From: a virus
Taxonomy: Duplodnaviria; Caudoviricetes
IMG/VR virus record: IMGVR_UViG_3300036859_000285
Location: 1-57,561 of that record
Length of the DNA stretch: 57,561 nucleotides
Reading direction: 5' to 3' (one strand)
The first letter of the stretch is position 1, and every line of letters starts with the position of its first letter. The translations under genes and the position numbers were made by a program. The notes beneath the pieces are model-generated. The model ran no database searches. It saw only the letters and a list, made by a program, of their open reading frames with translations, and was not told where the DNA came from. Positions 1-57,561 of the stretch are shown here, piece by piece.

Positions 1-1617
1 AAAACGCCTGAGCCGCGGAACATCCGAGGCGCTCGGTTCGATCCCGCCAGGGTCGACAAGGTCCTCGCGGCGATGCGGCGGCTACGCCACACGAAAGGCA
101 AATGGGCAGGTCAGCCGCTCATCCCCGACCCGTGGCAGGTCGCCCATATCATCGCTCCCATCTTCGGATGGGTCCGCAAGGACTCGGCCGGCGACTGGGT
201 CCGCATCATCACCTCGGCGCACGTCGACGTGTCCCGCCGGCAGGGCAAGTCAACGATCGCCGGCGGCATCGCGATCTACCTGACCGCCGCCGATGGCGAA
301 AGCGGCGCCGAGGTGTACGCGCTCGCGGCGTCGAAAGACCAGGCGCGCCGCCTGTTCGACCCGGTCAAGATGATCGCCGAGCGGTCACCGGATCTCGCCC
401 CGCACGTCAAATGCCTGTCCGACAAGATCGTGCACAAGCGGTCGCTCGGTTCGTTCTTCCAGGTCGTCAGCTCGATCGCCGACCTGATGCACGGCGCGAA
501 CGTGCACGGCGGCATCGTCGACGAGCTGCACGTCCACAAGGACCCAGCCCTGCTCGAGACCGTAGAGACCGGTACAGGCTCGCGCTCGCAGCCGCTCGTG
601 GTGACCATTACCACCACCGACAAAGGGCAGCCCGACACCATTTACGATCGGCGCCGCCGCTACGTCGAGCAGCTCGCCGAGCGGGTGTTCGTCGACGAGA
701 GTACGTACGGCGTCATCTGGGCCGCCGACGACGAGGACCAGTACGGCGAGCGGCCGTTCCTTGAGGAGACCTGGAAGAAAGCGAACCCGGGGTACGGCTG
801 CAGCCCGACCCGCGAGTACCTCGAGCGGGCCGCGAAGAAAGCGAAGAACTCGCCGGCCGACCTCAACACGTTCCTGCAGCTACACCTCGGGATCCGGGCG
901 CGGCAGGCGACCCGCTATTTTGAGCTCAGCACATGGGACGCCAACGGCGGGCTCGTCGACGAGCAGGCGCTACTCGGCCGCGAGGCGTACGGCGGGCTGG
1001 ACCTGGCCAGCACCAGCGACCTGTGCGCGTTCGTGCTGCTGTTCCCACGCGACGAGGCAGGCGGGTACGACGTCCTCTGGCGGTTCTGGATGCCCGAGGC
1101 CGCCCTCGAGGCGCTCAACAAGCGGACGGCCGGCGCCGCGTCCGTGTGGGTCCGCGAGGGGTTCCTGCGGCTCACCCCGGGCAACGTCACCGACTATGAC
1201 CACATCAAGGCGGCGATCAACACCGACCGCGAGCGGTATGACATCAAGCGGATCGGCTACGACCGCTGGAACGCCTCGCAGATCGTTAACGACCTGGTCG
1301 GCGACGGGGCGCCAATGGAACCGCTCGGCCAAGGGTTCGCCAGCATGAGCGCCCCGACGAAAGAGCTACAGCGGGTCCTGCTGCAGGGCGCCGAGGGCAA
1401 GGGCGGGTTCGCGACCGGCGGCAACCCGTGTGCCCGCTGGCAGGCCTCGAACTTCGCGGTCGCGCAGGACGCCGCCGGCAACGTCAAGCCGGCCAAGGAC
1501 AAGGCGATGGACAAGATCGACGGCATCGTTGCACAGGTCATCGCTTTAGATGGCGCGATGCGCCGCGAGGTCAAGCGAAAGAGCGCCTATGACGACCATG
1601 ACCTTGAGGTCGTCTAA
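1..1617 (+). CDS. terL: Terminase large subunit (5' truncated at window edge)
   Basis: Frame open from base 1; Walker A SRRQGKST, Walker B IVDELH, nuclease motifs GGLDLAS and KIDG. Confidence 0.97.
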   Translation, partial: KTPEPRNIRGARFDPARVDKVLAAMRRLRHTKGKWAGQPLIPDPWQVAHIIAPIFGWVRKDSAGDWVRIITSAHVDVSRRQGKSTIAGGIAIYLTAADGESGAEVYALAASKDQARRLFDPVKMIAERSPDLAPHVKCLSDKIVHKRSLGSFFQVVSSIADLMHGANVHGGIVDELHVHKDPALLETVETGTGSRSQPLVVTITTTDKGQPDTIYDRRRRYVEQLAERVFVDESTYGVIWAADDEDQYGERPFLEETWKKANPGYGCSPTREYLERAAKKAKNSPADLNTFLQLHLGIRARQATRYFELSTWDANGGLVDEQALLGREAYGGLDLASTSDLCAFVLLFPRDEAGGYDVLWRFWMPEAALEALNKRTAGAASVWVREGFLRLTPGNVTDYDHIKAAINTDRERYDIKRIGYDRWNASQIVNDLVGDGAPMEPLGQGFASMSAPTKELQRVLLQGAEGKGGFATGGNPCARWQASNFAVAQDAAGNVKPAKDKAMDKIDGIVAQVIALDGAMRREVKRKSAYDDHDLEVV

Positions 1618-1775
1618 CGGCGGTTCAGTTCCTCGATCTTGTCGTTCACCCTCTGCACGAGCAGAGTGAGGATCTCGGTCCAGGTCTTCCAGACGTTCGG
1701 CCATATCAGTTGAATGATCACGGGTGCGCAGCTCAAGCCGAACACGATTCCGAGCGCGCCTGCTATCCAGTCCAT
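1614..1775 (-). CDS. Small 53-aa membrane protein (not in ORF track)
   Basis: Hand translation MDWIAGALGIVFGLSCAPVIIQLIWPNVWKTWTEILTLLVQRVNDKIEELNRR*; hydrophobic N-terminus; stop overlaps the terL stop convergently. Confidence 0.6.
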   Translation of the reverse strand: MDWIAGALGIVFGLSCAPVIIQLIWPNVWKTWTEILTLLVQRVNDKIEELNRR

Positions 1776-1815
1776 GCGCGCACCTGCTGGTCGCGTGGCG
1801 TCTGCCGTACCCAGG

Positions 1816-2262
1816 TCATGCGCGCCCCGTTTGTGGGCCGATCATTTTCGACTCGGTCATGATCGCTTGTCCCTCAGCCTCGGACAGGAAGCCTGACGCC
1901 GGCTCGCATCCGTAGTCGCATCGCAAGGTGCTCACGGCGCCGTACAACCTGCAGATCGTGGGGCGGATCTCGTACAGGGCGCACCGGCCGTCGACCAGGG
2001 CGGGGCAGTGGTATTCGCCCGTCTCGGCGAGCTCATCCATCGCCTGATCGATCGTGGGGAGGAATACGCCGGCCGTCGCGAGCCTGAGTTCCTCGAACGG
2101 GTGCATGCGGATGATCGAGCAGGAATCGACGCATAGCCCCTTGCATCCCGGATCGGGAATGCGCGCGTAGAGGTCCTCGAAAGCCTGCTCGGTATGCCCT
2201 CTGCGGCCCAGTTCCTTGCCCGCCGCTTTCTTGGCGAGGCGCCGCTCGTTCCTATCGCTCAC
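1816..2262 (-). CDS. YkgJ-family (CxxCxxCC-like) cysteine-cluster protein
   Basis: CKGLCVDSC ... CPALVDGRCALYEIRPTICRLY; GTG start after GGAGAG. Confidence 0.8.
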   Translation of the reverse strand: MSDRNERRLAKKAAGKELGRRGHTEQAFEDLYARIPDPGCKGLCVDSCSIIRMHPFEELRLATAGVFLPTIDQAMDELAETGEYHCPALVDGRCALYEIRPTICRLYGAVSTLRCDYGCEPASGFLSEAEGQAIMTESKMIGPQTGRA

Positions 2263-2432
2263 CGCTCTCCATCCTCGCAAAAAGGGATTTTAGGGGGGGC
2301 GACGCGGGCGAAGTTTGCATGTGCGCGCCCAACCAGCCCGACGCGCTCGCCCACGTTCTTACGTGGCTGTCCTCGCCCCCTCATTCAAACCTGACCTTAG
2401 CCGCCGGCTGGTCCAGAAACAGGGGGTCTCGT

Positions 2433-2648
2433 TTGTTCGCCTGGCGCCGTCTCGTACGCCGCAGAGCCCTCGTCAGCCTGACCTCGGGTCGGGCGTTTCG
2501 AGGGATCGTCTGGGCTCGCCGCGGGCCGCTGCTGGTAATGCGCGACGTCTGGCTGCTCGAGCCGGGCGTCGAGCCCGTGCAGGTCGACGGCGAGGTTGTG
2601 ATCGAGCGATGCAAGGTCGAATTCATGCAAGTCGAGACGAGCGGGTGA
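2433..2648 (+). CDS. Small pre-portal protein, possible Sm/LSm-like beta-barrel
   Basis: TTG start after GGGGG; LVSLTSGRAFRGIVW...LLVMRDV...GEVVIERCKVEFMQV. Confidence 0.65.
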   Translation: MFAWRRLVRRRALVSLTSGRAFRGIVWARRGPLLVMRDVWLLEPGVEPVQVDGEVVIERCKVEFMQVETSG

Positions 2649-2652
2649 GCCG

Positions 2653-4587
2653 ATGACTTTCGTCGTTACCGCTGGTCAGCTCGCCGCCATAACCCAGCCC
2701 GTACGGCCCGCAGCGCTGCCCGTCTACAACACACAGATCTCGACGACGACCTACCAGAGTTATGAGCAGATCTGGCGGACCCAGCCGAATGTGCGCAAGG
2801 TCGTCGGGTTCCTCGCCCGCAACATCGCTCAGCTCGGTTTGCACGTCTTCCGCCGGCTCTCCGATGTCGACCGGGTACGGCTGACCGATCACCCGCTCGC
2901 GCAGCTCATCGGCCGGCCGTTGCCGCCCGAGTTCAAGACCACGCGGTACCGCCTGATCAACAGCCTGGTTCAGGACATCGGCATCTACGACACCGCGTAC
3001 TGGATCAAGGTCAAGGCCGGCGACGCGGTCGGCGGTCTGGTCCGTGTCCCCCCAACGATGATCGCGCCCATCGGCAACTGGTTCACCCCGGCCGCCTACC
3101 AGCTCATGGGATCGCGCGGCCGCCGCGAACTGTCGGCCGACAAGGTCGTGCACTTCTTCGGGTACAGCCCGGACAAGGCGCTCGAGGGGGTTTCCCCGAT
3201 AGAGACGCTGCGCCGGCTGCTCGCCGAGGAATACGCGGCGGACGTCGCCCGTGAGGCGATGTGGCGCAACGGAACCCGGATCTCGGGCTACATTCGGCGG
3301 CCGCTGGACGCCCCCGAATGGGGCGACCGGGCGCGCGAGCGGTTCAAGTCTGGTTGGCAAGCCCAGTACACGGGCGATGGGCCGCAGACCGGCGGTACGC
3401 CCATCCTCGAGGACGGCATGGAGTTCACGCCGGCCGCGTTCAGCGCCGAGCAGGCGCAATACCTCGAGACGCGCAAGCTCAGCAGGGAAGAGGTCGCCGC
3501 GGCGTACTTCATCCCCCCGCCGATGGTCGGCATCCTCGATCACGCGTCGTTCAGCAACATCGAAGAGCAGCACAAGATGCTCTACAGCGACACGCTCGGC
3601 CCGTGGCTCACGATGATCACAGAGGACCTCGAGCTGCAGCTGCTGCCCGACTTCCCGGACTCGGCCGGCGTCTACGTCGAGTTCAACCTTGCAGCCAAGC
3701 TCGCCGGATCCTTCGAGGAACAGGCGACGTCGCTGCAGACCGCGGTCGGCGGGCCCTGGCTGACCCGCAACGAGGCGCGCGCCCGCCAGAACCTGCCGCA
3801 GATCGACGGCGGCGACGAGCTGATTGTGCCGCTCAACGTCCTTGTCGGCGGGCAGGCCTCGCCCACCGACAGCGCCCCGCCCAAGGCCTCGTCGGCGGGC
3901 CGTCAGGCCGTCCAGGTCAAGTCGCGCGCGTCGCAGGCCCAGGTGGACAAGGCGGCCGCCAAGCTGGCGAAATTCTTCGCCCGGCAGCACCGGGCGATCG
4001 CCTCGAAGGTCGGCGCCGACAAGGCCCGCGGCAAGGCCGCCGTCGACGAGGTGTATGACGCGCAGCGCTGGGACAACGAGCTTGCCGCCGACCTGTTCCC
4101 GATCGCCGAGAGCTCGGCGACCGCGGCCGGCAAGGACACCCTCGAGCAGGCCGGCATCGACCCCGACACCTACGACAGCGACCGCACGCTGCCCTGGCTC
4201 GAGGCGCACGCCTCGGGCGTCGCGAGCGGCATCAACGGTGTGACCAAGGTCGGCGTCGCTCAGGCCCTCGGCGAAGACGACCCGCTCGGCTCGCTGAAGT
4301 CGCTGTTCGAGGTGTATGCGACCGCGCGGGCCGCGCAGATCGCGCTGACCGAGGTCACCGCGGCGTCCGGGTTCGGCACCGTCGAGGCCGCGCAGCAGTC
4401 CGGACACGACGCCCGCAAGCAGTGGATCACCGGGCCGAAGCCGCGTAAAAGCCACCAGCGGATGAACGGCCAGACCGTCGCCGTGGGCGAGAAATTCAGC
4501 AATGGGGCCCGCTGGCCTGGTGATTCGCTGCTGAGCGATGACGAGCGAGCGGGATGTAACTGCGACCTGTCGATCATTCTGGAGTAG
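2653..4587 (+). CDS. HK97-family portal protein fused to a C-terminal MuF-like minor head domain
   Basis: Portal motifs GVSPIETL, ILEDGMEF, FSNIEEQ, TRNEARARQNLP; C-terminal KQWIT...RKSHQRMNGQ...WPGD...GCNC. Confidence 0.93.
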   Translation: MTFVVTAGQLAAITQPVRPAALPVYNTQISTTTYQSYEQIWRTQPNVRKVVGFLARNIAQLGLHVFRRLSDVDRVRLTDHPLAQLIGRPLPPEFKTTRYRLINSLVQDIGIYDTAYWIKVKAGDAVGGLVRVPPTMIAPIGNWFTPAAYQLMGSRGRRELSADKVVHFFGYSPDKALEGVSPIETLRRLLAEEYAADVAREAMWRNGTRISGYIRRPLDAPEWGDRARERFKSGWQAQYTGDGPQTGGTPILEDGMEFTPAAFSAEQAQYLETRKLSREEVAAAYFIPPPMVGILDHASFSNIEEQHKMLYSDTLGPWLTMITEDLELQLLPDFPDSAGVYVEFNLAAKLAGSFEEQATSLQTAVGGPWLTRNEARARQNLPQIDGGDELIVPLNVLVGGQASPTDSAPPKASSAGRQAVQVKSRASQAQVDKAAAKLAKFFARQHRAIASKVGADKARGKAAVDEVYDAQRWDNELAADLFPIAESSATAAGKDTLEQAGIDPDTYDSDRTLPWLEAHASGVASGINGVTKVGVAQALGEDDPLGSLKSLFEVYATARAAQIALTEVTAASGFGTVEAAQQSGHDARKQWITGPKPRKSHQRMNGQTVAVGEKFSNGARWPGDSLLSDDERAGCNCDLSIILE

Positions 4588-4590
4588 TCC

Positions 4591-5451
4591 ATGCGGATCA
4601 AAACCTGCCCCGTGAAGATCAAGGCCGCGGGCACCAACGAGGGCACCGATGAGGGCGTCTTCGAGGCGCTGGTCGCCGTCTTCAACAACATCGACAGCGT
4701 CGGCGACAAGATCGTGCCCGGGGCTTTCGAGGAGACGCTGAAGGCGTGGCAGGACTCGGGCGACCCGATCCCCGTCTATTGGTCGCACCGCATGGACGAC
4801 CCCGACATGAATATCGGCGAGGTCCTCGACGCCAAGGAAACCGATCAAGGGCTGTGGGTCAAAGCGCAGCTTGACCTCGAGTCGCCGAAAGGCCAGACGA
4901 CCTACCGCCTGCTCAAAGGCCGGCGGGTCACGCAGTTCTCGTTCGCCTACGACGTCGAGGATTACGCCATCATCTCCGAGAAGGACGCGCCGACCTTCTT
5001 TGAGCTGCGCAAACTCAAGCTTCACGAGGTCGGGCCGACACCGATCGGCGCCAACCAGGAAACCGACCTGCTCGCCGTGAAAACGGCCGGCGGCCGTCTG
5101 GTGCAGGTGACCATCGCCGGCGGCACCCTCGAAGACTCCGACAGCATCCGCAAGGCGCTTGACGTGGCCCTCGCGTCCCCGGGAGATCACGCCAAGTCGG
5201 GTCGGGTGCTGTCGGGCAAGAACGAGGACGCGCTGCGCAGCGCCCTCGAGAAGATCAACGGCGGAGCGGCCGAAATCAAGACGCTGCTCGCCGCGCTCGA
5301 CGACGAGAAGGCCAAGCCGGCGGCGCCCGCCCCGTCCGAGGAGCCCGATGGGGCCAAGGACGACAGGCCAGCACAGCCCGGACCCGCCTCGCTCCGTCTG
5401 CACGCTGACCTGGCCTCGCTCGAGGCCGAGGTGTTCGAGCTCACGGGATGA
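4591..5451 (+). CDS. HK97-type prohead protease
   Basis: FNNIDSVGD.IVPGAF, WSH, FSFAY, LHEVGPTPIGAN; lies between portal and capsid. Confidence 0.93.
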   Translation: MRIKTCPVKIKAAGTNEGTDEGVFEALVAVFNNIDSVGDKIVPGAFEETLKAWQDSGDPIPVYWSHRMDDPDMNIGEVLDAKETDQGLWVKAQLDLESPKGQTTYRLLKGRRVTQFSFAYDVEDYAIISEKDAPTFFELRKLKLHEVGPTPIGANQETDLLAVKTAGGRLVQVTIAGGTLEDSDSIRKALDVALASPGDHAKSGRVLSGKNEDALRSALEKINGGAAEIKTLLAALDDEKAKPAAPAPSEEPDGAKDDRPAQPGPASLRLHADLASLEAEVFELTG

Positions 5452-5460
5452 GGACCCCAC

Positions 5461-6810
5461 ATGAAGACCATTGACCAGCTCAAGGAAGAGCTGAAGGCCA
5501 AGCTCAAGGCCGCATCGGAGATCGCCGGCAAGGCCGAGGACGAGGGCCGCGACTTCACCGACGAAGAGCGGGCCGACGTTCAGGCGAACATCGCGGCCGC
5601 CCAGGACCTCAAGTCCAAGATTGTGAAGTCGGCCGGCGATGGCGCACTGCGGCAGACGCTGGCCGACCTCGGCGACGACATCGGCATCGACGACGAGCCG
5701 AAGGTCAAGCGCAGCCCTGCTGGACTGATCGTCGCGGACGGTAAGAAGACCCTCGGCCAGCACTACACCGAGAGCGGCGAGTTCAAGCAGCTGCTCGAGA
5801 CCGTACCGGGCGGGCACTTCTCCAAAGAGCACCGTGTGCAGGCCCGCCCTGTCGGGTTCAGCCGCCTGCTCGCCCCCGGCCGCGGCGCTAAGGCGCTGGT
5901 GACGGGTGCCAGCGACACCAGCGCCGGCGCTTTCGTCGTCAACGACAACCTCGGGCTGCAGGTAGGCCTGACCGCGTTCGAGCGGCCGCTGACGCTGCGC
6001 GACCTGGTGACCAACGGCACGACCGGCAGCGACACCGTCGAGTACGTCCAGGTGACGTCGGTCACCAACAACGCGGCGCCCGTGGCCGAGGCGACCTCGT
6101 CGGCCGCACCGACCGCCCCGGGCACTGTCCCTGGCGCGCTGGTGCTCAATGCCGGCGGCGGGTACAAGCCCGAGTCGGCGATGGCGGTCGCGAAGGTCAC
6201 GACCCCTGTACGGACGCTCGCCCACTGGATCCCCGCGACCAAGCGGGCCCTGAGCGACGCCGCCCAGATCCGCACCCTGATCGACAACTTCCTGCAGTAC
6301 GGGCTCGAGGAAGAGCTCGAGGACCAGATGATCTCGGGCGACGGTACCGGCGAGAACTTCGACGGCATCGGCCACATCAGCGGCACGCAGTCGCAGGCCT
6401 GGAACACCGACCTGCTGACCACGACCCGCAAGGCCAAGACGCTGGTCCGCACGGTCGGCCGCTCGATCCCGACCGGCTACGTGCTCAACCCGTCCGACCT
6501 GGAGGCGCTGGACCTTCTGAAGGACAACGAGGGCCGCTACTACTTCGGCGGGCCCAGCGGGACGATCATGTCCGCGCCTGTCCTGTGGAACCTGCCCGTG
6601 ATCGAGTCCGAGGCCGTTCCCGCCGGCGTGGGCTACGTCGGCGACTGGCGCAAGGCGATCCTGTGGGACCGCGAGCAGGCGTCGATCACCATGACCGACA
6701 CGCACGCGGACTTCTTCATCCGCAACCTCGTCGCCATCCTCGCCGAGATGCGCGCGGCGTTCGGCGTCATCCAGCCGTCCGCGTTCGTCGAGATCGACCT
6801 GACCGCGTAA
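5461..6810 (+). CDS. Major capsid protein (HK97 fold, N-terminal delta domain)
   Basis: Coiled-coil N-terminus; ISGDGTGENFDGI, LKDNEGRYYF, FIRNLVAILAEMR. Confidence 0.95.
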   Translation: MKTIDQLKEELKAKLKAASEIAGKAEDEGRDFTDEERADVQANIAAAQDLKSKIVKSAGDGALRQTLADLGDDIGIDDEPKVKRSPAGLIVADGKKTLGQHYTESGEFKQLLETVPGGHFSKEHRVQARPVGFSRLLAPGRGAKALVTGASDTSAGAFVVNDNLGLQVGLTAFERPLTLRDLVTNGTTGSDTVEYVQVTSVTNNAAPVAEATSSAAPTAPGTVPGALVLNAGGGYKPESAMAVAKVTTPVRTLAHWIPATKRALSDAAQIRTLIDNFLQYGLEEELEDQMISGDGTGENFDGIGHISGTQSQAWNTDLLTTTRKAKTLVRTVGRSIPTGYVLNPSDLEALDLLKDNEGRYYFGGPSGTIMSAPVLWNLPVIESEAVPAGVGYVGDWRKAILWDREQASITMTDTHADFFIRNLVAILAEMRAAFGVIQPSAFVEIDLTA

Positions 6811-6822
6811 GGGAGAGCGATC

Positions 6823-7035
6823 GTGAACTACCTCAACCCAGCGGCAGGAAAAGCACGGGAGGCCAGACAGGGCGCTGCCGTGGCCGCGGTCGGCGCCCTC
6901 ACGGGTGCCGCCGCGGCCGGTTCAACCCCGACCAAGGCCGAGTTCGACGCCGTCGTCGCAGATCTTGCGACGCTGCGGACCAAGCTCAACGCTGCGCTTA
7001 CCGCGCTGCGCGACGCCGGCGTCATCGCGACCTGA
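6823..7035 (+). CDS. Head fibre/decoration-like small protein
   Basis: PTKAEFDAVVADL...KLNAALTALRDAGVI, directly after the capsid gene. Confidence 0.7.
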   Translation: MNYLNPAAGKAREARQGAAVAAVGALTGAAAAGSTPTKAEFDAVVADLATLRTKLNAALTALRDAGVIAT

Positions 7036-7139
7036 CCATGTCGGGATCTGTGCGCTGCCCGCTGTGCGGCACCCCAGGTGCCGCCTGCGGGCAGCCCAGC
7101 ACCTCAACCCCGTTCGGCCTATCCATGGAGGACAAGCAG

Positions 7140-7415
7140 GTGAGCGGACCGCTCAAAAAGTATCGAGTGAACATGCACGGGCGGGAAACGGTCATGAAGC
7201 TGAACGAGGCCGACGCGCAGCGGTACGGCGGGATCGCCATCGATGGCGATGCCTGCCCGATCCCGCCTGAGGACCCCGCGGCCGGCGACGGCGAAGGCGG
7301 CGGGACCGAGCCGGCTGAGCCACCGGCGGAGGCGCCCAAGGCCGCGCCTAAGGCCAAGGCGAAGAAGCCGGCGAACAAGGCCCGCGGTGCGTCCTCGAAG
7401 GGCACAGGCGCCTGA
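7140..7415 (+). CDS. Hypothetical head-associated protein (K/P/A-rich tail); alternative start 7038
   Basis: GGAGG RBS before GTG; stop overlaps next start. Confidence 0.65.
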   Translation: MSGPLKKYRVNMHGRETVMKLNEADAQRYGGIAIDGDACPIPPEDPAAGDGEGGGTEPAEPPAEAPKAAPKAKAKKPANKARGASSKGTGA

Positions 7416-7924
7416 TGTTGGCGACCGGGGCGGACTGGCCGGACTACGTGGGGGTAGACCCGCCCGAGAACGCTGACGCGCTGCTGCAGGCCGCCTCGGG
7501 CCTGGTCCGCCTGTCGTGCGGCTGGAACATCAGTCGCGAGACGGTTACCGAGCAGCTGCTCGACGGCTCGGGCGCGACGATCCTGTTCCTGCCGACCCTG
7601 CACCTGGTCGACGTGACCGAGGTTCTGATCGACGGCACGGCGGTCACCGATTACCGCAAGTCCGCGATGGGCGCGCTGTACCGCGCGGCCGGATGGCCTT
7701 GGGGGTTCGAGAACATCTCGGCGAGCTACGTCGACGGCCTCGATCCGGTACCGGCCGAGGTCAAGGCGCTGGTGGTCAACATGGCGGCCCGTACGGTCGG
7801 CCCGACCCCGGGCCTGATACAGAAGACGGTCGGGCAGGTGTCCTACCGCTGGGGCGACGTGTCCGGGATCCGGCTGGACCTCGCCGACGAGCGGGTGCTC
7901 TCGCGGTACAGGATCGCCGCGTGA
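7415..7924 (+). CDS. Head-to-tail adaptor
   Basis: Position; LLQAASGLVRLSCGW, GLDPVPAEVK, VLSRYRI. Confidence 0.8.
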   Translation: MLATGADWPDYVGVDPPENADALLQAASGLVRLSCGWNISRETVTEQLLDGSGATILFLPTLHLVDVTEVLIDGTAVTDYRKSAMGALYRAAGWPWGFENISASYVDGLDPVPAEVKALVVNMAARTVGPTPGLIQKTVGQVSYRWGDVSGIRLDLADERVLSRYRIAA

Positions 7925-8244
7925 TCGACCTCGGCGCCGACCAGATCACCGTGCTGCGGTCCCCGCCAGGCGATGCGTTCGGCGACCCGACAGGGGCGGC
8001 CGCCGAGACGCTCATCACGGGCTGCAGCATCCAACCCGGCAGCAGCAGCGAGGACGTGAACGGCCGCGACCAGGTCATCACCGACCTGTCGGCGTTCCTG
8101 CCCGCCGGAACCGACATCACCTCAACCGACCGCGTCCGCTGGCAGGGCGTCGACTACGCCGTGCACGGCCAGCCGCAACGCTGGGCCGACCTGGAAGGCG
8201 TCGAATCCCACGTGCATGTGACCCTTCGCAGAGTCACCGGATAG
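7921..8244 (+). CDS. Head-to-tail stopper
   Basis: GTGA overlap; GCSIQPG, DITSTDRVRWQGVDYAVHGQP. Confidence 0.8.
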   Translation: MIDLGADQITVLRSPPGDAFGDPTGAAAETLITGCSIQPGSSSEDVNGRDQVITDLSAFLPAGTDITSTDRVRWQGVDYAVHGQPQRWADLEGVESHVHVTLRRVTG

Positions 8245-8258
8245 GAAGGCGCGCGCCA

Positions 8259-8558
8259 ATGGCCGACATGACGTATGTGGCGTTCCCGAGCGGGATCCGC
8301 GACCTGATGCGATCCGAGCCGATGCGCCGCGCCATGGAACAGGCCGCTCAGCGCGGCAAGGCCTACGCCGAGTCGATCGCGCCTCGCGACAGCGGCGAGT
8401 ACGCGACCTCGTTCGTCGTGACCTCGGGGATCGGCAAGAGCAGGGCGTTCGCCGTCCTGGCCAACACCGCGCCGCACGCCGTCGTCGTCGAGCTGGTCAA
8501 CGGCGGCGGGCAGCGTGTCCTCGGCCGGACCGTCGACGTGATCGAGAAGGGCGGATGA
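8259..8558 (+). CDS. HK97 gp10-like neck protein
   Basis: APRDSGEYATSF, NTAPHAVVVE. Confidence 0.7.
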   Translation: MADMTYVAFPSGIRDLMRSEPMRRAMEQAAQRGKAYAESIAPRDSGEYATSFVVTSGIGKSRAFAVLANTAPHAVVVELVNGGGQRVLGRTVDVIEKGG

Positions 8559-8559
8559 T

Positions 8560-8934
8560 GTGGCCGACCTCTCGGTTTTCCCCGACGTGGCCGCGGCGCT
8601 GGTTGTACGGCTCGGATCCTACGGCTCGACATGGGAGAAACTGCCGGCCGACCTGGGCGCGCACCTGCCGGCCGTACGGGTGCGCCGTACGGGGGGGTCA
8701 GGCGATCGGATTACCGACGTCCAGCGGATCGACGTCGAGGTGTACGCGACGACCTACGCAAGCGCGATGAGCATCGGCCGGCAGATCGAGCAGACGCTCA
8801 TCTCAGGGCCGATCCTGTCCGCCGGCGTGGTTCTGGACCGCGTCGAGACCGAGGTCGGCCCGCACGAGGCGCCGTACCCCGACGAGCGGATGCGGCTGGT
8901 CGCCGCCACCTACCGGGCATCTGTCCGCCGCTGA
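8560..8934 (+). CDS. Tail terminator protein
   Basis: LPAVRVRRTGG...RIDVEVYA; precedes major tail gene. Confidence 0.8.
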   Translation: MADLSVFPDVAAALVVRLGSYGSTWEKLPADLGAHLPAVRVRRTGGSGDRITDVQRIDVEVYATTYASAMSIGRQIEQTLISGPILSAGVVLDRVETEVGPHEAPYPDERMRLVAATYRASVRR

Positions 8935-8947
8935 ACCCCCTGTTTCA

Positions 8948-8969
8948 AGCCCCGTCCTGCGGGGCTCTT
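8948..8969 (+). terminator. Short stem-loop, possible attenuator or processing site before major tail gene
   Basis: AGCCCCG-tcctg-CGGGGCT followed by CTT. Confidence 0.4.
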
Positions 8970-9015
8970 CGTGTAGTCCGAAGCGTCCCAGAACACTGAA
9001 AGGGCGGGCCGTCCG

Positions 9016-9663
9016 ATGGCCTCTTGGGAAAGTCTGAAGAACAAGCAAAACGAGCTCATCCGCAAGGCCTTGGAAGGGTCCGTTTTCGTCGCCCCGTCGA
9101 CGTCGGCGGCGATCACCACACTCACCGGTTCGGACAGCTCGCTGACCGCGCTGCCGGCGGGTTATGAGGATGTGGGCTGGACCAGCGACGACGGCGCCTC
9201 GTTCGGCCGCAACGTCGACACCTCGGACGTCACCTCGTGGGGATCGGTTGAGCCGACCCGCACCGACATCGTCAAGGACACCACGACCCTCAAGTTCGGG
9301 TGCCAGGAAACCAAGCTGCTCACCATCGGCCTGTACACCGGCGCGGACATGTCCGCCGTCACCGCCGACCCGACGTCGGGCGAGGTCAGCATCGAGAAGC
9401 CCGACCGGCCGCGGCAGACCTTCTACCGCGCGTTCACGGTCGGCGTCGACCTGTCGGACGCCGGTGAGATCTACGTCGCCCGATTCCTGCCCAGGGCCTC
9501 GGTCACCGACTACGACGACCAGGCGTTCAAGAGCTCGGGCGACGACCCCACCATGTGGGCGGTCACCATGACCGGTCACATGGACTCGACGCTCGGCTAC
9601 TCCGAGCGGTACCTGTTCGGCGGCGCCGGCTGGAAAGCCCTGCTGACCGACATGGGGTTCTGA
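9016..9663 (+). CDS. Major tail (tube) protein
   Basis: GYEDVGWTSDDG, TSWGSVEPTRTDI, typical of actinophage tail tube proteins. Confidence 0.9.
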   Translation: MASWESLKNKQNELIRKALEGSVFVAPSTSAAITTLTGSDSSLTALPAGYEDVGWTSDDGASFGRNVDTSDVTSWGSVEPTRTDIVKDTTTLKFGCQETKLLTIGLYTGADMSAVTADPTSGEVSIEKPDRPRQTFYRAFTVGVDLSDAGEIYVARFLPRASVTDYDDQAFKSSGDDPTMWAVTMTGHMDSTLGYSERYLFGGAGWKALLTDMGF

Positions 9664-9734
9664 CCCCGATACCGACTAACCGCGGCACCTGGAAATTTCG
9701 CGGACATTCCGCGCAACCCCAACGAGGAGGATCC

Positions 9735-9797
9735 ATGATCGCGTTTCTGCATGCTTGCCTGAATCTGGCGGTTGACCTGGCGGTCCACCTCGGCTGA
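9735..9797 (+). CDS. Possible 20-aa hydrophobic peptide
   Basis: Strong GAGGAGG RBS; MIAFLHACLNLAVDLAVHLG. Confidence 0.35.
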   Translation: MIAFLHACLNLAVDLAVHLG

Positions 9798-9953
9798 GGC
9801 CCCTACGCCGTCGCGGCGACCAGCAGTCCTCGGGCGGGCCTGGTCGTCGCGACGCACCACCGCCCGCTATTCAAGCTGGCGTGCATTCGAGCGCCCGGCT
9901 GTTAAAGCAAAGCGCCGTTTGGTTGAAATACAGCCCGACCGAGGATGGCAACC

Positions 9954-10124
9954 ATGACCAAGATCTACGTCTCGCCGGACGGCCAGTCGTCCATGCCCGT
10001 CGACTCGCCGATCGTCGAGGCCCGCATGAAAGCGCGCGGCTGGACCGAGAAACCCCAGACCACGACCAAGACCACCGCGCCGGCGCCCAAGCCGGTACCC
10101 GAACCGAGAACCTCAACCGACTAG
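9954..10124 (+). CDS. Small 56-aa hypothetical protein (not in ORF track)
   Basis: GAGGA RBS; MTKIYVSPDGQSSMPVDSPIVEARMKARGWTEKPQ...; GC3-rich codons. Confidence 0.7.
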   Translation: MTKIYVSPDGQSSMPVDSPIVEARMKARGWTEKPQTTTKTTAPAPKPVPEPRTSTD

Positions 10125-10148
10125 CCCGCCCCGCAAGGCCCGCCCGAA

Positions 10149-10523
10149 ATGAGCATCACTGCAGTGAGCAACAGCAGATCCGGCAACCCCGCCAAACGCA
10201 ACCTTCCGAATCCGAAGCGCATGGTTTTCGATCTCGACACCCTCGAGCGTGAGAACGCTCCCGAGCCGTTCGTCGTCCGCGTCGCCGGCGAGGAGTTCGT
10301 TTTCGCAGACCCGATGACGATCGACTGGCAGCACGCGAACGGCATCGACATCAGCGACATCGGATCCAGCACGGCCGCCCTGCTCGGCGACGAGCAGTAC
10401 GCCCGGTTCTGCAAGCTGAGCCTGCCGCTCTGGAAGATCGTCGCCATGTCCAAGCAGATAGAGGCCCACTACGCCGGATGGCTGGGGGAGCCGGGGGAAG
10501 AGCCCGCCTCGTCTACCTCCTGA
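10149..10523 (+). CDS. Tail assembly chaperone (G)
   Basis: Between tail tube and tape measure; ends just after slippery site. Confidence 0.85.
   Translation: MSITAVSNSRSGNPAKRNLPNPKRMVFDLDTLERENAPEPFVVRVAGEEFVFADPMTIDWQHANGIDISDIGSSTAALLGDEQYARFCKLSLPLWKIVAMSKQIEAHYAGWLGEPGEEPASSTS
10493..10499 (+). other. -1 programmed ribosomal frameshift site G GGG GAA
   Basis: In-frame CCG GGG GAA; -1 frame open to 10942. Confidence 0.85.
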
Positions 10524-10942
10524 GCAGGTATGGCGAGGCCATCGAACGCGACCTGTTCGACCGCGGCTGGGACCTGGCCGACCTGTGGCGCCGGCGGCGG
10601 GTCCGCCTGCTGCTCAACGTCATCGACGGCCTCCCCGTCAACTCGGCCTACGTCGAGGCCATCGCCGACGACGACGAGGCCGCCGAGCAGGCGCCCAAGG
10701 GTGAGCCGGCCCCGCCGCGGCTGCGCGAATGGTCGCCCGAACGGTCACTTCTGACCGATATCAACGAGCGACTCGGCGAGCTCATCGCGGTGACCGCCGC
10801 CGCGGCCAGCGGCAAGCCCGTACGGCCGCCGCCGGCCTACCCGCGGCCCATCACCGCGGCAGAGCGGATCGCACGGCGCCGGCGACGCGAGCAGCACGAG
10901 CGCCTCGTACAGCAGCTCTTGCCCGGCAAAACCCAGACATGA
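10499..10942 (+). CDS. Tail assembly chaperone frameshift extension (GT)
   Basis: -1 frame: YGEAIERDL...LLNVIDGLP...EWSPE. Confidence 0.85.
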   Translation, partial: RARLVYLLSRYGEAIERDLFDRGWDLADLWRRRRVRLLLNVIDGLPVNSAYVEAIADDDEAAEQAPKGEPAPPRLREWSPERSLLTDINERLGELIAVTAAAASGKPVRPPPAYPRPITAAERIARRRRREQHERLVQQLLPGKTQT

Positions 10943-10968
10943 CCGATTGACGTGACGGGGGTGGATGC

Positions 10969-13758
10969 GTGGCGTTCGAGGCTGGGGCTGCATTCGTCCA
11001 GGTCGTGCCGAGCTTCCGGGGATTTCACGCCAGGGTCGCCCGCGAGCTCAACGTCACGTTGGTCCCCGCGGCCGAGCGCGCCGGCGACGAGGCCGGCGTC
11101 AAGGGCGGCCGTAAGTTCGGCGCACGGTTCCGTGACGCTGCGCTCTCCCCGCTGAAGGGGTTCGGCGGGGCGATCGCGGCCGCGTTCGCCGGCGCCCAGG
11201 TCGTCAAGTTCTTCTCCGATAGCGTCGGCGCCGCATCCGACCTCAACGAGAGCCTGTCCAAGTCGCAGGTCGTTTTCGGCCAAAGCGCCGGCGCCGTCGA
11301 GAAGTTCGCCGACACCGCGGCGACCGCTCTCGGGCAGTCCAAGCAGCAAGCCCTCGAGGCGGCCGGCACGTTCGGCAACCTGTTCGTGTCCATGAAGATC
11401 GGGGCGGCGCCCGCCTCGGAGATGTCGACCAAGCTCATCGGCTTGGCCGGCGACCTGGCCTCGTTCAACAACGTCGACCCCGCCGAGGCATTGGACGCCT
11501 TGCGTTCGGGGCTGGTCGGCGAGACCGAGCCGCTACGGCGGTTCGGCGTCAACCTGTCTGCCGCGGCGATCGAGGCCGAGGCGCTGCGCACGGGCCTGGT
11601 CAAGGGCGCCGTCGACATGACCAAGGTCACGTCCGCTCGGGCCGCGCTGGCGGCCGCACAGGAGCGCCTGAACAAGGTCAGCAAGGACAGCAACGCGACC
11701 GACGTTCAACGGCAGCAGGCGACGGCCGCGGTCGCCCGGGCCGAGGACGGGCTCAAGAAGAGCATGGGCGGCAAGGTGCCCGTGCTCACCGCCGCGCAGA
11801 AGGCCCAGGCCGCCTACAGCCTGATCATGGATCAGACGGCGACCGCCCAGGGCGATTTCTCGCGCACGTCGGGCGGGCTGGCCAACCAGCAAAGAATCTT
11901 GACCGCCGAGTTCAGTGACGCAAAAGCGCAGATCGGTAGCGCGTTGCTCCCGGTCGCGCTCAAGCTGACGACCTGGCTGACCGGCTCGTTCGTGCCCGGT
12001 CTCAAGGACTCGATCAAGTGGATGGGCGACAACGCCGGCGCGCTCAAGGCGATCGCCGTCGCGGTCGGCATCGGCCTGGCAGCCTGGGCCGCCTACAGCG
12101 TGACCGTCAAGACCGCCCGGGCGATCACGGCCGGTATCGGCACCGCCAAGTCGATCGTGTCGGGCGTGGCCGGCAGCTGGGAGACTCTGCGGCTGCGCGC
12201 CATGTATGCAGGCGACGCGGTCAAGGGCGCCGGATCGAAGATCACGTCTGCGGCGTCGGCCAGCAAGAACGCGGCCGGCTCGCTGCTCAACCTCGGCAAA
12301 ACGGCTTTCATCACCGCCGGCCGGTTCATCGGCCTGGCGGTCGCTCAAGCTCGATCCGCCGCGGCGTCCGCGCTTGCCGCCGGCAAGACGATCCTGCTGT
12401 CGGCGGCACAGAAGATCGCCGCCGTGACCATGGCAGCGCTCAACCTGGTCATGTCGCTCAACCCGCTCGGCCTTGTCGTCCTGGCGATTGCCGCCGTCAT
12501 CGCCGTCGTGATCGTCATGTACAACAAGTTCAAGTGGTTCCGCGACTTCATCAATGTCGTGTGGACCGGGATCAAGGCGGCATTCGCCAACGGCGTGAAG
12601 ATCGTCGTCAACGTGTTCCTCGGCCTGGTCTCGGCGATCATTCACGGGGCTGCGAACGCATTCGGCTGGATCCCCGGCATCGGCGGCAAACTCAAGACCG
12701 CGGCCGCCGCGTTCGACGCGTTCAAGGACAAGGTCAACCGGTCGCTCGACGGCATCAACGACGAGGGCGTCAACGTCAGCGTCCGCGTGCCGTTCGCGCC
12801 CGGCAAGGATCCCGGCAACAAACCTTTTTGGCAGATCGTCCCCAAGGCCGAGGGCGGGATCGAGAACCACGTCGCGCAGATCGCGCGAGGCGGCGCGATG
12901 CGGCTATGGGCTGAGCCCGAGACCGGCGGCGAAGCATACATTCCTCTCGCGGCCGGCAAGCGCGGCCGCTCTACCTCAATCCTCGCCGACGTCGCCGGCC
13001 GCTTCGGATACGGTCTGATGCCGTTCGCCAATGGCGGACTGTCCATGACCGGGCATTTCCCGAACGTCGCCAAGATCGCCTCATTTACCAAGGCGATCGC
13101 AAAGGCCGTCGCTCAGGCGGCCCTGGATCGGGCGATCGCACAGGGCGGGCTGTTCGGGATCCTCGGCCGCGCCGGCGCCCTCGGGCAGGCCGCGCTCGCC
13201 CTCGCCCGCCAGTTCCTCGGCGTCCCCTACCTATGGGGCGGCACAACCGCGAGCGGCTTCGACTGCTCGGGCCTGGTCCAGTTCGTGTACCGGCACCTGG
13301 GCATCACGAACATCCCGCGGACGTCCGAAGCACAACAGGCCTGGGCAAAGAACATTCCCGGGGCCATGGCCGCCGTGGGAGACCTGCTGTTCTTCGGCCG
13401 GCCCGCCCATCACGTCGGCCTGTTCGCCGGCGGCAACACCATGCTCGATGCGCCGCATACCGGCGCCAACGTCCGCTACGACTCCCTGTCCGGCCGCTCG
13501 ATCACCTCGGTCGGCCGCGTCTACGACTCGGGCGGCTGGCTGCACCCCGGCATGAACCTGGCCTACAACGGCACCCGCCGGCCCGAGGCCGTCCTCACCG
13601 GCGACCAGTGGCAGGCGATGGTCGACGGGCGCTCAGGCGGCTCGGCCGGCGACACCTACATCAATGTGACCCCCAAGTACGCGCTCATGGATGAGCGGCG
13701 GCTCGCCGAGGTCCAGCGCGTGCAGGCGGTCAAGGCTCGGGTCGGAAGGCGGCGCTAG
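10969..13758 (+). CDS. Tape measure protein with C-terminal NlpC/P60 peptidoglycan peptidase
   Basis: Ala-rich helical 929 aa; GVPYLWGG...FDCSGL...HHVGLF; YDSGGWL...PEAVLT tail. Confidence 0.95.
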   Translation: MAFEAGAAFVQVVPSFRGFHARVARELNVTLVPAAERAGDEAGVKGGRKFGARFRDAALSPLKGFGGAIAAAFAGAQVVKFFSDSVGAASDLNESLSKSQVVFGQSAGAVEKFADTAATALGQSKQQALEAAGTFGNLFVSMKIGAAPASEMSTKLIGLAGDLASFNNVDPAEALDALRSGLVGETEPLRRFGVNLSAAAIEAEALRTGLVKGAVDMTKVTSARAALAAAQERLNKVSKDSNATDVQRQQATAAVARAEDGLKKSMGGKVPVLTAAQKAQAAYSLIMDQTATAQGDFSRTSGGLANQQRILTAEFSDAKAQIGSALLPVALKLTTWLTGSFVPGLKDSIKWMGDNAGALKAIAVAVGIGLAAWAAYSVTVKTARAITAGIGTAKSIVSGVAGSWETLRLRAMYAGDAVKGAGSKITSAASASKNAAGSLLNLGKTAFITAGRFIGLAVAQARSAAASALAAGKTILLSAAQKIAAVTMAALNLVMSLNPLGLVVLAIAAVIAVVIVMYNKFKWFRDFINVVWTGIKAAFANGVKIVVNVFLGLVSAIIHGAANAFGWIPGIGGKLKTAAAAFDAFKDKVNRSLDGINDEGVNVSVRVPFAPGKDPGNKPFWQIVPKAEGGIENHVAQIARGGAMRLWAEPETGGEAYIPLAAGKRGRSTSILADVAGRFGYGLMPFANGGLSMTGHFPNVAKIASFTKAIAKAVAQAALDRAIAQGGLFGILGRAGALGQAALALARQFLGVPYLWGGTTASGFDCSGLVQFVYRHLGITNIPRTSEAQQAWAKNIPGAMAAVGDLLFFGRPAHHVGLFAGGNTMLDAPHTGANVRYDSLSGRSITSVGRVYDSGGWLHPGMNLAYNGTRRPEAVLTGDQWQAMVDGRSGGSAGDTYINVTPKYALMDERRLAEVQRVQAVKARVGRRR

Positions 13759-14648
13759 TGGCCACCATGGACGCGCCGCTGCTCACCTGGACCGACGCGG
13801 ACGGCACCGCGTGGCCACTCATCGCCGACCTCGGCGTGATCGTCGAGTGGGGACTGTCCGGGTTCGGGTCGCCGGCACGGCAGATCGCAACGACGCCGCT
13901 CCCGGGCGGCGGCTCGCTGCCCAAGAGCGCCTACGTGCCCGAGGGGCACCTCGTGTTGCCGCTGTACGTGTACGGCAGCGATGAGACCGCGTTCCGCACG
14001 CTCATTCGCAGCCTGCGCGGCGCGTTCGACCCGATCCGCGGCGACGACCTGACCCCCGGCAGCCTCGAGGCAGCCTGGGCGGACGGGCAGCGCCGCATGA
14101 TCGAGGCAATGGTCACCGACATCCCCGAAGAGCTCGATCAGGGCAAATCGAATCTCGATCACATTCACGTTGTGCTCGAGATGACCTGTCCCGACGCGTA
14201 TTGGCGGGACGCGGTCGCGCAGACGGCCGGCCCCTGGGTCCTGGGCACTACCCGCGACTGGCTCGCGCCATACATGACCGTCAGCTCGGGCCTGGTCCTC
14301 GGATCGGGGCAGGTCATCACCAACGACGGCGACGTCGAGGCGTGGCCGATATGGACGATCCTCGGACCGGCGACCAACGTCGTCCTAACCAACACGACGA
14401 CCGGCAAATCGTTCTCGATCCCGTCCGGGGTCGGGTCGGGGGAGACCCTCACCGTGAACACGAAACCGGGCGACCTCGCTGTCACGAGCGATTCCTCGTC
14501 AGGGTCGCAGCTCGGCCGGCTCGGCTGGCCAGGCGCCCAGTTGTGGCCGCTGGTCAAGGGCGACAACAACGTGACGCTGCAGCTCGACGGGGCGACCTCG
14601 GCCACCCGCGTCAACCTGTCCTACTACCGGCGGTACCGGGGCATCTGA
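13758..14648 (+). CDS. Distal tail (Dit) protein
   Basis: Follows tape measure; CPDAYW, NDGDVEAWPIWTILGP, LWPLVKGDN. Confidence 0.85.
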   Translation: MATMDAPLLTWTDADGTAWPLIADLGVIVEWGLSGFGSPARQIATTPLPGGGSLPKSAYVPEGHLVLPLYVYGSDETAFRTLIRSLRGAFDPIRGDDLTPGSLEAAWADGQRRMIEAMVTDIPEELDQGKSNLDHIHVVLEMTCPDAYWRDAVAQTAGPWVLGTTRDWLAPYMTVSSGLVLGSGQVITNDGDVEAWPIWTILGPATNVVLTNTTTGKSFSIPSGVGSGETLTVNTKPGDLAVTSDSSSGSQLGRLGWPGAQLWPLVKGDNNVTLQLDGATSATRVNLSYYRRYRGI

Positions 14649-15811
14649 TGACCGTTACCGTCCTGGTCCGCGATCAGAACCGCATCATCCGCGACGCGCT
14701 GGACGTCTGGACGAAAGTCTCAGCGCCGCGGCGGTTCAACGAGATCGCCAACGGCTCGCTAACCTTCCCCGGGCATGTCGACCTGCGCGCCCTGTTCGAC
14801 CCCGGCTGGGGCGTCGTCGTGGTCCGCGACGGCAAGGTGTGGAAGTCCGGCTCGATCGTCGAGGACGGCCCGTACACCTGGTCGGCCGAGCCCGACGACG
14901 CCGACGCCGGCCCCGGCACACAGACGATCACCTTCGATGATGACCTCGCGCGGATCGCGCACCGCATCACCTACCCGATCCCCAACCAGCCCGCGTCGCT
15001 GCAGCAAGACCAGGCGTATTGGCGGCGCACGAACGCCAATGCTGAGGAGACGATCCGGGAGATCATCGACCTCAACGCGGGCCCGAACGCCCGGGCCGAA
15101 CGCCGGCAGCAGGGCCTGGTGTTCGGGCCGATCGCCGGCGTCGGCGGGCTGGCCACGATCAACAGCAGGTTTCAGCCGCTGCTCGACGAGGTGCGCGCGA
15201 TCGCCAGCGCCGGCGGCGGGCTCGGCGTCGAGGCGATCCAGGTCGGCAACCAGATCCAGGTGACCGTGTTCTCGCCACAGGACAGGTCCGCCGACGCCCG
15301 TTTCTCCCGTGACCTGGGGAACCTGCGGCGGCTCGGGTTCAACCGGATCGCGCCCAAGGCCACGACGTGCATTGTCGGCGGCGGCGGCACAGGCACCGAG
15401 CGCTACATCATCGAACGAACCGACAGCGACGCCGAGACCGAATGGGCCGAACGGATCGAGCTCTTCCTCGATCGGCGCGACGCCGGCAGCGAGGACCTCA
15501 CCCTCGCCCAGGCCGGCGACGAGGTGCTCACCGAGAACGCCCGCACGGTCGCCCTCGAGGTCGCGTTGATCGACACAACGAACCTGATGTACGGCCGCGA
15601 CTATGGCCTCGGCGACACGATCTCGATCGACCTCGGGCAGGGCCTGGCCGTCACCGACCTGATCCGCGAGGTACAGCTCGAGGCGACCCCGCAAGACGAG
15701 TCGGTCATCGCGATCGTCGGATCGACCGACACGTCAGGCTCGTCAGATCCGCTGTGGCTACGACCTATCGCCGAGCTCGATCGGCGGCTATCCAGGCAGG
15801 AGACCGTCTAA
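14648..15811 (+). CDS. Baseplate hub / Gp37-like minor tail protein
   Basis: RRFNEIANGSL, VGGGGTG, RIELFLDRRD, YGRDYGLGD. Confidence 0.85.
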   Translation: MTVTVLVRDQNRIIRDALDVWTKVSAPRRFNEIANGSLTFPGHVDLRALFDPGWGVVVVRDGKVWKSGSIVEDGPYTWSAEPDDADAGPGTQTITFDDDLARIAHRITYPIPNQPASLQQDQAYWRRTNANAEETIREIIDLNAGPNARAERRQQGLVFGPIAGVGGLATINSRFQPLLDEVRAIASAGGGLGVEAIQVGNQIQVTVFSPQDRSADARFSRDLGNLRRLGFNRIAPKATTCIVGGGGTGTERYIIERTDSDAETEWAERIELFLDRRDAGSEDLTLAQAGDEVLTENARTVALEVALIDTTNLMYGRDYGLGDTISIDLGQGLAVTDLIREVQLEATPQDESVIAIVGSTDTSGSSDPLWLRPIAELDRRLSRQETV

Positions 15812-16816
15812 GTGGCTCAGGACGCATATCCGTGGAGCAACCGAAGCTCGGGCGCGGTCACCGACACCGAACACGAGCGGCTCGCCCGCCGCTGGGCCTG
15901 CGACGGCATCATCGGCAACCCAGGCGACGCCGCCGAGGTGTACGCCGACAACGGCGGCATGCGCGTCTTCGTACGGTCGGGCACAGAGGCGATTATCCGC
16001 GGTCGCCGCTGGCTCGCCGGCGGATCCAACGTGCAACTCACGATCGCCGCGGCCAGCTCGCAACCGCGCCTCGACTACGTCGTACTGCGAACCAAGCTGT
16101 CGACCCTGTCGACGGTCCTCGCAGTCGTGCAGGGCACCGCCGCCGGCAGCCCAGTACCGCCGACCCTGCTCGACGACGGCGACACCTACGAAATGCCGCT
16201 GCGGCGCGTCCGCGTGCTCAACGGCGTCTCGGCGATCGCCGCCGACAAGATCGAGGGCTACCCGCCGTACTGGGCCTCGGGATCCGGCCCCTGCCATTCG
16301 ACTGATCGGCAGTTCACGGGCTTGCCCCCGGGCGCGATCAAGCGTGAGCACGACACCGGCAACTGGATCGGCTGGACGGGCTCGGCCGTCGTCACCCTGT
16401 ACGACGCTGCGGCAACCGGCGTCTGGCAGACCTACACCCCGGACTGGCACGGCACCACGACCAACCCCGCCCTCGGCAACGGCACGATCACCGGCCGCTA
16501 TATGGTCGATGGCAAGACCGTCCGCGTCGAGATCAACCTCGTGATGGGCTCGACAACCACCTACGGCAGCGGCGTCTGGTCCTGGTCCCTGCCTGTGACC
16601 GCCCGCGACATCGGCTCGGGCAGCTTCAACGCCTGCGGCTCGGCCATGTTCAACGACTCGAGCGCCGGCGACTACGAGAGCGGCCAGGCGTTCGTACACC
16701 GCTCCACGAACCGCATGCGCGCGATCGCCGCCGGCACCAGCGTTGACGCAACCCACCCATGGACGTGGGGCAACGGCGACGACCTCAACCTGTGCCTCAC
16801 CTACGAGTCGACCTGA
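15812..16816 (+). CDS. Minor tail / receptor-binding protein
   Basis: [10 protein letters not shown]-terminal domain; WQTYTP...GNGTITGRY...WSLP C-terminal domain. Confidence 0.8.
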
Positions 16817-16947
16817 TGCGCCCCAACGTGCGCATAGTCCGCGCCTTCCTGGCGATGCTGCTATTCCTCGCCGTCGCCTACCCGTGCCAGGCCGTACGCC
16901 TGCACGGCTCGAGCAGCACGCCGAGCGGCGGGCACGGGGGCCGCTGA
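16816..16947 (+). CDS. Possible 43-aa signal-peptide-like protein
   Basis: TGATG coupling; [26 protein letters not shown]. Confidence 0.4.
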
Positions 16948-16950
16948 CCT

Positions 16951-17268
16951 GTGCCCGACGAGCCAACCCCCTGGGAGCTGCAACGGACCCTGCAGGACAT
17001 GCGGCAGGACATGCGCGACGGTTTCAGCGGCTTGAACGCCCGATTCGATCGTGTCGTCTCGGCCGAGCTGTTCGCCGCGTACCAGCAGGCCGTCAACGCG
17101 CGTTTCGAAGAGCAGAGCAAACGCGTGACCGCGATCGAAGAGCAGCGGACCGCCGAGAAAACCCAGCGCGCCGGCGACCGCCGGCTCGTTCTGATGGGCC
17201 TTTTCACCGCCATCCTGTCGCCCGTCCTGCTGCTGTTCCTGCAGCTCTACCTCACCACGAGGTCCTGA
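16951..17268 (+). CDS. Coiled-coil membrane protein (lysis-accessory type)
   Basis: Coiled coil plus C-terminal [25 protein letters not shown]. Confidence 0.75.
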
Positions 17269-17828
17269 TGGCACGACCGACCGGACGAACACGCCGCTAC
17301 CTCGCCCCCCTGGCCGGCGCCTTCCTCGTCGCTGTCGTCCTGGGCCTGTTCGCATGGCAGATCGCCGGCCTCACCGACCGGCTACGCCAGGCCGAGGCCG
17401 ACCGTGAGACCCTCGCCGCCCAGGTGCGAGGTCTGGGCGGAGTCCCCACTTATGCGCCGGCGCCCGGGCCGCCAGGCGCTCCAGGTGCGGCTGGCGTTCA
17501 GGGCCCGCCCGGGCCTCGAGGACCGTCCGGACCGCCAGGACCGACCGGGCCCAAGGGTGGCAAAGGGTCCGCGGGCAAACCCGGCATGGCAGGGCCGTCA
17601 GGGCCCGCGGGTGACGGCGGCCCCGCCGGCGCGAACGGCGCGGCCGGCGAGCAGGGGCCTGCAGGAGAGCAAGGCCCGCGCGGCGAGCAGGGAGCGCCCG
17701 GGCCGCAAGGCGAGCAGGGCCCGAAGGGAGACCCGCCCGCCCAGTTCACATTCGAGTTCTTGGGCGTGACGTACGTGTGTACGCCCGAGAGCAGCGGATC
17801 CGACAGCTACACCTGCCGCCCGACGTAG
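17268..17828 (+). CDS. Membrane-anchored collagen-like protein
   Basis: N-terminal TM, long G-X-Y run, C-terminal YVC...YTC. Confidence 0.85.
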
Positions 17829-17884
17829 CGAACAGGTCAACACGAGGGCATCGTCCGTCCCTCAGATCAGGGCCCAAACTAGAA

Positions 17885-17921
17885 GTCGCCTCACCCCGTC
17901 CGGGGGTGAGGCGGCTCTTTT
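17885..17921 (+). terminator. Intrinsic terminator ending the late operon
   Basis: GTCGCCTCACCCC...GGGGTGAGGCGGC followed by TCTTTT. Confidence 0.85.
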
Positions 17922-17942
17922 CGCATGTCAGGGGGCCACGGG

Positions 17943-18152
17943 CTATTGCATGGTCCGCGCCGAGACCTCGAGGTCGTGCATCATCCTGGCGAGCTCGTTG
18001 GCACGCTCTTGATGCCACTTGACCAGCTTGGCGAGCAGCTCGGCATGCGAGTCTGCCGTCATGATCAGAGGGCTTCGCCCGTCCTTCAACTGGACATGGA
18101 CGGCCACCGTCCCCTCGCCAGTGATGATCCAGTCGTCGTTGCTGCCGCTCAT
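17943..18152 (-). CDS. Hypothetical protein
   Basis: 69-aa ORF converging on the terminator. Confidence 0.6.
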   Translation of the reverse strand: MSGSNDDWIITGEGTVAVHVQLKDGRSPLIMTADSHAELLAKLVKWHQERANELARMMHDLEVSARTMQ

Positions 18153-18297
18153 GACGCCAACTATCCGCTTGCGCGCCTTTGGGCGCTACCCCGTACGAAC
18201 CTTTCGCCTGGGCTGGAATTATGTGGTTATTGTCGGCGTGTCGCCCTACCCTATAAGGGAGCACTTACGAGTGTTGCCTTACGGGAGGAGGGGCACC

Positions 18298-18537
18298 GTG
18301 AACGCCAACCCCTGTCCTTGGCCCGACTGCACCTGCCCGCACGTCGGCTGCCTCGCGGGCTGGGTCGACAACACCGACTCAACCGCCGCCGTACCCTGCC
18401 CCGGCTGCAGGCCCGAGGTCGCCGAGCATCTACGGCGCGGCCGCTACTTCATGTCCAACGCCCGCGCCTCGCTGCGGCGCCTCGAGCGCCCCTCGAAAGA
18501 GCACGCGGCGGCGACCCGTCCCAGGCGTCGAAAGTAG
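18298..18537 (+). CDS. Small Cys-rich (Zn-binding) protein
   Basis: GGAGGAGG RBS; CPWPDCTCPHVGC...CPGC. Confidence 0.65.
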   Translation: MNANPCPWPDCTCPHVGCLAGWVDNTDSTAAVPCPGCRPEVAEHLRRGRYFMSNARASLRRLERPSKEHAAATRPRRRK

Positions 18538-18545
18538 CGGCGAGC

Positions 18546-18597
18546 TGTAGCGGAACTATTGCAGCGACGCACTCATAGGTGTAGCGTTCCTCTTGCA
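18546..18597 (+). promoter_or_regulatory. Promoter with paired TGTAG-N8-TTGCA boxes (copy A)
   Basis: TTGCAG-17-TAGCGT; boxes 18546-63 and 18580-97. Confidence 0.75.
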
Positions 18598-18627
18598 CCC
18601 CCAAGGGCAAGCGAGAGGACGATCAGA

Positions 18628-19005
18628 ATGACCAAGAACGAAGAGCGCGAGATGCTACACAGGGCATTGAACGAGTCGCTCACCCTGATCGAGATGCAGG
18701 GCTGGAACGTCACCTCCGTGCATCAGTTCCCGCTGCAGTTCCGTGCCGCGATGGGCTGCGAGCCCGGCTACAGGGAGATGTACGACGCGGCGCATGCGGA
18801 CCCCCCGACGCTCGCTCGCCGGTACACCGCGCTGCAGGTCATCGCCAAATGCGTCGGCAAGCTGGGCTACAACGAGTCCGTTACGTTCGCCCTGCGCGAC
18901 CCCTACGGCAACGCCGGCGAGCTCCGACTCTGGTACCTCGAGGCCGCAAACCCCGATGTCCTGCACTGGCACATTGACGAGATGCTGGCAAAGTCCCTGG
19001 CCTAG
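18628..19005 (+). CDS. Hypothetical protein
   Basis: GAGAGG RBS; follows promoter A. Confidence 0.7.
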   Translation: MTKNEEREMLHRALNESLTLIEMQGWNVTSVHQFPLQFRAAMGCEPGYREMYDAAHADPPTLARRYTALQVIAKCVGKLGYNESVTFALRDPYGNAGELRLWYLEAANPDVLHWHIDEMLAKSLA

Positions 19006-19046
19006 CCCCTGGACCAACCCACTGCTGACCGAACGGAGCCACGATC

Positions 19047-19517
19047 TTGAGCCGAGCAACCACATTCGCCGCCGTCCTCGCCGCGCTGTACGCCGCGCAC
19101 GAGATCGGCGACCAGTGGGTACAGACCCGCGCTCAAGCGTGCGCCAAGGGCGGCCGAGGACCCAACCAGCGAGCTGGGCAGGCCGCCTGCGCTCGCCACG
19201 TCGCGGGCATGACCGCGACCAAGGCCGTCATTCTGGCCATCACGGCGAAAACGACAGGGGTACGGTTGTCGCCTCGCCGGACCGCTCTCGCCCTCGCCGT
19301 CGACGCCGCCTCGCATTACTGGGCCGACCGCCGCTATCCCCTCGAGGGCCTCGCCCGCGTGCTCGGCAAGCAGGAGTACTACCGGCTCGGTCAGCCCCGC
19401 GCCGGCCGCAACGACAACCCCACCATTGGCACCGGCGCCTACGCCCTCGACCAGGCCTGGCATACCGCCTGGCTTTGGGTCACGGCGCTCATCATCAGTG
19501 AGGATGCCCCCCGATGA
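19047..19517 (+). CDS. DUF3307-like membrane protein
   Basis: AHEIGDQWVQT...SHYWAD...DQAWH. Confidence 0.75.
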   Translation: MSRATTFAAVLAALYAAHEIGDQWVQTRAQACAKGGRGPNQRAGQAACARHVAGMTATKAVILAITAKTTGVRLSPRRTALALAVDAASHYWADRRYPLEGLARVLGKQEYYRLGQPRAGRNDNPTIGTGAYALDQAWHTAWLWVTALIISEDAPR

Positions 19518-20083
19518 GCGACGCATTCTGGATCGACTACAAGTACGACCGTTCGAGCGACGGCAGGTCTCGGTACAGCAGCTACCTGCGCGACCGGCGC
19601 AAGCAGTTCGAAGAGATCGACAGCGACGACAAGACGGCCGCGTTCGCCGCGACCGCCTGGCGGATCGCCAACAGCCCGATCATGGCCCCCGGGTATGTCC
19701 GCCGCAGCGAGAGGATCCTGTCCGCCGAGCTCAACCGGTCATACGAGTACGAGGACGGCGCTCTTCTGGCCAATATCGAGATCGCCGTTGCGCTCCCGTC
19801 GTACCTGCGCTCCATCAGGCCGCCGGCCCAGGACGGAGCGGTCAGCCCCAGCTACTACGCCGACTGGCCGCACAACTACGCGGTGTACGAGGAAGACCCC
19901 GACCGCGGCCCCTACCTGCTGACAAAGGTCAAGGTTCTCACCAGGCTCCCGGCTCGGATCCTGCCCCTGCCCGGGTTCGGCGACGAGATCACCCTCGCCG
20001 AGGTACTCGCCGAGGCTCCCCATTTCGTCTCGGCCCTCGTCACCGTGCTCAACGGCATCGTCAACCCGATCCTGGCGGCGTGA
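19514..20083 (+). CDS. Hypothetical protein
   Basis: ATGA coupling; GC3-rich. Confidence 0.75.
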   Translation: MSDAFWIDYKYDRSSDGRSRYSSYLRDRRKQFEEIDSDDKTAAFAATAWRIANSPIMAPGYVRRSERILSAELNRSYEYEDGALLANIEIAVALPSYLRSIRPPAQDGAVSPSYYADWPHNYAVYEEDPDRGPYLLTKVKVLTRLPARILPLPGFGDEITLAEVLAEAPHFVSALVTVLNGIVNPILAA

Positions 20084-20084
20084 C

Positions 20085-20624
20085 ATGGCCGGCGACGTCA
20101 TCACGCGGTTCATCAGCGTCGGCGAGGCGATCGTCGAGCTGCACTCTGTCCGATTCACCACGCACTGGACCTACAGCGGACCGCCGTTTGCGGCCGACAA
20201 GCCGTACGTGATCGACGGCTTCAACTGGCGTTGCCTCGGCTGCGGCGAATACGGCCGCGAGGACGAGACCTACGACGACCCCGCATACCGGGAGGCGACC
20301 GAGGCGCGGACGGAAGCCCAGGCGCATGCCGCGGCATGCCGGGCGCTACCCGTACCCGAACCACAGCCCGAACCTCAGCCCGGATCTAAGCGGCTGCGCG
20401 CACGATGGCCGGCACGGCTCGGGTTCCTGATCCCGCAGCGTCTCCTGATCACCTACGGCCCGTACAAGGGCGTAGCGGGTTTGCCTGGCACGGACGCCTA
20501 CGGCATGGGCTGCGGCCGCTGCCTCGCCGGCGAGTACATGCCTTCCGAAAAGCTCGCCAAGGCGGCAGCGCTGGACCACGCCTGCCAACACATCCTCATG
20601 TGGGTCCGCTACTCGCCGGGATAA
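20085..20624 (+). CDS. Hypothetical protein with two CxxC...H...C Zn-finger-like motifs
   Basis: WRCLGC...AQAHAAACRA; CGRC...DHACQH. Confidence 0.7.
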   Translation: MAGDVITRFISVGEAIVELHSVRFTTHWTYSGPPFAADKPYVIDGFNWRCLGCGEYGREDETYDDPAYREATEARTEAQAHAAACRALPVPEPQPEPQPGSKRLRARWPARLGFLIPQRLLITYGPYKGVAGLPGTDAYGMGCGRCLAGEYMPSEKLAKAAALDHACQHILMWVRYSPG

Positions 20625-20666
20625 TTCGACCACCCTGGGCACAATAGGAAAGGAGCCGTCCAAAAC

Positions 20667-21074
20667 ATGGACGCACTGAATGGGCGCGAGGCGCGCATCG
20701 CCGAGGAGACGGTCAGCGCGATCGACTTCATGTCGCGGTTGGTAGGCGCCATCGAAGACGGCAATTGGTACTACGCCGCCGACAAGCTGTCGCAGCTCAC
20801 ACGGACGCTTGAGAAGTTGTCGGGCCAGTTGGCTCGTACCGACCACCCCGCCGTTGGTCCGCCGGTTGCCGCATACGTAGCCGAGCAGGCCCAGCAGTAT
20901 CGCATCGGCCGCGGCCTGTACGGCCGAGCCAACCGCAGACCGGAAGCCGCAGACCAGTCGGTGGACCTCGACGCCGTCGAGATCCCGCCTGCGGTCGCTG
21001 CCCATGTGCTGCGGCCTTCTCGCGCAGGCGTATCCCGACTACGTCAAGGCGTTCAACCTCGCCCAGATGACTGA
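20667..21074 (+). CDS. Hypothetical protein, 3' end possibly disrupted
   Basis: AGGAG RBS; alternative GC3-rich frame 21013-21117. Confidence 0.6.
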   Translation: MDALNGREARIAEETVSAIDFMSRLVGAIEDGNWYYAADKLSQLTRTLEKLSGQLARTDHPAVGPPVAAYVAEQAQQYRIGRGLYGRANRRPEAADQSVDLDAVEIPPAVAAHVLRPSRAGVSRLRQGVQPRPDD

Positions 21075-21383
21075 TCACGGGACCGCCGAGCTGCAGGCCA
21101 TCGCGGGACTGAGCTAGACCAAGAATGTGGAGCGCCGTGCAGGTTCGCAGGGGCCCTGAGATGATGCGCGCGTTCCCGCTCTGTCTCATATTCGCCGAGG
21201 GAGACATCGGCTTATGACCGGTTACCGTTCGCGGCTGTACGGCTACGCGCCGCAGCTCTCGAGCGTCCGCATGCGCGGCCCGCCCTGAGCCCATACCAGG
21301 CGCCACCGACAATCACGAGCCCCGCGAGCTCGCGGGGACACACACCTGACAAGCACGCATAATGCAGAGAAAAGATCCCCCAA

Positions 21384-21752
21384 GTGACTGAACTGCATCA
21401 GCTGCTGCTGCCTGGCGATGAGGCGATAGCCCACGCCACTCTCGAGGCTTATCTCGAGGCCCGAGTCGAGGCAGCAGACAAAGAGATCCGACGCGCTATC
21501 GAGGCGCGCAACCAGGCCCGAGCCGACCTCGAGGACTGGCAGAAAACCGGCACGATGACCATCGACCAGGCTTTGCACGCCTGGCAGTGCTTGGTCAAGG
21601 CCACGAGCACCATGGGCCTGATGTACGCCAGCGAGCAGGCCGGCCGCAGCGAGTGGGCGGCCGCTGACACCTCGTTCCGCGCGACGACCCGCTACTTTCA
21701 GCACCGCGGGTTCAAGCTCACCGCGCCGCCGATGATCGGCGGCGCGACATGA
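21384..21752 (+). CDS. Hypothetical protein
   Basis: Coupled to next ORF. Confidence 0.65.
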   Translation: MTELHQLLLPGDEAIAHATLEAYLEARVEAADKEIRRAIEARNQARADLEDWQKTGTMTIDQALHAWQCLVKATSTMGLMYASEQAGRSEWAAADTSFRATTRYFQHRGFKLTAPPMIGGAT

Positions 21753-22129
21753 CCCGAACCCTTGGCGGAGCGGTTCCATCGACGGCACCCGTCGTCCAGG
21801 ACGACACGATCAGTCCCGTAATCGTCGAGGTCGCCGAGGCGTGCCAGCGCCTCGATCGCGCCTGGGGCGAGCAGGGCCGCGACTACCCGGACGGGACAGG
21901 ACCAGGCGAGTACGCAGCGCTGGACCTGTCCGACCTGTGGGCCAGGGCCGCCGAGAACGCCAAGGCCAGCGACGCCCTCTCATGGCGTCTGCTCATCCTG
22001 GCGAAGATGTCCGGGGCGTTCGCCGAACGCACCCCCCAGGCGCTACGCGGCGCCCTCGTGCAGGTCGCCGCCCTGGCGTGCACCTGGATACGGGCGATCG
22101 ACCGACGCACCGAGGGGATGCGGATGTGA
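21749..22129 (+). CDS. MazG-like all-alpha NTP pyrophosphohydrolase homolog, acidic motif degenerate
   Basis: WGEQ..YPDGTG...SWRLLILAKMSGAFAE...LVQVAALACTWIRAIDRR. Confidence 0.55.
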   Translation: MTRTLGGAVPSTAPVVQDDTISPVIVEVAEACQRLDRAWGEQGRDYPDGTGPGEYAALDLSDLWARAAENAKASDALSWRLLILAKMSGAFAERTPQALRGALVQVAALACTWIRAIDRRTEGMRM

Positions 22130-22767
22130 CCGCCGTCGTCGACTACCAGGCCCAGGCCTACGCCATGGCCACCGACAGCGGCCGCGAGCAGGCGATCGAC
22201 AGCATCGCCCGCTACCTGCATCACGAGGAAACGATGCACATGCACTCGCCGCCCTACGGCAAGGCCCCGTGCGGCTACTGCTGGCTGCGCGCCGGCCGCG
22301 CCGTACGGATCCTCGGCCTGCTCAACCTGCTCGCCCCGCCCAGCAGATGGGCCAAGCCAGGGGTGAGCTGGGCCGAGATAGGCCTGCCCGAGCTCGGCGG
22401 CGAACTCCCGATCGGTGTCGACGAGGGCGCGGCACCGCAAGGACCCCACGAGCTCGACGGCGATCCCGAGGAAAGGGTCGCCTACCGGGTTCGGCTGCGG
22501 TTCACCTGCGCGGGCCTGACACCGGAATGCACGACCGAGCTGTTCAAGTACGGCGAATTCGCGCGTCTGTCCCCGCGGGTGCGGGAATGGCGAACGACCG
22601 TCGCCGACAAGCGGAAGAAGCTCTACAGCCCTCAGGTTGCGATCTCCCGCGCGAATTCGGTCCTGGGCTCGGTCTGCCAGGAGTACGGCGTCACGAGCCT
22701 GCGGGTAAGCGAGACGCACGTCCAGCCGACCGAGCCGCCAGCCGACGACGAGGACGACAGCGGCTAG
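22126..22767 (+). CDS. Hypothetical protein
   Basis: GTGA coupling; CGYC motif. Confidence 0.65.
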   Translation: MTAVVDYQAQAYAMATDSGREQAIDSIARYLHHEETMHMHSPPYGKAPCGYCWLRAGRAVRILGLLNLLAPPSRWAKPGVSWAEIGLPELGGELPIGVDEGAAPQGPHELDGDPEERVAYRVRLRFTCAGLTPECTTELFKYGEFARLSPRVREWRTTVADKRKKLYSPQVAISRANSVLGSVCQEYGVTSLRVSETHVQPTEPPADDEDDSG

Positions 22768-22843
22768 AGGCGGACACGCTGCAATGACCGGCCCCGTTCA
22801 TCACGCCAGGTGAGCGGGGCCTCTCCGTGCGTAAGCTGCCCGG

Positions 22844-23650
22844 ATGGACGTCACGATGGTTTCCCGAGCGACGTGGGACGCCAAATACGACTACGACCAG
22901 ACCCCGACGAACATCCACCCTGAGCAGGGCGGCGTGGCCATCCACTACAACGGGCCCGCCCTGAACCTGCCAGCCGATCACAGCCGCTGTGACGCCGCCG
23001 TGCTCGGAATCGAGCGGTTCCACGTGCAGACCCGCGGCTGGTCCGGCATCGCCTATACCCTGCTCGCCTGCCCCTGCCCGAGCCGCCATCTCTACGTCGG
23101 CCGAGGCCTCGGTAAGCGCACCGCGGCGAATGGAACCACGGTAGGCAACGATCACTTCTACGCCATCATGGCGTTGATCGGGAAAGGCGAGACCCCGACC
23201 GACGACCTGCTCGCGACCCTGAGGTACGGGATCGACTACCTGCGCGCTCACGGCGCCGGCGGCCGCGTCGTCGGGCACCGCGACCTGTACAGCACCGACT
23301 GCCCAGGCCCCAAGCTGTACTCGTGGGTCAAGGCAGGCGCCCCCTATCCAGGATTCGACATCCCGCCGCTTCCTGGCGGCGACACAGACGACCACACAGA
23401 CGGTTGGACGGCAACGCTCATGAAGAACCTGCCCACCTTGGCCGCCGGCGACGTCGGCAAGCCCGTCATGCGCGTCCAGGCCCTTCTGAACGTCGCCAAC
23501 TCGACGAGCAGCGGCGCGCGCCTCGTCGAGGATGGCGTGTTTGGCCACAAGACCGAGGACGCCGTTGCAGCGCTGCAGGCGGGCCACAAGCTGACCGATG
23601 ACGGGATCGTCGGCCGCAAAACGTGGCCGATCCTGCTCGGCGTCGCATGA
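22844..23650 (+). CDS. Endolysin: N-acetylmuramoyl-L-alanine amidase (Amidase_2) plus peptidoglycan-binding domain
   Basis: IHY, RGWSGIAY, GHRD..STDCPG; C-terminal DGVFG.KT...DGIVGRKTW. Confidence 0.93.
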   Translation: MDVTMVSRATWDAKYDYDQTPTNIHPEQGGVAIHYNGPALNLPADHSRCDAAVLGIERFHVQTRGWSGIAYTLLACPCPSRHLYVGRGLGKRTAANGTTVGNDHFYAIMALIGKGETPTDDLLATLRYGIDYLRAHGAGGRVVGHRDLYSTDCPGPKLYSWVKAGAPYPGFDIPPLPGGDTDDHTDGWTATLMKNLPTLAAGDVGKPVMRVQALLNVANSTSSGARLVEDGVFGHKTEDAVAALQAGHKLTDDGIVGRKTWPILLGVA

Positions 23651-23901
23651 CCCGCCGAGCCCGACGAGCAGCCCTGTTCACCCGACGATTCTGGGGCGAC
23701 GCCGTCGAGCGGCTTATCCGCGCCGGCGCGGCCGCCATGCTGTCGACCCTCACCGGGCGCGCGGTCGGCCTGCTCGAGGTGCACTGGCTGGGCGTGCTCG
23801 AGGTAGGCGGTATGGCCGCTCTGGTCAGCCTGCTCACGTCGATCGTGGCCGCCCACACGGGCGACCCGGAAACGGCCGGATTCGCAACGGGCGACGCGTA
23901 G
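23647..23901 (+). CDS. Holin (r1t-like)
   Basis: FWGDAVERLIR...AALVSLLTSI; 2 TMs; coupled to endolysin. Confidence 0.85.
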   Translation: MTRRARRAALFTRRFWGDAVERLIRAGAAAMLSTLTGRAVGLLEVHWLGVLEVGGMAALVSLLTSIVAAHTGDPETAGFATGDA

Positions 23902-23919
23902 TTGCGTAGTGTGTCCGGA

Positions 23920-24357
23920 ATGCACGACCCCGAGCTCTACAACAGCGAGCTCTACCTCGACATGGTGCGCGCGACAATCCAGCGCGCCGGCTGGGCGGTC
24001 CACGGCTTGCCCGACCAGCAGCTCGCCTACACGATCGGGCTGACCGAGCGAGGCCTGCCCGAGGTCTACATGCGCGGCTACGACATCGCGGCGGCCGCCG
24101 GCCTGCTCAACCAGGTCGCCGCCACCATCGGCCAGGCCCCGCCCGACGTCGCCGGCGACGCCGCCCTGTTCGTCGACGTCATCGCCGGCGCGCACATTGC
24201 CGTGAACACGGCGCTCGGCTCGATCCTCGTGCAGGTCACCGCCGGCGACGCCGAGGGGTTGGCGATCGCGAACCGGCTCTACCCGGGACAGGTCGCCGCC
24301 CTGCAGGTGCACCCGCCGGCGCGCGTCTGGCAGGCGCCGGCACCCGCCAGCCTGTAG
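23920..24357 (+). CDS. DUF4262-like protein
   Basis: GWAVH...AYTIGL...GLPEV. Confidence 0.7.
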   Translation: MHDPELYNSELYLDMVRATIQRAGWAVHGLPDQQLAYTIGLTERGLPEVYMRGYDIAAAAGLLNQVAATIGQAPPDVAGDAALFVDVIAGAHIAVNTALGSILVQVTAGDAEGLAIANRLYPGQVAALQVHPPARVWQAPAPASL

Positions 24358-24404
24358 CGCATCGGTTGCTGAGGTCCCCTCACAACTGTAGACTCCCTCT
24401 TGCA
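24353..24404 (+). promoter_or_regulatory. Promoter with paired TGTAG-N8-TTGC boxes (copy B)
   Basis: TTGCTG-17-TAGACT; boxes 24353-70 and 24387-404. Confidence 0.75.
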
Positions 24405-24425
24405 ATCATGAGGAAGGGTGCAATT

Positions 24426-24815
24426 GTGGACTCTGCCCCCCTGCCCGAGTTGATCGGGCTTAAGGAGATCGCCGAACTCAAGGGAGTTCCGCGCGGCACA
24501 GCCGACTCTTGGCGTAGCCGCGGCGACCTGCCTGAGCCGGATATCACCCTTTCGGGTAAGCCTCTATGGATTAAGTCGCGGATCATGAATCCCGAAGCGC
24601 CGACCGAGCCGCTCCCCGCGCTGGTCAGCACCGCCGAGGTAGCACACCTGTTCGGCGTCAAAGTCACGACGGTCAAGGAATGGAAGAACCGCAATATCAG
24701 GCCCGAGCCCGACGTGACCATCTCGCGTCAGCCCGTCTGGCGGCTCGAAACCTGGCTCGCGTGGAGCGCCAAAACGGGGCGGCCGATCGTGCACGCCTAC
24801 AACACCAAGCCTTAG
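24426..24815 (+). CDS. Tandem AlpA/Xis-like HTH DNA-binding protein
   Basis: Two repeats: LIGLKEIAE..GV...W...LPEPD..SG.PLW and LVSTAEVAH.FGV...W...PEPD..S..PVW. Confidence 0.8.
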   Translation: MDSAPLPELIGLKEIAELKGVPRGTADSWRSRGDLPEPDITLSGKPLWIKSRIMNPEAPTEPLPALVSTAEVAHLFGVKVTTVKEWKNRNIRPEPDVTISRQPVWRLETWLAWSAKTGRPIVHAYNTKP

Positions 24816-24950
24816 GCTCGCCCTTCGCTCAGCCCATCCCCAAGCCGGGATATCGCGCGCCTAACTCATGCTCACTGCCTATAAGGAAACTGCGAGCGAG
24901 TGATTCCCTATGAGCTGGCATTCCCGTAGTCCCGTTTTCGAGGCCCCGCC

Positions 24951-25199
24951 ATGGTGACGTTGATTGCGGTCTACAACTCCGAGGGCCTCGTCGGTCGATG
25001 CGACGCCCGCTGTTATGCCGCCAGTGACGAGCGATGCCGCTGCATCTGCCAGGGCAAGAATCACCGCAAGGGCCTACAGGTCGCGATCGACAACACCCGC
25101 GACATGTGCGACCGCTGGCTCGAGCACGCTCGGGCCGTCGATCCGAGCATCACCAAACACATGATCAACTACTGGTCCGCAACGGATCCGCTCTTCTGA
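24951..25199 (+). CDS. Cys-rich hypothetical protein
   Basis: CDARC...CRCICQGKNH. Confidence 0.7.
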   Translation: MVTLIAVYNSEGLVGRCDARCYAASDERCRCICQGKNHRKGLQVAIDNTRDMCDRWLEHARAVDPSITKHMINYWSATDPLF

Positions 25200-25422
25200 A
25201 CCCCTTCTGACGCGCAACGCCGCGAACGCGGCAGATCGTAGACCTGTATGCAGGGATAGGACTACAGTCCCCCTCTAGCGGCTCGCCCCCGCTCTGCGCT
25301 GGGTTGCTCACGGACAGGCTGCGCGAGGGGCGGCCCGCCCCCGAAACAACCAAAAAGAAAAGGGCCCCTGCCGACTGCTGCTAACAGTCCGGGGCCCATG
25401 AGACCTAGCAGGAGGTCTGGTA

Positions 25423-25770
25423 ATGAATTTACCACAAAACCCCCTATCGGCACAGGCGAATGAGCCTATCGATTCACCCTGTTTGCCCAGGTCAAAGGGT
25501 GATCTAGCACCCAACCGCGCCGAGTACTTCGCGCTTCTCTATCGCGAGCGCTACGGCGACATGGATCGCCTGGAAATGGAGCGGCACGCCCCCCTTCCAC
25601 CGGCGCCTGACCACGAGCGTCACGAAGAGCTCTACCTGCCGGTAACCCGCCTTGAGGCCTGGCGCAATCTCAGCGAACTGAACCGCACGGTTCGCGAAGT
25701 CGACGGCTACCTCGGCTTCTGGCGTTACCGCGACTCGGCAATCCCCGCGGCCGAGGGGGGAGAGGCGTGA
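25423..25770 (+). CDS. Hypothetical protein
   Basis: AGGAGG RBS; coupled to initiator. Confidence 0.6.
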   Translation: MNLPQNPLSAQANEPIDSPCLPRSKGDLAPNRAEYFALLYRERYGDMDRLEMERHAPLPPAPDHERHEELYLPVTRLEAWRNLSELNRTVREVDGYLGFWRYRDSAIPAAEGGEA

Positions 25771-26777
25771 GCGGCGAAGACGCCAAGAACGACGAGGTGA
25801 GGATCGAGCGGCCCGAGTGGAATCGCGATCTCTGGTCGCAGATGTACTGGGCCGTTTACGACGATCCCGACATGGATCGGAACGGCCATACCGCGTACAT
25901 GGCGTTGATCCGCTGGGTCAACTTCCAGACCCGTAGGACGAAGCCGATCTCACGAGCCGACCTCGCCAAAGGGGCTCGAGTCAGCGTCGACACCCTCGAT
26001 CGAGGGCTGCGCACGTGCGTGAAGCTCGGCTATGTCGAGGTAGTCAAGGACTTCGATCCGGACACCAACCGCTTCGGCGAATCGACCTACCTCGTGTACG
26101 ACGAGCGCGGCGCACGGGAAGCTCGAGCGGCGGCCGCAGTCACGGAAAGTGAGTCAACTACGGACCGTGAAACTACCAAGCCAGACCCTAGCCGCTCACA
26201 GCGGCCAGGTAGGGGTAGCCGCTCACAGCGGCCAGGGCAAACCGGTACAAGTCCGGAATGGGGTAGCCGCTCACAGCGGCTACCCCTAGCCGCTCACAGC
26301 GGCCACCTAGCCGCATATTGCGGCAGTACTACTAGAGAAGAAAACCAAGAAGAAGAGCGAGAGAAAGACCTACCCCTTCTCGCCGTAGGCGAGCGAACGG
26401 TCCGTAACGCGCGCGACGCGCCTACGGCGAAGGATCAAGATCTCGATTCGGTCGGGTTGGCGATCGCGCTTCGCCTGCCCGGGCCGTACGCCGCGGCGCC
26501 GATGTGGGTCCGCCGGATCGTTGGCGTGCGGATCGCGGCCGCGATCGCCGAGGGTCTGTCGCCGTGGGCGATCGAGGTCTACGCCGCTGCGTTCGCCGAT
26601 GATCCGGAGTACGGCGACTTCGAGCACCTCAAGGTGTTCGACGCCACCATGCGCAAGCTGGCCGACGACATTGCCCGCGGCGAGGCCTGCCCGGGATGCG
26701 GCCGCGATCCGTCGCATCCTTGGTGCGATGCAGCGATCACGGACGAAACGGAGTCAGGCGATGTTGCCCAAGCATGA
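25767..26777 (+). CDS. Replication initiator protein (N-terminal wHTH, lambda-O-like layout)
   Basis: ISRADLAKGARVSVDTLDRGL...LGYV; central iteron array. Confidence 0.75.
   Translation: MSGEDAKNDEVRIERPEWNRDLWSQMYWAVYDDPDMDRNGHTAYMALIRWVNFQTRRTKPISRADLAKGARVSVDTLDRGLRTCVKLGYVEVVKDFDPDTNRFGESTYLVYDERGAREARAAAAVTESESTTDRETTKPDPSRSQRPGRGSRSQRPGQTGTSPEWGSRSQRLPLAAHSGHLAAYCGSTTREENQEEEREKDLPLLAVGERTVRNARDAPTAKDQDLDSVGLAIALRLPGPYAAAPMWVRRIVGVRIAAAIAEGLSPWAIEVYAAAFADDPEYGDFEHLKVFDATMRKLADDIARGEACPGCGRDPSHPWCDAAITDETESGDVAQA
26189..26368. repeat. Iteron array / probable replication origin
   Basis: TAGCCGCTCACAGCGGC at 26189, 26216, 26264 and 26287, degenerate copy at 26308, then an A/G-rich tract. 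Confidence 0.8.
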
Positions 26778-27132
26778 TCTTCGTCCGTGCGCGTGCGGCG
26801 CCGAGATCCGCTGGACCATCACGACGGCCGGCCGCAAGCTCGCCGTCGACGCCAAACCGCACCCGCTCGGGAACGTCGCCTGTCACCGCGACCACATGGG
26901 GACCTGGCGGTCGCGGGTGCCGAACGCCGAGCTGCCGCTCGCGAACTTCGAGAAGTTGTTCATGCCGCACGCGGCGACGTGCACCAGCCCGCCGCCGGCG
27001 AAAAAGCCTCGAGCTCGAGCAGCGCGGGATCTGCGCATGGGTCCGGGCGCGCAAGTCGAGCTCGATCTCGGCCTCGGACTCCCGGAGGGCGTCAGCTCGC
27101 TCGCGGCATACCGCCGGCGGCGATCGCCATGA
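26761..27132 (+). CDS. Zn-binding hypothetical protein
   Basis: CACGAEIRW...VDA.P...PHAATC. Confidence 0.75.
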   Translation: MLPKHDLRPCACGAEIRWTITTAGRKLAVDAKPHPLGNVACHRDHMGTWRSRVPNAELPLANFEKLFMPHAATCTSPPPAKKPRARAARDLRMGPGAQVELDLGLGLPEGVSSLAAYRRRRSP

Positions 27133-27320
27133 CCGATCGGGCGATACACGATGATCCAATTCCCGTCGAGCAGGAGCTCACGCCCAGCGAGCGTGCGCGG
27201 TATCGCGTGCGGCTCGTCGTCTATGCGGCGATGCTCACAGGCGCGACCCGGGCGGAAATACTCGCAGAGGTAAGCCGGGCATTTGCACTGGCAAGCAGGA
27301 AAGTAACTCTCCGTCGCTGA
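27129..27320 (+). CDS. Hypothetical protein
   Basis: ATGA coupling. Confidence 0.55.
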   Translation: MTDRAIHDDPIPVEQELTPSERARYRVRLVVYAAMLTGATRAEILAEVSRAFALASRKVTLRR

Positions 27321-27347
27321 ATTGAAGAGTGGTATCTGTCCGGCCCT

Positions 27348-27374
27348 GCCCCACCGTGTCACGGTGGGGCTTTT
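27348..27374 (+). terminator. Intrinsic terminator
   Basis: GCCCCACCGT-gtc-ACGGTGGGGC-TTTT. Confidence 0.85.
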
Positions 27375-27407
27375 GTATACCCCCACCCCTCAATACTTTT
27401 CGTCACC

Positions 27408-27459
27408 CCTATATGATTGATTAACAGTCGGGGGCACGAATGTTCGGCAAGCATATAGG
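27408..27459. other. Candidate attP site
   Basis: 52-bp site with 11/12 inverted arms CCTATATGATTG / CAAGCATATAGG, central GG, AT-rich, upstream of the recombinases. Confidence 0.45.
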
Positions 27460-27658
27460 CTCAAACCTATAACGTGTTGCAACAATCGCGCCCCCTTATA
27501 GGTGATTGACGTATGAATGATCGCCGACTTCTGGCCCCTGCTGGGCTGGTGTCATACCCTCGCCACCGACGCCCGCTGCGCAGGCGTCGCTACCCGCAGT
27601 CACGGCCCAGATCCCTCGCACCGGGCCGATCCGCCGAGACCCGCGATCAGGTGCTGAC

Positions 27659-28213
27659 GTGAATTCACCCCCACACGCCCAACCCTGGGACGGCTCAGGA
27701 GAGGCCGCCAGTGGCCGCCAGGGCCACGACAAGCCCCTCTCTGGCATCCCAGGACCCGAAAACGACCCCCAGAGGCTCACGGAGCCGCACAGCGCCTCGC
27801 CGAAAGCCGGCGGATGCTGGGCCCTGTACTGCCGCTCCAACCGCGGCGGCGACGACGCGATGCAGACCCTCAACGCCCAAGAGGCCACGCTGCGCGCTCT
27901 CGCGGCCGCCCGCGGCGCCACCGTGTGCGGCGCCTGGCTCGAGATCGGCCCAGGCCCAGGCAGCGCCTATCACGCGATGATCCAGCACCTGCGCGGCAAC
28001 GGATGCGCACGCGTCGCCATCTACGACCTCGGCCGGCTCACCCGCGACCCCAACGAGTTTCAGCTCGTGATGGAGTTGCTCGCCGAGCTCGGCATCGGCC
28101 TGACCCTCGCGGACGGCACCGACCTGGATACCGCCGACGACCCCGTACTCAGGCTCAGGCTGTACGGCTTCGCACCGCGAAAGGCTCGCCTCGCCCCGGG
28201 ATCCAACTGGTGA
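27659..28213 (+). CDS. Stand-alone serine-recombinase catalytic domain, probably inactive; start uncertain
   Basis: WALYCRSN...Q...LR...VAIYDLGRLTRD; no DNA-binding domain. Confidence 0.7.
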   Translation: MNSPPHAQPWDGSGEAASGRQGHDKPLSGIPGPENDPQRLTEPHSASPKAGGCWALYCRSNRGGDDAMQTLNAQEATLRALAAARGATVCGAWLEIGPGPGSAYHAMIQHLRGNGCARVAIYDLGRLTRDPNEFQLVMELLAELGIGLTLADGTDLDTADDPVLRLRLYGFAPRKARLAPGSNW

Positions 28214-29646
28214 AACAAGGCATTCTCGCGGCCGCCGTGGCGCCCCTGCCATGCGGCATCTACGTCCGCATTTCCAAGGACAGGCTCATGGAAGGCCTCG
28301 GCGTCGCACGGCAGGAAGGCGACTGCCGAGCCCTGGCCGAGAAACGCGGATGGGCCGTCGTCGACGTCTACTGCGACAACGACGTTTCAGCGAGCGGCAA
28401 GAAAAAGCGAGAGCAGTGGGAACGTCTACTTGCCGACCTCCAGAGCGGCCGCATCCGCGCAATCGTCGCCTGGCATGTGGACCGGCTGACCCGCCGCCCT
28501 GTCGAGCTCGAGGGCGTTATCGATATGGCCGACCGGCTCGGCGTGCAGTTGGCGACCGTGAACGGCGAAATCGACCTCGGCACACCCACCGGGCGTGCAA
28601 TGGCCCGCATTCTCGGCGCCTGGGCTCGGCTCGAGGTTGAACAGAAATCGCTGCGGCAGCAAGCGGCGAATAAGCAACGTGCACATAGCGGAGAGGTGTG
28701 GTGTGGGGGCATGCGCTGCTACGGATATACAGAAGACGGCCACGGCATTATTGAGAAAGAGGCGGAGATAATCCGCGAGATGACTAAGCGAGTCATCAAT
28801 GGCGATTCCCTGAGAAGCCTTGTTCTCGAGCTGGTACAGCGCGGCATCACCACCACGACGGGCGGCCCGTGGCAGGCGTTGACGATCCGCCGGCTGCTGC
28901 AAAATCCCCGGCTGACAGGCAAGCGGGTCTACCGCGGCGAGGTCGTTGCTCAAGGCCAGTGGCCGGCCATCCTGGAGGAGGCGACCCAGCAACGCCTGAT
29001 CGCCGTCTTGGCCGATCCGGCTCGTCGCAAGGACCGCTCGCAGCCTGGCGAGGCCAAGGTCCGAAAGTACCTGCTGACAGGGATCCTGGTCTGCGGGATC
29101 TGTGGCAAGCCGCTGCAGGCGCAGCCGAGCAACGCCGGCCGGCGCGGGTACGTCTGCCGCAAGACGCCGCCGTACGGCGGGTGCGGCCGCATCCGCATTG
29201 CCGCCGAGCCCCTCGAGCTGGACGTCGCCGAGCGGGTCCTCGCCCGGTTCGCCTCGCCGTCCATCCGGCAAAAGCTGGCCGCGGCGAGCACGTTCGAGGA
29301 TGACGCCACGCTGACCGAGCAGATAGGCGAGCTCGAGCGCCGCCAGGTCGAAAACGCCGAGGACTACGCGAATGACTTGCTCGATCGCCGCGCTTACCGG
29401 CTCGCCCAGGAGAAGATCTCAACGCGGATCAAGGAGCTCCGCGGCCGGATCATGCACCTGACGAGGCTGGAGCATCTGCCGACTGAGGTCACACCGGTCA
29501 CGTTGGCGCAATGGTGGGCCGACGCGTCTTTGCAGCGTCGCCGCGATCTGATTCAAACGGTCTTCGAGCAGGTCGTGATCGGGCCGACGACGCGTCCTGG
29601 ATTTCAGGGACTCGACGAAGCGAGATTGACCTATATCGCCCGATAA
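28210..29646 (+). CDS. int: Large serine integrase
   Basis: IYVRIS catalytic Ser, DRLTR, recombinase domain (YGY...NPRLTG), Zn ribbon LTGILVCGICG...YVC...GC, coiled coil. Confidence 0.95.
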   Translation: MKQGILAAAVAPLPCGIYVRISKDRLMEGLGVARQEGDCRALAEKRGWAVVDVYCDNDVSASGKKKREQWERLLADLQSGRIRAIVAWHVDRLTRRPVELEGVIDMADRLGVQLATVNGEIDLGTPTGRAMARILGAWARLEVEQKSLRQQAANKQRAHSGEVWCGGMRCYGYTEDGHGIIEKEAEIIREMTKRVINGDSLRSLVLELVQRGITTTTGGPWQALTIRRLLQNPRLTGKRVYRGEVVAQGQWPAILEEATQQRLIAVLADPARRKDRSQPGEAKVRKYLLTGILVCGICGKPLQAQPSNAGRRGYVCRKTPPYGGCGRIRIAAEPLELDVAERVLARFASPSIRQKLAAASTFEDDATLTEQIGELERRQVENAEDYANDLLDRRAYRLAQEKISTRIKELRGRIMHLTRLEHLPTEVTPVTLAQWWADASLQRRRDLIQTVFEQVVIGPTTRPGFQGLDEARLTYIAR

Positions 29647-29810
29647 CCAGTATTTTTTTGCGCTACACGAGTAAGGAAACGGTCAAGCGCGTCCCCCTAT
29701 CCCTCATTGTCTGTGGGCCGCCTTGGATGGCACTGTTGGGATGACCCTCGCGTTCCTTGGGGGATCGCGCGTTCTCGCGCCCGTGTGACTTTGGGGCAGG
29801 GAGATCACCA

Positions 29811-29987
29811 GTGGTAGACGTCGACCAACTCGCAAAGGCGATCGCCGGCCGGATCGCCGCCGAACCGGCCGCTGACCTGCCCGAGCTGACCGACGAGCAG
29901 GTTGAACAGGCCGCGCGCGTCTTCGGGCCAGGCTTCCTGAAGCCGTCTCGCGGTACGGCCGCCCGCACTGCGGCCGCCGTGGGTTAG
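29811..29987 (+). CDS. Small protein after integrase (possible RDF)
   Basis: AGGGAG RBS; LPELTDEQVEQAARVF. Confidence 0.55.
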   Translation: MVDVDQLAKAIAGRIAAEPAADLPELTDEQVEQAARVFGPGFLKPSRGTAARTAAAVG

Positions 29988-30005
29988 CCGCTTCAACACG
30001 CCAAC

Positions 30006-30043
30006 AAAGGCCTCTGCGAACAAAAAGTTCGCAGAGGCCTTTT
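30006..30043. terminator. Bidirectional intrinsic terminator
   Basis: Perfect 16-bp stem AAAGGCCTCTGCGAAC / GTTCGCAGAGGCCTTT. Confidence 0.9.
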
Positions 30044-30065
30044 GCGTGTCCTCAAGATCTCAGCC

Positions 30066-30118
30066 TGTATGGGGTCGGTTGCACGTCGCGCGAACATCGG
30101 TGTAGCGTGTCTCTTGCA
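30066..30118 (+). promoter_or_regulatory. Promoter with paired TGTA-N9-TTGCA boxes (copy C)
   Basis: TTGCAC-18-TAGCGT; boxes 30066-83 and 30101-118. Confidence 0.75.
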
Positions 30119-30142
30119 TCCCTGACAGGAGGACACCCGCCC

Positions 30143-30334
30143 ATGGACAAGATCGATCAGACCCCGGCAGACCAATGGCTCGAGGAGTTCGCCAATCGGC
30201 TACTCGTCTCGATCGAGACGATGGACGGCGTCGCCAGCGCCTCGCACATCCAGCTCCCGAGCCTCGATCACCCCGTCATCGGCGTCGAGCTCGATGGGGG
30301 CCACGAACTGTTCATCGACCTGATCGCTTCGTAG
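30143..30334 (+). CDS. Small hypothetical protein
   Basis: AGGAGG RBS. Confidence 0.7.
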   Translation: MDKIDQTPADQWLEEFANRLLVSIETMDGVASASHIQLPSLDHPVIGVELDGGHELFIDLIAS

Positions 30335-31146
30335 TGGAACTCACCTACTACGTCGCCCCCTGGGATCGCGACGTCGAACCCGACGAGATCGCCGAACCGG
30401 CGGCCGCGGACGTCCACGAAATCCGCCACGGCTACAACCTCGCCGGCCTAGAGCGGCTCACCCGCATCGCAGTCAGCCGCGCCATCACCCGAGGAGGCGA
30501 CTACCAGGGCCGCTACGAAGCAGCCTGGTCGGGCATCGCCGAGGCACTCTGCACGGCCAAACACGCACCGGACCGGGCTGACCTGATCGCCGCCGGATGG
30601 CGTGCGGTCGCAGACTACGCACGCGCCGAAGCCCACCACCACGGCATCGACCCGGAGACATGGGGACCGCTGCGCGGATTCGACCGCTACTGGCATGCCC
30701 GCAACTCTCCGAGCCCCGAGCGGCGGACCGTCGAGACCACGGCACTATGGCAGATCTGGCCCGAACTCTCCGACCGTCAGCGCGAGGCGCTCGCCACGTT
30801 GGCCGCAGTCGACGACTACGAGCAGGCCACCGACTCGTTGGGTATCGCCGCAGGCACGTTCAGGGCCTTGGTATCGCAGGGGCGGCGCCGATTCCTGGGA
30901 CTGTGGCATGAAGGTGAGGAACCTTCCCAGCCTTGGCATGTGGGCCGCCGTATCGGACATCGCCATGACCGCGACCGATTCGGCAAACCGCGGATCACTA
31001 TCGCCCAGCTGGACGACATCCGTGCCCGGTACCACGCGGGCGAGACGCTATCCGCTATCGGTGCCGACTACGGAGTGAAGAAGGCGTGCCTGTCGTCGCT
31101 GCTTAGCGGACGGACCAAACCTGCTCAAGATCGGCAGGCATCATGA
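30334..31146 (+). CDS. Sigma-factor-like protein (region-4 HTH) with an extra C-terminal HTH
   Basis: LSDRQREAL...YEQATDSLGIAAGTFRALVSQGRRRF; ETLSAIGADYGVKKACLSSLL. Confidence 0.65.
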   Translation: MELTYYVAPWDRDVEPDEIAEPAAADVHEIRHGYNLAGLERLTRIAVSRAITRGGDYQGRYEAAWSGIAEALCTAKHAPDRADLIAAGWRAVADYARAEAHHHGIDPETWGPLRGFDRYWHARNSPSPERRTVETTALWQIWPELSDRQREALATLAAVDDYEQATDSLGIAAGTFRALVSQGRRRFLGLWHEGEEPSQPWHVGRRIGHRHDRDRFGKPRITIAQLDDIRARYHAGETLSAIGADYGVKKACLSSLLSGRTKPAQDRQAS

Positions 31147-32219
31147 ACCTAGCCGACAGTTCAACGTTCACCCGTCCGATTATCAAGGCGCTTCGATCAC
31201 ATGCGAACGCGATCGCTCAGTCCATGGCCGGCCCTAAAGGATCACCTGCGGCCATTGAGCGGGCGCTGCCCGCGGCCGGCTGCTGGGTATACCTGTCGGC
31301 CGTCGTCGCCTGGGCCGAGGACCACGGCCTGATTGATCCCTGGCTACGGCCCGGGGCCACCGAGCTGCGCGAGACATGGCTGACCGCCGGCGGCGACATG
31401 CGGTCCTGGCTAGGCGTCGCGTTCACCTCGCTCGCCGTCCATCCGGCAACCCGCTGCCTGGTCGATCCACGCTATGCCCCCTTGCAAGACCGCGACCCTG
31501 GCGAGCCAGAACTACAGGCGCTGGTGGACTGGTGGGGTAAGGCGCCCTCCCTCGCCTACGAGACGGACAGCGGTCCGGCCTCGGTGTCAGGGTGGATTAT
31601 CGGCGACCTGCTGCAATACCTTCGCGATCCACGCCCCGACGGCGGAGGGGGCGGAAACGCTCAAACTCCCTGGTGGGTCGCCGATTTCATCCTCGACCGC
31701 ACCCTCGTCCCCGCTGTCGAAACGTTCCCGCTCGAGACGCTTCGCACCATCGATCCTGCATGCGGAACTGGCCACTTCCTCATCCGCAAGATCGACTATT
31801 TATGGCAGTGGTACACCACGGGGACACTCGCATCCAGGCAGGTCAAGCGTCCGCCGCTTACCGGAGGAAAGGTCCGGGCACCCATGGACGCGATCAAAAT
31901 GATCCTCGCTGGTGTCGATGGCTGCGAGATCGACCCGCTCACAGCGGCCGTTGCTCGACTGCGCATGGTGGTAGCGATAGGTCAGCTACTCCATCGGTCT
32001 GGGCTGATTTCGAGCCCTCGGCTCGATGCCATTCCAGCGTGGGTAACGCCGCGGGTCGCGGTCGGAGACTCCCTACTCGCGGGAAAGGTCAGCCAAACCG
32101 AGTACGAGGCGCTGCATCCTGAACTCGCAGCCATCGAGAACCTCGGGGTTCCCGAGCAGGTCCATCCTCCCGCGCCGACCTTTCAGCAAGATTCTCTGTT
32201 TGACGAGGCCAACGCATGA
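31143..32219 (+). CDS. Truncated BREX-2/Pgl PglX-like N6-adenine methyltransferase homolog (no catalytic NPPY)
   Basis: WV....V.WAEDHGL, GDLLQYL, QTPWWVADFILDRTL.PAV, IDPACGTGHFL, GCEIDP, GDSLL; ORF ends about 45 aa later. Confidence 0.8.
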   Translation: MNLADSSTFTRPIIKALRSHANAIAQSMAGPKGSPAAIERALPAAGCWVYLSAVVAWAEDHGLIDPWLRPGATELRETWLTAGGDMRSWLGVAFTSLAVHPATRCLVDPRYAPLQDRDPGEPELQALVDWWGKAPSLAYETDSGPASVSGWIIGDLLQYLRDPRPDGGGGGNAQTPWWVADFILDRTLVPAVETFPLETLRTIDPACGTGHFLIRKIDYLWQWYTTGTLASRQVKRPPLTGGKVRAPMDAIKMILAGVDGCEIDPLTAAVARLRMVVAIGQLLHRSGLISSPRLDAIPAWVTPRVAVGDSLLAGKVSQTEYEALHPELAAIENLGVPEQVHPPAPTFQQDSLFDEANA

Positions 32220-32473
32220 CCAGGCCCGATCGCCGCACGCGGTCCGCCTATGAGCTGCAGCGCGACGACTACGTGCACGACACCGCTACCCCGATGCGAG
32301 TCGAGAGCGTCACGCCCGACCAGTTCGGTTCGATCACGGTTGTCGGCATCTGGGCCGCGGGAACAGAAATGACCATCCATCACCCGCGCGACCTGCAGCT
32401 CGACGTGACCCGCCTCGTCGACGCCGACGACCCCATCGCGCGGCAACTCTCCCTGACAGGAGTCACCCCATGA
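32216..32473 (+). CDS. Small hypothetical protein (SH3-like pattern)
   Basis: ATGA coupling; AYELQRDDYV. Confidence 0.65.
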   Translation: MTRPDRRTRSAYELQRDDYVHDTATPMRVESVTPDQFGSITVVGIWAAGTEMTIHHPRDLQLDVTRLVDADDPIARQLSLTGVTP

Positions 32474-32745
32474 GGCTCGCGTTCCTCGCCCTCTCGACGA
32501 CAGGCCCCGACGTCCTACGGCACGAGACCTGGGAAATGTCCCTGATCATCCGCGACTTCCAGCGGCACGACTACGAGCAGCACTGGCAGATCATGCCCGT
32601 GCACCTCGCCAGCGCAGACCCCGACACGCTGCGCGTCAACGGCTACTACGACCGCATCGAAAAGTCCCTGTCGGCCGACGCGTTCGGCTACGACGACGAG
32701 GGCCTGCTCATCGGCCCCGCGCACCCGTCCGTGATCGCGAGCTGA
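32470..32745 (+). CDS. Degenerate, truncated paralog of the DEDDh exonuclease
   Basis: LAFLALSTTG..RHETWEMSLI..ADPDTLRVNGYYDR aligns with the 49991 ORF. Confidence 0.6.
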   Translation: MRLAFLALSTTGPDVLRHETWEMSLIIRDFQRHDYEQHWQIMPVHLASADPDTLRVNGYYDRIEKSLSADAFGYDDEGLLIGPAHPSVIAS

Positions 32746-32865
32746 AGGACGAGCTGAACATGTGCGGTGCGATCGAATGCCGGGCGGACGCGGTCACGCC
32801 GAACGGCCGGTGTGCCGATCATCCCCGGTAGGGACGTTGCTTTCTAGATCGTGGATACTGGCCCA

Positions 32866-33102
32866 ATGCTGGTGGTGCGCGTCGAAATCTGGCCGCAGGG
32901 TGAGGCTGAGCGGGCCCGTGAGCTCGGCCGTGTCATCATCGCGAACAAGAGCCGCCTGGCGCCGGTCTCCCGGTATGAGGTGACCTGTACGGCTCAGGAT
33001 GGGACGCGTATGGCGGAGGTGCGGCATCACCTGCGTGCGGACGGCTGGCTGGCGTTGGCGGCGCGGGCGCTGGCTGCGTGCGCCGAGTCGGCGCCCATCT
33101 AG
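32866..33102 (+). CDS. Phage hypothetical protein
   Basis: MLVVRVEIWP.G...RELG...IAN. Confidence 0.65.
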   Translation: MLVVRVEIWPQGEAERARELGRVIIANKSRLAPVSRYEVTCTAQDGTRMAEVRHHLRADGWLALAARALAACAESAPI

Positions 33103-33122
33103 TCGGTGGTCGCCGTGGCTGC

Positions 33123-33791
33123 TCAGGTGTCGAGTACTCGTAGCGAGGCGACGTTTCCCGGCGTTCCCGGCGCGACCGGCAGCGGGTCCTTCCATACGAG
33201 GTGCGCGATCGTTGCGGCGACCGCCCTGACGTAGATGGGGACGGCGCCCTGGGGTTCTGGCTGGTCGGCTGGATCGGGTTGCTGGTTGATGGGCCGGTTC
33301 CAGACGTGCTGGTCGAGGCCGGGACGGCCGCGCGTCAGGGTGAGGCAGTAGAAGCGGCCGTCTATGTCGGCGGCGTGGATTGCCCGCTTCTCGACGGCGT
33401 CGTCGCGCTGGTGGAATCGGCGTTCGCGCCGGTCCCGCTGGTATCGGGCCTGTTCCCAGGGGGTGTCGTCCGCAGTTGCCGCGATCACGTCGTGTACTTC
33501 GATTAGGAGGGCGACTGCGTAGAGGCGGGGCTGGTGGCCGTTGACGATGCGCGCCAGTTCTCGTTCGGTCCAGTGGGCGGCCGTCTCCTGGATGAGCACT
33601 CCGAGGTGGTCTGGGTTGAAGGTGTAGGGGATGTCTTTGTTTCCGCACATCCGGATGTGGGTGCCGTCCCAGGAGAACGCCATCAGGCGGTGGGGGGTGT
33701 CCCAGGTGTGGCCGAGGATGAGCCCTTCGAGTGCGTCGCCGAGCTTGCTGGCGGGGGCACCGCGCGGTGGGCCGAACCGGTTGGCCGTCAT
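33123..33791 (-). CDS. Hypothetical protein
   Basis: GC3-rich reverse ORF from MTANRF. Confidence 0.65.
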   Translation of the reverse strand: MTANRFGPPRGAPASKLGDALEGLILGHTWDTPHRLMAFSWDGTHIRMCGNKDIPYTFNPDHLGVLIQETAAHWTERELARIVNGHQPRLYAVALLIEVHDVIAATADDTPWEQARYQRDRRERRFHQRDDAVEKRAIHAADIDGRFYCLTLTRGRPGLDQHVWNRPINQQPDPADQPEPQGAVPIYVRAVAATIAHLVWKDPLPVAPGTPGNVASLRVLDT

Positions 33792-33920
33792 GGGGGGGGT
33801 GGATCCTCGCACTTGATCACTGTAAAGAGTCTCACTCAGGGTATCGCCGCGAACGCGGGGTGGAACGGCGTGTTCGCATCCATAATCGGCTGGATGCAGG
33901 ACGGTCCGGTGGCGGATGGC

Positions 33921-34193
33921 GTGAAGATCGCAAAAGCGGTGAGGACCTGCACGGCCTGCCCGTCCCAGTGGGACGCATGGACGCCCGACGGCCTTTACCT
34001 GTACCTGCGTTACCGGTTCGGGGTGGGCACGGTGGACCGATACGACTCGCCCGATCCGCAGACGTGGAGCGCTCTCCCCTCTGGCAGGGTGGCCTACTTC
34101 CAGTTCGGGAACGCCCTCGACGGGAGCATCGGCCTGGCGGATTTCATGAGACTCGCCGGACTGGAGTGGGCGGAGGAGCCGCCGCGTGAATGA
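33921..34193 (+). CDS. Phage hypothetical protein
   Basis: TCTACPSQWDAWTPDG.YLYLRYRFG. Confidence 0.7.
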   Translation: MKIAKAVRTCTACPSQWDAWTPDGLYLYLRYRFGVGTVDRYDSPDPQTWSALPSGRVAYFQFGNALDGSIGLADFMRLAGLEWAEEPPRE

Positions 34194-34545
34194 GATCGAC
34201 AAGTACGGGCTCGGCCAGGACATCCTGAGGGTGCGAGGCGTGACGCGGGTGATCGAGGTCAGCCTCAATCAGGTCCTGGCCCACGTGTTCACGTTCACCG
34301 TCGACGGCGCCGACTACGCGGTTTCGATTGACGCCGGTGAGCCGTGGAGTTCCATGATGAGCCCGCCTCCCATCTCGCGTGAGGGCACGAGTTCGCCTGA
34401 CGCGCCCTGGGTCCGAGAGCCGGTGTTCGCCGAGCTGTGGCGCCTCCTGCGGACCAACGGCAGCACATTCAAGGGCGGCGCGTCGTTCATCCGCGCCAGC
34501 GCGCCCGGCGGGTCGGCCGAAAGGTCAGGGCTGGGGCCCGCGTAG
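34186..34545 (+). CDS. Hypothetical protein
   Basis: GGAGGAG RBS. Confidence 0.55.
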   Translation: MNEIDKYGLGQDILRVRGVTRVIEVSLNQVLAHVFTFTVDGADYAVSIDAGEPWSSMMSPPPISREGTSSPDAPWVREPVFAELWRLLRTNGSTFKGGASFIRASAPGGSAERSGLGPA

Positions 34546-35025
34546 CGGGAGATCGTCGTACACGAAGCGGGTGCGCGCGGGGTCGGCGACGATCGTCGTG
34601 TATTCGATGGGTCGGCCGTGCTGGTCGCGGGTGAGCCGGGCGACGGTGAGGACGTCGCGGCCGGGCAGGCGGAGCTCGGCGGCTTCGGCGCGGGTGGCTG
34701 GCCGTACGGCGAGTTCTTCGGTGGCGGTGGCGGGTTGGATGCCGATGCTGTTGAGTACGCCATACTGGTCATGGTGGTTTCGGGTCGGCGGAACAATGTC
34801 GAGCTGACGCCGTGGAACTGCGCGTGTGTCTCGGAGAAGATGCGCTGCATTCGGGCGGACGTCAACGACCTGCCCTGGAACGCCTTCCAGCTCGCCCGCG
34901 TCGTCGAGCGAGACGAGATGGGCGTCCAGCAGGATCGGGGCGAGGTTGCGGGCGCCCCCGTTCGCCGGCCCTACGCCTGCGGTCATCCCCGAGGACGACG
35001 GGCCGCCGGTCATCGCGTCCCACAT
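34525..35025 (-). CDS. Stand-alone UTRA-domain protein (GntR/HutC effector domain without HTH)
   Basis: EELAVRPATRAEAAELRLP..VLTVARLTRDQHGRPIEYT..V....RFVY. Confidence 0.75.
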   Translation of the reverse strand: MWDAMTGGPSSSGMTAGVGPANGGARNLAPILLDAHLVSLDDAGELEGVPGQVVDVRPNAAHLLRDTRAVPRRQLDIVPPTRNHHDQYGVLNSIGIQPATATEELAVRPATRAEAAELRLPGRDVLTVARLTRDQHGRPIEYTTIVADPARTRFVYDDLPLRGPQP

Positions 35026-35101
35026 CGCTCTTGTTAGCCGCGCCCACGCCGAGGACCCTTCCAATATCGAGCTGAGAGCGTGAGGTTGTTCGGCCCCCGT
35101 C

Positions 35102-35584
35102 ATGACTGACTACCAAGCTCCCTCGCCACTGGCGGCTGACCGGCCTGGATTTCTCGACGCCATCGGTCGCCTGGTAGCCGCCGGGATCATCCCGCTTAGG
35201 AAGCCCTGCGGCGTCTGCATGGTCTGCGCGGGCCGCGTTCAGGGGAATGTCGAGTGCGACGGGGCCGCCGTGCTTGACGCCGTCGACTGGCCGGTAGAGC
35301 TGGCCACAGCCATCGGCCGCGCCGAACGGGCTGAGGCTGCGATCGCCCGCGCAGACGAGGCCGCCATCCGGGCCGACGAGCGCGACCGAGTCATCGGAGA
35401 GATCAACGAGTGCTTGCACCTGAGTGAGGGCGAGTCCGCTGCCATTGGTCTGCTCAGGTGGATCTTGACCCAGAACCAACGGGAACAGGCCCGCCCCAGA
35501 CGCGCAAAGGCGCCCGAGGCGCCTGGGGCGTTCGCGAGCGCCTTCCGTACAGTCTCGCCCGCCCTCGAGGACGACGGCGAATGA
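35102..35584 (+). CDS. Hypothetical protein (CxxC plus coiled coil)
   Basis: PCGVCMVC; coupled to next ORF. Confidence 0.6.
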   Translation: MTDYQAPSPLAADRPGFLDAIGRLVAAGIIPLRKPCGVCMVCAGRVQGNVECDGAAVLDAVDWPVELATAIGRAERAEAAIARADEAAIRADERDRVIGEINECLHLSEGESAAIGLLRWILTQNQREQARPRRAKAPEAPGAFASAFRTVSPALEDDGE

Positions 35585-35997
35585 CCGAGGCCTCGGTCAA
35601 AAGGACGGCGCGCAAAGGCACGCCGCTGACGCTGTTGGATGTGGCCGGCCTGCTCGGCGACGCGGCGCGAGCAGGCATACCCGCACAGGCGACATTGCAT
35701 GGTGCCGCATACGGGTTGAAGGCACACCTTCGATGGATTGAGGCCCGCGCCGAGGACGACCACGGCGCCCCCTTGCACCGTATAGAAACCGCCGTCTCGG
35801 ACGCGATTAAGTCCGCGCCTCTCGGCGGCGAGGGCAGCGTCTATCTATTCCTGGCCCAGCTGAAACGCAACGCCTACGCGGTTGTACCGCTCGGCATATT
35901 CAAATATCTGAAACATCTGGACGACGCATGCGCGACCGGGGATTGCGTATGCGGGTTTGAGCAGATACACCGGCTCGGCCGATATCCGACCTCGTAA
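35581..35997 (+). CDS. Hypothetical protein
   Basis: ATGA coupling. Confidence 0.55.
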   Translation: MTEASVKRTARKGTPLTLLDVAGLLGDAARAGIPAQATLHGAAYGLKAHLRWIEARAEDDHGAPLHRIETAVSDAIKSAPLGGEGSVYLFLAQLKRNAYAVVPLGIFKYLKHLDDACATGDCVCGFEQIHRLGRYPTS

Positions 35998-36028
35998 CAC
36001 CAACTCCTATTGAATCGGGGGATTCATC

Positions 36029-36286
36029 ATGGAATGCGGAAAGATTATTGTTGACGATCTGGACCAGTTCGGGACGCAGATCGAGTTCTTGGGGCCTGAT
36101 GGCCGGCTCGTCACACGTATCCAGGTGTCGCGCAAGGTCGCCGTACGGTTCGAGCTCACCGACCGCGTCGAGCCGCTGCCGGACGTCAACCCTCTCGCCG
36201 CCGGCGGGGCGCTGCCGATCGCCAACCGGGCTGCCGAGGTCGTCGCCGGCGTAGGTAGCGCCGCTGGAAACGGAACGCGCGAGTGA
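36029..36286 (+). CDS. Hypothetical protein
   Basis: GGGGG RBS. Confidence 0.6.
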   Translation: MECGKIIVDDLDQFGTQIEFLGPDGRLVTRIQVSRKVAVRFELTDRVEPLPDVNPLAAGGALPIANRAAEVVAGVGSAAGNGTRE

Positions 36287-36588
36287 CCAAGCGTCGCCAT
36301 GATCCAGGCCTCTGGCCGATGCCGACCGTCACGCCGCCCGTCCTCTGGATCCCGGACGTGCCGAGCGTGCAGGTCGATATCGAGCCGTGGCTCGCCTGGG
36401 CCGAGACCGGCCTACGCCCAAGCCATGCGACGGCGTCGCGCCTGCTCGGCGACCTCATCCGGGCAGTTCATGCGCGGCTTGAGCCGTACTGGCTGCGGCC
36501 GCTGTGCCTGTTCTGCTCGCCGCTCGCGCTCAGCCAGCTCGAGCAGCAGTTCGCCGCGGGCCGCCATCGCAGGACGGCGGCCGCATGA
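36283..36588 (+). CDS. Hypothetical protein
   Basis: GTGA/ATGA coupling on both sides. Confidence 0.55.
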   Translation: MTKRRHDPGLWPMPTVTPPVLWIPDVPSVQVDIEPWLAWAETGLRPSHATASRLLGDLIRAVHARLEPYWLRPLCLFCSPLALSQLEQQFAAGRHRRTAAA

Positions 36589-36944
36589 GCCGATTCGACG
36601 ATCGGGCGCCGCGTCAGGTCATCGCCGAGTTCGACCGCTTCATACGCACGGGGCCCAGGCCGACCAGCAACGGCACCGGCGGCATAGACGACCTCACGGA
36701 CGCGCTGCAGGCCGAGCAGGTCCGCAGAGTCGCCGGCGACCTCGGCGAGCTCACCTGGGCCGATCTGCTCAGGGAGGAGATGTGCGCTGTCCTGTCGATC
36801 CCTGCCAACCGCGAGGAGGACCTGCACCAGCGGTTGTGTCAGGCGATGGGGATGATGCTCGCGTGGATTTATACGCTGAATCAGCAAGCGAGGTATGCGC
36901 GACCTATCCCTCGTCGCCGGCGAGGGTTTCTCGGCCGTAGATAA
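36585..36944 (+). CDS. Second MazG-like homolog
   Basis: NGTG...ELTWADLLREE...LHQRLCQAMGMMLAWI. Confidence 0.5.
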   Translation: MSRFDDRAPRQVIAEFDRFIRTGPRPTSNGTGGIDDLTDALQAEQVRRVAGDLGELTWADLLREEMCAVLSIPANREEDLHQRLCQAMGMMLAWIYTLNQQARYARPIPRRRRGFLGRR

Positions 36945-36976
36945 CCGATCAACGTCTGCTCGACGATCACGCAACG

Positions 36977-37023
36977 AAACACCCTCGCACGGAACCCGCC
37001 TTCCCGTGCGAGGGTGTTTTGTT
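36977..37023. terminator. Intrinsic terminator insulating the transfer module
   Basis: AAACACCCTCGCACGG / CCGTGCGAGGGTGTTT followed by TGTT. Confidence 0.85.
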
Positions 37024-37060
37024 CTCCCGCCATATATCGGCGTGGTCACATTTGTGTTAC

Positions 37061-37132
37061 TGACACATTCGGTGTCACCTCTGGTCCTCAACCCTGGTGC
37101 ATACTGTCCGCGTAGCGCGTAGTGCACTACGC
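37061..37132. promoter_or_regulatory. Operator-rich promoter region of the transfer operon
   Basis: TGACAC-N5-GTGTCA (37061-77); perfect palindrome GCGTAGTGCACTACGC (37117-32). Confidence 0.65.
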
Positions 37133-37205
37133 AAACTTAGGGGGAGACGCTCAGGTACGACCTGGGACGCCTTGCCCCCGGACAGCAGAGAGAGGGCACG
37201 TCCGA

Positions 37206-37388
37206 ATGATCCTTCTCGCCATCCTCACGGGCGCGATCGTCGCGCTCATGTGGGCACGGCAAACCAAGTGGTACGAGATCCTCCTCCTCGGCGGTTGGGG
37301 GCTCATGGCCGCCGGCACCCCGATTGGCGCGCCGATTGCAGGGGCCCTCAAGACCGCGAACGGCGCGATCGGCGGTTGGTTCCATTGA
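37206..37388 (+). CDS. Small membrane protein (Spd-like)
   Basis: 60 aa, 2 hydrophobic segments, GLMAAGTPIG. Confidence 0.7.
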   Translation: MILLAILTGAIVALMWARQTKWYEILLLGGWGLMAAGTPIGAPIAGALKTANGAIGGWFH

Positions 37389-37573
37389 TCCGCCAAATCC
37401 CACGATGGATCTGGGACAACCGGCCGACAGTCAAGGATCTGCTCGTCGTCGGCGCCATCGTCACGGTGATGCACTTCGTGCTCGGCATGCCGGTCATCCC
37501 GGTCATCGTCGCGTGGGTCGTCGTGGTGCTCGGCCTGGCGACCTTCGTGGGCTGGCGCGCCCGGGAGCGGTGA
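37385..37573 (+). CDS. Small 2-TM membrane protein
   Basis: TTGA coupling; two long hydrophobic helices. Confidence 0.7.
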   Translation: MIRQIPRWIWDNRPTVKDLLVVGAIVTVMHFVLGMPVIPVIVAWVVVVLGLATFVGWRARER

Positions 37574-37579
37574 TGACCG

Positions 37580-38497
37580 ATGTTCGTCATCGACCTCCTG
37601 TTCACTGGCGCCATCGTCATGGGGATCGTCGGCCTCGCCCGCTGGGCCAACAGCAAGCCCGCCACGGGCGGCAAGCCAGCCAGTCGCAGGCCGCCGAGCC
37701 GCACTCAAGCCCGCACCTCGGCCCGCAAGTCTCTGTTCGTCACGGCCTGGAATGCCAGCGGCGCCCAGAAGCTGGAGACGACGCGCCTATCCGAGGCGGT
37801 CGCCGAACTGACCGGCCGCACCGCCGGCGGTCTGGGCCGCGCTTCCAAGAGGAAGGCCAAGTCAGCCAGGGATCGAGCCGAGGAACGCTGGACGGCCCGA
37901 GAGCCCGCCCGCCCGATGTTCTGGCGGCTCCGCAAGCCCGAGGCCGACCCCGCCGAGCAGGCCGATGAGGTCAAGCCCGCAGACGCAGGCAAGCCGGCCG
38001 CCGAGCAGGCGGATGCACCACCGCCGGCGAAACCGCCCGCGGGCAAGGCCGCAGACGCACCGCACGACAGCAAGCCGACCGATCAAGGAGATACTCCCGT
38101 GGCTACTCCGTTCCGTCCCGCCCCCGCCCCCCTGGCGGCAGCCGGGACCGTGCTCAACGTCAGCGGCGCCTGGCCCGCGGTCATCGCCAACATCGCCGAT
38201 CTGGTCCCCGAGAGCGATCACCACCTGCTCACTACCTGCAAAGAGGAGATCTCGGGCGTTCTCGGGTACGCGTCGGCCTGGGCCGTCCTGCACGAGACCT
38301 GCATCAACGCCATCGGCCTTGACCCCGCATCGGTCCAGGGCGTCGCCGAGTTCGCCGAGCACCTCGGCGAATGCTCGGCCCGCCTCGCCGAGGCGCACCA
38401 GCAATTCATGACCGTGTACGCCGAGATCATGCAGGCCGTCGCGAACGGCGTCGTCCTGCCGTACAACGGCCGGTTCATGACTGGGGAGGCGAGCTAA
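37580..38497 (+). CDS. Membrane-anchored protein with C-terminal helical hairpin (TraA-like position)
   Basis: N-terminal TM, P/A linker, helical C-domain ending GVVLPYNGRF. Confidence 0.7.
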   Translation: MFVIDLLFTGAIVMGIVGLARWANSKPATGGKPASRRPPSRTQARTSARKSLFVTAWNASGAQKLETTRLSEAVAELTGRTAGGLGRASKRKAKSARDRAEERWTAREPARPMFWRLRKPEADPAEQADEVKPADAGKPAAEQADAPPPAKPPAGKAADAPHDSKPTDQGDTPVATPFRPAPAPLAAAGTVLNVSGAWPAVIANIADLVPESDHHLLTTCKEEISGVLGYASAWAVLHETCINAIGLDPASVQGVAEFAEHLGECSARLAEAHQQFMTVYAEIMQAVANGVVLPYNGRFMTGEAS

Positions 38498-38760
38498 TGC
38501 TCGCGATGATCAAAGCCGTCCTGATCTTCCTCACCGATTGCATGATCGATCTGCTCTGGGCCGCCACCCTCTATTTCACCCTCACCCACTACGGCGCGCC
38601 GTCCTGGGCCGCCGGCCTGATCGCAGGCATGTGCCTCGTCATGTTCGGTGGCGCCGCCGTCGACCTCATCCAGGAACCGCTAGCCAAATACGTCCACCGC
38701 ATCGGACGCGCAGACGAGGACGACGACCAGCTGTGCGACTGCCAGGGCGAGAAGGGATAG
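38497..38760 (+). CDS. Small 2-TM membrane protein
   Basis: GGAGG RBS; hydrophobic. Confidence 0.7.
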   Translation: MLAMIKAVLIFLTDCMIDLLWAATLYFTLTHYGAPSWAAGLIAGMCLVMFGGAAVDLIQEPLAKYVHRIGRADEDDDQLCDCQGEKG

Positions 38761-38763
38761 ACG

Positions 38764-40788
38764 GTGCCACCGAGGGCCCCGAAGCCGCCGTTGCGGGTTG
38801 CTGTCGGCCAGCGTCTGGCCGGCCGCCCGCAAATCCATCTTGGCCAGCATGTCGGCCAGCATCAGAAGGCTCCTTCCCCTGGCCTTCTGTCGCGTGCCGC
38901 CGGCTGGATCCAGGCGGCACCGACCGAGCGCGCCCCGCTGCCTATTGGCGTGGGCGTGTTCGGCGTCGGCGAGATCCTCCACGTGACGCACACGCCCGCG
39001 TGGATGATCGGCATGGGCGTCCTCGGCGGCACCGTCGCAGCGTGGGGCGCGGTCCTCAACCGGACCAAGGACGGTCCGGCCGCGTTCAAGGCCGGCGCCG
39101 CGGTGATCGCCGCCGGCGCCTGGCTGTCCACTGCGGCGCTCGTCGGCGTCGACGCCTGGATGACCGCGGTCTACTGGGGCCTGTTCGGCGTTGCGTACGG
39201 CATCTATCGAGCCGACGACCTCACCCGCCAACAGGTGTACTGGCGCAAACAGAAAGCGTCCTGGCACCAGCTCGCCCGCCAGTTCGGAATCCCCGGATCA
39301 ACCCTGCTCAAGATCGAAGACACCCGCCTCGGGCAGAAACTCGTCATCGACGTCAAGGGCGCCGGCCGACGCGCCTCGCACATTGTCGCCTCGGACCTAG
39401 CCGAGCGGATCGCCGAACACCACATGATCCCCAAGGTGCGCGTGCAGGTGCGTGAGGCGAACATCGCCGGCCGCATCATCGTGTCGATCCGGATGAAAAG
39501 CCCGTGGGACGTGCCGATCAAGCACCCCACCCTTGACCCGACGTCCGAGATCGTGCTGCCCGAGATCGCCGACATCCGCGAGCCGCAGATCGTCGGCATC
39601 GACCCCGAGAACGGCCGGCCCCTCGAGATCACGTTCTGGGATGAGGACGGCGCCCGCAACATCCTGCTCGTCGCCGTCAAAGGCGGGGGCAAGTCGGTCC
39701 TGGTGTCCGACGTGCTCGAGCGGCTCACCGCGGCCGACAACGTGTGCATCTTCGGCATCGACCTGTCCAAGGCCAAAGAGATGCGGCGCTGGCGCAAGGC
39801 CCTCTACCTATCCGCCTGCGGCCCCGGGGAACGCGTCAAGGCGCTGCGCATGCTGGAGATCGCGCACGCAATCATCGACTGGCGGGCCGCACAGCCGACC
39901 GACGACGCCGTGCACGTGCCGACCAAACGCAAGCCGTACGTCGCCGTCATCGTCGACGAGATGTCCGCGGCGCTCGGCGTCAACGACCCGATCGGCCTGG
40001 CGATCCGCGAGCACATGGCCTACATCACGTCCAAGGGCCGAAGTGAAGCGGTCGGCGCGTTCCTCGTCGGGCAGCGTGGCACCGTCTCGCACCTGGGTAC
40101 GGCCGACATCCGCTCCATGGTCGACACGGTCATCCTGCAAAAGCTCAACCGCAAGGGCGAGGCCGCGCATGCCGCCGGCGAGCTCGGCCTCGAGCTTCCC
40201 GACATGTCGCGGTACGGCGAGGGCAAGCCTGGCGTCACCTGCATCGCGCAGATCGACGGCTCGTATGAGCTTGGGCGGACCTTCGCTCTGGTCGACCTGC
40301 GCGACATCGACCGGATCGCGGCCGAGCGCACCCCCTGCCCGCTCGAGCCCGAGCTTGTGGAGTTCCTCGGCCCGAAGCTCGCCAAACTGCACGACCCGAT
40401 CGAGCCCGGGCAGCTCGCCGAGACCGCACCCGAGGCGGCCGAGCAGGCGGCCCAGGGCGCGAGCATCCGCGAGAGCGTCCGCCGCTACCTGTTCGCCGTC
40501 CCCGACATGGCCAACCCGTCGCCTGAGATGGCCGCCAAGTTCGCCGAGGCCGCGGCGATCCGCCGAGCCCAAGCGGCCGAGCAGACCGTGCTGTCCGACG
40601 ACGTCCGCGCCCGCGTCATCGAACTGCTCAAGGAAGGGACCACGGTCCGCGCCGTGACCAAGCATCTGGACATCGGGCAGACGTCGACCTGGCGCGTCAT
40701 GGACCGGCTACGGCAGGAAGGTGTCGCGGTCTGCACGAGCCGCGGCCGTAACGCCCGCTGGCACCTCGCAGAGAGTGACTCAGCGTGA
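38764..40788 (+). CDS. traB: TraB-like FtsK/SpoIIIE dsDNA translocase
   Basis: N-terminal TMs; Walker A AVKGGGKS; Walker B VIVDE; KGRS and GQR motifs; C-terminal wHTH. Confidence 0.88.
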   Translation: MPPRAPKPPLRVAVGQRLAGRPQIHLGQHVGQHQKAPSPGLLSRAAGWIQAAPTERAPLPIGVGVFGVGEILHVTHTPAWMIGMGVLGGTVAAWGAVLNRTKDGPAAFKAGAAVIAAGAWLSTAALVGVDAWMTAVYWGLFGVAYGIYRADDLTRQQVYWRKQKASWHQLARQFGIPGSTLLKIEDTRLGQKLVIDVKGAGRRASHIVASDLAERIAEHHMIPKVRVQVREANIAGRIIVSIRMKSPWDVPIKHPTLDPTSEIVLPEIADIREPQIVGIDPENGRPLEITFWDEDGARNILLVAVKGGGKSVLVSDVLERLTAADNVCIFGIDLSKAKEMRRWRKALYLSACGPGERVKALRMLEIAHAIIDWRAAQPTDDAVHVPTKRKPYVAVIVDEMSAALGVNDPIGLAIREHMAYITSKGRSEAVGAFLVGQRGTVSHLGTADIRSMVDTVILQKLNRKGEAAHAAGELGLELPDMSRYGEGKPGVTCIAQIDGSYELGRTFALVDLRDIDRIAAERTPCPLEPELVEFLGPKLAKLHDPIEPGQLAETAPEAAEQAAQGASIRESVRRYLFAVPDMANPSPEMAAKFAEAAAIRRAQAAEQTVLSDDVRARVIELLKEGTTVRAVTKHLDIGQTSTWRVMDRLRQEGVAVCTSRGRNARWHLAESDSA

Positions 40789-40794
40789 TGAAGA

Positions 40795-40866
40795 AATGTT
40801 CCCCCCGAATGTTCCAGGCCAATGTTCCAGGCCCGTATAGGAGACCTGGCGAACGTTTGGAACATT
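40795..40866. repeat. clt-like 8-bp repeat cluster
   Basis: AATGTTCC at 40795, 40808 and 40821 (13-bp period); inverted GGAACATT at 40859. Confidence 0.6.
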
Positions 40867-40912
40867 CACCGGCTCCAGCTACGGACAGTGACGAATCGGG
40901 AGGCTGGCGATC

Positions 40913-41440
40913 ATGACGGCTTTCACCGTGCAGGCCTCTCAGCTCGCCGATCTCCATGACCTCGCTTGGAGCGCCACGTTCGCAGCCGCCCGTTGCAAGG
41001 CGACCGGCCTGGACGTCCGCTGCTATGCCGGCATCATCGGCACGGCTCGCATCCTGTCCATGCGGACGGGCGCGGCAACCTGCCCCTGGTCCAACGACAC
41101 GGCGCTCGTCGCCTGGATCTACGACACGTTGCTTGAGGTACGGCAGCGCCTCGTCGCCCTCCGAGCGCTGCGTGTTCGTGTCGTAGACGCCCTGGCCAGG
41201 GCCGAACGAGGCCTTCGTGAAGCCCAGGAAGACGGGCGGGACACCTCGCGATACATGCGCATCATCGCCGACTGCCGAGCCGCGCTGGAAATCATCACCG
41301 CAGTCACCGCACTCCTCATCTACGTGGCTCGACGCCTGTCCGCCGTGCCCGCCGAGCTGGGGGAAACCTACGCGGCCGCCTACGCCCTGCTCGCTCGAGG
41401 GGGTGTCCTGCCCTTCGACGGCCGCTGGATCTCGCCATAA
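40913..41440 (+). CDS. Helical hypothetical protein of the transfer module
   Basis: GGGAGG RBS; ends GGVLPFDGRW. Confidence 0.7.
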   Translation: MTAFTVQASQLADLHDLAWSATFAAARCKATGLDVRCYAGIIGTARILSMRTGAATCPWSNDTALVAWIYDTLLEVRQRLVALRALRVRVVDALARAERGLREAQEDGRDTSRYMRIIADCRAALEIITAVTALLIYVARRLSAVPAELGETYAAAYALLARGGVLPFDGRWISP

Positions 41441-41498
41441 ACACGTTGATCCACGAGTAATTTGACCTGCACCCGCCGTGACTGGAAGGCCCCCCGAC

Positions 41499-42773
41499 AT
41501 GTTTCGCCGCCGTACACCCGACCTCGTCGAAGACGTCATCACCGAAGCCGAGAAGGCGCGCGCCGTCGCCGACCTCAGCGAGTCCCAGACCCGCATTGCC
41601 GCCGCGGCCGCAGACGCGGCACAGATCACCCATCAGGCCAAGCTGGACCAAGACGCGGCCACACAAAAGGCCCGCATCGACGCCCAGGAACGTGACCAGC
41701 GAGCGGCCGCCAAGCGCGCGCTTGCCGCCGAGAAGAACCGCAAGGAGCTGCATGCCGTTCGCGGCGACAGGGTTGCCGCGCAGAAACGGCAAGCGCGGCA
41801 AGCAGGCGCCGAGCGTGGGATGCGAGCCGCCCGTACGGCGTTCTCGATCGGTGTCAACACGGCCGCCTGGTTCGGCCAGTTCGGCTACCTACACGACCAG
41901 GTTGCCGCCCCGCTCGTCTGGTCCGCGCTCATTGCCGCGCTGCTTGAGCTCGCCGCGGTCAGCGCTCAGGCGTACGCCACGGCGGCCGCCATCGATGGCG
42001 ACCGCGTCCTGCCCAAGCTCATCCTGTCCTACCTGTTCGCAGGGGTTGTCGCCTGGCTGAACTACAGCCACTGGACCCAGACGCCAGGCCGAGAAGGGCT
42101 TGCGATCCCGTTCGCCTTGATGAGCATCGCAAGCCCGATCTTCTGGCAGATGCACTCGGCGCACGCGCACCGCGACGAGCGGCGTGCCGCACGCGACAAC
42201 CGGCGTGCCGACAAGGAAGCCAGGCGTGCCGCTAAGGGTGTCGCGACCTTCTCGGTCTGGCGCTGGATCTTCTGGCCGATGGAGACTCTTAGGGCCCAGC
42301 GGATCGCCATCCGCTTCAACGAGCCCAATCCCGAGGTCGCCGTCGACCTAAGCCTCGACTACCTGGCCGAGCAGCGCGCCGAACGCGAACGGCAAGCCGC
42401 GATCAGGGCCCACCTGGACGCGGCAAGGCAACGGCAAGGCCTCCTGTCATGGTTTAAGAGGCCGCCCCTCGAGCTCGAGGCAGGAGAGCAGCAGCTGCAG
42501 GACGACGAGCTCGACGAGGACGCTGAGCGCGAGCTCGATCTACCCGACGTGCCCAGCCCGCACGAGCTCGCTGACATGAACGATCGGGAGATCAAGAAAG
42601 CGGCACGCGCGACGTACCGCGCGGCCAATCAGCAGGGCCTGGTCCTCACCGGCCTCGAGCTTGGCGCCGCCTACGAAAGGAGCGAGTCGTGGGGGCGCAC
42701 CCGGATCCGCGAAGTCAAGGGACAGGTGATCCCAGGCGAAACCATTGGCCGGCACGCGGCAGAGGGACTGTGA
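41499..42773 (+). CDS. SpdB2/DUF2637-like 4-TM spread protein with coiled coils and C-terminal HTH
   Basis: Coiled coil, 4 TMs (LLELAAV, WLNYSH), RW..WP.ET, TGLELGAAYERSESWGRTRI. Confidence 0.7.
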   Translation: MFRRRTPDLVEDVITEAEKARAVADLSESQTRIAAAAADAAQITHQAKLDQDAATQKARIDAQERDQRAAAKRALAAEKNRKELHAVRGDRVAAQKRQARQAGAERGMRAARTAFSIGVNTAAWFGQFGYLHDQVAAPLVWSALIAALLELAAVSAQAYATAAAIDGDRVLPKLILSYLFAGVVAWLNYSHWTQTPGREGLAIPFALMSIASPIFWQMHSAHAHRDERRAARDNRRADKEARRAAKGVATFSVWRWIFWPMETLRAQRIAIRFNEPNPEVAVDLSLDYLAEQRAERERQAAIRAHLDAARQRQGLLSWFKRPPLELEAGEQQLQDDELDEDAERELDLPDVPSPHELADMNDREIKKAARATYRAANQQGLVLTGLELGAAYERSESWGRTRIREVKGQVIPGETIGRHAAEGL

Positions 42774-42812
42774 GCGATGGCCGCGCTACGCGTTGCGCTT
42801 TACAATCCGATC

Positions 42813-43073
42813 ATGCCGAGTGAACAGGACTGGCAGCGCGGCCGCGACAAGCTCGCCCGTTTTCGTGAGCTGCAGAAGGTAGCCGACGACGCTCGCATCG
42901 AAGCGTATGAAGAGATCCGAGCCCTGTACGCGGAGATCGAGGACGAATACGGCCCCCAGGCCGAGGTTGCTCGCCGCCTCGGCCTGGGCAAGTCTCACGT
43001 TCGCTGGATCACGAGTACGGACCTGGACGCGCTACGCCAACGGCTCGAGCAGAGCCGTGAGAAGGGCGATTGA
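42813..43073 (+). CDS. Small HTH regulator (Kor-like), probably leaderless
   Basis: QAEVARRLGLGKSHVRWI; TACAAT 6 nt before the ATG. Confidence 0.75.
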   Translation: MPSEQDWQRGRDKLARFRELQKVADDARIEAYEEIRALYAEIEDEYGPQAEVARRLGLGKSHVRWITSTDLDALRQRLEQSREKGD

Positions 43074-43570
43074 CGGAATCCCCGATGAGCCCCTATGCCG
43101 AGAACACTCAGGTACCTGCCGGCCGCAGCCGCGACGAGATCGAACGCACCCTCACCCGATACGGCGCGGCCGCGTTCGGCTACGCCGTACAGCGTGACCA
43201 AGCAATGATCGAGTTCCTGATGCACGGGTACCGCGTCCGCTTCGTCATCGACCTGCCCGACCCTGGCGATCCGCAGTTCACCGAAACCGAGACAGGCCGG
43301 CCTCGGCAGCCCGCCGTCGCGCGCTCGGAGTATGAGAAAGCATGCCGGCAACGGTGGCGCGTCCTCGCCCTGGTGACCAAGGCCAAGCTCGAGGCAGTCG
43401 AGGCCGGCGTCGTCACCTTTCAGCGCGAGTTCCTGCCGTACATCGTGTTGCCCTCGTCGGGGCTGACGCTCGGCCAGGTGATCGAGCCGAAGCTCGACGA
43501 TCTGACCGGCTCGGGCGAGGTGCTCTCGCTGCTCGCCGATTACACGCGGCCGGCGCTGCCCTCGCCGTGA
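43070..43570 (+). CDS. Phage hypothetical protein
   Basis: RSRDEIERTL.RYGA...RQRWR.L.LV.KAKLEAVE.G. Confidence 0.75.
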   Translation: MTESPMSPYAENTQVPAGRSRDEIERTLTRYGAAAFGYAVQRDQAMIEFLMHGYRVRFVIDLPDPGDPQFTETETGRPRQPAVARSEYEKACRQRWRVLALVTKAKLEAVEAGVVTFQREFLPYIVLPSSGLTLGQVIEPKLDDLTGSGEVLSLLADYTRPALPSP

Positions 43571-43610
43571 TTTCGCGAATCACGAGTCATGGGCTGCAAG
43601 CCGCAACGGC

Positions 43611-43958
43611 TCAACTGGATCGCCAGACGTAGGTAACTCGAGTTTGGTCGAAGGCCTGCGAGTCCGGCTCAGTACGCGCGATCCGGATCTGCTCGAGCAG
43701 GTCGATCGCAAGGCGCTGACGCTCTACCGCCGAGGTGCCCTCAAACCAGCGCGCGAGATCGTCGATCACCATGCCGGGCATTACGCCGTGCATCATCTGC
43801 TGCAGCATCTGCTCGGCGGCGTCCCGGTCGAGAGCCTTGGCCTCGATGGTGTTGGGCCCGCATCCCAAGACGAGGCATTCGAATGCACCAGTTGTGGGGC
43901 AGACGTGCATCGTGCGGCCGCAGTCACCGCAACGGACAAGGTTGATCGAGTCCAACAT
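43611..43958 (-). CDS. Zn-ribbon hypothetical protein
   Basis: CGDCG...FECLVLGC; divergent from the XRE gene. Confidence 0.6.
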   Translation of the reverse strand: MLDSINLVRCGDCGRTMHVCPTTGAFECLVLGCGPNTIEAKALDRDAAEQMLQQMMHGVMPGMVIDDLARWFEGTSAVERQRLAIDLLEQIRIARTEPDSQAFDQTRVTYVWRSS

Positions 43959-44205
43959 CGTGGGAGGCCTTTCTAGGGACCCCGGTGCGAAGGGCCCCGG
44001 TCCGCTGCCCGACCCATCGGGACTTAGCGCGAGCTCGAGGCCCTTCTCCAAATTCACACCCTGACAGATGTGCCGCCGATAAGCCCAAGGCCGCCGACGT
44101 AGCAACTATCACTGTAGCGGCCAAGGGCGGGCCTGGCGTTAGTCACGTAGGCTTGCAAAAGGTACCTGACAGATACCCGCAGCACCGCCGGAAGGGACAC
44201 GACCC

Positions 44206-45432
44206 ATGTCCGAATTCCCCCTTGGGCGCCGCATCGCCTTTCTCCGCAATCAGCGAGGCCTGACACAGGCCGAGCTCGCAGGCAAGACGGGGCTGAGCCT
44301 GTCCTACATCCGCGGGATCGAGCGTGGCGAGAAGCTGGTCGGCCGAGCCTCGACGCTGGCCAACCTCGCCGAGGCCCTCGAGCTCGCCGACGTCGCCGAG
44401 CTGACCGGCGGCTACCCCTTCACAGTCGGCCCAACCTCGGACGCCTCTCGCCTGCTGCATCCGACCGCCCGCCAACTCGGCGACCTGTTGCGCCGGCCGA
44501 TGCTGGCCGCCCACGTCGATGCGTCCCCGCCGCCGACCGTCGAGCAGATGCAGGACCGTTGCGACGAACTCTGGGAAATCTGGCACAACAGCAAAACGTT
44601 CTACTCCGACACCGCGATCGAGCTACCCGCTCTGCTCGTCGACGCCCATCGGCTGCTGCGCTCCGCCGAAGGTGACAAGCGGCCGGCCTGGCGGGTGATG
44701 GCCCAGGCCTACCATCTGGCCCGGCAGTGGCTGCGCAAGGTCCAGGAATACGAGCTCGCGATCGTCGCCGCCGAACGCTCCCTGCATGCCAGCGAGCAGG
44801 CCGACGATCCGCTACTCATCGCGATGAGCGCCTGGAACTACGTCGGCCTGCACAACGCCGGCGGCCGCCCTGAGGCAGGCGCCGACGTCGCCGCCGAGGC
44901 GATCCGGATGCTCGACGAAGTTCCCGGCTCGACGCAGGACCGCAACCTGCACGGGATGCGCGGCGCTTTGCACCTGTACGCGGCGATCGCCTCGGCGCGC
45001 ATGGACGACGCTGACGGCGCCTGGCGGCATTGGCAGGCCGGCGACGACATCGCCCGCGATCTGGGCCCGACGTTCTTCGACCAGTGGACGACGTTCGGCG
45101 CGATGAACGTCGCGATGTACCGGGTTGGGATCAACATCGATCTCGGCAAGGGCCGCGACACGACCGATGAGGCCGAGCGGATCGACTACACGCGGATGCT
45201 CTGTGTGGAGCGCCGTACCCGGCACCTGATCGACGTGGCCCGCGGCTACGGCAGGCGCGAGGACGACACGGCCGCCGTCGCGACCCTGCTCGAGGCCGAG
45301 CAGCAGTCCCCCGAAGAGGTCGCGTACTCGTACTACTCGCGCGAGCTGCTGCGGCACCTGATGCAGCGCGGACGGGCGATCAATCGTGAGGGCATGTACG
45401 GCCTGGCGGCGAGGATCAACGTCCACGCGTAG
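44206..45432 (+). CDS. XRE-family HTH regulator with large helical (TPR-like) C-domain
   Basis: RIAFLRNQRGLTQAELAGKTGLSLSYIRGIERG; TFG..NV, ERRTRHLIDVAR. Confidence 0.9.
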   Translation: MSEFPLGRRIAFLRNQRGLTQAELAGKTGLSLSYIRGIERGEKLVGRASTLANLAEALELADVAELTGGYPFTVGPTSDASRLLHPTARQLGDLLRRPMLAAHVDASPPPTVEQMQDRCDELWEIWHNSKTFYSDTAIELPALLVDAHRLLRSAEGDKRPAWRVMAQAYHLARQWLRKVQEYELAIVAAERSLHASEQADDPLLIAMSAWNYVGLHNAGGRPEAGADVAAEAIRMLDEVPGSTQDRNLHGMRGALHLYAAIASARMDDADGAWRHWQAGDDIARDLGPTFFDQWTTFGAMNVAMYRVGINIDLGKGRDTTDEAERIDYTRMLCVERRTRHLIDVARGYGRREDDTAAVATLLEAEQQSPEEVAYSYYSRELLRHLMQRGRAINREGMYGLAARINVHA

Positions 45433-45447
45433 GAAAGGGATGGCGTG

Positions 45448-45666
45448 ATGGCTGAACGGTGGCGGTCGCCTGCCGCACGCGAGCTCGCGAAAGCGATCCG
45501 TGACGCTGGGGGAGAGCTCGAGCGTTTGGGTACCGGCCGCTGGCGGGTGACCGGACCGTCAGGCACGATAACGATCCACGAGCCCGGCACCGATACCCGC
45601 CGCGACCTGGCTCGGTCCTCGGCAGCACGCCGCATCCAGGAAGAGACGGGCCTGAATTTGAGCTGA
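45448..45666 (+). CDS. Small HicA-like fold protein
   Basis: ELAKAIRDAGGELERLGTGRWRVTGP; no conserved His. Confidence 0.45.
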   Translation: MAERWRSPAARELAKAIRDAGGELERLGTGRWRVTGPSGTITIHEPGTDTRRDLARSSAARRIQEETGLNLS

Positions 45667-45828
45667 CCCCCGCCATCTGGGGGATATGGGATCGACTGCA
45701 TTCTGTCGTCTCTACTGACGTGAGTTAACTGCTGTAGCCAGAGAGCCGCGTGAGCTGGGATTACGCGGCTGTGGCTATTGTCAACCTTTCTGACATTAGG
45801 TAGAAGTGATATACGCCCCGTATTGGGA

Positions 45829-45847
45829 GTGACACTATTAGTGTCAC
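45829..45847. promoter_or_regulatory. Palindromic operator GTGACAC-N5-GTGTCAC
   Basis: Same motif as 37061-37077, in an AT-rich intergenic region. Confidence 0.55.
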
Positions 45848-45920
45848 CCGGGCGGGGCGTATGTGCATTAGCCTCGCGATCGACCCTGACAAGTCGACCC
45901 CCCGATTGGATCCCCCCAAG

Positions 45921-46286
45921 ATGGATCAGCGAAGGTTTGAGACCGAAGCTCTCCATGATCCGATCGCCGACGAGCGTCGCCGCATTCTCGAGGCTCTAGT
46001 CGATCGCATCAAGCACACCGGCCTGGATGCGCAGGCCAAGCACCCGAACGTCGTCAAGGCTAGGCAGCCCGCAGCATCTGGCATGGTGCAAGGCGTCGCC
46101 CTGATCACTGACCTGGAATCCTCGGGCTCTGCGAACCGCCCGGGATGGTTCTGGATGTGGCCAGGCGACGACCGATACGCCCGCCCAGCGCTCGAGTGGC
46201 TGTGTCCCGCGGATCAACTCGACGAGGCGGCGCGGCGTATCGCCACGGTCCTCGCTGTATTGCCGGAATCTGAGCCGGCCGACTGA
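45921..46286 (+). CDS. Hypothetical protein
   Basis: WFWMW...LCPADQLDEAARRIATVL. Confidence 0.65.
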   Translation: MDQRRFETEALHDPIADERRRILEALVDRIKHTGLDAQAKHPNVVKARQPAASGMVQGVALITDLESSGSANRPGWFWMWPGDDRYARPALEWLCPADQLDEAARRIATVLAVLPESEPAD

Positions 46287-46812
46287 TCCGCTGCGCCTTC
46301 GCAGCCAGCTCGTACCGTCGCCGGTAAGTCCCTCCGATGACCGGAACCCGCAGGCGCGAGATAGACGAGGGGCGGCACTAGGCAGATCCCCCAAGGAACC
46401 GTGACGGGATATTAATCCCACACGGACCCGGTGCCGCCCCTCCCTCCCCGATCTACCACATCCGGGCCTATCTAAACAATGTGTGATGGCTCACACACAG
46501 TGGGCAATTTTGCATACGTAGTTATACAGACTTGCGTGTGCCGATACGGTGCGCAGGCTCTTGAATCGGACACACGCGGCTAGAGGGCGCAAGACGGTTC
46601 CCGGAGGGGTGGACCGTTTTGCGCCCTTTTGGTTGCCCGGAACATCTCCGCACGTCAGCGAGCCCCTACGCGCCTGGGCCACTTGAGGGGCGGCACCACT
46701 TGCGTAGGGGCTCTGGGCCTCTGCTTCCCCCCATGCCCCAAGCGGCAAACCAGATCATTCTGTTTCGATCCGATCCCAGAGGGGACACAGAGCGCTATCG
46801 TTCCAGGTCACC

Positions 46813-46864
46813 TATATGAAAACTCTTGTCTCCGTTCCCTTACGGCTGTAGCGTATGTATTGCA
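46813..46864 (+). promoter_or_regulatory. Promoter with paired boxes (copy D)
   Basis: TTGTCT-17-TAGCGT; box TGTAG-N8-TTGCA at 46847-64. Confidence 0.7.
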
Positions 46865-47049
46865 CGGAGTGAGGGAACGTAAGGAAGGCAAGGAACGCCG
46901 ATGACCAGGAACGCCGCCCACACGACCAGCCACACGGACGCCGCCAGCACCGGCCGCAACAAGGCCGCGGGGATCTCGTGGGCATGACCGCCATCGGCGC
47001 CCGCATCCGCTGTTACGGCCTACGACTGTGGAACGGAGGAAAACGTCAT

Positions 47050-47217
47050 ATGACCCCCCTGCAGCTCGCCCTCGAGGCGACCACGCACCTGCGCGAGGAC
47101 GTCAGCAACATCGTCTACCTCCCGCCCGCCGAGCACGACCGCGCCCTGCAGGACGTTGAGCTCGCCCTCGGCGAACTGGCCAAGCTCATCACGTCCGCCA
47201 TCGATCAGGCCGCCTGA
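47050..47217 (+). CDS. Small hypothetical protein
   Basis: GGAGGA RBS. Confidence 0.65.
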   Translation: MTPLQLALEATTHLREDVSNIVYLPPAEHDRALQDVELALGELAKLITSAIDQAA

Positions 47218-47646
47218 AGAGGGGATCCCCTCTCGGTACGGCCAAGGCCCCCGAGCGATCCACGGCCGCACCCTGGTGCGGCCGCATCACGGGGGCCGAC
47301 AACCCGAGGACGTCGAGGAACACACGCGATCGGAGTGGTCTGTTCAGCGGGGTGCGATGCCCGCGTTCGGCCCCTCGGGACATCACCGGCAGGCGCTACT
47401 GTGCCTGTCTCATCCGGTGAGCTGGACTGCGGCAAGGGTGGCAGCCACGGTTCACCGCCCAGGACCCCCAGGACCGCGCAGCACGTCCCTGGGGGTCCTT
47501 CGGCGTCCAAGGCCCCCGACCGGCCGCCGACTCGCCCCCGAAACGGCCGCAACATGCGGGGAAACCTTGCAGATGAGACTCCTCATCGGAGAGATACATT
47601 TGGGATCACTCCAAACCAAAGCGCGGCAGTTTCTCGGGGGTCCGCC

Positions 47647-47838
47647 ATGCCCAAAAAGTGCGTCTTCTACCTGTCTTTGATCGTCGCCACGATCGGGGCC
47701 ACCGCCATCTGCATTTACGTCTGGTACATCATGATGACCGCGCTCATCGCCGGCCTCGCGAGCGTCGTCCTGGTGATGCTCGCCGGCGTCTGCCCGTCCG
47801 TTGGCCTGGACTCTCCTGCGCCGCTCCCGGGCGGCTGA
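47647..47838 (+). CDS. Small 2-TM membrane protein
   Basis: Very hydrophobic, 63 aa. Confidence 0.6.
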   Translation: MPKKCVFYLSLIVATIGATAICIYVWYIMMTALIAGLASVVLVMLAGVCPSVGLDSPAPLPGG

Positions 47839-47842
47839 CCCT

Positions 47843-48034
47843 ATGAGCACCTCGCTGCCGGCGCTCGGCCCGTACGCGGCCAAGTGGATGCGCCCGTGCA
47901 CCGCGCGCGGCCGCAACCACGCCGGCGAGGTCGCCGCGTGCGGGGCAACACCGACCCGCCGGTTCATCAATGACTGGCTGTGCCAGCAACACGCCTTGCC
48001 GCAGCCCACGATCACGGCGCCGCTCAAGGTGTAG
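47843..48034 (+). CDS. Small Zn-binding hypothetical protein
   Basis: CGATPTRRFINDWLCQQH. Confidence 0.6.
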   Translation: MSTSLPALGPYAAKWMRPCTARGRNHAGEVAACGATPTRRFINDWLCQQHALPQPTITAPLKV

Positions 48035-48086
48035 GGATACAGTCAGGCATTGTCACTGCAGGTGGTCAACGGGGGGACCAGCCAGC

Positions 48087-48638
48087 ATGAGCTATCCGAA
48101 GCCGCAGATCTTCCGCTCTAAAAGGGCGTCGATCGTCGCCATCTGGCACCAGTGGAAAAAGGACCGCGCGGTCTGGCAGGACCTCGCGCACGCCCTGGTC
48201 GACGATCTCGGGTTTCCCGGGCGGGCGCCCGTCCTGGTGCAGGACCCTGACACGCTCACGCTGTCGGTCGCTGCGATCGAGTACATCGCCGGCGAGCCGA
48301 TCCTGCCCGGCTGGGCCCGCGCCGAGTGCGACGGCCTGCCCGTCCTGGTGCCCGACCCCAGGACGATCACCGGCCGCCGCTCCCAGGACGCGTTACGGGC
48401 GCTGCGCTGCCCGACCGACCCGCGCTGGCTACTGCCCGGCATGCCGCCGACGATCCCGCCCGCCGATCCCGAGTCGCCGCCGGCCTACGCCGCTCTGGAG
48501 TGCCGCCACAACGGCACCGCCCTCTACGTCGTCTGGGACCAGGCGCCGGCCGCCGACCTGATCGACCTGGACCTGTGGCGCGAGGTGCCCTACGCCGAAT
48601 ACCGGCAGACCGCCGCCAGCGAGGCGGGCACCCCATGA
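48087..48638 (+). CDS. Hypothetical protein
   Basis: GC3-rich; coupled to next ORF. Confidence 0.7.
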   Translation: MSYPKPQIFRSKRASIVAIWHQWKKDRAVWQDLAHALVDDLGFPGRAPVLVQDPDTLTLSVAAIEYIAGEPILPGWARAECDGLPVLVPDPRTITGRRSQDALRALRCPTDPRWLLPGMPPTIPPADPESPPAYAALECRHNGTALYVVWDQAPAADLIDLDLWREVPYAEYRQTAASEAGTP

Positions 48639-48877
48639 GCACGCGTCCGCGGCCGCGCTGCCAGTTCTCCGAGCTGTACGTCGACGAGTGCGCCCACTGC
48701 CGCGGCATCGCAGACGCCGGCGCCCGCAGCCCCGCGGCCGCCGCGGCGCCGACCCGAGCCGTCTACGCCGGCAGGTGCGCCGCCTGCAATGAGCCGTTCG
48801 GCGAGGGCGACCCGATCAAGAACGTGCGCGGCCTCGGCTGGATCGCCGGATGCTGCGAGGACTGCGATGGGGCGTAG
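48635..48877 (+). CDS. Cys-rich small protein
   Basis: CAHC, CAAC. Confidence 0.65.
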   Translation: MSTRPRPRCQFSELYVDECAHCRGIADAGARSPAAAAAPTRAVYAGRCAACNEPFGEGDPIKNVRGLGWIAGCCEDCDGA

Positions 48878-49769
48878 TCCGGACGCGTGCCCGGGCGGCT
48901 GCAATCGGTCCTACCGCCGCGCCTGGGACCTGTATGAGCGAGCATTGTCGCGCTGGCTCTTCCAAGAGTTGGCCACGCCTGCCCTCAGGCTGGTCGCTGG
49001 CGGCTGCAACCTGCCCGCCCTACTGCTCGATACCGGCGGGCACCACATCGCCCCTCCTGTGGCCCTGCAGCGGCCCGACCCGCCGCGGATGCCGTTCTGG
49101 GTCGGCGGCCCCTGGTGCGCCCGCTGCCGCGGTCTGATCGCCCGCTGCCTGCGCAACATCGACGACTGGGCCGCCGAGATCGCCGCCGAGAGCGACGGTC
49201 ACCGCGGCGGCAACCACGGCGACAAGATCACCGCCTCGAAAGGCCGGCCGTCGCTGTCTCCGCCGGCCGACCTGCTCGACGTCGTGTACGGCAACCTCGT
49301 CACCCTCGAGGACGAATGGCGGCAGGTCCGCGGCTACCCCAAGCGGCCGCACCGCCGAAAGACGCAACGCGGCGGCTATGCCCGCCGGCTGACGATCGCG
49401 TTCCTGCTCGAGGAACTCGAATACCTGCTGACGCACCCGTCCAGCCACGAGCAGAACAAAACTCTTGACCATCTGCGGGGGTGCGCGAGCGTCCAGGCTG
49501 GCCGCATGATCCTGCGCTGGGAACGCATCCTCATGGACGCCGCCGGCGAGGACCCGCGCCCCTGGTGGGCCGCAGTGGAGTGCCCGCGCTGCCGTCAGCG
49601 TGCCCTGCACCCGCTCAACGACGGCTACATCGGCTGCGGCAACAGTAAATGCAACCGGATCATGACCGAGGACGAATGCCGCCGCGAGCTCGCCGAGCAG
49701 GCCGACGCCCGCCATACCGCGCAGGCTGAGCCGCAGACCGCCGAGCAGGCCCAAGATGTCCCCGCGTGA
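48867..49769 (+). CDS. Zn-binding hypothetical protein (possible late regulator)
   Basis: WCARC...; C-terminal CPRC...CGNSKC. Confidence 0.7.
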   Translation: MGRSPDACPGGCNRSYRRAWDLYERALSRWLFQELATPALRLVAGGCNLPALLLDTGGHHIAPPVALQRPDPPRMPFWVGGPWCARCRGLIARCLRNIDDWAAEIAAESDGHRGGNHGDKITASKGRPSLSPPADLLDVVYGNLVTLEDEWRQVRGYPKRPHRRKTQRGGYARRLTIAFLLEELEYLLTHPSSHEQNKTLDHLRGCASVQAGRMILRWERILMDAAGEDPRPWWAAVECPRCRQRALHPLNDGYIGCGNSKCNRIMTEDECRRELAEQADARHTAQAEPQTAEQAQDVPA

Positions 49770-49974
49770 CTGCTGCTCGCCGTGGCGGCGCCTGCTGTGC
49801 CTGCTCGGCCGGCACGACTGGGTCACCCGCCGACATGAGTTCGGCCGCGACGAGTACGGGATTGCCCTGCTCTGGCTCGCCCGCCGCTGCCTGTGGTGCC
49901 CCAAAACCCGCAGCCTCCCCGAAGACGGCCACGCACCCGCCAAACCGGACCTGCACGACTCACAAGAAACATGA
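49756..49974 (+). CDS. DUF1660-like small protein
   Basis: LLCLLGRHDW...CLWC. Confidence 0.55.
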   Translation: MSPRDCCSPWRRLLCLLGRHDWVTRRHEFGRDEYGIALLWLARRCLWCPKTRSLPEDGHAPAKPDLHDSQET

Positions 49975-49990
49975 ATCAGGAGAGCTGTAC

Positions 49991-50644
49991 GTGACACCTA
50001 TCGTGTTCGTCGACACCGAGACGACCTCGCTGCGGCACGACCGCCGCATCTGGGAAATCGGCATGATCCGCAGAGACGAGACCGGCGACACCGAGATCGG
50101 CATCTACGTCGCCGACGTCGACCTGTCCGAGGCCGACCCCTACAGCCTCGAAATCGGCGGGTTCCACGAGCGGCACCCGCTCTGCCGGCCGAAAGCCGCT
50201 GGCGACACCAACCTGATCCTCGGCGAGCAGGACGCGGCCGCGATCGTCCGCGACTGGACCCACAAGGCGCACCTCGTCGGCACCGTCCCCAACTTCGACG
50301 CCGAGGGCCTGGCGGGCCTCATGCGCCGCGTCTGGATGTGCCCCACCTGGCACTATCACCTGATCGACGCCGAAACCATGGCGATCGGCTGGCTGCACGC
50401 CTGGCAGAGCCTCGAGCCCCTCGAGGATGAGGACGGCAACCCCGCCGCCAGGCCGCTGGGCCTGCCCTGGGACTCCGACGCAGTCTCCAAATCGTGCGGC
50501 GTCGACTCCACGCTGTTCCCGCGGCATACCGCGCTCGGCGACGCCCGCTGGGCTCGAGCCCTGTATGACCGCGTGACCGGTCATCCGACCCCCGAGACAA
50601 CCAAGCCGGCCGACGTCGACCACATCTTTGGTCACCCGTTCTGA
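49991..50644 (+). CDS. DEDDh 3'-5' exonuclease
   Basis: FVDTETT, PNFD, RHTALGDA. Confidence 0.88.
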   Translation: MTPIVFVDTETTSLRHDRRIWEIGMIRRDETGDTEIGIYVADVDLSEADPYSLEIGGFHERHPLCRPKAAGDTNLILGEQDAAAIVRDWTHKAHLVGTVPNFDAEGLAGLMRRVWMCPTWHYHLIDAETMAIGWLHAWQSLEPLEDEDGNPAARPLGLPWDSDAVSKSCGVDSTLFPRHTALGDARWARALYDRVTGHPTPETTKPADVDHIFGHPF

Positions 50645-50661
50645 CCGAGCCGAGGGGGATC

Positions 50662-50907
50662 ATGGACACGATGAACCTGGATGCCGAGCTGACGATCGCG
50701 CAGGTCGTCCTGTACTTCGGCGGCGACGTCTCGTACCGGTGCGTCGACGGCTGGGTACGGCGAGGCCTGCTCAAACCGACCCGCTGCGAGGCGGACGGCC
50801 TGCGGATCCGCCTCGGCGACGCTCTGGAGGCCGAATGCGCGACCAGGTTGACGCGACGCGGCCGGCCGCGACGCCGCCAGGTGCTGGCCAGCCGTAACCA
50901 TTTGTGA
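50662..50907 (+). CDS. MerR-like HTH protein
   Basis: VSYRCVDGWVRRGLLKP. Confidence 0.65.
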   Translation: MDTMNLDAELTIAQVVLYFGGDVSYRCVDGWVRRGLLKPTRCEADGLRIRLGDALEAECATRLTRRGRPRRRQVLASRNHL

Positions 50908-51181
50908 GACCCTCCCGTCGAAACTGGATGATCTATGGTTCCGCTCCGGTTCGTCGGGGGGCGACCGGGAGCCGTTCCGATCTCCAGTAAGCGGGTTGGC
51001 CGGCGACAAGAGGTCACGGCGGATCTCTTCCTCTCGCGGGGATAGCTGGCCACCCGCAACACCCCGAGACGCCGTACAGGTACCGCCCCCGGCCCTGTAC
51101 GGCAACCCCCGGTACGCGGCCCAGACCATCGCCCTCGGCCCCCTGGGCGTGGTCTGGGCCGCCCCAAAAGGCACCATTATG

Positions 51182-51205
51182 AGCCGTCCTCATCGGGCGG
51201 CTTTT
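51182..51205 (+). terminator. Hairpin plus U-tract before the fibre operon
   Basis: AGCCGTCC-tcatc-GGGCGGCT-TTT. Confidence 0.5.
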
Positions 51206-51226
51206 CTCATGTGAGGAGGGCCCCCG

Positions 51227-51682
51227 ATGGGCGACGTCGTCGCGAACATTTCCAAGGGCAACCTGGTGAACTATGCCAACTTGCCCGGGGCAACCGATTC
51301 CTTGATCGCCGTGCTGCTCAAATCCTCGGGGCTCGAGGCCGACGCGACCCTCGTCGACTATGACGACCTGGCCGCGCTGCTCGCCGCAGCCAACGATGAG
51401 TGCGACTTCACGAACTACGCACGGCAGACCATAACCGCGATCGTGGTCACGGTTGACGACACGAACAACCGCGTTGACATCGACTGCGGCGACATCACGT
51501 TTACGAACGCCGGCGGCGCGACGAACAACGCCATCGGCAAGTTGGTCCTCTGCTACAAGCCAGCCTCGGGCAGCGCCGACTCGGCGATCATTCCGATGAC
51601 GTTCCATGACTACGTGGAGACGACCACGGGCAGCACGCTGCAGCTCCAGATCGCCGCGGCCGGTTTCGCTCGAGCAGCCTGA
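51227..51682 (+). CDS. Virion structural (fibre-associated) protein
   Basis: GAGGAGG RBS; TNYARQT...VDDTNNRVD.D..DITF. Confidence 0.7.
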   Translation: MGDVVANISKGNLVNYANLPGATDSLIAVLLKSSGLEADATLVDYDDLAALLAAANDECDFTNYARQTITAIVVTVDDTNNRVDIDCGDITFTNAGGATNNAIGKLVLCYKPASGSADSAIIPMTFHDYVETTTGSTLQLQIAAAGFARAA

Positions 51683-51692
51683 GCGCTGACCG

Positions 51693-52196
51693 ATGGGAAC
51701 CGTCCGGCAGCTGCTCGCCCCCGAGGAAGCTCGTTTCCTGTCCTCGTCGTTCCCGCAGATCGTCCAGAACAACGGCAGCAACTTCCCGGTCACGGGCCTA
51801 GCGTTCGACTCGGGCGCGACCGAGACCGCCTATTTCAAACGCAGGCTGGTCTCGTACGGCTCGGGCAACATCACGATCAACCTGACGTGGTACGCCGACA
51901 CTGCCTCCTCCGGGGTCGTCCGCTGGTCGGGGGCGATCGCCTGCATCACCCCCGACACCGACACCCAAGACGTCGAGACCAAGGCATTCGCGAGCAGCAC
52001 AGACACCGATGACACGCACCTCGGCACGACCGGCCAACGGCTGCATCAGATGAGCCTGGCCATCAACAACCTCGACTCGGCGGCCGCCGGCGACGTCGTC
52101 TGGATCAAAATCTCGCGGCTCGGCGCCCACGCCAACGACACCATGAGCGGCGACGCGATCCTTGTCGAGGCCGAGCTGAGCTACTCCGACACCTGA
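51693..52196 (+). CDS. Probable virion beta-sandwich protein
   Basis: Beta-rich; AAGD...ISR...NDT..GDA. Confidence 0.6.
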   Translation: MGTVRQLLAPEEARFLSSSFPQIVQNNGSNFPVTGLAFDSGATETAYFKRRLVSYGSGNITINLTWYADTASSGVVRWSGAIACITPDTDTQDVETKAFASSTDTDDTHLGTTGQRLHQMSLAINNLDSAAAGDVVWIKISRLGAHANDTMSGDAILVEAELSYSDT

Positions 52197-52209
52197 CCAG
52201 GGGGCGAAG

Positions 52210-54672
52210 GTGTCCGTACGGTTCAGCGCAGACGCCCAGGACTTCACTCGCAGTCTGTCCCTCGGCTCCCAAACCAAGATCACCGTCTGCTGTTGGGTCC
52301 GCCTGCAGGTCGACCGCAACACCACGCAATGCGCTTGGGACATCGACGCAGGCACCGGCGACTCCTACATCATGGAGACCGGCAGCGACGGCACCACGAT
52401 GGGCGTCTGGAACAAGCTGGGAACCCAGCTGTTCACGACCGCGATGACCGTGGGCGTCTGGTACTTCTTCGGATTCTCGTGCAACGGCATCAACTGGACG
52501 GCCACCCGCCGCGCCGCGACCGCCTCGAGCTTCACCGTCAGCACCGGCTCGAGCGCCAACACGTCGACGACCTGCACGAACCTGCAACTCGGCGAGTCCG
52601 CGTTCAACAACGAGTGGATGAACGGCAACCTCGCCGCGTTCAAGCTCTGGGTCGGCCAGACGTTGACGCAGGCCGAAATGGAGGCCGAGGCCTGGTCGTT
52701 CATGCCCGTCCGCGTCGCGAACCTGACCGCCTGGTACCCGTTCCTCAAATCCGAGACGGCCGACTACAGCGGCAACGGCCGCACCCTGTCAGGCGGATCC
52801 GGCACCTCGAGCGAAGACAACCCGCCGATCGCGTGGGGCCCCTACCCGGTACCGCTGTTCCTGCCACCGTCGATCCACATCACTGCAGTCGGCCAGGCCA
52901 CCGAGACCGACACCGCCCAAACGGTCACCAGGGTCAAGATCAGCACCCTGGGCCAAGCTGTCGAGACCGACACCGCGCAGGCGGCCGGCAGGGTCAAGAG
53001 CAAGGCAGTCGGCCAGGCCCTCGAGACCGATACCGCCACGGCCGCCGGCCGAACCAAGACCCGCGCGGTCGGCCAAGCGCTGGAGACCGACACCGCGACC
53101 GCCCTCGGCCGAACCAAGACCCGCGCCCTCGGCCAGGCCCTCGAGACCGACTCGGCCGGCGCTCTCACCCGCAGCAAGACCCGCACCCTCGGCCAGGCCC
53201 TCGAGACCGACACGGCGCAAGCCGTACAGGCCGCGAAAACCAGGGTGACTGGCCAAGCGATCGAGGTCGATTCGGCACATCCTCTCGCCGGCGCGAAAGT
53301 CAGCGTCCTCGGCGAGGCGTTTGAGGTCGACACCGCGCAGCCAGTCACCCGGGCAAAGCTCGCCACCCTCGGCCAAGCTGCCGAGCTCGACGTCGCCCAA
53401 CCGATCACCGGCACGAAGACGTCGACCATCGGCCAGGCCCTCGAGGTCGACTCGGCCGGATCCGTGGCCGGTAGCCACGTCCAGGCGATCGGCCAAGCGG
53501 TCGAGGTCGACACAGCGGCCGCAGTCGCCGGCTCAAAGACCGCGACGATCGGCCAGGCCCTCGAGGTCGACTCGGCCCAGGCCGTACACGGCGTCAAGAC
53601 CAGCGCGCTCGGCCAGGTCCTCGAGCAGGATACGGCGACCGCCGTACAAGCCGCCAAGAGCGCGACCATCGGCCAGGCCGTCGAGGTCGACATTGCCGCC
53701 CCGGTCACCGCGAGCCGCACAGCGACGATCGGCCAGGCCCTCGAGGTCGACAGCGCCCAGGCCGTACACGGCGTCAAGACGCAGCAGGTCGGCCAGGCCC
53801 TCGAGGTCGACTCGGCCCAGGCCTTACACGGCGTCAAGACCGCGACTATCGGCCAGGCCCTCGAGGCAGATCTCGCCCAGCCCATCACCGGCCACGTCAT
53901 CCAAGGCCTCGGCCAAACCGTCGAGGTCGACACCGCGCAGCCCGTCCAGGGCGCGAAAATCCGCGCGATCGGCCAGGCCCTCGAGCAGGACACCGCGGCC
54001 GCCGTACAAGCCGCCAAGAGCGCGACCATCGGCCAGGCCCTCGAGCAGGACGCCGCCAAGGCCGTACAGGGCGTCAAGACCTGGACGATCGGCCAAGCCG
54101 TCGAAGTCGACTCGGCCGGCTCGGTCGCGACGTTCACCTACTTCCAACTTGGCCAATCCGCCGAGCTCGACACCGCGCAGCCCATCACCGGCACGAAGAC
54201 ATCGACCATCGGCCAGGCACTCGAGGCCGACACCGCCGGCAGCACCAGCGCCGGCAAGAGCGCGACCATCGGCCAGGCCCTCGAGCAGGACGCGGCCCAG
54301 GCCGTACAGGGCGTCAAGACCTGGACGATCGGCCAAGCCGTCGAGGTCGACTCGGCCACGGCACTCAGCACCCGCCGGATCACCAGCATCGGCCAAGCCG
54401 CCGAGCAGGACCTCGCCCAGACGTTGACGCGGGTCAAGGTCCGCGCCATCGGCGAGGCTCTCGAGGTCGACACCGCCCAGCCGATTACCGGCCGGCAGAT
54501 CCACGGCGACATCACCGTCACCGCAACCGGCCTCACCCGCGACCGAACCGCCAGCGGGCCCACACAGGGCCGAGCAGGCGGCAACCTCGCCGATGCACGG
54601 TCAGGCCGTCCCGCTGAACGCGGCCGCGGCACCCAAGGCCCCGCCCGCGGCTGGTCCGCCGGCGCGACATAG
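52210..54672 (+). CDS. LamG/ConA-like domain protein with 27 x 20-aa repeats (fibre shaft)
   Basis: VGVWYF, WMNGNLA, DYSGNGR; repeats of type IGQALEVDSAQAV.GVKT. Confidence 0.8.
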   Translation: MSVRFSADAQDFTRSLSLGSQTKITVCCWVRLQVDRNTTQCAWDIDAGTGDSYIMETGSDGTTMGVWNKLGTQLFTTAMTVGVWYFFGFSCNGINWTATRRAATASSFTVSTGSSANTSTTCTNLQLGESAFNNEWMNGNLAAFKLWVGQTLTQAEMEAEAWSFMPVRVANLTAWYPFLKSETADYSGNGRTLSGGSGTSSEDNPPIAWGPYPVPLFLPPSIHITAVGQATETDTAQTVTRVKISTLGQAVETDTAQAAGRVKSKAVGQALETDTATAAGRTKTRAVGQALETDTATALGRTKTRALGQALETDSAGALTRSKTRTLGQALETDTAQAVQAAKTRVTGQAIEVDSAHPLAGAKVSVLGEAFEVDTAQPVTRAKLATLGQAAELDVAQPITGTKTSTIGQALEVDSAGSVAGSHVQAIGQAVEVDTAAAVAGSKTATIGQALEVDSAQAVHGVKTSALGQVLEQDTATAVQAAKSATIGQAVEVDIAAPVTASRTATIGQALEVDSAQAVHGVKTQQVGQALEVDSAQALHGVKTATIGQALEADLAQPITGHVIQGLGQTVEVDTAQPVQGAKIRAIGQALEQDTAAAVQAAKSATIGQALEQDAAKAVQGVKTWTIGQAVEVDSAGSVATFTYFQLGQSAELDTAQPITGTKTSTIGQALEADTAGSTSAGKSATIGQALEQDAAQAVQGVKTWTIGQAVEVDSATALSTRRITSIGQAAEQDLAQTLTRVKVRAIGEALEVDTAQPITGRQIHGDITVTATGLTRDRTASGPTQGRAGGNLADARSGRPAERGRGTQGPARGWSAGAT
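52888..54500 (+). repeat. 60-bp tandem coding repeat, 27 copies
   Basis: GGCCAGGCCCTCGAG-type unit recurs every 60 bp from 52891 to 54451. Confidence 0.95.
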
Positions 54673-54863
54673 GAACTCCCATTTAGGGGGCGACGCACAG
54701 AGATGGATGTCCGACCTCGGCCCGTGGCCGCAAGGGGTCTGCGAGCGCCCGCAGCTCAGAGAGCAGGTCTCTGTCACCCCCGCACCGCCAGGTAACACAG
54801 TTCGGCGCCGTACCACGGTTGGGCGCCGAACCCCCACAACGGCCCCGTAGGGAGGTGACGACA

Positions 54864-56315
54864 ATGCTGCGCATCGACAGCGGATCGAGCGAATGGATAC
54901 GGCTCCCGCTCGCCGGCGAGACCAACCTCACCGACTGGGACGTCGAGATGGCCGTCACCCCCTACGGAACCAAACCCACCGAGGACGACTGGAAAACGGC
55001 CACCTGGGACACCGCCACAACCCCCAAAATCAAGATCGGCCCCGGCACAGACCTCGAGCTCGAAGACGGCACTTACCAGGTACGAGCCCGAATCCACACG
55101 CCCGAGGAAACCCCCATCATCCGCGGGCCGATCCTCCTGCGCTACGGCACGACGACCTACGTGCCAGGCGGCAGCTCAGGCGGCAGCAGCGACGGCGCCG
55201 TCGACAGCGTCAACGGCCACACAGGCGCCGTCGTGCTCACCGCGACAGACGTCGGAGCAGACGTCGCCGGCGCGGCCGCCACGGCACAGACCGCCGCCCA
55301 GGCCTACGCCGACACCGCCGCCAACACTGCCGCCGGCGCACGCCTCGCCAAGAGCGCCAACCTGTCCGACCTGGCCAGCGCGAGCACCGCCCGCGGCAAC
55401 CTCGGCCTCGGCGACTCGGCAACCCGCAACATCGGCACCAGCTCAGGCACCGCCGCGGCCGGCGACGACTCACGCATCACCGGCGCCGCCCAGAAGACGG
55501 CCAACCTCTCAGACCTGCCGAGCCCGAACACGGCGCGGACCAACCTCGGGCTCGGCGGGGCCGCCCTGCTCAACATCGGCACCAGCGCGGGCACCGCGGC
55601 CGCCGGCGACGACACCAGGATCACGGGGGCCGCCCAAAAGACGGCCAACCTGTCCGACCTCGCCAGCGCAAGCACCGCGCGGATCAACCTCGGACTCGGC
55701 GCGGCCGCCCTGCTCAACGTCGGCACCAGCGCGGGCACAGTCGCCGCCGGCGACGACTACCGCATCCTCGACGCAACCCAGAAGAGCACCGTCTACCCGC
55801 TCGCCGGATACGGCCTGCTCGCCGCAAGCGGCGTACCCGAGGCGTTCAACACCCCAAGCTCGTACGGCTCGGGCGTCTTCGCCTGCCGCGTCTGGATCCC
55901 CGCGGGCGCGGCGATCACCTCGCTCTGGACCGCCGTCCTGGCCGGCGGCACCTACAGCTCAGGCGGCCCTAACCAGCTCGGCCTCTACGACGACGACGCC
56001 CTGCAGGTCGCACTCACCGCCGACGACCCCACCCTGTGGAGCGCAGCAGGATGGCGAGGCGGCGCCCTGGCCGGCGGCCCCATCCCCGCTCAGACCGTGG
56101 GCAGGTTCGTCTACCTGCTGACCATCGCGAACGGCTACAGCGGTCTGCAACTCCCGTTCGGCCCTGCCGGATCACACGGCGCATGGTTCGCAACCGGACC
56201 AGGCACGACCAAACGCCGCGCGATCTACAACAACGTCGCGTCAATGCCCGCCTCGTTCGACCCGAGCAGCTACGGCAGCGCGACCTCGTACGAGCCCCTG
56301 GTCGGCGTCAGCTAG
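54864..56315 (+). CDS. Tail-fibre-like protein with 3 x 48-aa repeats
   Basis: VDSVNGHTGAVVL; KSANLSDL...ARxNLGLG...AGDDSRI repeats (144-bp period, 55350-55781). Confidence 0.8.
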   Translation: MLRIDSGSSEWIRLPLAGETNLTDWDVEMAVTPYGTKPTEDDWKTATWDTATTPKIKIGPGTDLELEDGTYQVRARIHTPEETPIIRGPILLRYGTTTYVPGGSSGGSSDGAVDSVNGHTGAVVLTATDVGADVAGAAATAQTAAQAYADTAANTAAGARLAKSANLSDLASASTARGNLGLGDSATRNIGTSSGTAAAGDDSRITGAAQKTANLSDLPSPNTARTNLGLGGAALLNIGTSAGTAAAGDDTRITGAAQKTANLSDLASASTARINLGLGAAALLNVGTSAGTVAAGDDYRILDATQKSTVYPLAGYGLLAASGVPEAFNTPSSYGSGVFACRVWIPAGAAITSLWTAVLAGGTYSSGGPNQLGLYDDDALQVALTADDPTLWSAAGWRGGALAGGPIPAQTVGRFVYLLTIANGYSGLQLPFGPAGSHGAWFATGPGTTKRRAIYNNVASMPASFDPSSYGSATSYEPLVGVS

Positions 56316-56354
56316 ACCTCGCCACCCGTACCTTCGCTATGGAGTTGAGACACC

Positions 56355-56684
56355 ATGCCTCGAGCAAACCTGACGGTCACCAAGCTCAACCGCGATGGCG
56401 TCACCGACGTCACCCCGACCACCGGCGATGCAACTAACGGACACGCCATGGCCAATACGGGAATCACTGTCCTGCGGGTGCAGAACGCTCACGCCACTCT
56501 CGCTAAGACCGTCACCTTCGTGACGCCCGGCTCGGTCGACGGCCAGGCCGTAGCCGACCGCACCGAGTCGATCCCCGCCCTGACAACCCAGTTCTTCGGC
56601 GACTTCCAGCCCTCGATCTACGGCTCGTCACTCGGCATCAACGTCGAGTCGACCGACATCAAGCTCACCGCATACGAGCCGTAA
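56355..56684 (+). CDS. Small probable virion protein
   Basis: GGAG RBS; beta-rich; TPGSVDG.AVADR. Confidence 0.65.
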   Translation: MPRANLTVTKLNRDGVTDVTPTTGDATNGHAMANTGITVLRVQNAHATLAKTVTFVTPGSVDGQAVADRTESIPALTTQFFGDFQPSIYGSSLGINVESTDIKLTAYEP

Positions 56685-56859
56685 TGGACGTAGCCGTTGT
56701 AAGCGGGGCAATCCGCGCAGGCGGCTGGTGCGAGGGATGCCAGACCTCGAGCCTGCTCACCAGCACCCTGTACGCCGTCCCCCTGCACGGGGTCCCGACA
56801 CCGCAACCCATCGCCACCTGGCGAACCTGCCCTCGCTGCGACTGCGGAGAGAACCCCGC

Positions 56860-57255
56860 ATGCCTACCCGCCCACAATCCAGATGCACCACAACCGGCTG
56901 CCCAGGCCTGACAGACGGCGGACCTTGCGACGACTGCAGGACCAAGCGGCGCAAGGACACCGACAAGCGGCGTGGTACCGCAGCCGAGCGCGGGTACGGC
57001 GGCCGCCGATGGCGAGCAGCACGCCGCGCCGTGCTGCGACGTGACCCGGTCTGCACCTGCACCGCAACCTGTCCCGACCACGGCCCTCGCTGCCCGCGGC
57101 CGAGCACCGCATCTGACCACTACCCGCGCGAACGCAAGGACCTGATCGCCGCCGGCGTCGCCGATCCTGATGCACCCCACCTGATGCGCGGCATGTGCGA
57201 GCCCTGCCACAACCGCAAGACCGCAGCGACTAGACAAGGGGGATGGAACGCGTGA
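56860..57255 (+). CDS. HNH endonuclease (packaging-associated)
   Basis: ERGYG..W...R..VL.RDP.C...DH...LMRGMCEPCHNRKT. Confidence 0.88.
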   Translation: MPTRPQSRCTTTGCPGLTDGGPCDDCRTKRRKDTDKRRGTAAERGYGGRRWRAARRAVLRRDPVCTCTATCPDHGPRCPRPSTASDHYPRERKDLIAAGVADPDAPHLMRGMCEPCHNRKTAATRQGGWNA

Positions 57256-57503
57256 CCCAACCCGAGCGACCGCTACCGCCCGACCCAACAGGCGGCGCGA
57301 CGTGCGACGGCGGGCACTGTGCGCAACGATCCGCGGGCTGGCGATGGGACGCCGACCTCAACCTCTGGATGCCCGTCTGCCTCGAGCACAGCGCAGGCGC
57401 CGAGCCGGACGACTACGTTGCAGATGATGCGATGGTCTGGCGCGAAGGGCGTCCCAGGTATGGGCGCATGGATGCGCCTCTGCGAACCGGACGTAAGGGG
57501 TAG
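57252..57503 (+). CDS. Small hypothetical protein
   Basis: GTGA coupling; CDGGHC...VCLEH. Confidence 0.45.
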   Translation: MTQPERPLPPDPTGGATCDGGHCAQRSAGWRWDADLNLWMPVCLEHSAGAEPDDYVADDAMVWREGRPRYGRMDAPLRTGRKG

Positions 57504-57561
57504 GGGGTCGCAATCTCCACAGCTATGGATCTTGGAGACCGCCGAGGTGGCGATGCGCATG
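57497..57561. other. Probable cos-proximal region
   Basis: GGGGTAGGGGGTC...GAGACCGCC after HNH, where cos lies in HK97-like phages. Confidence 0.4.

Follow-up and report, generated by a model that had tools for sequence, protein, structure and literature searches.

The PglX proteins of BREX-2 (Pgl) systems contain a helical N-terminal domain followed by the motifs QTP, DPxCG[ST]GH, motif II and GDSLL, and beyond these NPPY, FMKREFG, IDTSGAYIPGHGTPT, a target-recognition domain (TRD) and a C-terminal domain. The parts of two publications that are drawn on here describe PglX activity as requiring BrxB, BrxC and PglZ (PMC13326643) and propose the N-terminal bundle of BrxX as an interface toward other BREX components (PMC12839542). 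The phage-encoded factors named as anti-BREX in portions of PMC11341690, PMC13326643 and 10.1101/2025.06.06.658234 are Ocr, which is a PglX-binding DNA mimic, the T3 SAM lyase and OrbA. None of the three is homologous to a BREX component.

The clients of the bacterial sliding clamp (beta-clamp, DnaN) carry a clamp-binding motif of consensus QL[SD]LF, and phage proteins that target the sliding clamp are known. Parallels for clamp-coupled late transcription come from phage T4, where gp33/gp55 work with gp45, and from phage Mu, whose C protein uses the E. coli clamp. To our knowledge, no clamp client has a methyltransferase-derived domain, nor are we aware of anything that connects BREX-2 with the clamp. 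In the part of PMC12867686 considered here, the clamp-binding motif is needed for Mu late transcription and the lethality of Mu C is exerted through the clamp.

Organisation and anatomy of the truncated protein

The window, which is the whole 57.5-kb stretch of DNA analysed (a record estimated to be 88% complete), carries terminase, portal, capsid, tail and integrase genes and belongs to a temperate actinobacterial phage. It encodes a 358-aa protein that had been proposed, from a reading of the sequence only, to be a truncated PglX homolog and a candidate anti-BREX decoy. The features of the locus are the following:

27814-29646, + strand: large serine integrase (Pfam Resolvase, Recombinase and Zn_ribbon_recom; phrog_95, E 2.4e-106)
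30334-31146, + strand: sigma-factor-like partner, 270 aa, with an extra C-terminal HTH; coupled upstream, from a family of 34
31143-32219, + strand: PglX-N-like pseudo-methyltransferase gene, 358 aa (profile match, relatives, AF2 model)
31143-31724, + strand: N-terminal helical domain, HsdM_N/BrxX-NTD-like, residues 1-194 (modelled helices 7-194)
31662-31676, + strand: motif X, Q174-T-P-W-W178; Q174, T175 and P176 are invariant in short, mid-length and full-length proteins
31752-31775, + strand: motif I, SAM-binding loop DPACGTGH, residues 204-211, after strand beta1 (202-204, model)
31926-31934, + strand: motif II, acidic E262-I-D264, at the end of strand beta2 (258-262, model)
32064-32078, + strand: motif III, GDSLL, residues 308-312, after strand beta3 (304-307, model)
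32079-32141, + strand: remodelled segment replacing the NPPY strand, residues 313-333, with short helices 318-324 and 326-331 (model)
32142-32186, + strand: variable low-confidence linker, residues 334-348 (block pLDDT down to 61-69; length and sequence differ across the family)
32187-32201, + strand: clamp-binding-like pentapeptide Q349-D-S-L-F353, read from the sequence; the tail motif is common in the family
32216-32473, + strand: small downstream coupled ORF, 85 aa, starting in an ATGA overlap; no Pfam or PHROG match

The PglX-N gene is coupled to both neighbours, as the sequence-only reading had stated, through 4-nt ATGA overlaps between the sigma-like stop and its own start (31143-31146) and between its stop and the next start (32216-32219). 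The 85-aa downstream ORF was seen beside the family in none of 26 loci. The serine integrase lies about 1.5 kb upstream of the PglX-N gene, and the start of its ORF is uncertain (the resolvase domain runs from residue 149). Neither PglZ (PF08665) nor BrxC/BrxD (PF10923) was matched in the 57.5-kb record (88% complete), in agreement with the earlier claim that it holds no other pgl/brx genes.

The proposed homology to the N-terminal part of PglX was borne out. The NCBIfam model NF033451 (BREX-2 PglX) matches with E 6.1e-37 and 126.9 bits, below its curated cutoff of 400, and aligns residues 40-322 with profile positions 55-326 of 1185, that is, with the N-terminal part only. The PADLOC PglX model PDLC02529 gives E 7.5e-34, the BREX-2 model outscores the BREX-1 model (E 6e-37 versus 1.5e-5), and Pfam returns only MmeI_Mtase, sub-threshold. 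In an exhaustive HMMER search the family itself scores 300-520 bits, together with short fragments. The next matches reach at most 154 bits and include many proteins of about 1150-1300 aa that are aligned at their own N-termini (around residues 57-322). Three longer relatives were found, one of which is named BREX-2 PglX by its source (Streptomyces nigra, 1243 aa), and the comparison with full-length PglX gives about 30% identity over 77% of the query.

The AF2 model of the protein has a pLDDT of 94 and a pTM of 0.91. Its best structural match is E. coli BrxX (9ewz_C; Z 14.1, rmsd 6.0, 305 aligned residues); Salmonella PglX (8c45_B) matches with Z 13.7, and the BrxX/PglX matches overall reach Z 13.4-14.1 in alignments that start at their residues 1-3. 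Type I HsdM and the Type IIG/IIL modules (PacII M, 7vs4; MmeI, 5hr4; DrdV, 7lo5) share the helical bundle and the gamma-class SAM fold with the phage protein (Z 11.8-13.7). All of these modules, however, are complete enzymes that possess motif IV and rely on a TRD or an S subunit.

The helical N-domain and the PglX motifs up to GDSLL occur in the phage protein in the same order and with the same N-terminal spacing. The motifs of the SAM pocket are all kept: Q174-T-P (motif X, a label from the gamma-class methyltransferases), D204..G208.G210-H211 (motif I), E262/D264 (motif II) and D309-S-L (motif III). In 120 sequences D204, G208, G210, H211 and L311 are invariant, and D264, D309, S310 and L312 are each at least 90% conserved; in a 31-sequence alignment both E262 and D264 reach at least 90%. 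Motif III is the final motif in common with full-length PglX, the alignment stops there, and the C-terminus lies 46 residues further on. The claim that the protein ends before NPPY and the TRD therefore holds: NPPY, FMKREFG, IDTSGAYIPGHGTPT, the rest of the catalytic core, the TRD and the C-terminal domain are all absent from it. NPPY is present in the aligned full-length relatives and absent from all 120 listed family members. The remodelled segment 313-333 aligns opposite 'GTYHAVIANPPY' of the NPPY-retaining intermediates described below, and the modelled core has three strands, versus the seven-stranded Rossmann-like sheet of the active enzymes. In place of what PglX carries beyond motif III, the phage protein gains a linker and a QxxLF tail, and its gene is carried by a phage and has neither pglZ nor brxC in its vicinity. 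The gene product is a non-catalytic remnant of a PglX-type (BREX-2-like) N6-adenine methyltransferase in which the SAM-binding Rossmann half is kept.

Relatives of the protein and their neighbourhoods

At least 216 relatives were found, and the 120 listed ones are 248-422 aa long and come from actinomycete (pro)phages. Overall identity is 46-68%, while variation at the SAM-pocket residues is absent or very low. The dN/dS ratios of 0.21-0.48 (22 pairs) correspond to purifying selection and the ORF is intact, so the gene is not decayed, as the sequence-only reading had judged. That reading also asked whether phage homologs share the truncation under purifying selection, and they do, the whole family being short. 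Since the truncation is family-wide, full-length homologs with a recent deletion in the window copy are not what was found. Close relatives lie on 10 IMG/VR contigs, found with an alignment as query; the search of IMG/VR viral contigs with a single sequence as query gave no confirmed relative. Among 50,697 records of isolated phages no match was obtained by tblastn with the protein or by megablast with 14 kb of context.

Two sets of longer phage-borne relatives lie close to the short family. The first comprises the NPPY-retaining intermediates (P0126, L032 and L011; about 390-400 aa), which are 45-47% identical to the window protein and have the same N-domain. Their tails are QL[DS]LF, as in the short family, and L011 and L032 adjoin the same sigma-like gene; they differ in keeping 'ANPPY' and about 45 residues ahead of the tail. 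In a tree without outgroup they are the sister group of the 38 sampled short members, which is consistent with one loss of NPPY. The second set comprises mid-length TRD-less PglX-like methyltransferases of 430-480 aa (L012, L016, L057, L044 and others) from actinomycete (pro)phages and Streptomyces islands, for which the literature searches returned no characterisation. They share the PglX-like core motifs, and 3 of 38 examined (L012, L016 and L057) end in QxxLF, but NPPY and the entire catalytic core are retained and the N-domain is shorter. A quick tree without outgroup sets them apart as a clan of their own (SH-aLRT 99); the short, mid-length and full-length proteins make three clans in this tree, whose order is not implied.

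The short family is part of a series of reduced, phage-borne PglX-like proteins without a TRD, and several of these share its clamp tail. Given this series, nothing points to a host pglX having been captured directly. Since the closest kin outside the family include phage proteins that lack a TRD but keep the whole catalytic core and end in the same tail, the gene may have arisen from a phage methyltransferase that served another purpose.

The missing catalytic half was sought with the C-terminal halves of five mid-length proteins and the catalytic/TRD parts of five full-length relatives. At E <= 1 the window gave no homolog save a 31-residue chance match (E 0.99), and 23 of 26 family loci gave none; what was matched in the other three continues the family gene itself in frame. 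The open frames of the window of at least 80 codons (stop to stop) contain no [ND]PP[YFW]. On this search of the window, a split enzyme or a downstream continuation was rejected for this phage.

The loci of the family lie in phage early/replication modules, with WhiB, replication initiators, DnaB, DnaN and RusA nearby (the neighbour scan covered 150 of 165 candidate ORFs and 20 of 23 loci). WhiB and sigma genes recur near these loci, Mom-like and DpdA DNA-modification genes are found in some neighbourhoods, and a phage DnaN lies within 3.2 kb of the family gene in 2 of 20 scanned loci. In one of the loci (L010) the order is phage DnaN, one gene, PglX-N and sigma-like gene.

The C-terminal tail and the sliding clamp

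The resemblance of the terminal QQDSLFD to a beta-clamp motif, first suggested from the sequence, was strengthened by the family. Of the 120 members, 67 have the pattern Q-x-x-[LMF]-[FL] within their final 25 residues, versus a mean of 2.1 and a maximum of 8 in 1000 shuffles, and all protein bodies together contain it only three times. The family consensus is QLDLF, placed after the variable linker. In the window protein the tail QDSLF (349-353) follows the low-pLDDT linker and differs from the consensus at position 2. In 53 of the 120 members the domain is kept and the motif is missing. No conserved QxxLF was seen in full-length PglX (eight aligned, inspected by eye). A Q-L-D-L-F-type terminal peptide after a flexible linker is shared with clamp clients including phage Mu C, as described in part of PMC12867686. 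The literature search found no bacterial or phage methyltransferase-like clamp client.

A complex of the 358-aa protein with two copies of Streptomyces coelicolor DnaN, a stand-in clamp that may not be that of the host, was modelled. The predicted complex scores 0.66, versus 0.08 for the best of three controls, with a partner pLDDT of about 40 and with solved look-alikes in existence. Of 80 solved complexes 58 attain the mark that it reaches, as do 2 of 110 mismatched pairs, and at least 33% of the contacts agree between runs. The predicted interface joins tail residues 346-353 to clamp residues 169-174, 245-250, 320-322, 346-348 and 368-375, a patch that we take to be the canonical peptide-binding cleft (domain II/III) of DnaN. 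The docking score may reflect the predictor's memory of solved clamp-peptide complexes. A clamp of the phage's own was rejected as the target of the tail in this phage, the record having no PF00712 match.

Taken as anatomy, a dead, clamp-tethered PglX-like module is proposed with high confidence, SAM binding and clamp binding themselves being predicted. As the catalytic half is gone and a clamp-binding tail is present, the protein probably has a non-enzymatic role where DNA is being replicated.

Candidate roles and their significance

The leading guess, held tentatively, is that the protein is an anti-BREX-2/Pgl decoy at the replication fork. The C-terminal tail would dock into the peptide cleft of the host DnaN, and the protein would thereby sit on clamps loaded on replicating phage DNA. 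Its PglX-like surface, possibly SAM-bound, would then compete for or titrate the partners of the real PglX (a PglZ/BrxC-type core), and a functional BREX-2/Pgl-type complex would be kept from acting on phage DNA. That the protein binds the clamp, binds SAM or acts on BREX-2/Pgl is what we infer here. If it is indeed a decoy, it would share its target pathway with Ocr, the T3 SAM lyase and OrbA, but it would inhibit by mimicking the methyltransferase itself.

The decoy reading is favoured by a homology that is specific to BREX-2 PglX and by the phage-borne gene. A full BREX-2 PglX is present in 1 of 10 carrier genomes, which is neutral for a phage weapon and brings no support from co-occurrence. 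The idea of an accessory subunit of a resident BREX-2 locus was rejected on this count and on a window with neither PglZ nor BrxC/D. Against the decoy stand the location of the gene in replication/early-regulation modules and not in a recognisable anti-defence island, the pairing with the sigma-like gene in 8 of 27 loci, the off-consensus QDSLF, the 53 of 120 motif-less members and the 0 of 50,697 isolated-phage records. A simple decoy would need no clamp tether, which counts against it, and the story is further complicated by the replication/early modules, the sigma-like pairing and the phage reduction series.

The main rival, possible though less probable, is a replication-coupled transcription factor that would link the beta-clamp to the sigma-like partner or to RNA polymerase. 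As a co-activator or a clamp-released anti-sigma, it would let the partner-dependent (late) promoters fire on replicating DNA only. The gene is joined by the ATGA overlap to a gene whose family carries Sigma70_r4_2 (precomputed in several of the 34 members; one homolog reaches 25.5 bits versus a cutoff of 25.7). For the model of the partner, sigma factors make up all 50 VIA rows and almost every one of the best 50 Foldseek matches, the sigma-4 part giving Z 8.3-9.9 and rmsd 1.6-3.8 A. The assignment is nevertheless moderate, with a sub-threshold Pfam match of the window copy (E 0.015), a model pTM of 0.44 and Z values of 8-10 that are middling for helical folds. The two genes adjoin in 7 of 26 close loci and in the window, and the sigma-like gene also adjoins a mid-length PglX-like homolog (L013); the pairing is therefore old. 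The recurrent WhiB/sigma genes, the gene order of L010 and a partner family with no clamp motif of its own at either terminus (0 of 34; one member has two overlapping internal matches) also agree with a transcriptional role. However, adjacency is not consistent across the PglX-N family. The partner is absent nearby in 19 of 27 loci, and none of five whole viral records without an adjacent copy holds a real homolog elsewhere, only HTH fragments of 14.7-16.1 bits. The invariance of the SAM-pocket residues is also left unexplained.

A narrower and unlikely form of this explanation makes the pseudoenzyme a clamp-bound licensing factor for the phage sigma. The PglX-N-like protein would sit on beta-clamps left on replicated phage DNA and would either recruit the co-encoded ECF-like sigma and RNA polymerase or keep the sigma inactive until clamps are present, with the SAM pocket as a possible metabolic input.

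Somewhat more doubtful is a clamp hijacker or inhibitor, in which the tail would fill the cleft and displace host clients (polymerases, repair proteins, regulators), host replication being redirected or stopped, and the globular domain would serve as bulk or stabiliser. The conserved terminal motif, the predicted docking and the position in replication modules, with a phage DnaN close by in the two loci mentioned, are consistent with this role. A peptide alone would suffice for it, yet about 330 residues including the SAM pocket are under purifying selection, and 53 of the 120 members keep the domain without the motif.

It is rather improbable that the protein serves an active methyltransferase as a non-catalytic subunit for regulation or targeting (DNMT3L-like), or forms one half of a split enzyme; in this role it would recruit or activate a catalytic partner at the fork, and new phage DNA would thereby become methylated. 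The intact SAM-binding half, the exposed beta1 edge in the model, the complete-core, same-tailed phage relatives L012 and L016 and the Mom-like and DpdA genes of some neighbourhoods would fit such a subunit. The searches described above, which gave no catalytic half in the window or in 23 of 26 family loci and no [ND]PP[YFW] in the open frames of the window of at least 80 codons, stand against it; as the record is 88% complete, a catalytic gene might lie outside it. A decaying remnant without a function of its own is disfavoured to the point of being negligible, for although the catalytic motifs are lost and the GC3 of the ORF (0.72) is below that of the structural genes (about 0.9), the many relatives, uniformly short and under purifying selection, the invariant motif residues, the conserved terminal motif, the confident fold and the coupling on both sides all argue against it.

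Two eukaryotic analogies can be drawn. DNMT1, which binds PCNA through a PIP box, is a methyltransferase-fold protein on a sliding clamp, and DNMT3L is a catalytically dead paralog kept for a non-catalytic role. Both differ from the phage protein in fold and class and belong to another domain of life; no homology is implied. The literature search found no report of replisome-tethered bacterial or phage DNA methyltransferases. Their existence in bacteria and phages is suggested by the TRD-less, clamp-tailed relatives, because these keep a complete core.

If the decoy reading is true, the protein would be the first anti-BREX factor to mimic the system's own methyltransferase. The action of BREX-2/Pgl would then be tied to the replisome, which bears on how and where BREX stops phage replication, and a 358-aa protein with a mutable five-residue tether would offer a probe in Streptomyces for where BREX acts. 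If the transcription reading is true, clamp-coupled late transcription as in T4 and Mu would also operate in actinophages, through an adaptor of a new type. The licensing form would represent a T4/Mu-style switch from replication to late genes that actinomycete phages have built from a defence-enzyme fold. In either reading, the family is a clear natural example of how an enzyme can turn step by step into a non-catalytic, clamp-tethered module: the core is complete at first, is then truncated but still has NPPY, and finally lacks NPPY as well.

The phage and its truncated PglX gene

The window is a tailed temperate phage, linear in the IMG/VR virus record, with 57,561 bp and an estimated completeness of 88%. 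It encodes a large terminase, portal, head protease, major head protein, tape measure, Dit and tail fibres, as well as a large serine integrase. The PglX-N ORF starts about 1.5 kb past the integrase, on its downstream side, and is coupled to both neighbours by ATGA overlaps, as the sequence-only reading held.

Features of the PglX-N region
27814-29646, large serine integrase
30334-31146, plus strand, sigma-like gene directly upstream of PglX-N
31143-32219, plus strand, PglX-N ORF (358 aa)
32187-32201, tail motif QDSLF of PglX-N (residues 349-353)

Elsewhere in the phage, a minus-strand ORF (34528-35103), placed in an otherwise plus-strand block, contains a UTRA (GntR-type effector-binding) domain (E 2e-7) and no HTH in the frame examined. 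A 674-aa ORF (38764-40785, plus strand) weakly matches the FtsK/SpoIIIE-like phrog_1358 (E 4.9e-7); such genes are more typical of actinomycete conjugative elements. In the zone 52000-56315, AT skew is strong (0.26-0.35) and GC skew is negative. This zone includes an 820-aa ORF with four stretches matching phrog_14065 and a tail-fibre-like ORF, and its proteins are probably repetitive.

The homology to the PglX N-terminus and the missing catalytic motif, both recognized earlier from the sequence, are confirmed. The NCBIfam BREX-2 PglX model matches the protein with E 6.1e-37 and 126.9 bits (cutoff 400), at profile positions 55-326 of 1185 only. The BREX-1 model gives E 1.5e-5, PADLOC agrees (PglX, E 7.5e-34) and the sole Pfam match is a sub-threshold MmeI_Mtase. 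The family of short relatives is alignable to full-length BREX-2 PglX through GDSLL and lacks NPPYIT, FMKREFG, IDTSGAYIPGHGTPT and all beyond. In the window, the missing half has no homolog at E <= 1, and [ND]PP[YFW] is absent from every open frame of at least 80 codons (stop to stop). PglZ and BrxC/BrxD are also absent from the window, in line with the earlier claim that it holds no other pgl/brx genes.

In the alignment of 120 family sequences, motif I (D204, G208, G210, H211), Q174 and P176 of motif X and L311 of motif III are invariant, and D264 and D309-S310 are conserved in at least 90%; E262 reaches at least 90% in an alignment of 31 sequences. Just before motif X, a subgroup including the window protein carries PRPDGGGGGNA (residues 163-173, window 31629-31661) in place of the ERRKxxALA of most members. 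In the AF2 model, which is confident (pLDDT 94, pTM 0.91), a helical domain (residues 7-194) is followed by only three Rossmann strands (202-204, 258-262, 304-307), a pair of short helices (318-331), a linker of low confidence and a terminal helix (352-357). The best structural match is E. coli BrxX (9ewz_C; Z 14.1, rmsd 6.0 A, 305 aligned), followed by Salmonella PglX (8c45_B, Z 13.7) and then by Type I and Type IIG methyltransferases.

Spread and reduction of the family

A word-indexed search with the window protein gave at least 216 proteins at E <= 0.001. The 120 relatives listed among them (248-422 aa, 46-68% identity) come from Sphaerisporangium, Streptosporangium, Spongiactinospora, Actinomadura, Micromonospora, Glycomyces, Streptomyces and metagenomes. 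For 22 pairs with amino-acid identities of 67-91%, including some with duplicate loci in common, dN/dS is 0.21-0.48. Truncation common to the homologs and purifying selection, proposed as a check in the sequence-only reading, are therefore both found, and the PglX-N gene is not a recent deletion. Close relatives occupy 10 IMG/VR contigs and 16 genome loci, and the ESM Atlas cluster with the window protein (92 members, Actinomycetota) is labelled 'hypothetical protein'. In the Micromonosporaceae-type loci L024, L026 and L028-L031, the gene repeatedly has a DUF4192 protein (E 2.3e-72) and one resembling DprA nearby, which suggests that this subgroup belongs to a different kind of mobile element.

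With the family profile as query, exhaustive HMMER gave 1491 matches at E <= 0.001, of which 58 reach E <= 1e-30. Family representatives that are close to full length have scores of 300-520 bits; beyond them and their short fragments, the matches at <= 154 bits include many proteins of ~1150-1300 aa, matched over their own residues ~57-322. The search for longer relatives gave three proteins of 1205-1243 aa at ~30% identity, one named BREX-2 PglX by its source; a full BREX-2 PglX is present in only one of 10 genomes with the PglX-N gene.

Loci at ~30% identity encode proteins of ~430-480 aa, not full PglX. Among 38 open frames examined of this mid-length, TRD-less type, 37 contain NPPY and three have a QxxLF end (L057 and the viral contigs L012 and L016). 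Three intermediates (P0126, L032, L011), from the same clan as the family and 45-47% identical to the window protein, keep ANPPY and ~45 residues, directly followed by QL[DS]LF. The region common to all forms served for a quick maximum-likelihood tree, in which the family was represented by 38 of its 120 listed members (every third of those with 330 aa or more), alongside the 3 intermediates, 10 full-length proteins and 11 of mid length. The short and intermediate forms make one clan (SH-aLRT 99), in which the intermediates (98) are sister to all sampled short members (89). The mid-length proteins group in a clan of their own, as do the full-length ones (both 99); since the tree has no outgroup, it does not fix the order of the three clans. 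The pattern is consistent with a single loss of NPPY.

In Streptomyces loci (L038, L040-L045, L050, L054, L056, L064), TRD-less, NPPY-bearing PglX-like genes of ~436 aa occur as tandem paralog pairs, around 6500-9230. The other copy (~453 aa) ends 26-36 nt upstream of the ~436-aa gene. A conserved island of several genes surrounds the pairs, whose recurrent neighbours measure ~296, 201, 224, 177 and 100 aa; this arrangement may represent a mobile element or a two-methyltransferase system not yet described.

The clamp-binding-like tail

The linker before the tail varies in length and sequence across the family. Q-x-x-[LMF]-[FL] occurs within the last 25 residues of 67 of the 120 members, whereas 1000 trials with shuffled tails average 2.1 and never exceed 8; the protein bodies contain it three times in total. 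The motif lies mostly 9-12 residues from the C-terminal end, with the consensus Q-L-D-L-F, which we take to be that of beta-clamp binding; the clamp-like appearance of QQDSLFD, remarked on previously, thus extends to the family. Among members without QxxLF, P0018, P0034, P0064, P0081 and P0094 end in QLGFD, QLTFD or QLTFN, which may be a variant of the motif, and others stop soon after a conserved NLG.

Residues 296-358, with the family alignment, were modelled with two copies of S. coelicolor DnaN, a stand-in clamp that may not be that of the phage host; the window record contains no clamp gene of the phage's own. The score was 0.66 in all three runs and 0.08 in the best of three controls; 58 of 80 solved complexes attain this mark, as do 2 of 110 mismatched pairs. 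Contact agreement between the runs was at least 33% and partner pLDDT ~40. The predicted interface pairs tail residues 346-353 with clamp residues 169-174, 245-250, 320-322, 346-348 and 368-375, presumably the canonical cleft between clamp domains II and III. Because clamp-peptide complexes have already been solved, this result indicates likeness and is no proof of binding.

Candidate functions and gene neighbourhood

The PglX-N protein may be an anti-BREX-2/Pgl decoy acting at clamp-marked replicating DNA. This tentative reading is ranked first because the fold is specifically PglX-like and because the BrxX N-terminal bundle is proposed as an interface to other BREX components (PMC12839542, section 17) and PglX acts only with BrxB, BrxC and PglZ (PMC13326643). 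In the passages covered, an anti-defence compendium preprint (10.1101/2025.06.06.658234) has Ocr and SAM lyase as its only BREX entries. The literature search, which covered texts outside supplementary files, turned up neither a phage protein derived from PglX nor a methyltransferase-like clamp client in bacteria or phages.

The main rival, somewhat less probable, is a role in clamp-coupled transcription with the sigma-like partner. T4 is one precedent for such coupling. Another is Mu C (PMC12867686). Support for a sigma-like identity of the partner is moderate: its model has pLDDT 84 and pTM 0.44, nearly all top 50 Foldseek matches and all 50 VIA rows are sigma factors, and its sigma-4 part gives Z 8.3-9.9 (rmsd 1.6-3.8 A). 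Several of the 34 members of its family carry Sigma70_r4_2, and the source of one member names it a sigma-24 family protein. Of 26 close loci, 7 have the partner gene next to PglX-N, on the upstream side in five and the downstream side in two; the partner is not obligatory, since none of five viral records without an adjacent copy has a real homolog elsewhere. In L032 (6481-7965, 9150-10172) sigma-like genes flank PglX-N on both sides, and in the viral contig L013 (4577-5626) one abuts a mid-length, NPPY-bearing homolog.

Of 165 candidate neighbouring ORFs in 23 loci, the 150 surveyed (20 loci) include WhiB (6), replication initiators (5 and 3), DnaB (2), DnaC-like loaders (2), RusA (2-3), DnaN (2) and sigma domains (2-3). 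In L010 the order is phage DnaN, one gene, PglX-N, sigma-like; this DnaN (3946-5082), two genes upstream of PglX-N, has all three Pfam clamp domains. That the protein hijacks the clamp is unlikely. The DNA-modification genes among the neighbours are Mom-like (2) and DpdA (1), and a regulatory subunit of another methyltransferase is a slightly poorer candidate still. A functionless remnant is barely credible. Some of the probability is assigned to none of these readings.

The anatomy of this conserved phage protein is secure: it joins the N-domain and SAM-binding half of the PglX type, with no catalytic apparatus, to a putative clamp-binding tether. The reduction series suggests that these two parts and the tail were maintained by selection, and that catalysis was not.

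Follow-up and report, generated by a model that had tools for sequence, protein, structure and literature searches.

What is the role of a short protein tail that is carried by both of the proteins encoded on either side of a DNA translocase gene? The question is raised by the window analysed here, a 57,561-nucleotide stretch of viral DNA (IMG/VR record IMGVR_UViG_3300036859_000285), in which a traB gene sits between two open reading frames, ORF A and ORF B, whose products (A and B) end in a similar motif. An earlier note on this DNA had drawn attention to the two ends, and had proposed that they act as a docking or secretion-like signal for the FtsK ATPase or as a heterodimer interface. The ORF translations give both ends exactly as that note wrote them, and both frames look coding by composition. 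The features that concern us are as follows:

34525..35103, minus strand: GntR-type (UTRA domain) regulator candidate, a positional analogue of TraR/KorSA (Pfam UTRA E 2e-7, above the cut-off)
37580..38497, plus strand: ORF A, 305 aa (ORF and translation; GC3 0.85)
38417..38494, plus strand: tail module at the end of ORF A, YAEIMQAVANGVVLPYNGRFMTGEAS, with the opening Y codon at position 38417
38497..38760, plus strand: small ORF, 87 aa, its product hydrophobic over residues 1-27 and again over 36-59 (GC3 0.86, GC2 0.40)
38764..40788, plus strand: TraB-type DNA translocase, 674 aa (phrog_1358, FtsK structure, HTH_23)
40795..40866, no strand assigned: clt-like repeat block (AATGTTCC, three direct copies and one inverted)
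40913..41440, plus strand: ORF B, 175 aa, soluble and all-helical (ORF and translation; GC3 0.80; AF2 model)
41369..41437, plus strand: tail module at the end of ORF B, YAAAYALLARGGVLPFDGRWISP
41478..42773, plus strand: 431-aa protein, possibly a Spd-like membrane protein (phrog_10376 E 1.6e-6; hydrophobic segment 141-165)

The locus is a Streptomyces-type conjugation module (TraB/FtsK-like, for double-stranded DNA) of a Streptosporangiaceae-like element. By its sequence the translocase is a TraB of the Streptomyces type, given the combination of weak FtsK similarity, a C-terminal helix-turn-helix (HTH) and 8-bp repeats downstream. It matches phrog_1358 (FtsK/SpoIIIE-like, E 4.9e-7) in PHROGs and FtsK 2ius among the structure profiles (E 0.0082, residues 373-482), Pfam yields AAA_22 alone in the ATPase region (E 0.023, below its cut-off), and Walker A (GGGKS) and Walker B (VIVDE) motifs can be read; weak FtsK similarity is what TraB proteins are expected to show. 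The HTH (residues 611-655) is a match to HTH_23 at E 1.3e-6 and 28.5 bits, for a cut-off of 24.6. TraB is 52% identical to its orthologue at locus L003; against translocases of Streptomyces plasmids, identity is 24-30% in alignments that cover 28-60% of TraB, and a search against phages gave no match. Immediately 3' of traB, the four copies of the repeat lie within 72 bp, with direct copies at 40795, 40808 and 40821, an inverted copy at 40859-40866 and a central GTATAGG between. A similar layout with element-specific 8-mers occupies the same intergenic spot in L003, L027, L028, L029, L030 and L032, where the 8-mers are mostly present in both orientations and most surround a TATAG-like centre. 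In the main text of Thoma et al. (2015; PMC4447253), clt consists of 8-bp repeats bound by TraB, a description that the repeats seen here match, and we call them clt-like.

Several neighbouring genes complete the picture. The ATG of the small 87-aa ORF overlaps the stop codon of ORF A (TAATG); a Pfam scan of its product gave no match, and the ORF is not kept in L003, where the gap between ORF A and traB is just 93 bp. Pfam likewise returned no match for the 431-aa protein. No GntR HTH was detected in the regulator candidate as its ORF is called, and no att repeat of the tRNA-Ser region was found inside the window.

The shared motif is real and lies far beyond chance, as judged from its recurrence in A-TraB-B triads and from profile comparison. 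Across loci the consensus reads Y-x9-G-x2-[LM]-[PT]-x2-G-R-[WF]-x-T-G and spans ~25 residues. Comparison of A and B as a single pair by BLASTP gives just a 13-residue match (E 0.033). Both tails are nevertheless present next to traB, where the earlier note had suggested that the motif be sought, in each of the eight genome loci where A, TraB and B are encoded together, besides the window, and in 4/4 loci on IMG/VR viral contigs; the motif is conserved in both families. When the A-domain family (alignment A6, 54 sequences) was compared with the B family (alignment A3, 76 sequences), hhalign returned a probability of 98.0 and E 1.9e-13. The tail alone (the last ~27 columns) gave E 3.7e-16, against E 0.25 for a reversed control, and without the tail the comparison dropped to E 0.007 in register and E 0.003 between two GLDP segments. 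What A and B have in common is therefore a short module and not clearly a domain, and the earlier description of the two proteins as otherwise unrelated is nearly right, save for this faint similarity outside the tail. Each profile also recovers the tail of the other family, the B profile finding the A tail in four genomes (E 1.4e-5 to 8e-5) and the A profile finding the B tail in nine (E 2.9e-8 to 5.8e-4).

Conservation within the tail is strongest in A, where the G, R, T and G residues are invariant (G105, G112, R113 and G117 in A6) and W114 is kept in 91%, among proteins that are only 26-53% identical. The B alignment has P in 99%, two G positions at 96% and 93%, R in 53% and D in 29%, and the W position of the B representatives holds W (55%) or F (45%); the R and W positions are thus looser than in A. 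Of the 120 A-domain matches listed, 118 carry the motif, always 5-8 residues from the C-terminus. Among 149 B representatives, the strict form is found in 75 and a loose form in 135, and the distance from the strict motif to the C-terminus (n=75) is at most 12 residues in 48, 13-40 in 17 and more than 40 in 10. In B proteins fused to a multi-pass membrane part (P0102, P0146 and L067) the motif is internal; the 431-aa membrane protein of the window has no BLASTP similarity to the membrane part of these fusions (E at least 0.85). Conservation of the motif in both families supports the view that the tail is a selected, functional module common to both of the proteins that flank traB.

The proteins that carry this module differ in architecture. 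A has an N-terminal membrane anchor (residues 1-22), a basic Pro/Ala-rich linker and a C-terminal helical domain (~186-305), and its orthologues are 33-47% identical. AF2 models residues 186-305 (pLDDT 83) as a helix-turn-helix hairpin whose turn is G-L-D-P, with helices at 12-21, 28-60 and 64-103 of the domain and short strands at 108-110 and 113-115. The B model (pLDDT 93, pTM 0.85) is made up of helices 3-12, 15-31, 35-47, 62-106, 112-152 and 154-161. In the models both tails follow a long helical hairpin. A hairpin in the tail itself is tentative, since this part of the A model has a pLDDT of 53-79 and residues 162-175 of B are modelled without secondary structure (pLDDT 75-81). Past its anchor A becomes strongly basic, and the domain lies on this basic side of the anchor; in two-helix forms of A the second helix ends RRHHR. 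B has no signal peptide and no clear membrane segment. Both tail-bearing domains are accordingly predicted to be cytoplasmic, with A on a membrane tether.

Neither protein could be placed in a known family. Searches of A and B against Pfam, NCBIfam and PHROGs gave no match, and the B-family profile found only coiled-coil noise in the PDB (E at least 0.12). Fold searches returned generic helical bundles and hairpins only, both for B (best Z 10.7, CorA; Foldseek E at least 0.84) and for A (best Z 8.9; Foldseek E at least 0.95). The ESM Atlas gave nothing usable for B and actinomycete clusters for the A domain, including one near cluster at a score of 0.75, which is below the 0.9 bar and so a lead only; 34% of the members of this cluster carry the 'TraA-like' family PF28214, itself a sub-threshold lead. 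A word-index search for B homologues recovered the window's own protein alone, and an exhaustive profile search gave 178 representatives at E <=1e-3. P0144 was rejected as a BatD/DUF11 false positive. Prediction of a complex between TraB and B (alignments A5 and A3) gave no verdict (score 0.00) and speaks neither for nor against binding.

A and B strictly co-occur, and the module is strictly linked to traB. In a set of 301 genomes from a single actinomycete family, the nine with a match to the A-domain profile are also the nine with a true B match; four further matches to the B profile (G150, G041, G100 and G204) were discarded as GNAT-like or coiled-coil false positives. A sister TraB clade provides an informative comparison (four loci in three genomes, G178 twice, G132 and G134, two of the loci being near-identical). 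In this clade the gene upstream of TraB encodes a protein with the helical domain (E 3e-5 to 1.3e-7) that ends ...ARG-LAITG-QDAA, without LPxxGRW, and no B was found adjoining TraB in L055, L056 and L058, nor genome-wide. The LPxxGRW part is therefore not needed for the fold, and instead tracks the presence of B. Neither B nor the A domain, nor an A-domain protein that stands alone, gave a tblastn match in PLSDB plasmids, and HMM searches of two Streptomyces plasmids found no relative of A or B, which argues that the module is not a general requirement of TraB systems.

We estimate an about even chance that the tail is a common interaction module of a TraB/Spd-like transfer complex, joining A to B or both of them to TraB. 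In such a complex, a membrane-tethered A (encoded upstream of traB) and a soluble, helical B (encoded downstream of traB and of the clt-like repeats) would present the same terminal module, tentatively a short helix (Y-x9-G) that leads into a turn or beta-hairpin ([LM]-[PT]-x-x-G-R-[WF]-x-T-G). The module would bring A and B to a single site of this complex, on the cytoplasmic side of the membrane. It would bind either the other tail (A pairing with B) or a site common to both, for which TraB is the most plausible place. Conservation of the tail, co-occurrence of A and B and the absence of both LPxxGRW and B from the sister clade fit docking at a common site as well as a heterodimer interface. 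To this extent the docking or heterodimer reading of the earlier note is partly supported: conservation, the co-occurrence in 9/301 genomes and the sister clade all point to a conserved functional module of both proteins. A bolder version, which we consider very improbable, would make the tail a docking peptide for a hexameric TraB motor, a single ring of which would hold tethered A and free B adaptors that gate or load the pump or even travel with DNA into the recipient; in this version, since phage genes surround the present copy, the window may be a temperate phage or phage-element hybrid that can also spread by TraB conjugation.

Other explanations of the tail deserve consideration. It could be purely structural, an intramolecular cap that each protein places on its own helical hairpin after a partial duplication, with no shared partner. 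The position of both tails behind a long helical hairpin in the models would suit a cap, and the faint similarity outside the tail, at the GLDP segments and in register, hints at an old common origin. However, the sister-clade domain keeps its helices without LPxxGRW, this part of the motif follows the presence of B, and the near-invariance of the tail in A exceeds what a cap usually needs, such that we think this reading unlikely. We regard it as decidedly unlikely that the tail binds a host protein, DNA (for example the clt region) or the cell envelope, with A and B as independent adaptors. In favour of such a partner, ORF B starts ~50 bp past the clt-like repeats, which enclose a conserved TATAG-like centre, and accessory proteins of plasmid pSVH1 bind peptidoglycan or DNA, as the main text of PMC4447253 has it. 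On the other hand, neither A nor B matched a family that binds DNA or the wall, binding to the wall is disfavoured by the predicted cytoplasmic location of both domains, and the linkage is to one TraB clade, with no host lineage feature apparent. Chance resemblance, or a DNA-level repeat without meaning for the protein, would be in keeping with the modest single-pair BLASTP result but has negligible probability: a further 12 loci and two large families preserve the motif, the tail profiles align far better than the reversed control, and the identical columns in a DNA alignment of the two tails fall mostly in codons of shared residues, with no long exact repeat. These findings refute it.

The earlier note had also drawn a parallel with type VII secretion, in which the TraB ATPase would read the tail as a signal for secretion or docking and the module might move protein as well as DNA. 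WXG100 proteins (EsxA/EsxB) carry a C-terminal signal, YxxxD/E, that is read by the FtsK-like ATPase EccC/EssC. There is a conceptual likeness, in that here too a helical hairpin with a conserved C-terminal tail is encoded beside an FtsK-family motor, and the fixed distance of the A motif from the C-terminus (5-8 residues in 118 of the 120 matches listed) would suit a signal. Nonetheless, the parallel is disfavoured and we hold it to be highly improbable. The tail motif differs from YxxxD/E, W-x-G occurs nowhere in A or B, and no Pfam family, WXG100 included, matches either protein at E <=0.1. Matches of the A model to the WXG100 structures 3gwk, 3gvm, 3o9o and 3zbh are not significant (Foldseek E 1.7-5.4), and the wide VIA list holds just generic helical hairpins (Z <=8.9). 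The ORFs between 25.7 and 46.3 kb, scanned with Pfam, include no T7SS core genes (EccB/C/D, MycP and the like) and no T7SS membrane components. Moreover, the N-terminus of A anchors it in the membrane with its domain on the basic side, and B lacks a signal peptide and a clear membrane segment. In B the spacing between motif and C-terminus varies, and the motif is internal in the three fusions. Lastly, the TraB encoded here is a single-domain DNA pump that has an HTH and is accompanied by clt-like repeats.

A shared interaction module of a TraB/Spd-like complex, which we favour, has partial counterparts elsewhere. Type IV coupling proteins (VirD4/TraD) are FtsK-related hexameric membrane ATPases that recruit their partners via short terminal peptides. 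The combination of such an ATPase with short terminal peptides resembles what we propose, but no T4SS genes are present here and the partners would be structural neighbours encoded by the element instead of relaxases or effectors. A closer likeness is to the TraB-Spd complex of pSVH1, which, in the main text of Thoma et al. (2015; PMC4447253), has an FtsK-like TraB whose C-terminal HTH recognises DNA, 8-bp clt repeats near traB, a GntR-type regulator nearby (a candidate in our case) and small uncharacterised proteins encoded directly up- and downstream of traB, to which A and B are likened by position alone. Two-hybrid analysis in that text has small proteins encoded beside traB binding TraB or each other; Orf108, Orf140 and Spd198 associate with themselves and also with TraB or with other proteins of the Spd group. 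In the passages of that text on these proteins, we found no shared tail motif described. Our system differs from pSVH1 and the Streptomyces plasmids in its TraB (24-30% identical) and in A and B, for which tblastn of PLSDB found no match. A literature search brought up no mention of the motif, nor of accessory proteins to TraB in this actinomycete family.

In mycelial actinomycete conjugation the first transfer needs only TraB, and to our knowledge the placing and gating of the TraB pump, and how it is joined to the spreading (Spd) proteins, are poorly understood. A and B, as protein families invariably found with a single TraB clade, offer a defined and testable handle on this problem. Their ~25-residue tail, with its near-invariant G, R, W, T and G positions, is open to deletion or mutation, and the sister clade, which lacks both LPxxGRW and a B gene, is a natural control. 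If the tails do mediate assembly, they would provide a first rule, at the level of sequence, for how a TraB-type DNA pump recruits its partners.

The two proteins that flank TraB in this window (57,561 bases, GC about 0.67; IMG/VR virus record) end in tails that match exactly the reading of the earlier note, as the translations of their ORFs confirm. In both ORFs GC content varies with codon position as in real genes (GC3 0.85 for A and 0.80 for B), and position 38417 is the codon for Y in the A tail. The sequence pair taken alone is weak evidence: a single BLASTP comparison of A with B aligned 13 residues at E 0.033. The features of the conjugation module are these.

34525-35103, minus strand: ORF with a UTRA domain, which may be a GntR-type regulator
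37580-38497, plus strand: ORF A, 305 aa, C-terminus YAEIMQAVANGVVLPYNGRFMTGEAS
38497-38760: two-helix ORF, 87 aa, overlapping the stop codon of A
38764-40788, plus strand: TraB, 674 aa, between A and B
40795-40866: block directly after the traB stop resembling clt, the cis-acting transfer locus of Streptomyces plasmids; AATGTTCC in three direct and one inverted copies within 72 bp
40913-41440, plus strand: ORF B, 175 aa, C-terminus YAAAYALLARGGVLPFDGRWISP
3′ of B: 431-aa protein with a hydrophobic segment

A motif search beside traB homologues found both tails kept in eight genome loci and four IMG/VR loci (fetched loci are labelled L, sampled genomes G and B-family proteins P). The sole genome locus reached via TraB, L003 of Sphaerisporangium rhizosphaerae, keeps the gene order of the window and has a TraB 52% identical to the window's; there the C-terminus of the A orthologue is YQEVMEAVARGVVMPYQGRFFSGQAV, and the B orthologue contains YAAAYALIARGRTLPHEGRWVTG. 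We searched 301 genomes of this species' family with a two-sequence B profile, which matched 13; nine were left after four were rejected as GNAT-like or coiled-coil proteins, and in four of these nine the profile also matched the tail of the traB-upstream ORF (E 1.4e-5 to 8e-5). By tblastn and ORF extraction, the order A-TraB-B with both tails was recovered at L003, L027, L028, L029, L030, L031, L032 and L034, the last with a TraB that looks truncated; in the degraded L033 TraB is fragmented, and L035 and L061 run into contig ends. When IMG/VR was scanned with the A-domain alignment, four loci (L064-L067) were recovered, all four with the triad and both tails. A and B also occur together: in the family sample the A-domain profile matched exactly the nine true-B genomes, eight of them with a full A domain and a cross-match on B 2.7-3.3 kb away, counts to be read as at least these because the search used a stricter first pass. 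Across a class-wide sample of 401 genomes, true matches to the A and B profiles were confined to G001 and G137. The TraB profile matched 154 of the 301 family genomes at E ≤ 1e-8 (a tally that includes G126), and the closest TraB clade, above 900 bits, consists of exactly G001, G137, G214, G119, G072 and G117.

Exhaustive HMMER searching with the B profile returned 178 cluster representatives at E ≤ 1e-3, of which 71 reach E ≤ 1e-10; among the 149 representatives listed (window protein left out), 75 have the strict motif and 135 the loose one, and a subclass reads G-D-F-L-T-G. At E ≤ 1e-3 the profile of the A C-terminal domain matched 189 proteins, 66-210 aa long; 118 of the 120 matches listed end in the motif, in every case with 5-8 residues between it and the C-terminus. 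Many of these short, apparently stand-alone A forms fall into 90% clusters with longer proteins (270-377 aa). Four of the longer proteins (323-359 aa) show membrane helices at the N-terminus along with a basic stretch and a linker, so fragments or late start calls account for at least some of the short forms. Column statistics for both families give the common signature Y-x9-G-x2-[LM]-[PT]-[HYF]-[DNE]-G-[R/D]-[WF]-h-T-G. Aligned with hhalign, the A domain (54 sequences) and B (76 sequences) matched over 63 columns with probability 98.0 and E 1.9e-13 (E 2.2e-13 in an earlier nine-sequence version). This signal is concentrated in the tail, and the solid result is thus a common module of about 25 residues; deeper A-B homology is only a possibility. 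The earlier note's description of A and B as otherwise unrelated is close to right, since without the tail hhalign reaches only E 0.007 or 0.003.

hhalign comparisons of the A domain with B, by part aligned
Last ~27 columns alone: probability 98.7, E 3.7e-16
Tail removed: still in register, probability 5.4, E 0.007
Last helix and tail removed: best match places the A VGLDP turn on the B AGLDP segment, E 0.003
Reversed control: E 0.25

Both domains are modelled as helical. The B model (pLDDT 93, pTM 0.85) is all-helical: residues 62-106 and 112-152 form a long hairpin, 154-161 a short helix, and the tail that comes next is unstructured (pLDDT 75-81). In the A-domain model (pLDDT 83), helices 28-60 and 64-103 form a hairpin whose turn is G-L-D-P; short strands follow at 108-110 and 113-115, L-P-Y and R-F-M, around an N-G turn (pLDDT 53-79). 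Fold searches with the two models gave generic helical matches only, and no relative of A or B was found in Pfam, NCBIfam, PHROG or PDB. The window's A has one hydrophobic helix (residues 1-22) and then a strongly basic stretch, and two-helix forms of A carry RRHHR... directly after the second helix. The positive-inside rule is an established basis for membrane topology, and by it the C-terminal domain is predicted to be cytoplasmic in one- and two-helix forms alike. B has no signal peptide, and its sole hydrophobic stretch falls within a helix that is buried in the model. In two B-family proteins (P0102 and P0146) and at L067 (9163-11502), a C-terminal multi-pass membrane part is fused to B and ends in an HTH-like segment; BLASTP found no similarity between this membrane part and the 431-aa protein of the window. 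These fusions mirror A, with an anchor that is N-terminal in A and C-terminal in the fused B.

The earlier note had read the tail as a docking or secretion-like signal for the FtsK ATPase, or as a heterodimer interface. The fusions of B to a membrane part make the motif internal in P0102, P0146 and L067, and WXG100 structures match the A model only at Foldseek E 1.7-5.4. Neither A nor B contains W-x-G or matches a Pfam family at E ≤ 0.1, Pfam scans of ORFs between 25.7 and 46.3 kb gave no T7SS core gene, and A has a membrane anchor; a secretion signal is accordingly disfavoured. That the tail is purely structural is a reading weakened by a sister TraB clade at about 330-346 bits (G178 twice, G132 and G134; L055-L058). 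Here a weak A-domain match lies directly upstream of TraB (E 3e-5 to 1.3e-7, Z 1000), and the A-like protein ends ...EEAREVAARGLAITGQDAA or ...ARGLAITGQDAA, without LPxxGRW, the later part of the motif. No B was found 3′ of TraB in L055, L056 and L058 (L057 stops at a contig end), nor genome-wide in G178, G132 and G134 by profile search. In this small sample of four loci, two of them near-identical, the fold therefore does not need LPxxGRW, and A carries it when B is there. Downstream of TraB, L055-L058 have instead a protein of 112 aa whose end is CxxC-rich, and an ORF that reads as SSB-like. Proteins directly upstream of more distant TraB homologues (L060 3795-4292 and, in Streptomyces plasmids, L062 661-2670 and L063 1755-3359) have a different, mutually similar tail, ...H.EQ...ENP...KWD / ...IENPRPGEDLWDV, and conserved C-terminal tails on traB-upstream proteins may be a wider theme.

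The name traB used in the earlier note is reasonable, given four TraB-like features: weak FtsK/SpoIIIE similarity (phrog_1358, E 4.9e-7; FtsK structure 2ius, E 0.0082), a C-terminal HTH (HTH_23, E 1.3e-6, above cut-off), a hydrophobic segment at the N-terminus, and the clt-like repeats. The protein is 24-30% identical to Streptomyces plasmid translocases, and PMC4447253 describes the same repeat layout for the plasmid clt bound by TraB. The clt-like block lies about 50 bp upstream of the B start, and the traB-B gap of L003, L027, L028, L029, L030 and L032 holds an 8-mer repeated two to five times. These 8-mers, like that of the window, are element-specific, and at most of the loci a TATAG-like centre separates direct copies from inverted ones; L031 and L033 have a TTGTAAAC-like word in place of the 8-mer. 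This centre could be a promoter of B, in which case TraB binding might also control B. Two TraB genes, L032 4641-7862 (G120) and L066 5191-8532 (IMG/VR), have an insert of about 390 aa directly after the Walker A region; that of L032 contains a LAGLIDADG_3 domain (E 2.7e-6), and the inserts, at the same profile position in both elements, appear intein-like.

The surroundings of the module are phage-like. The left 24 kb (73-24400) carries terminase, portal, protease, major head, tape measure and endolysin genes, and the right 10 kb (47970-56700) carries phage-family genes including a DNA-binding PHROG and an exonuclease-like gene. Further features are as follows.

27814-29646: large serine recombinase
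47012-47104, minus strand: tRNA-Ser (CGA), right of the conjugation module
54819-56315: ORF with a tail-protein PHROG match, tail fibre
56355-56684: ORF with a tail-protein PHROG match

Judged by gene content, the TraB module seems either embedded in a prophage-like region or abutting one, and the whole could be a phage carrying the module or a prophage adjoining an integrative element. A tblastn search with TraB matched none of 50,697 phage records. No repeat of the tRNA-Ser region that would mark the element ends was found elsewhere in the window. In G001, a 192-bp direct repeat (98.4% identical; L003 6688-6878 and L007 8015-8205) occurs twice on one contig, 30.4 kb apart. It takes in the final ~150 bp of the B orthologue together with 37 bp downstream, and its second copy, in L007, is joined to an unrelated upstream frame. 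The two copies look like the ends of an integrated element, whose attachment site would in that case overlap the part of B that encodes the tail. A large ORF that looks Cas3-like by eye and, also by eye, repeat-rich, CRISPR-like stretches lie close to the second copy, a little beyond the 30.4-kb interval. SsgA proteins are a sporulation and cell-division family; the Sphaerisporangium element has an SsgA-family gene at L003 1391-1789 (E 4.9e-19) and a second, judged by eye only, at 8387-8821.

The most economical reading is that A and B serve the TraB transfer apparatus as accessory subunits and that their helix-plus-turn tail is an interaction module. The tail would bring membrane-tethered and free (or oppositely tethered) helical domains to one site at the cytoplasmic face, where it could bind the other tail or a single TraB site. 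The data show the motif with its conservation, linkage and co-occurrence; location, binding and partner are inferred. A precedent comes from the Streptomyces plasmid pSVH1, for which PMC4447253 describes traB-adjacent proteins that bind N- or C-terminal parts of TraB and each other. No published full text carrying the motif peptide strings was found, and searches on TraB, clt and AICEs, judged from the papers listed and from passages of PMC4447253, turned up none naming such a motif.
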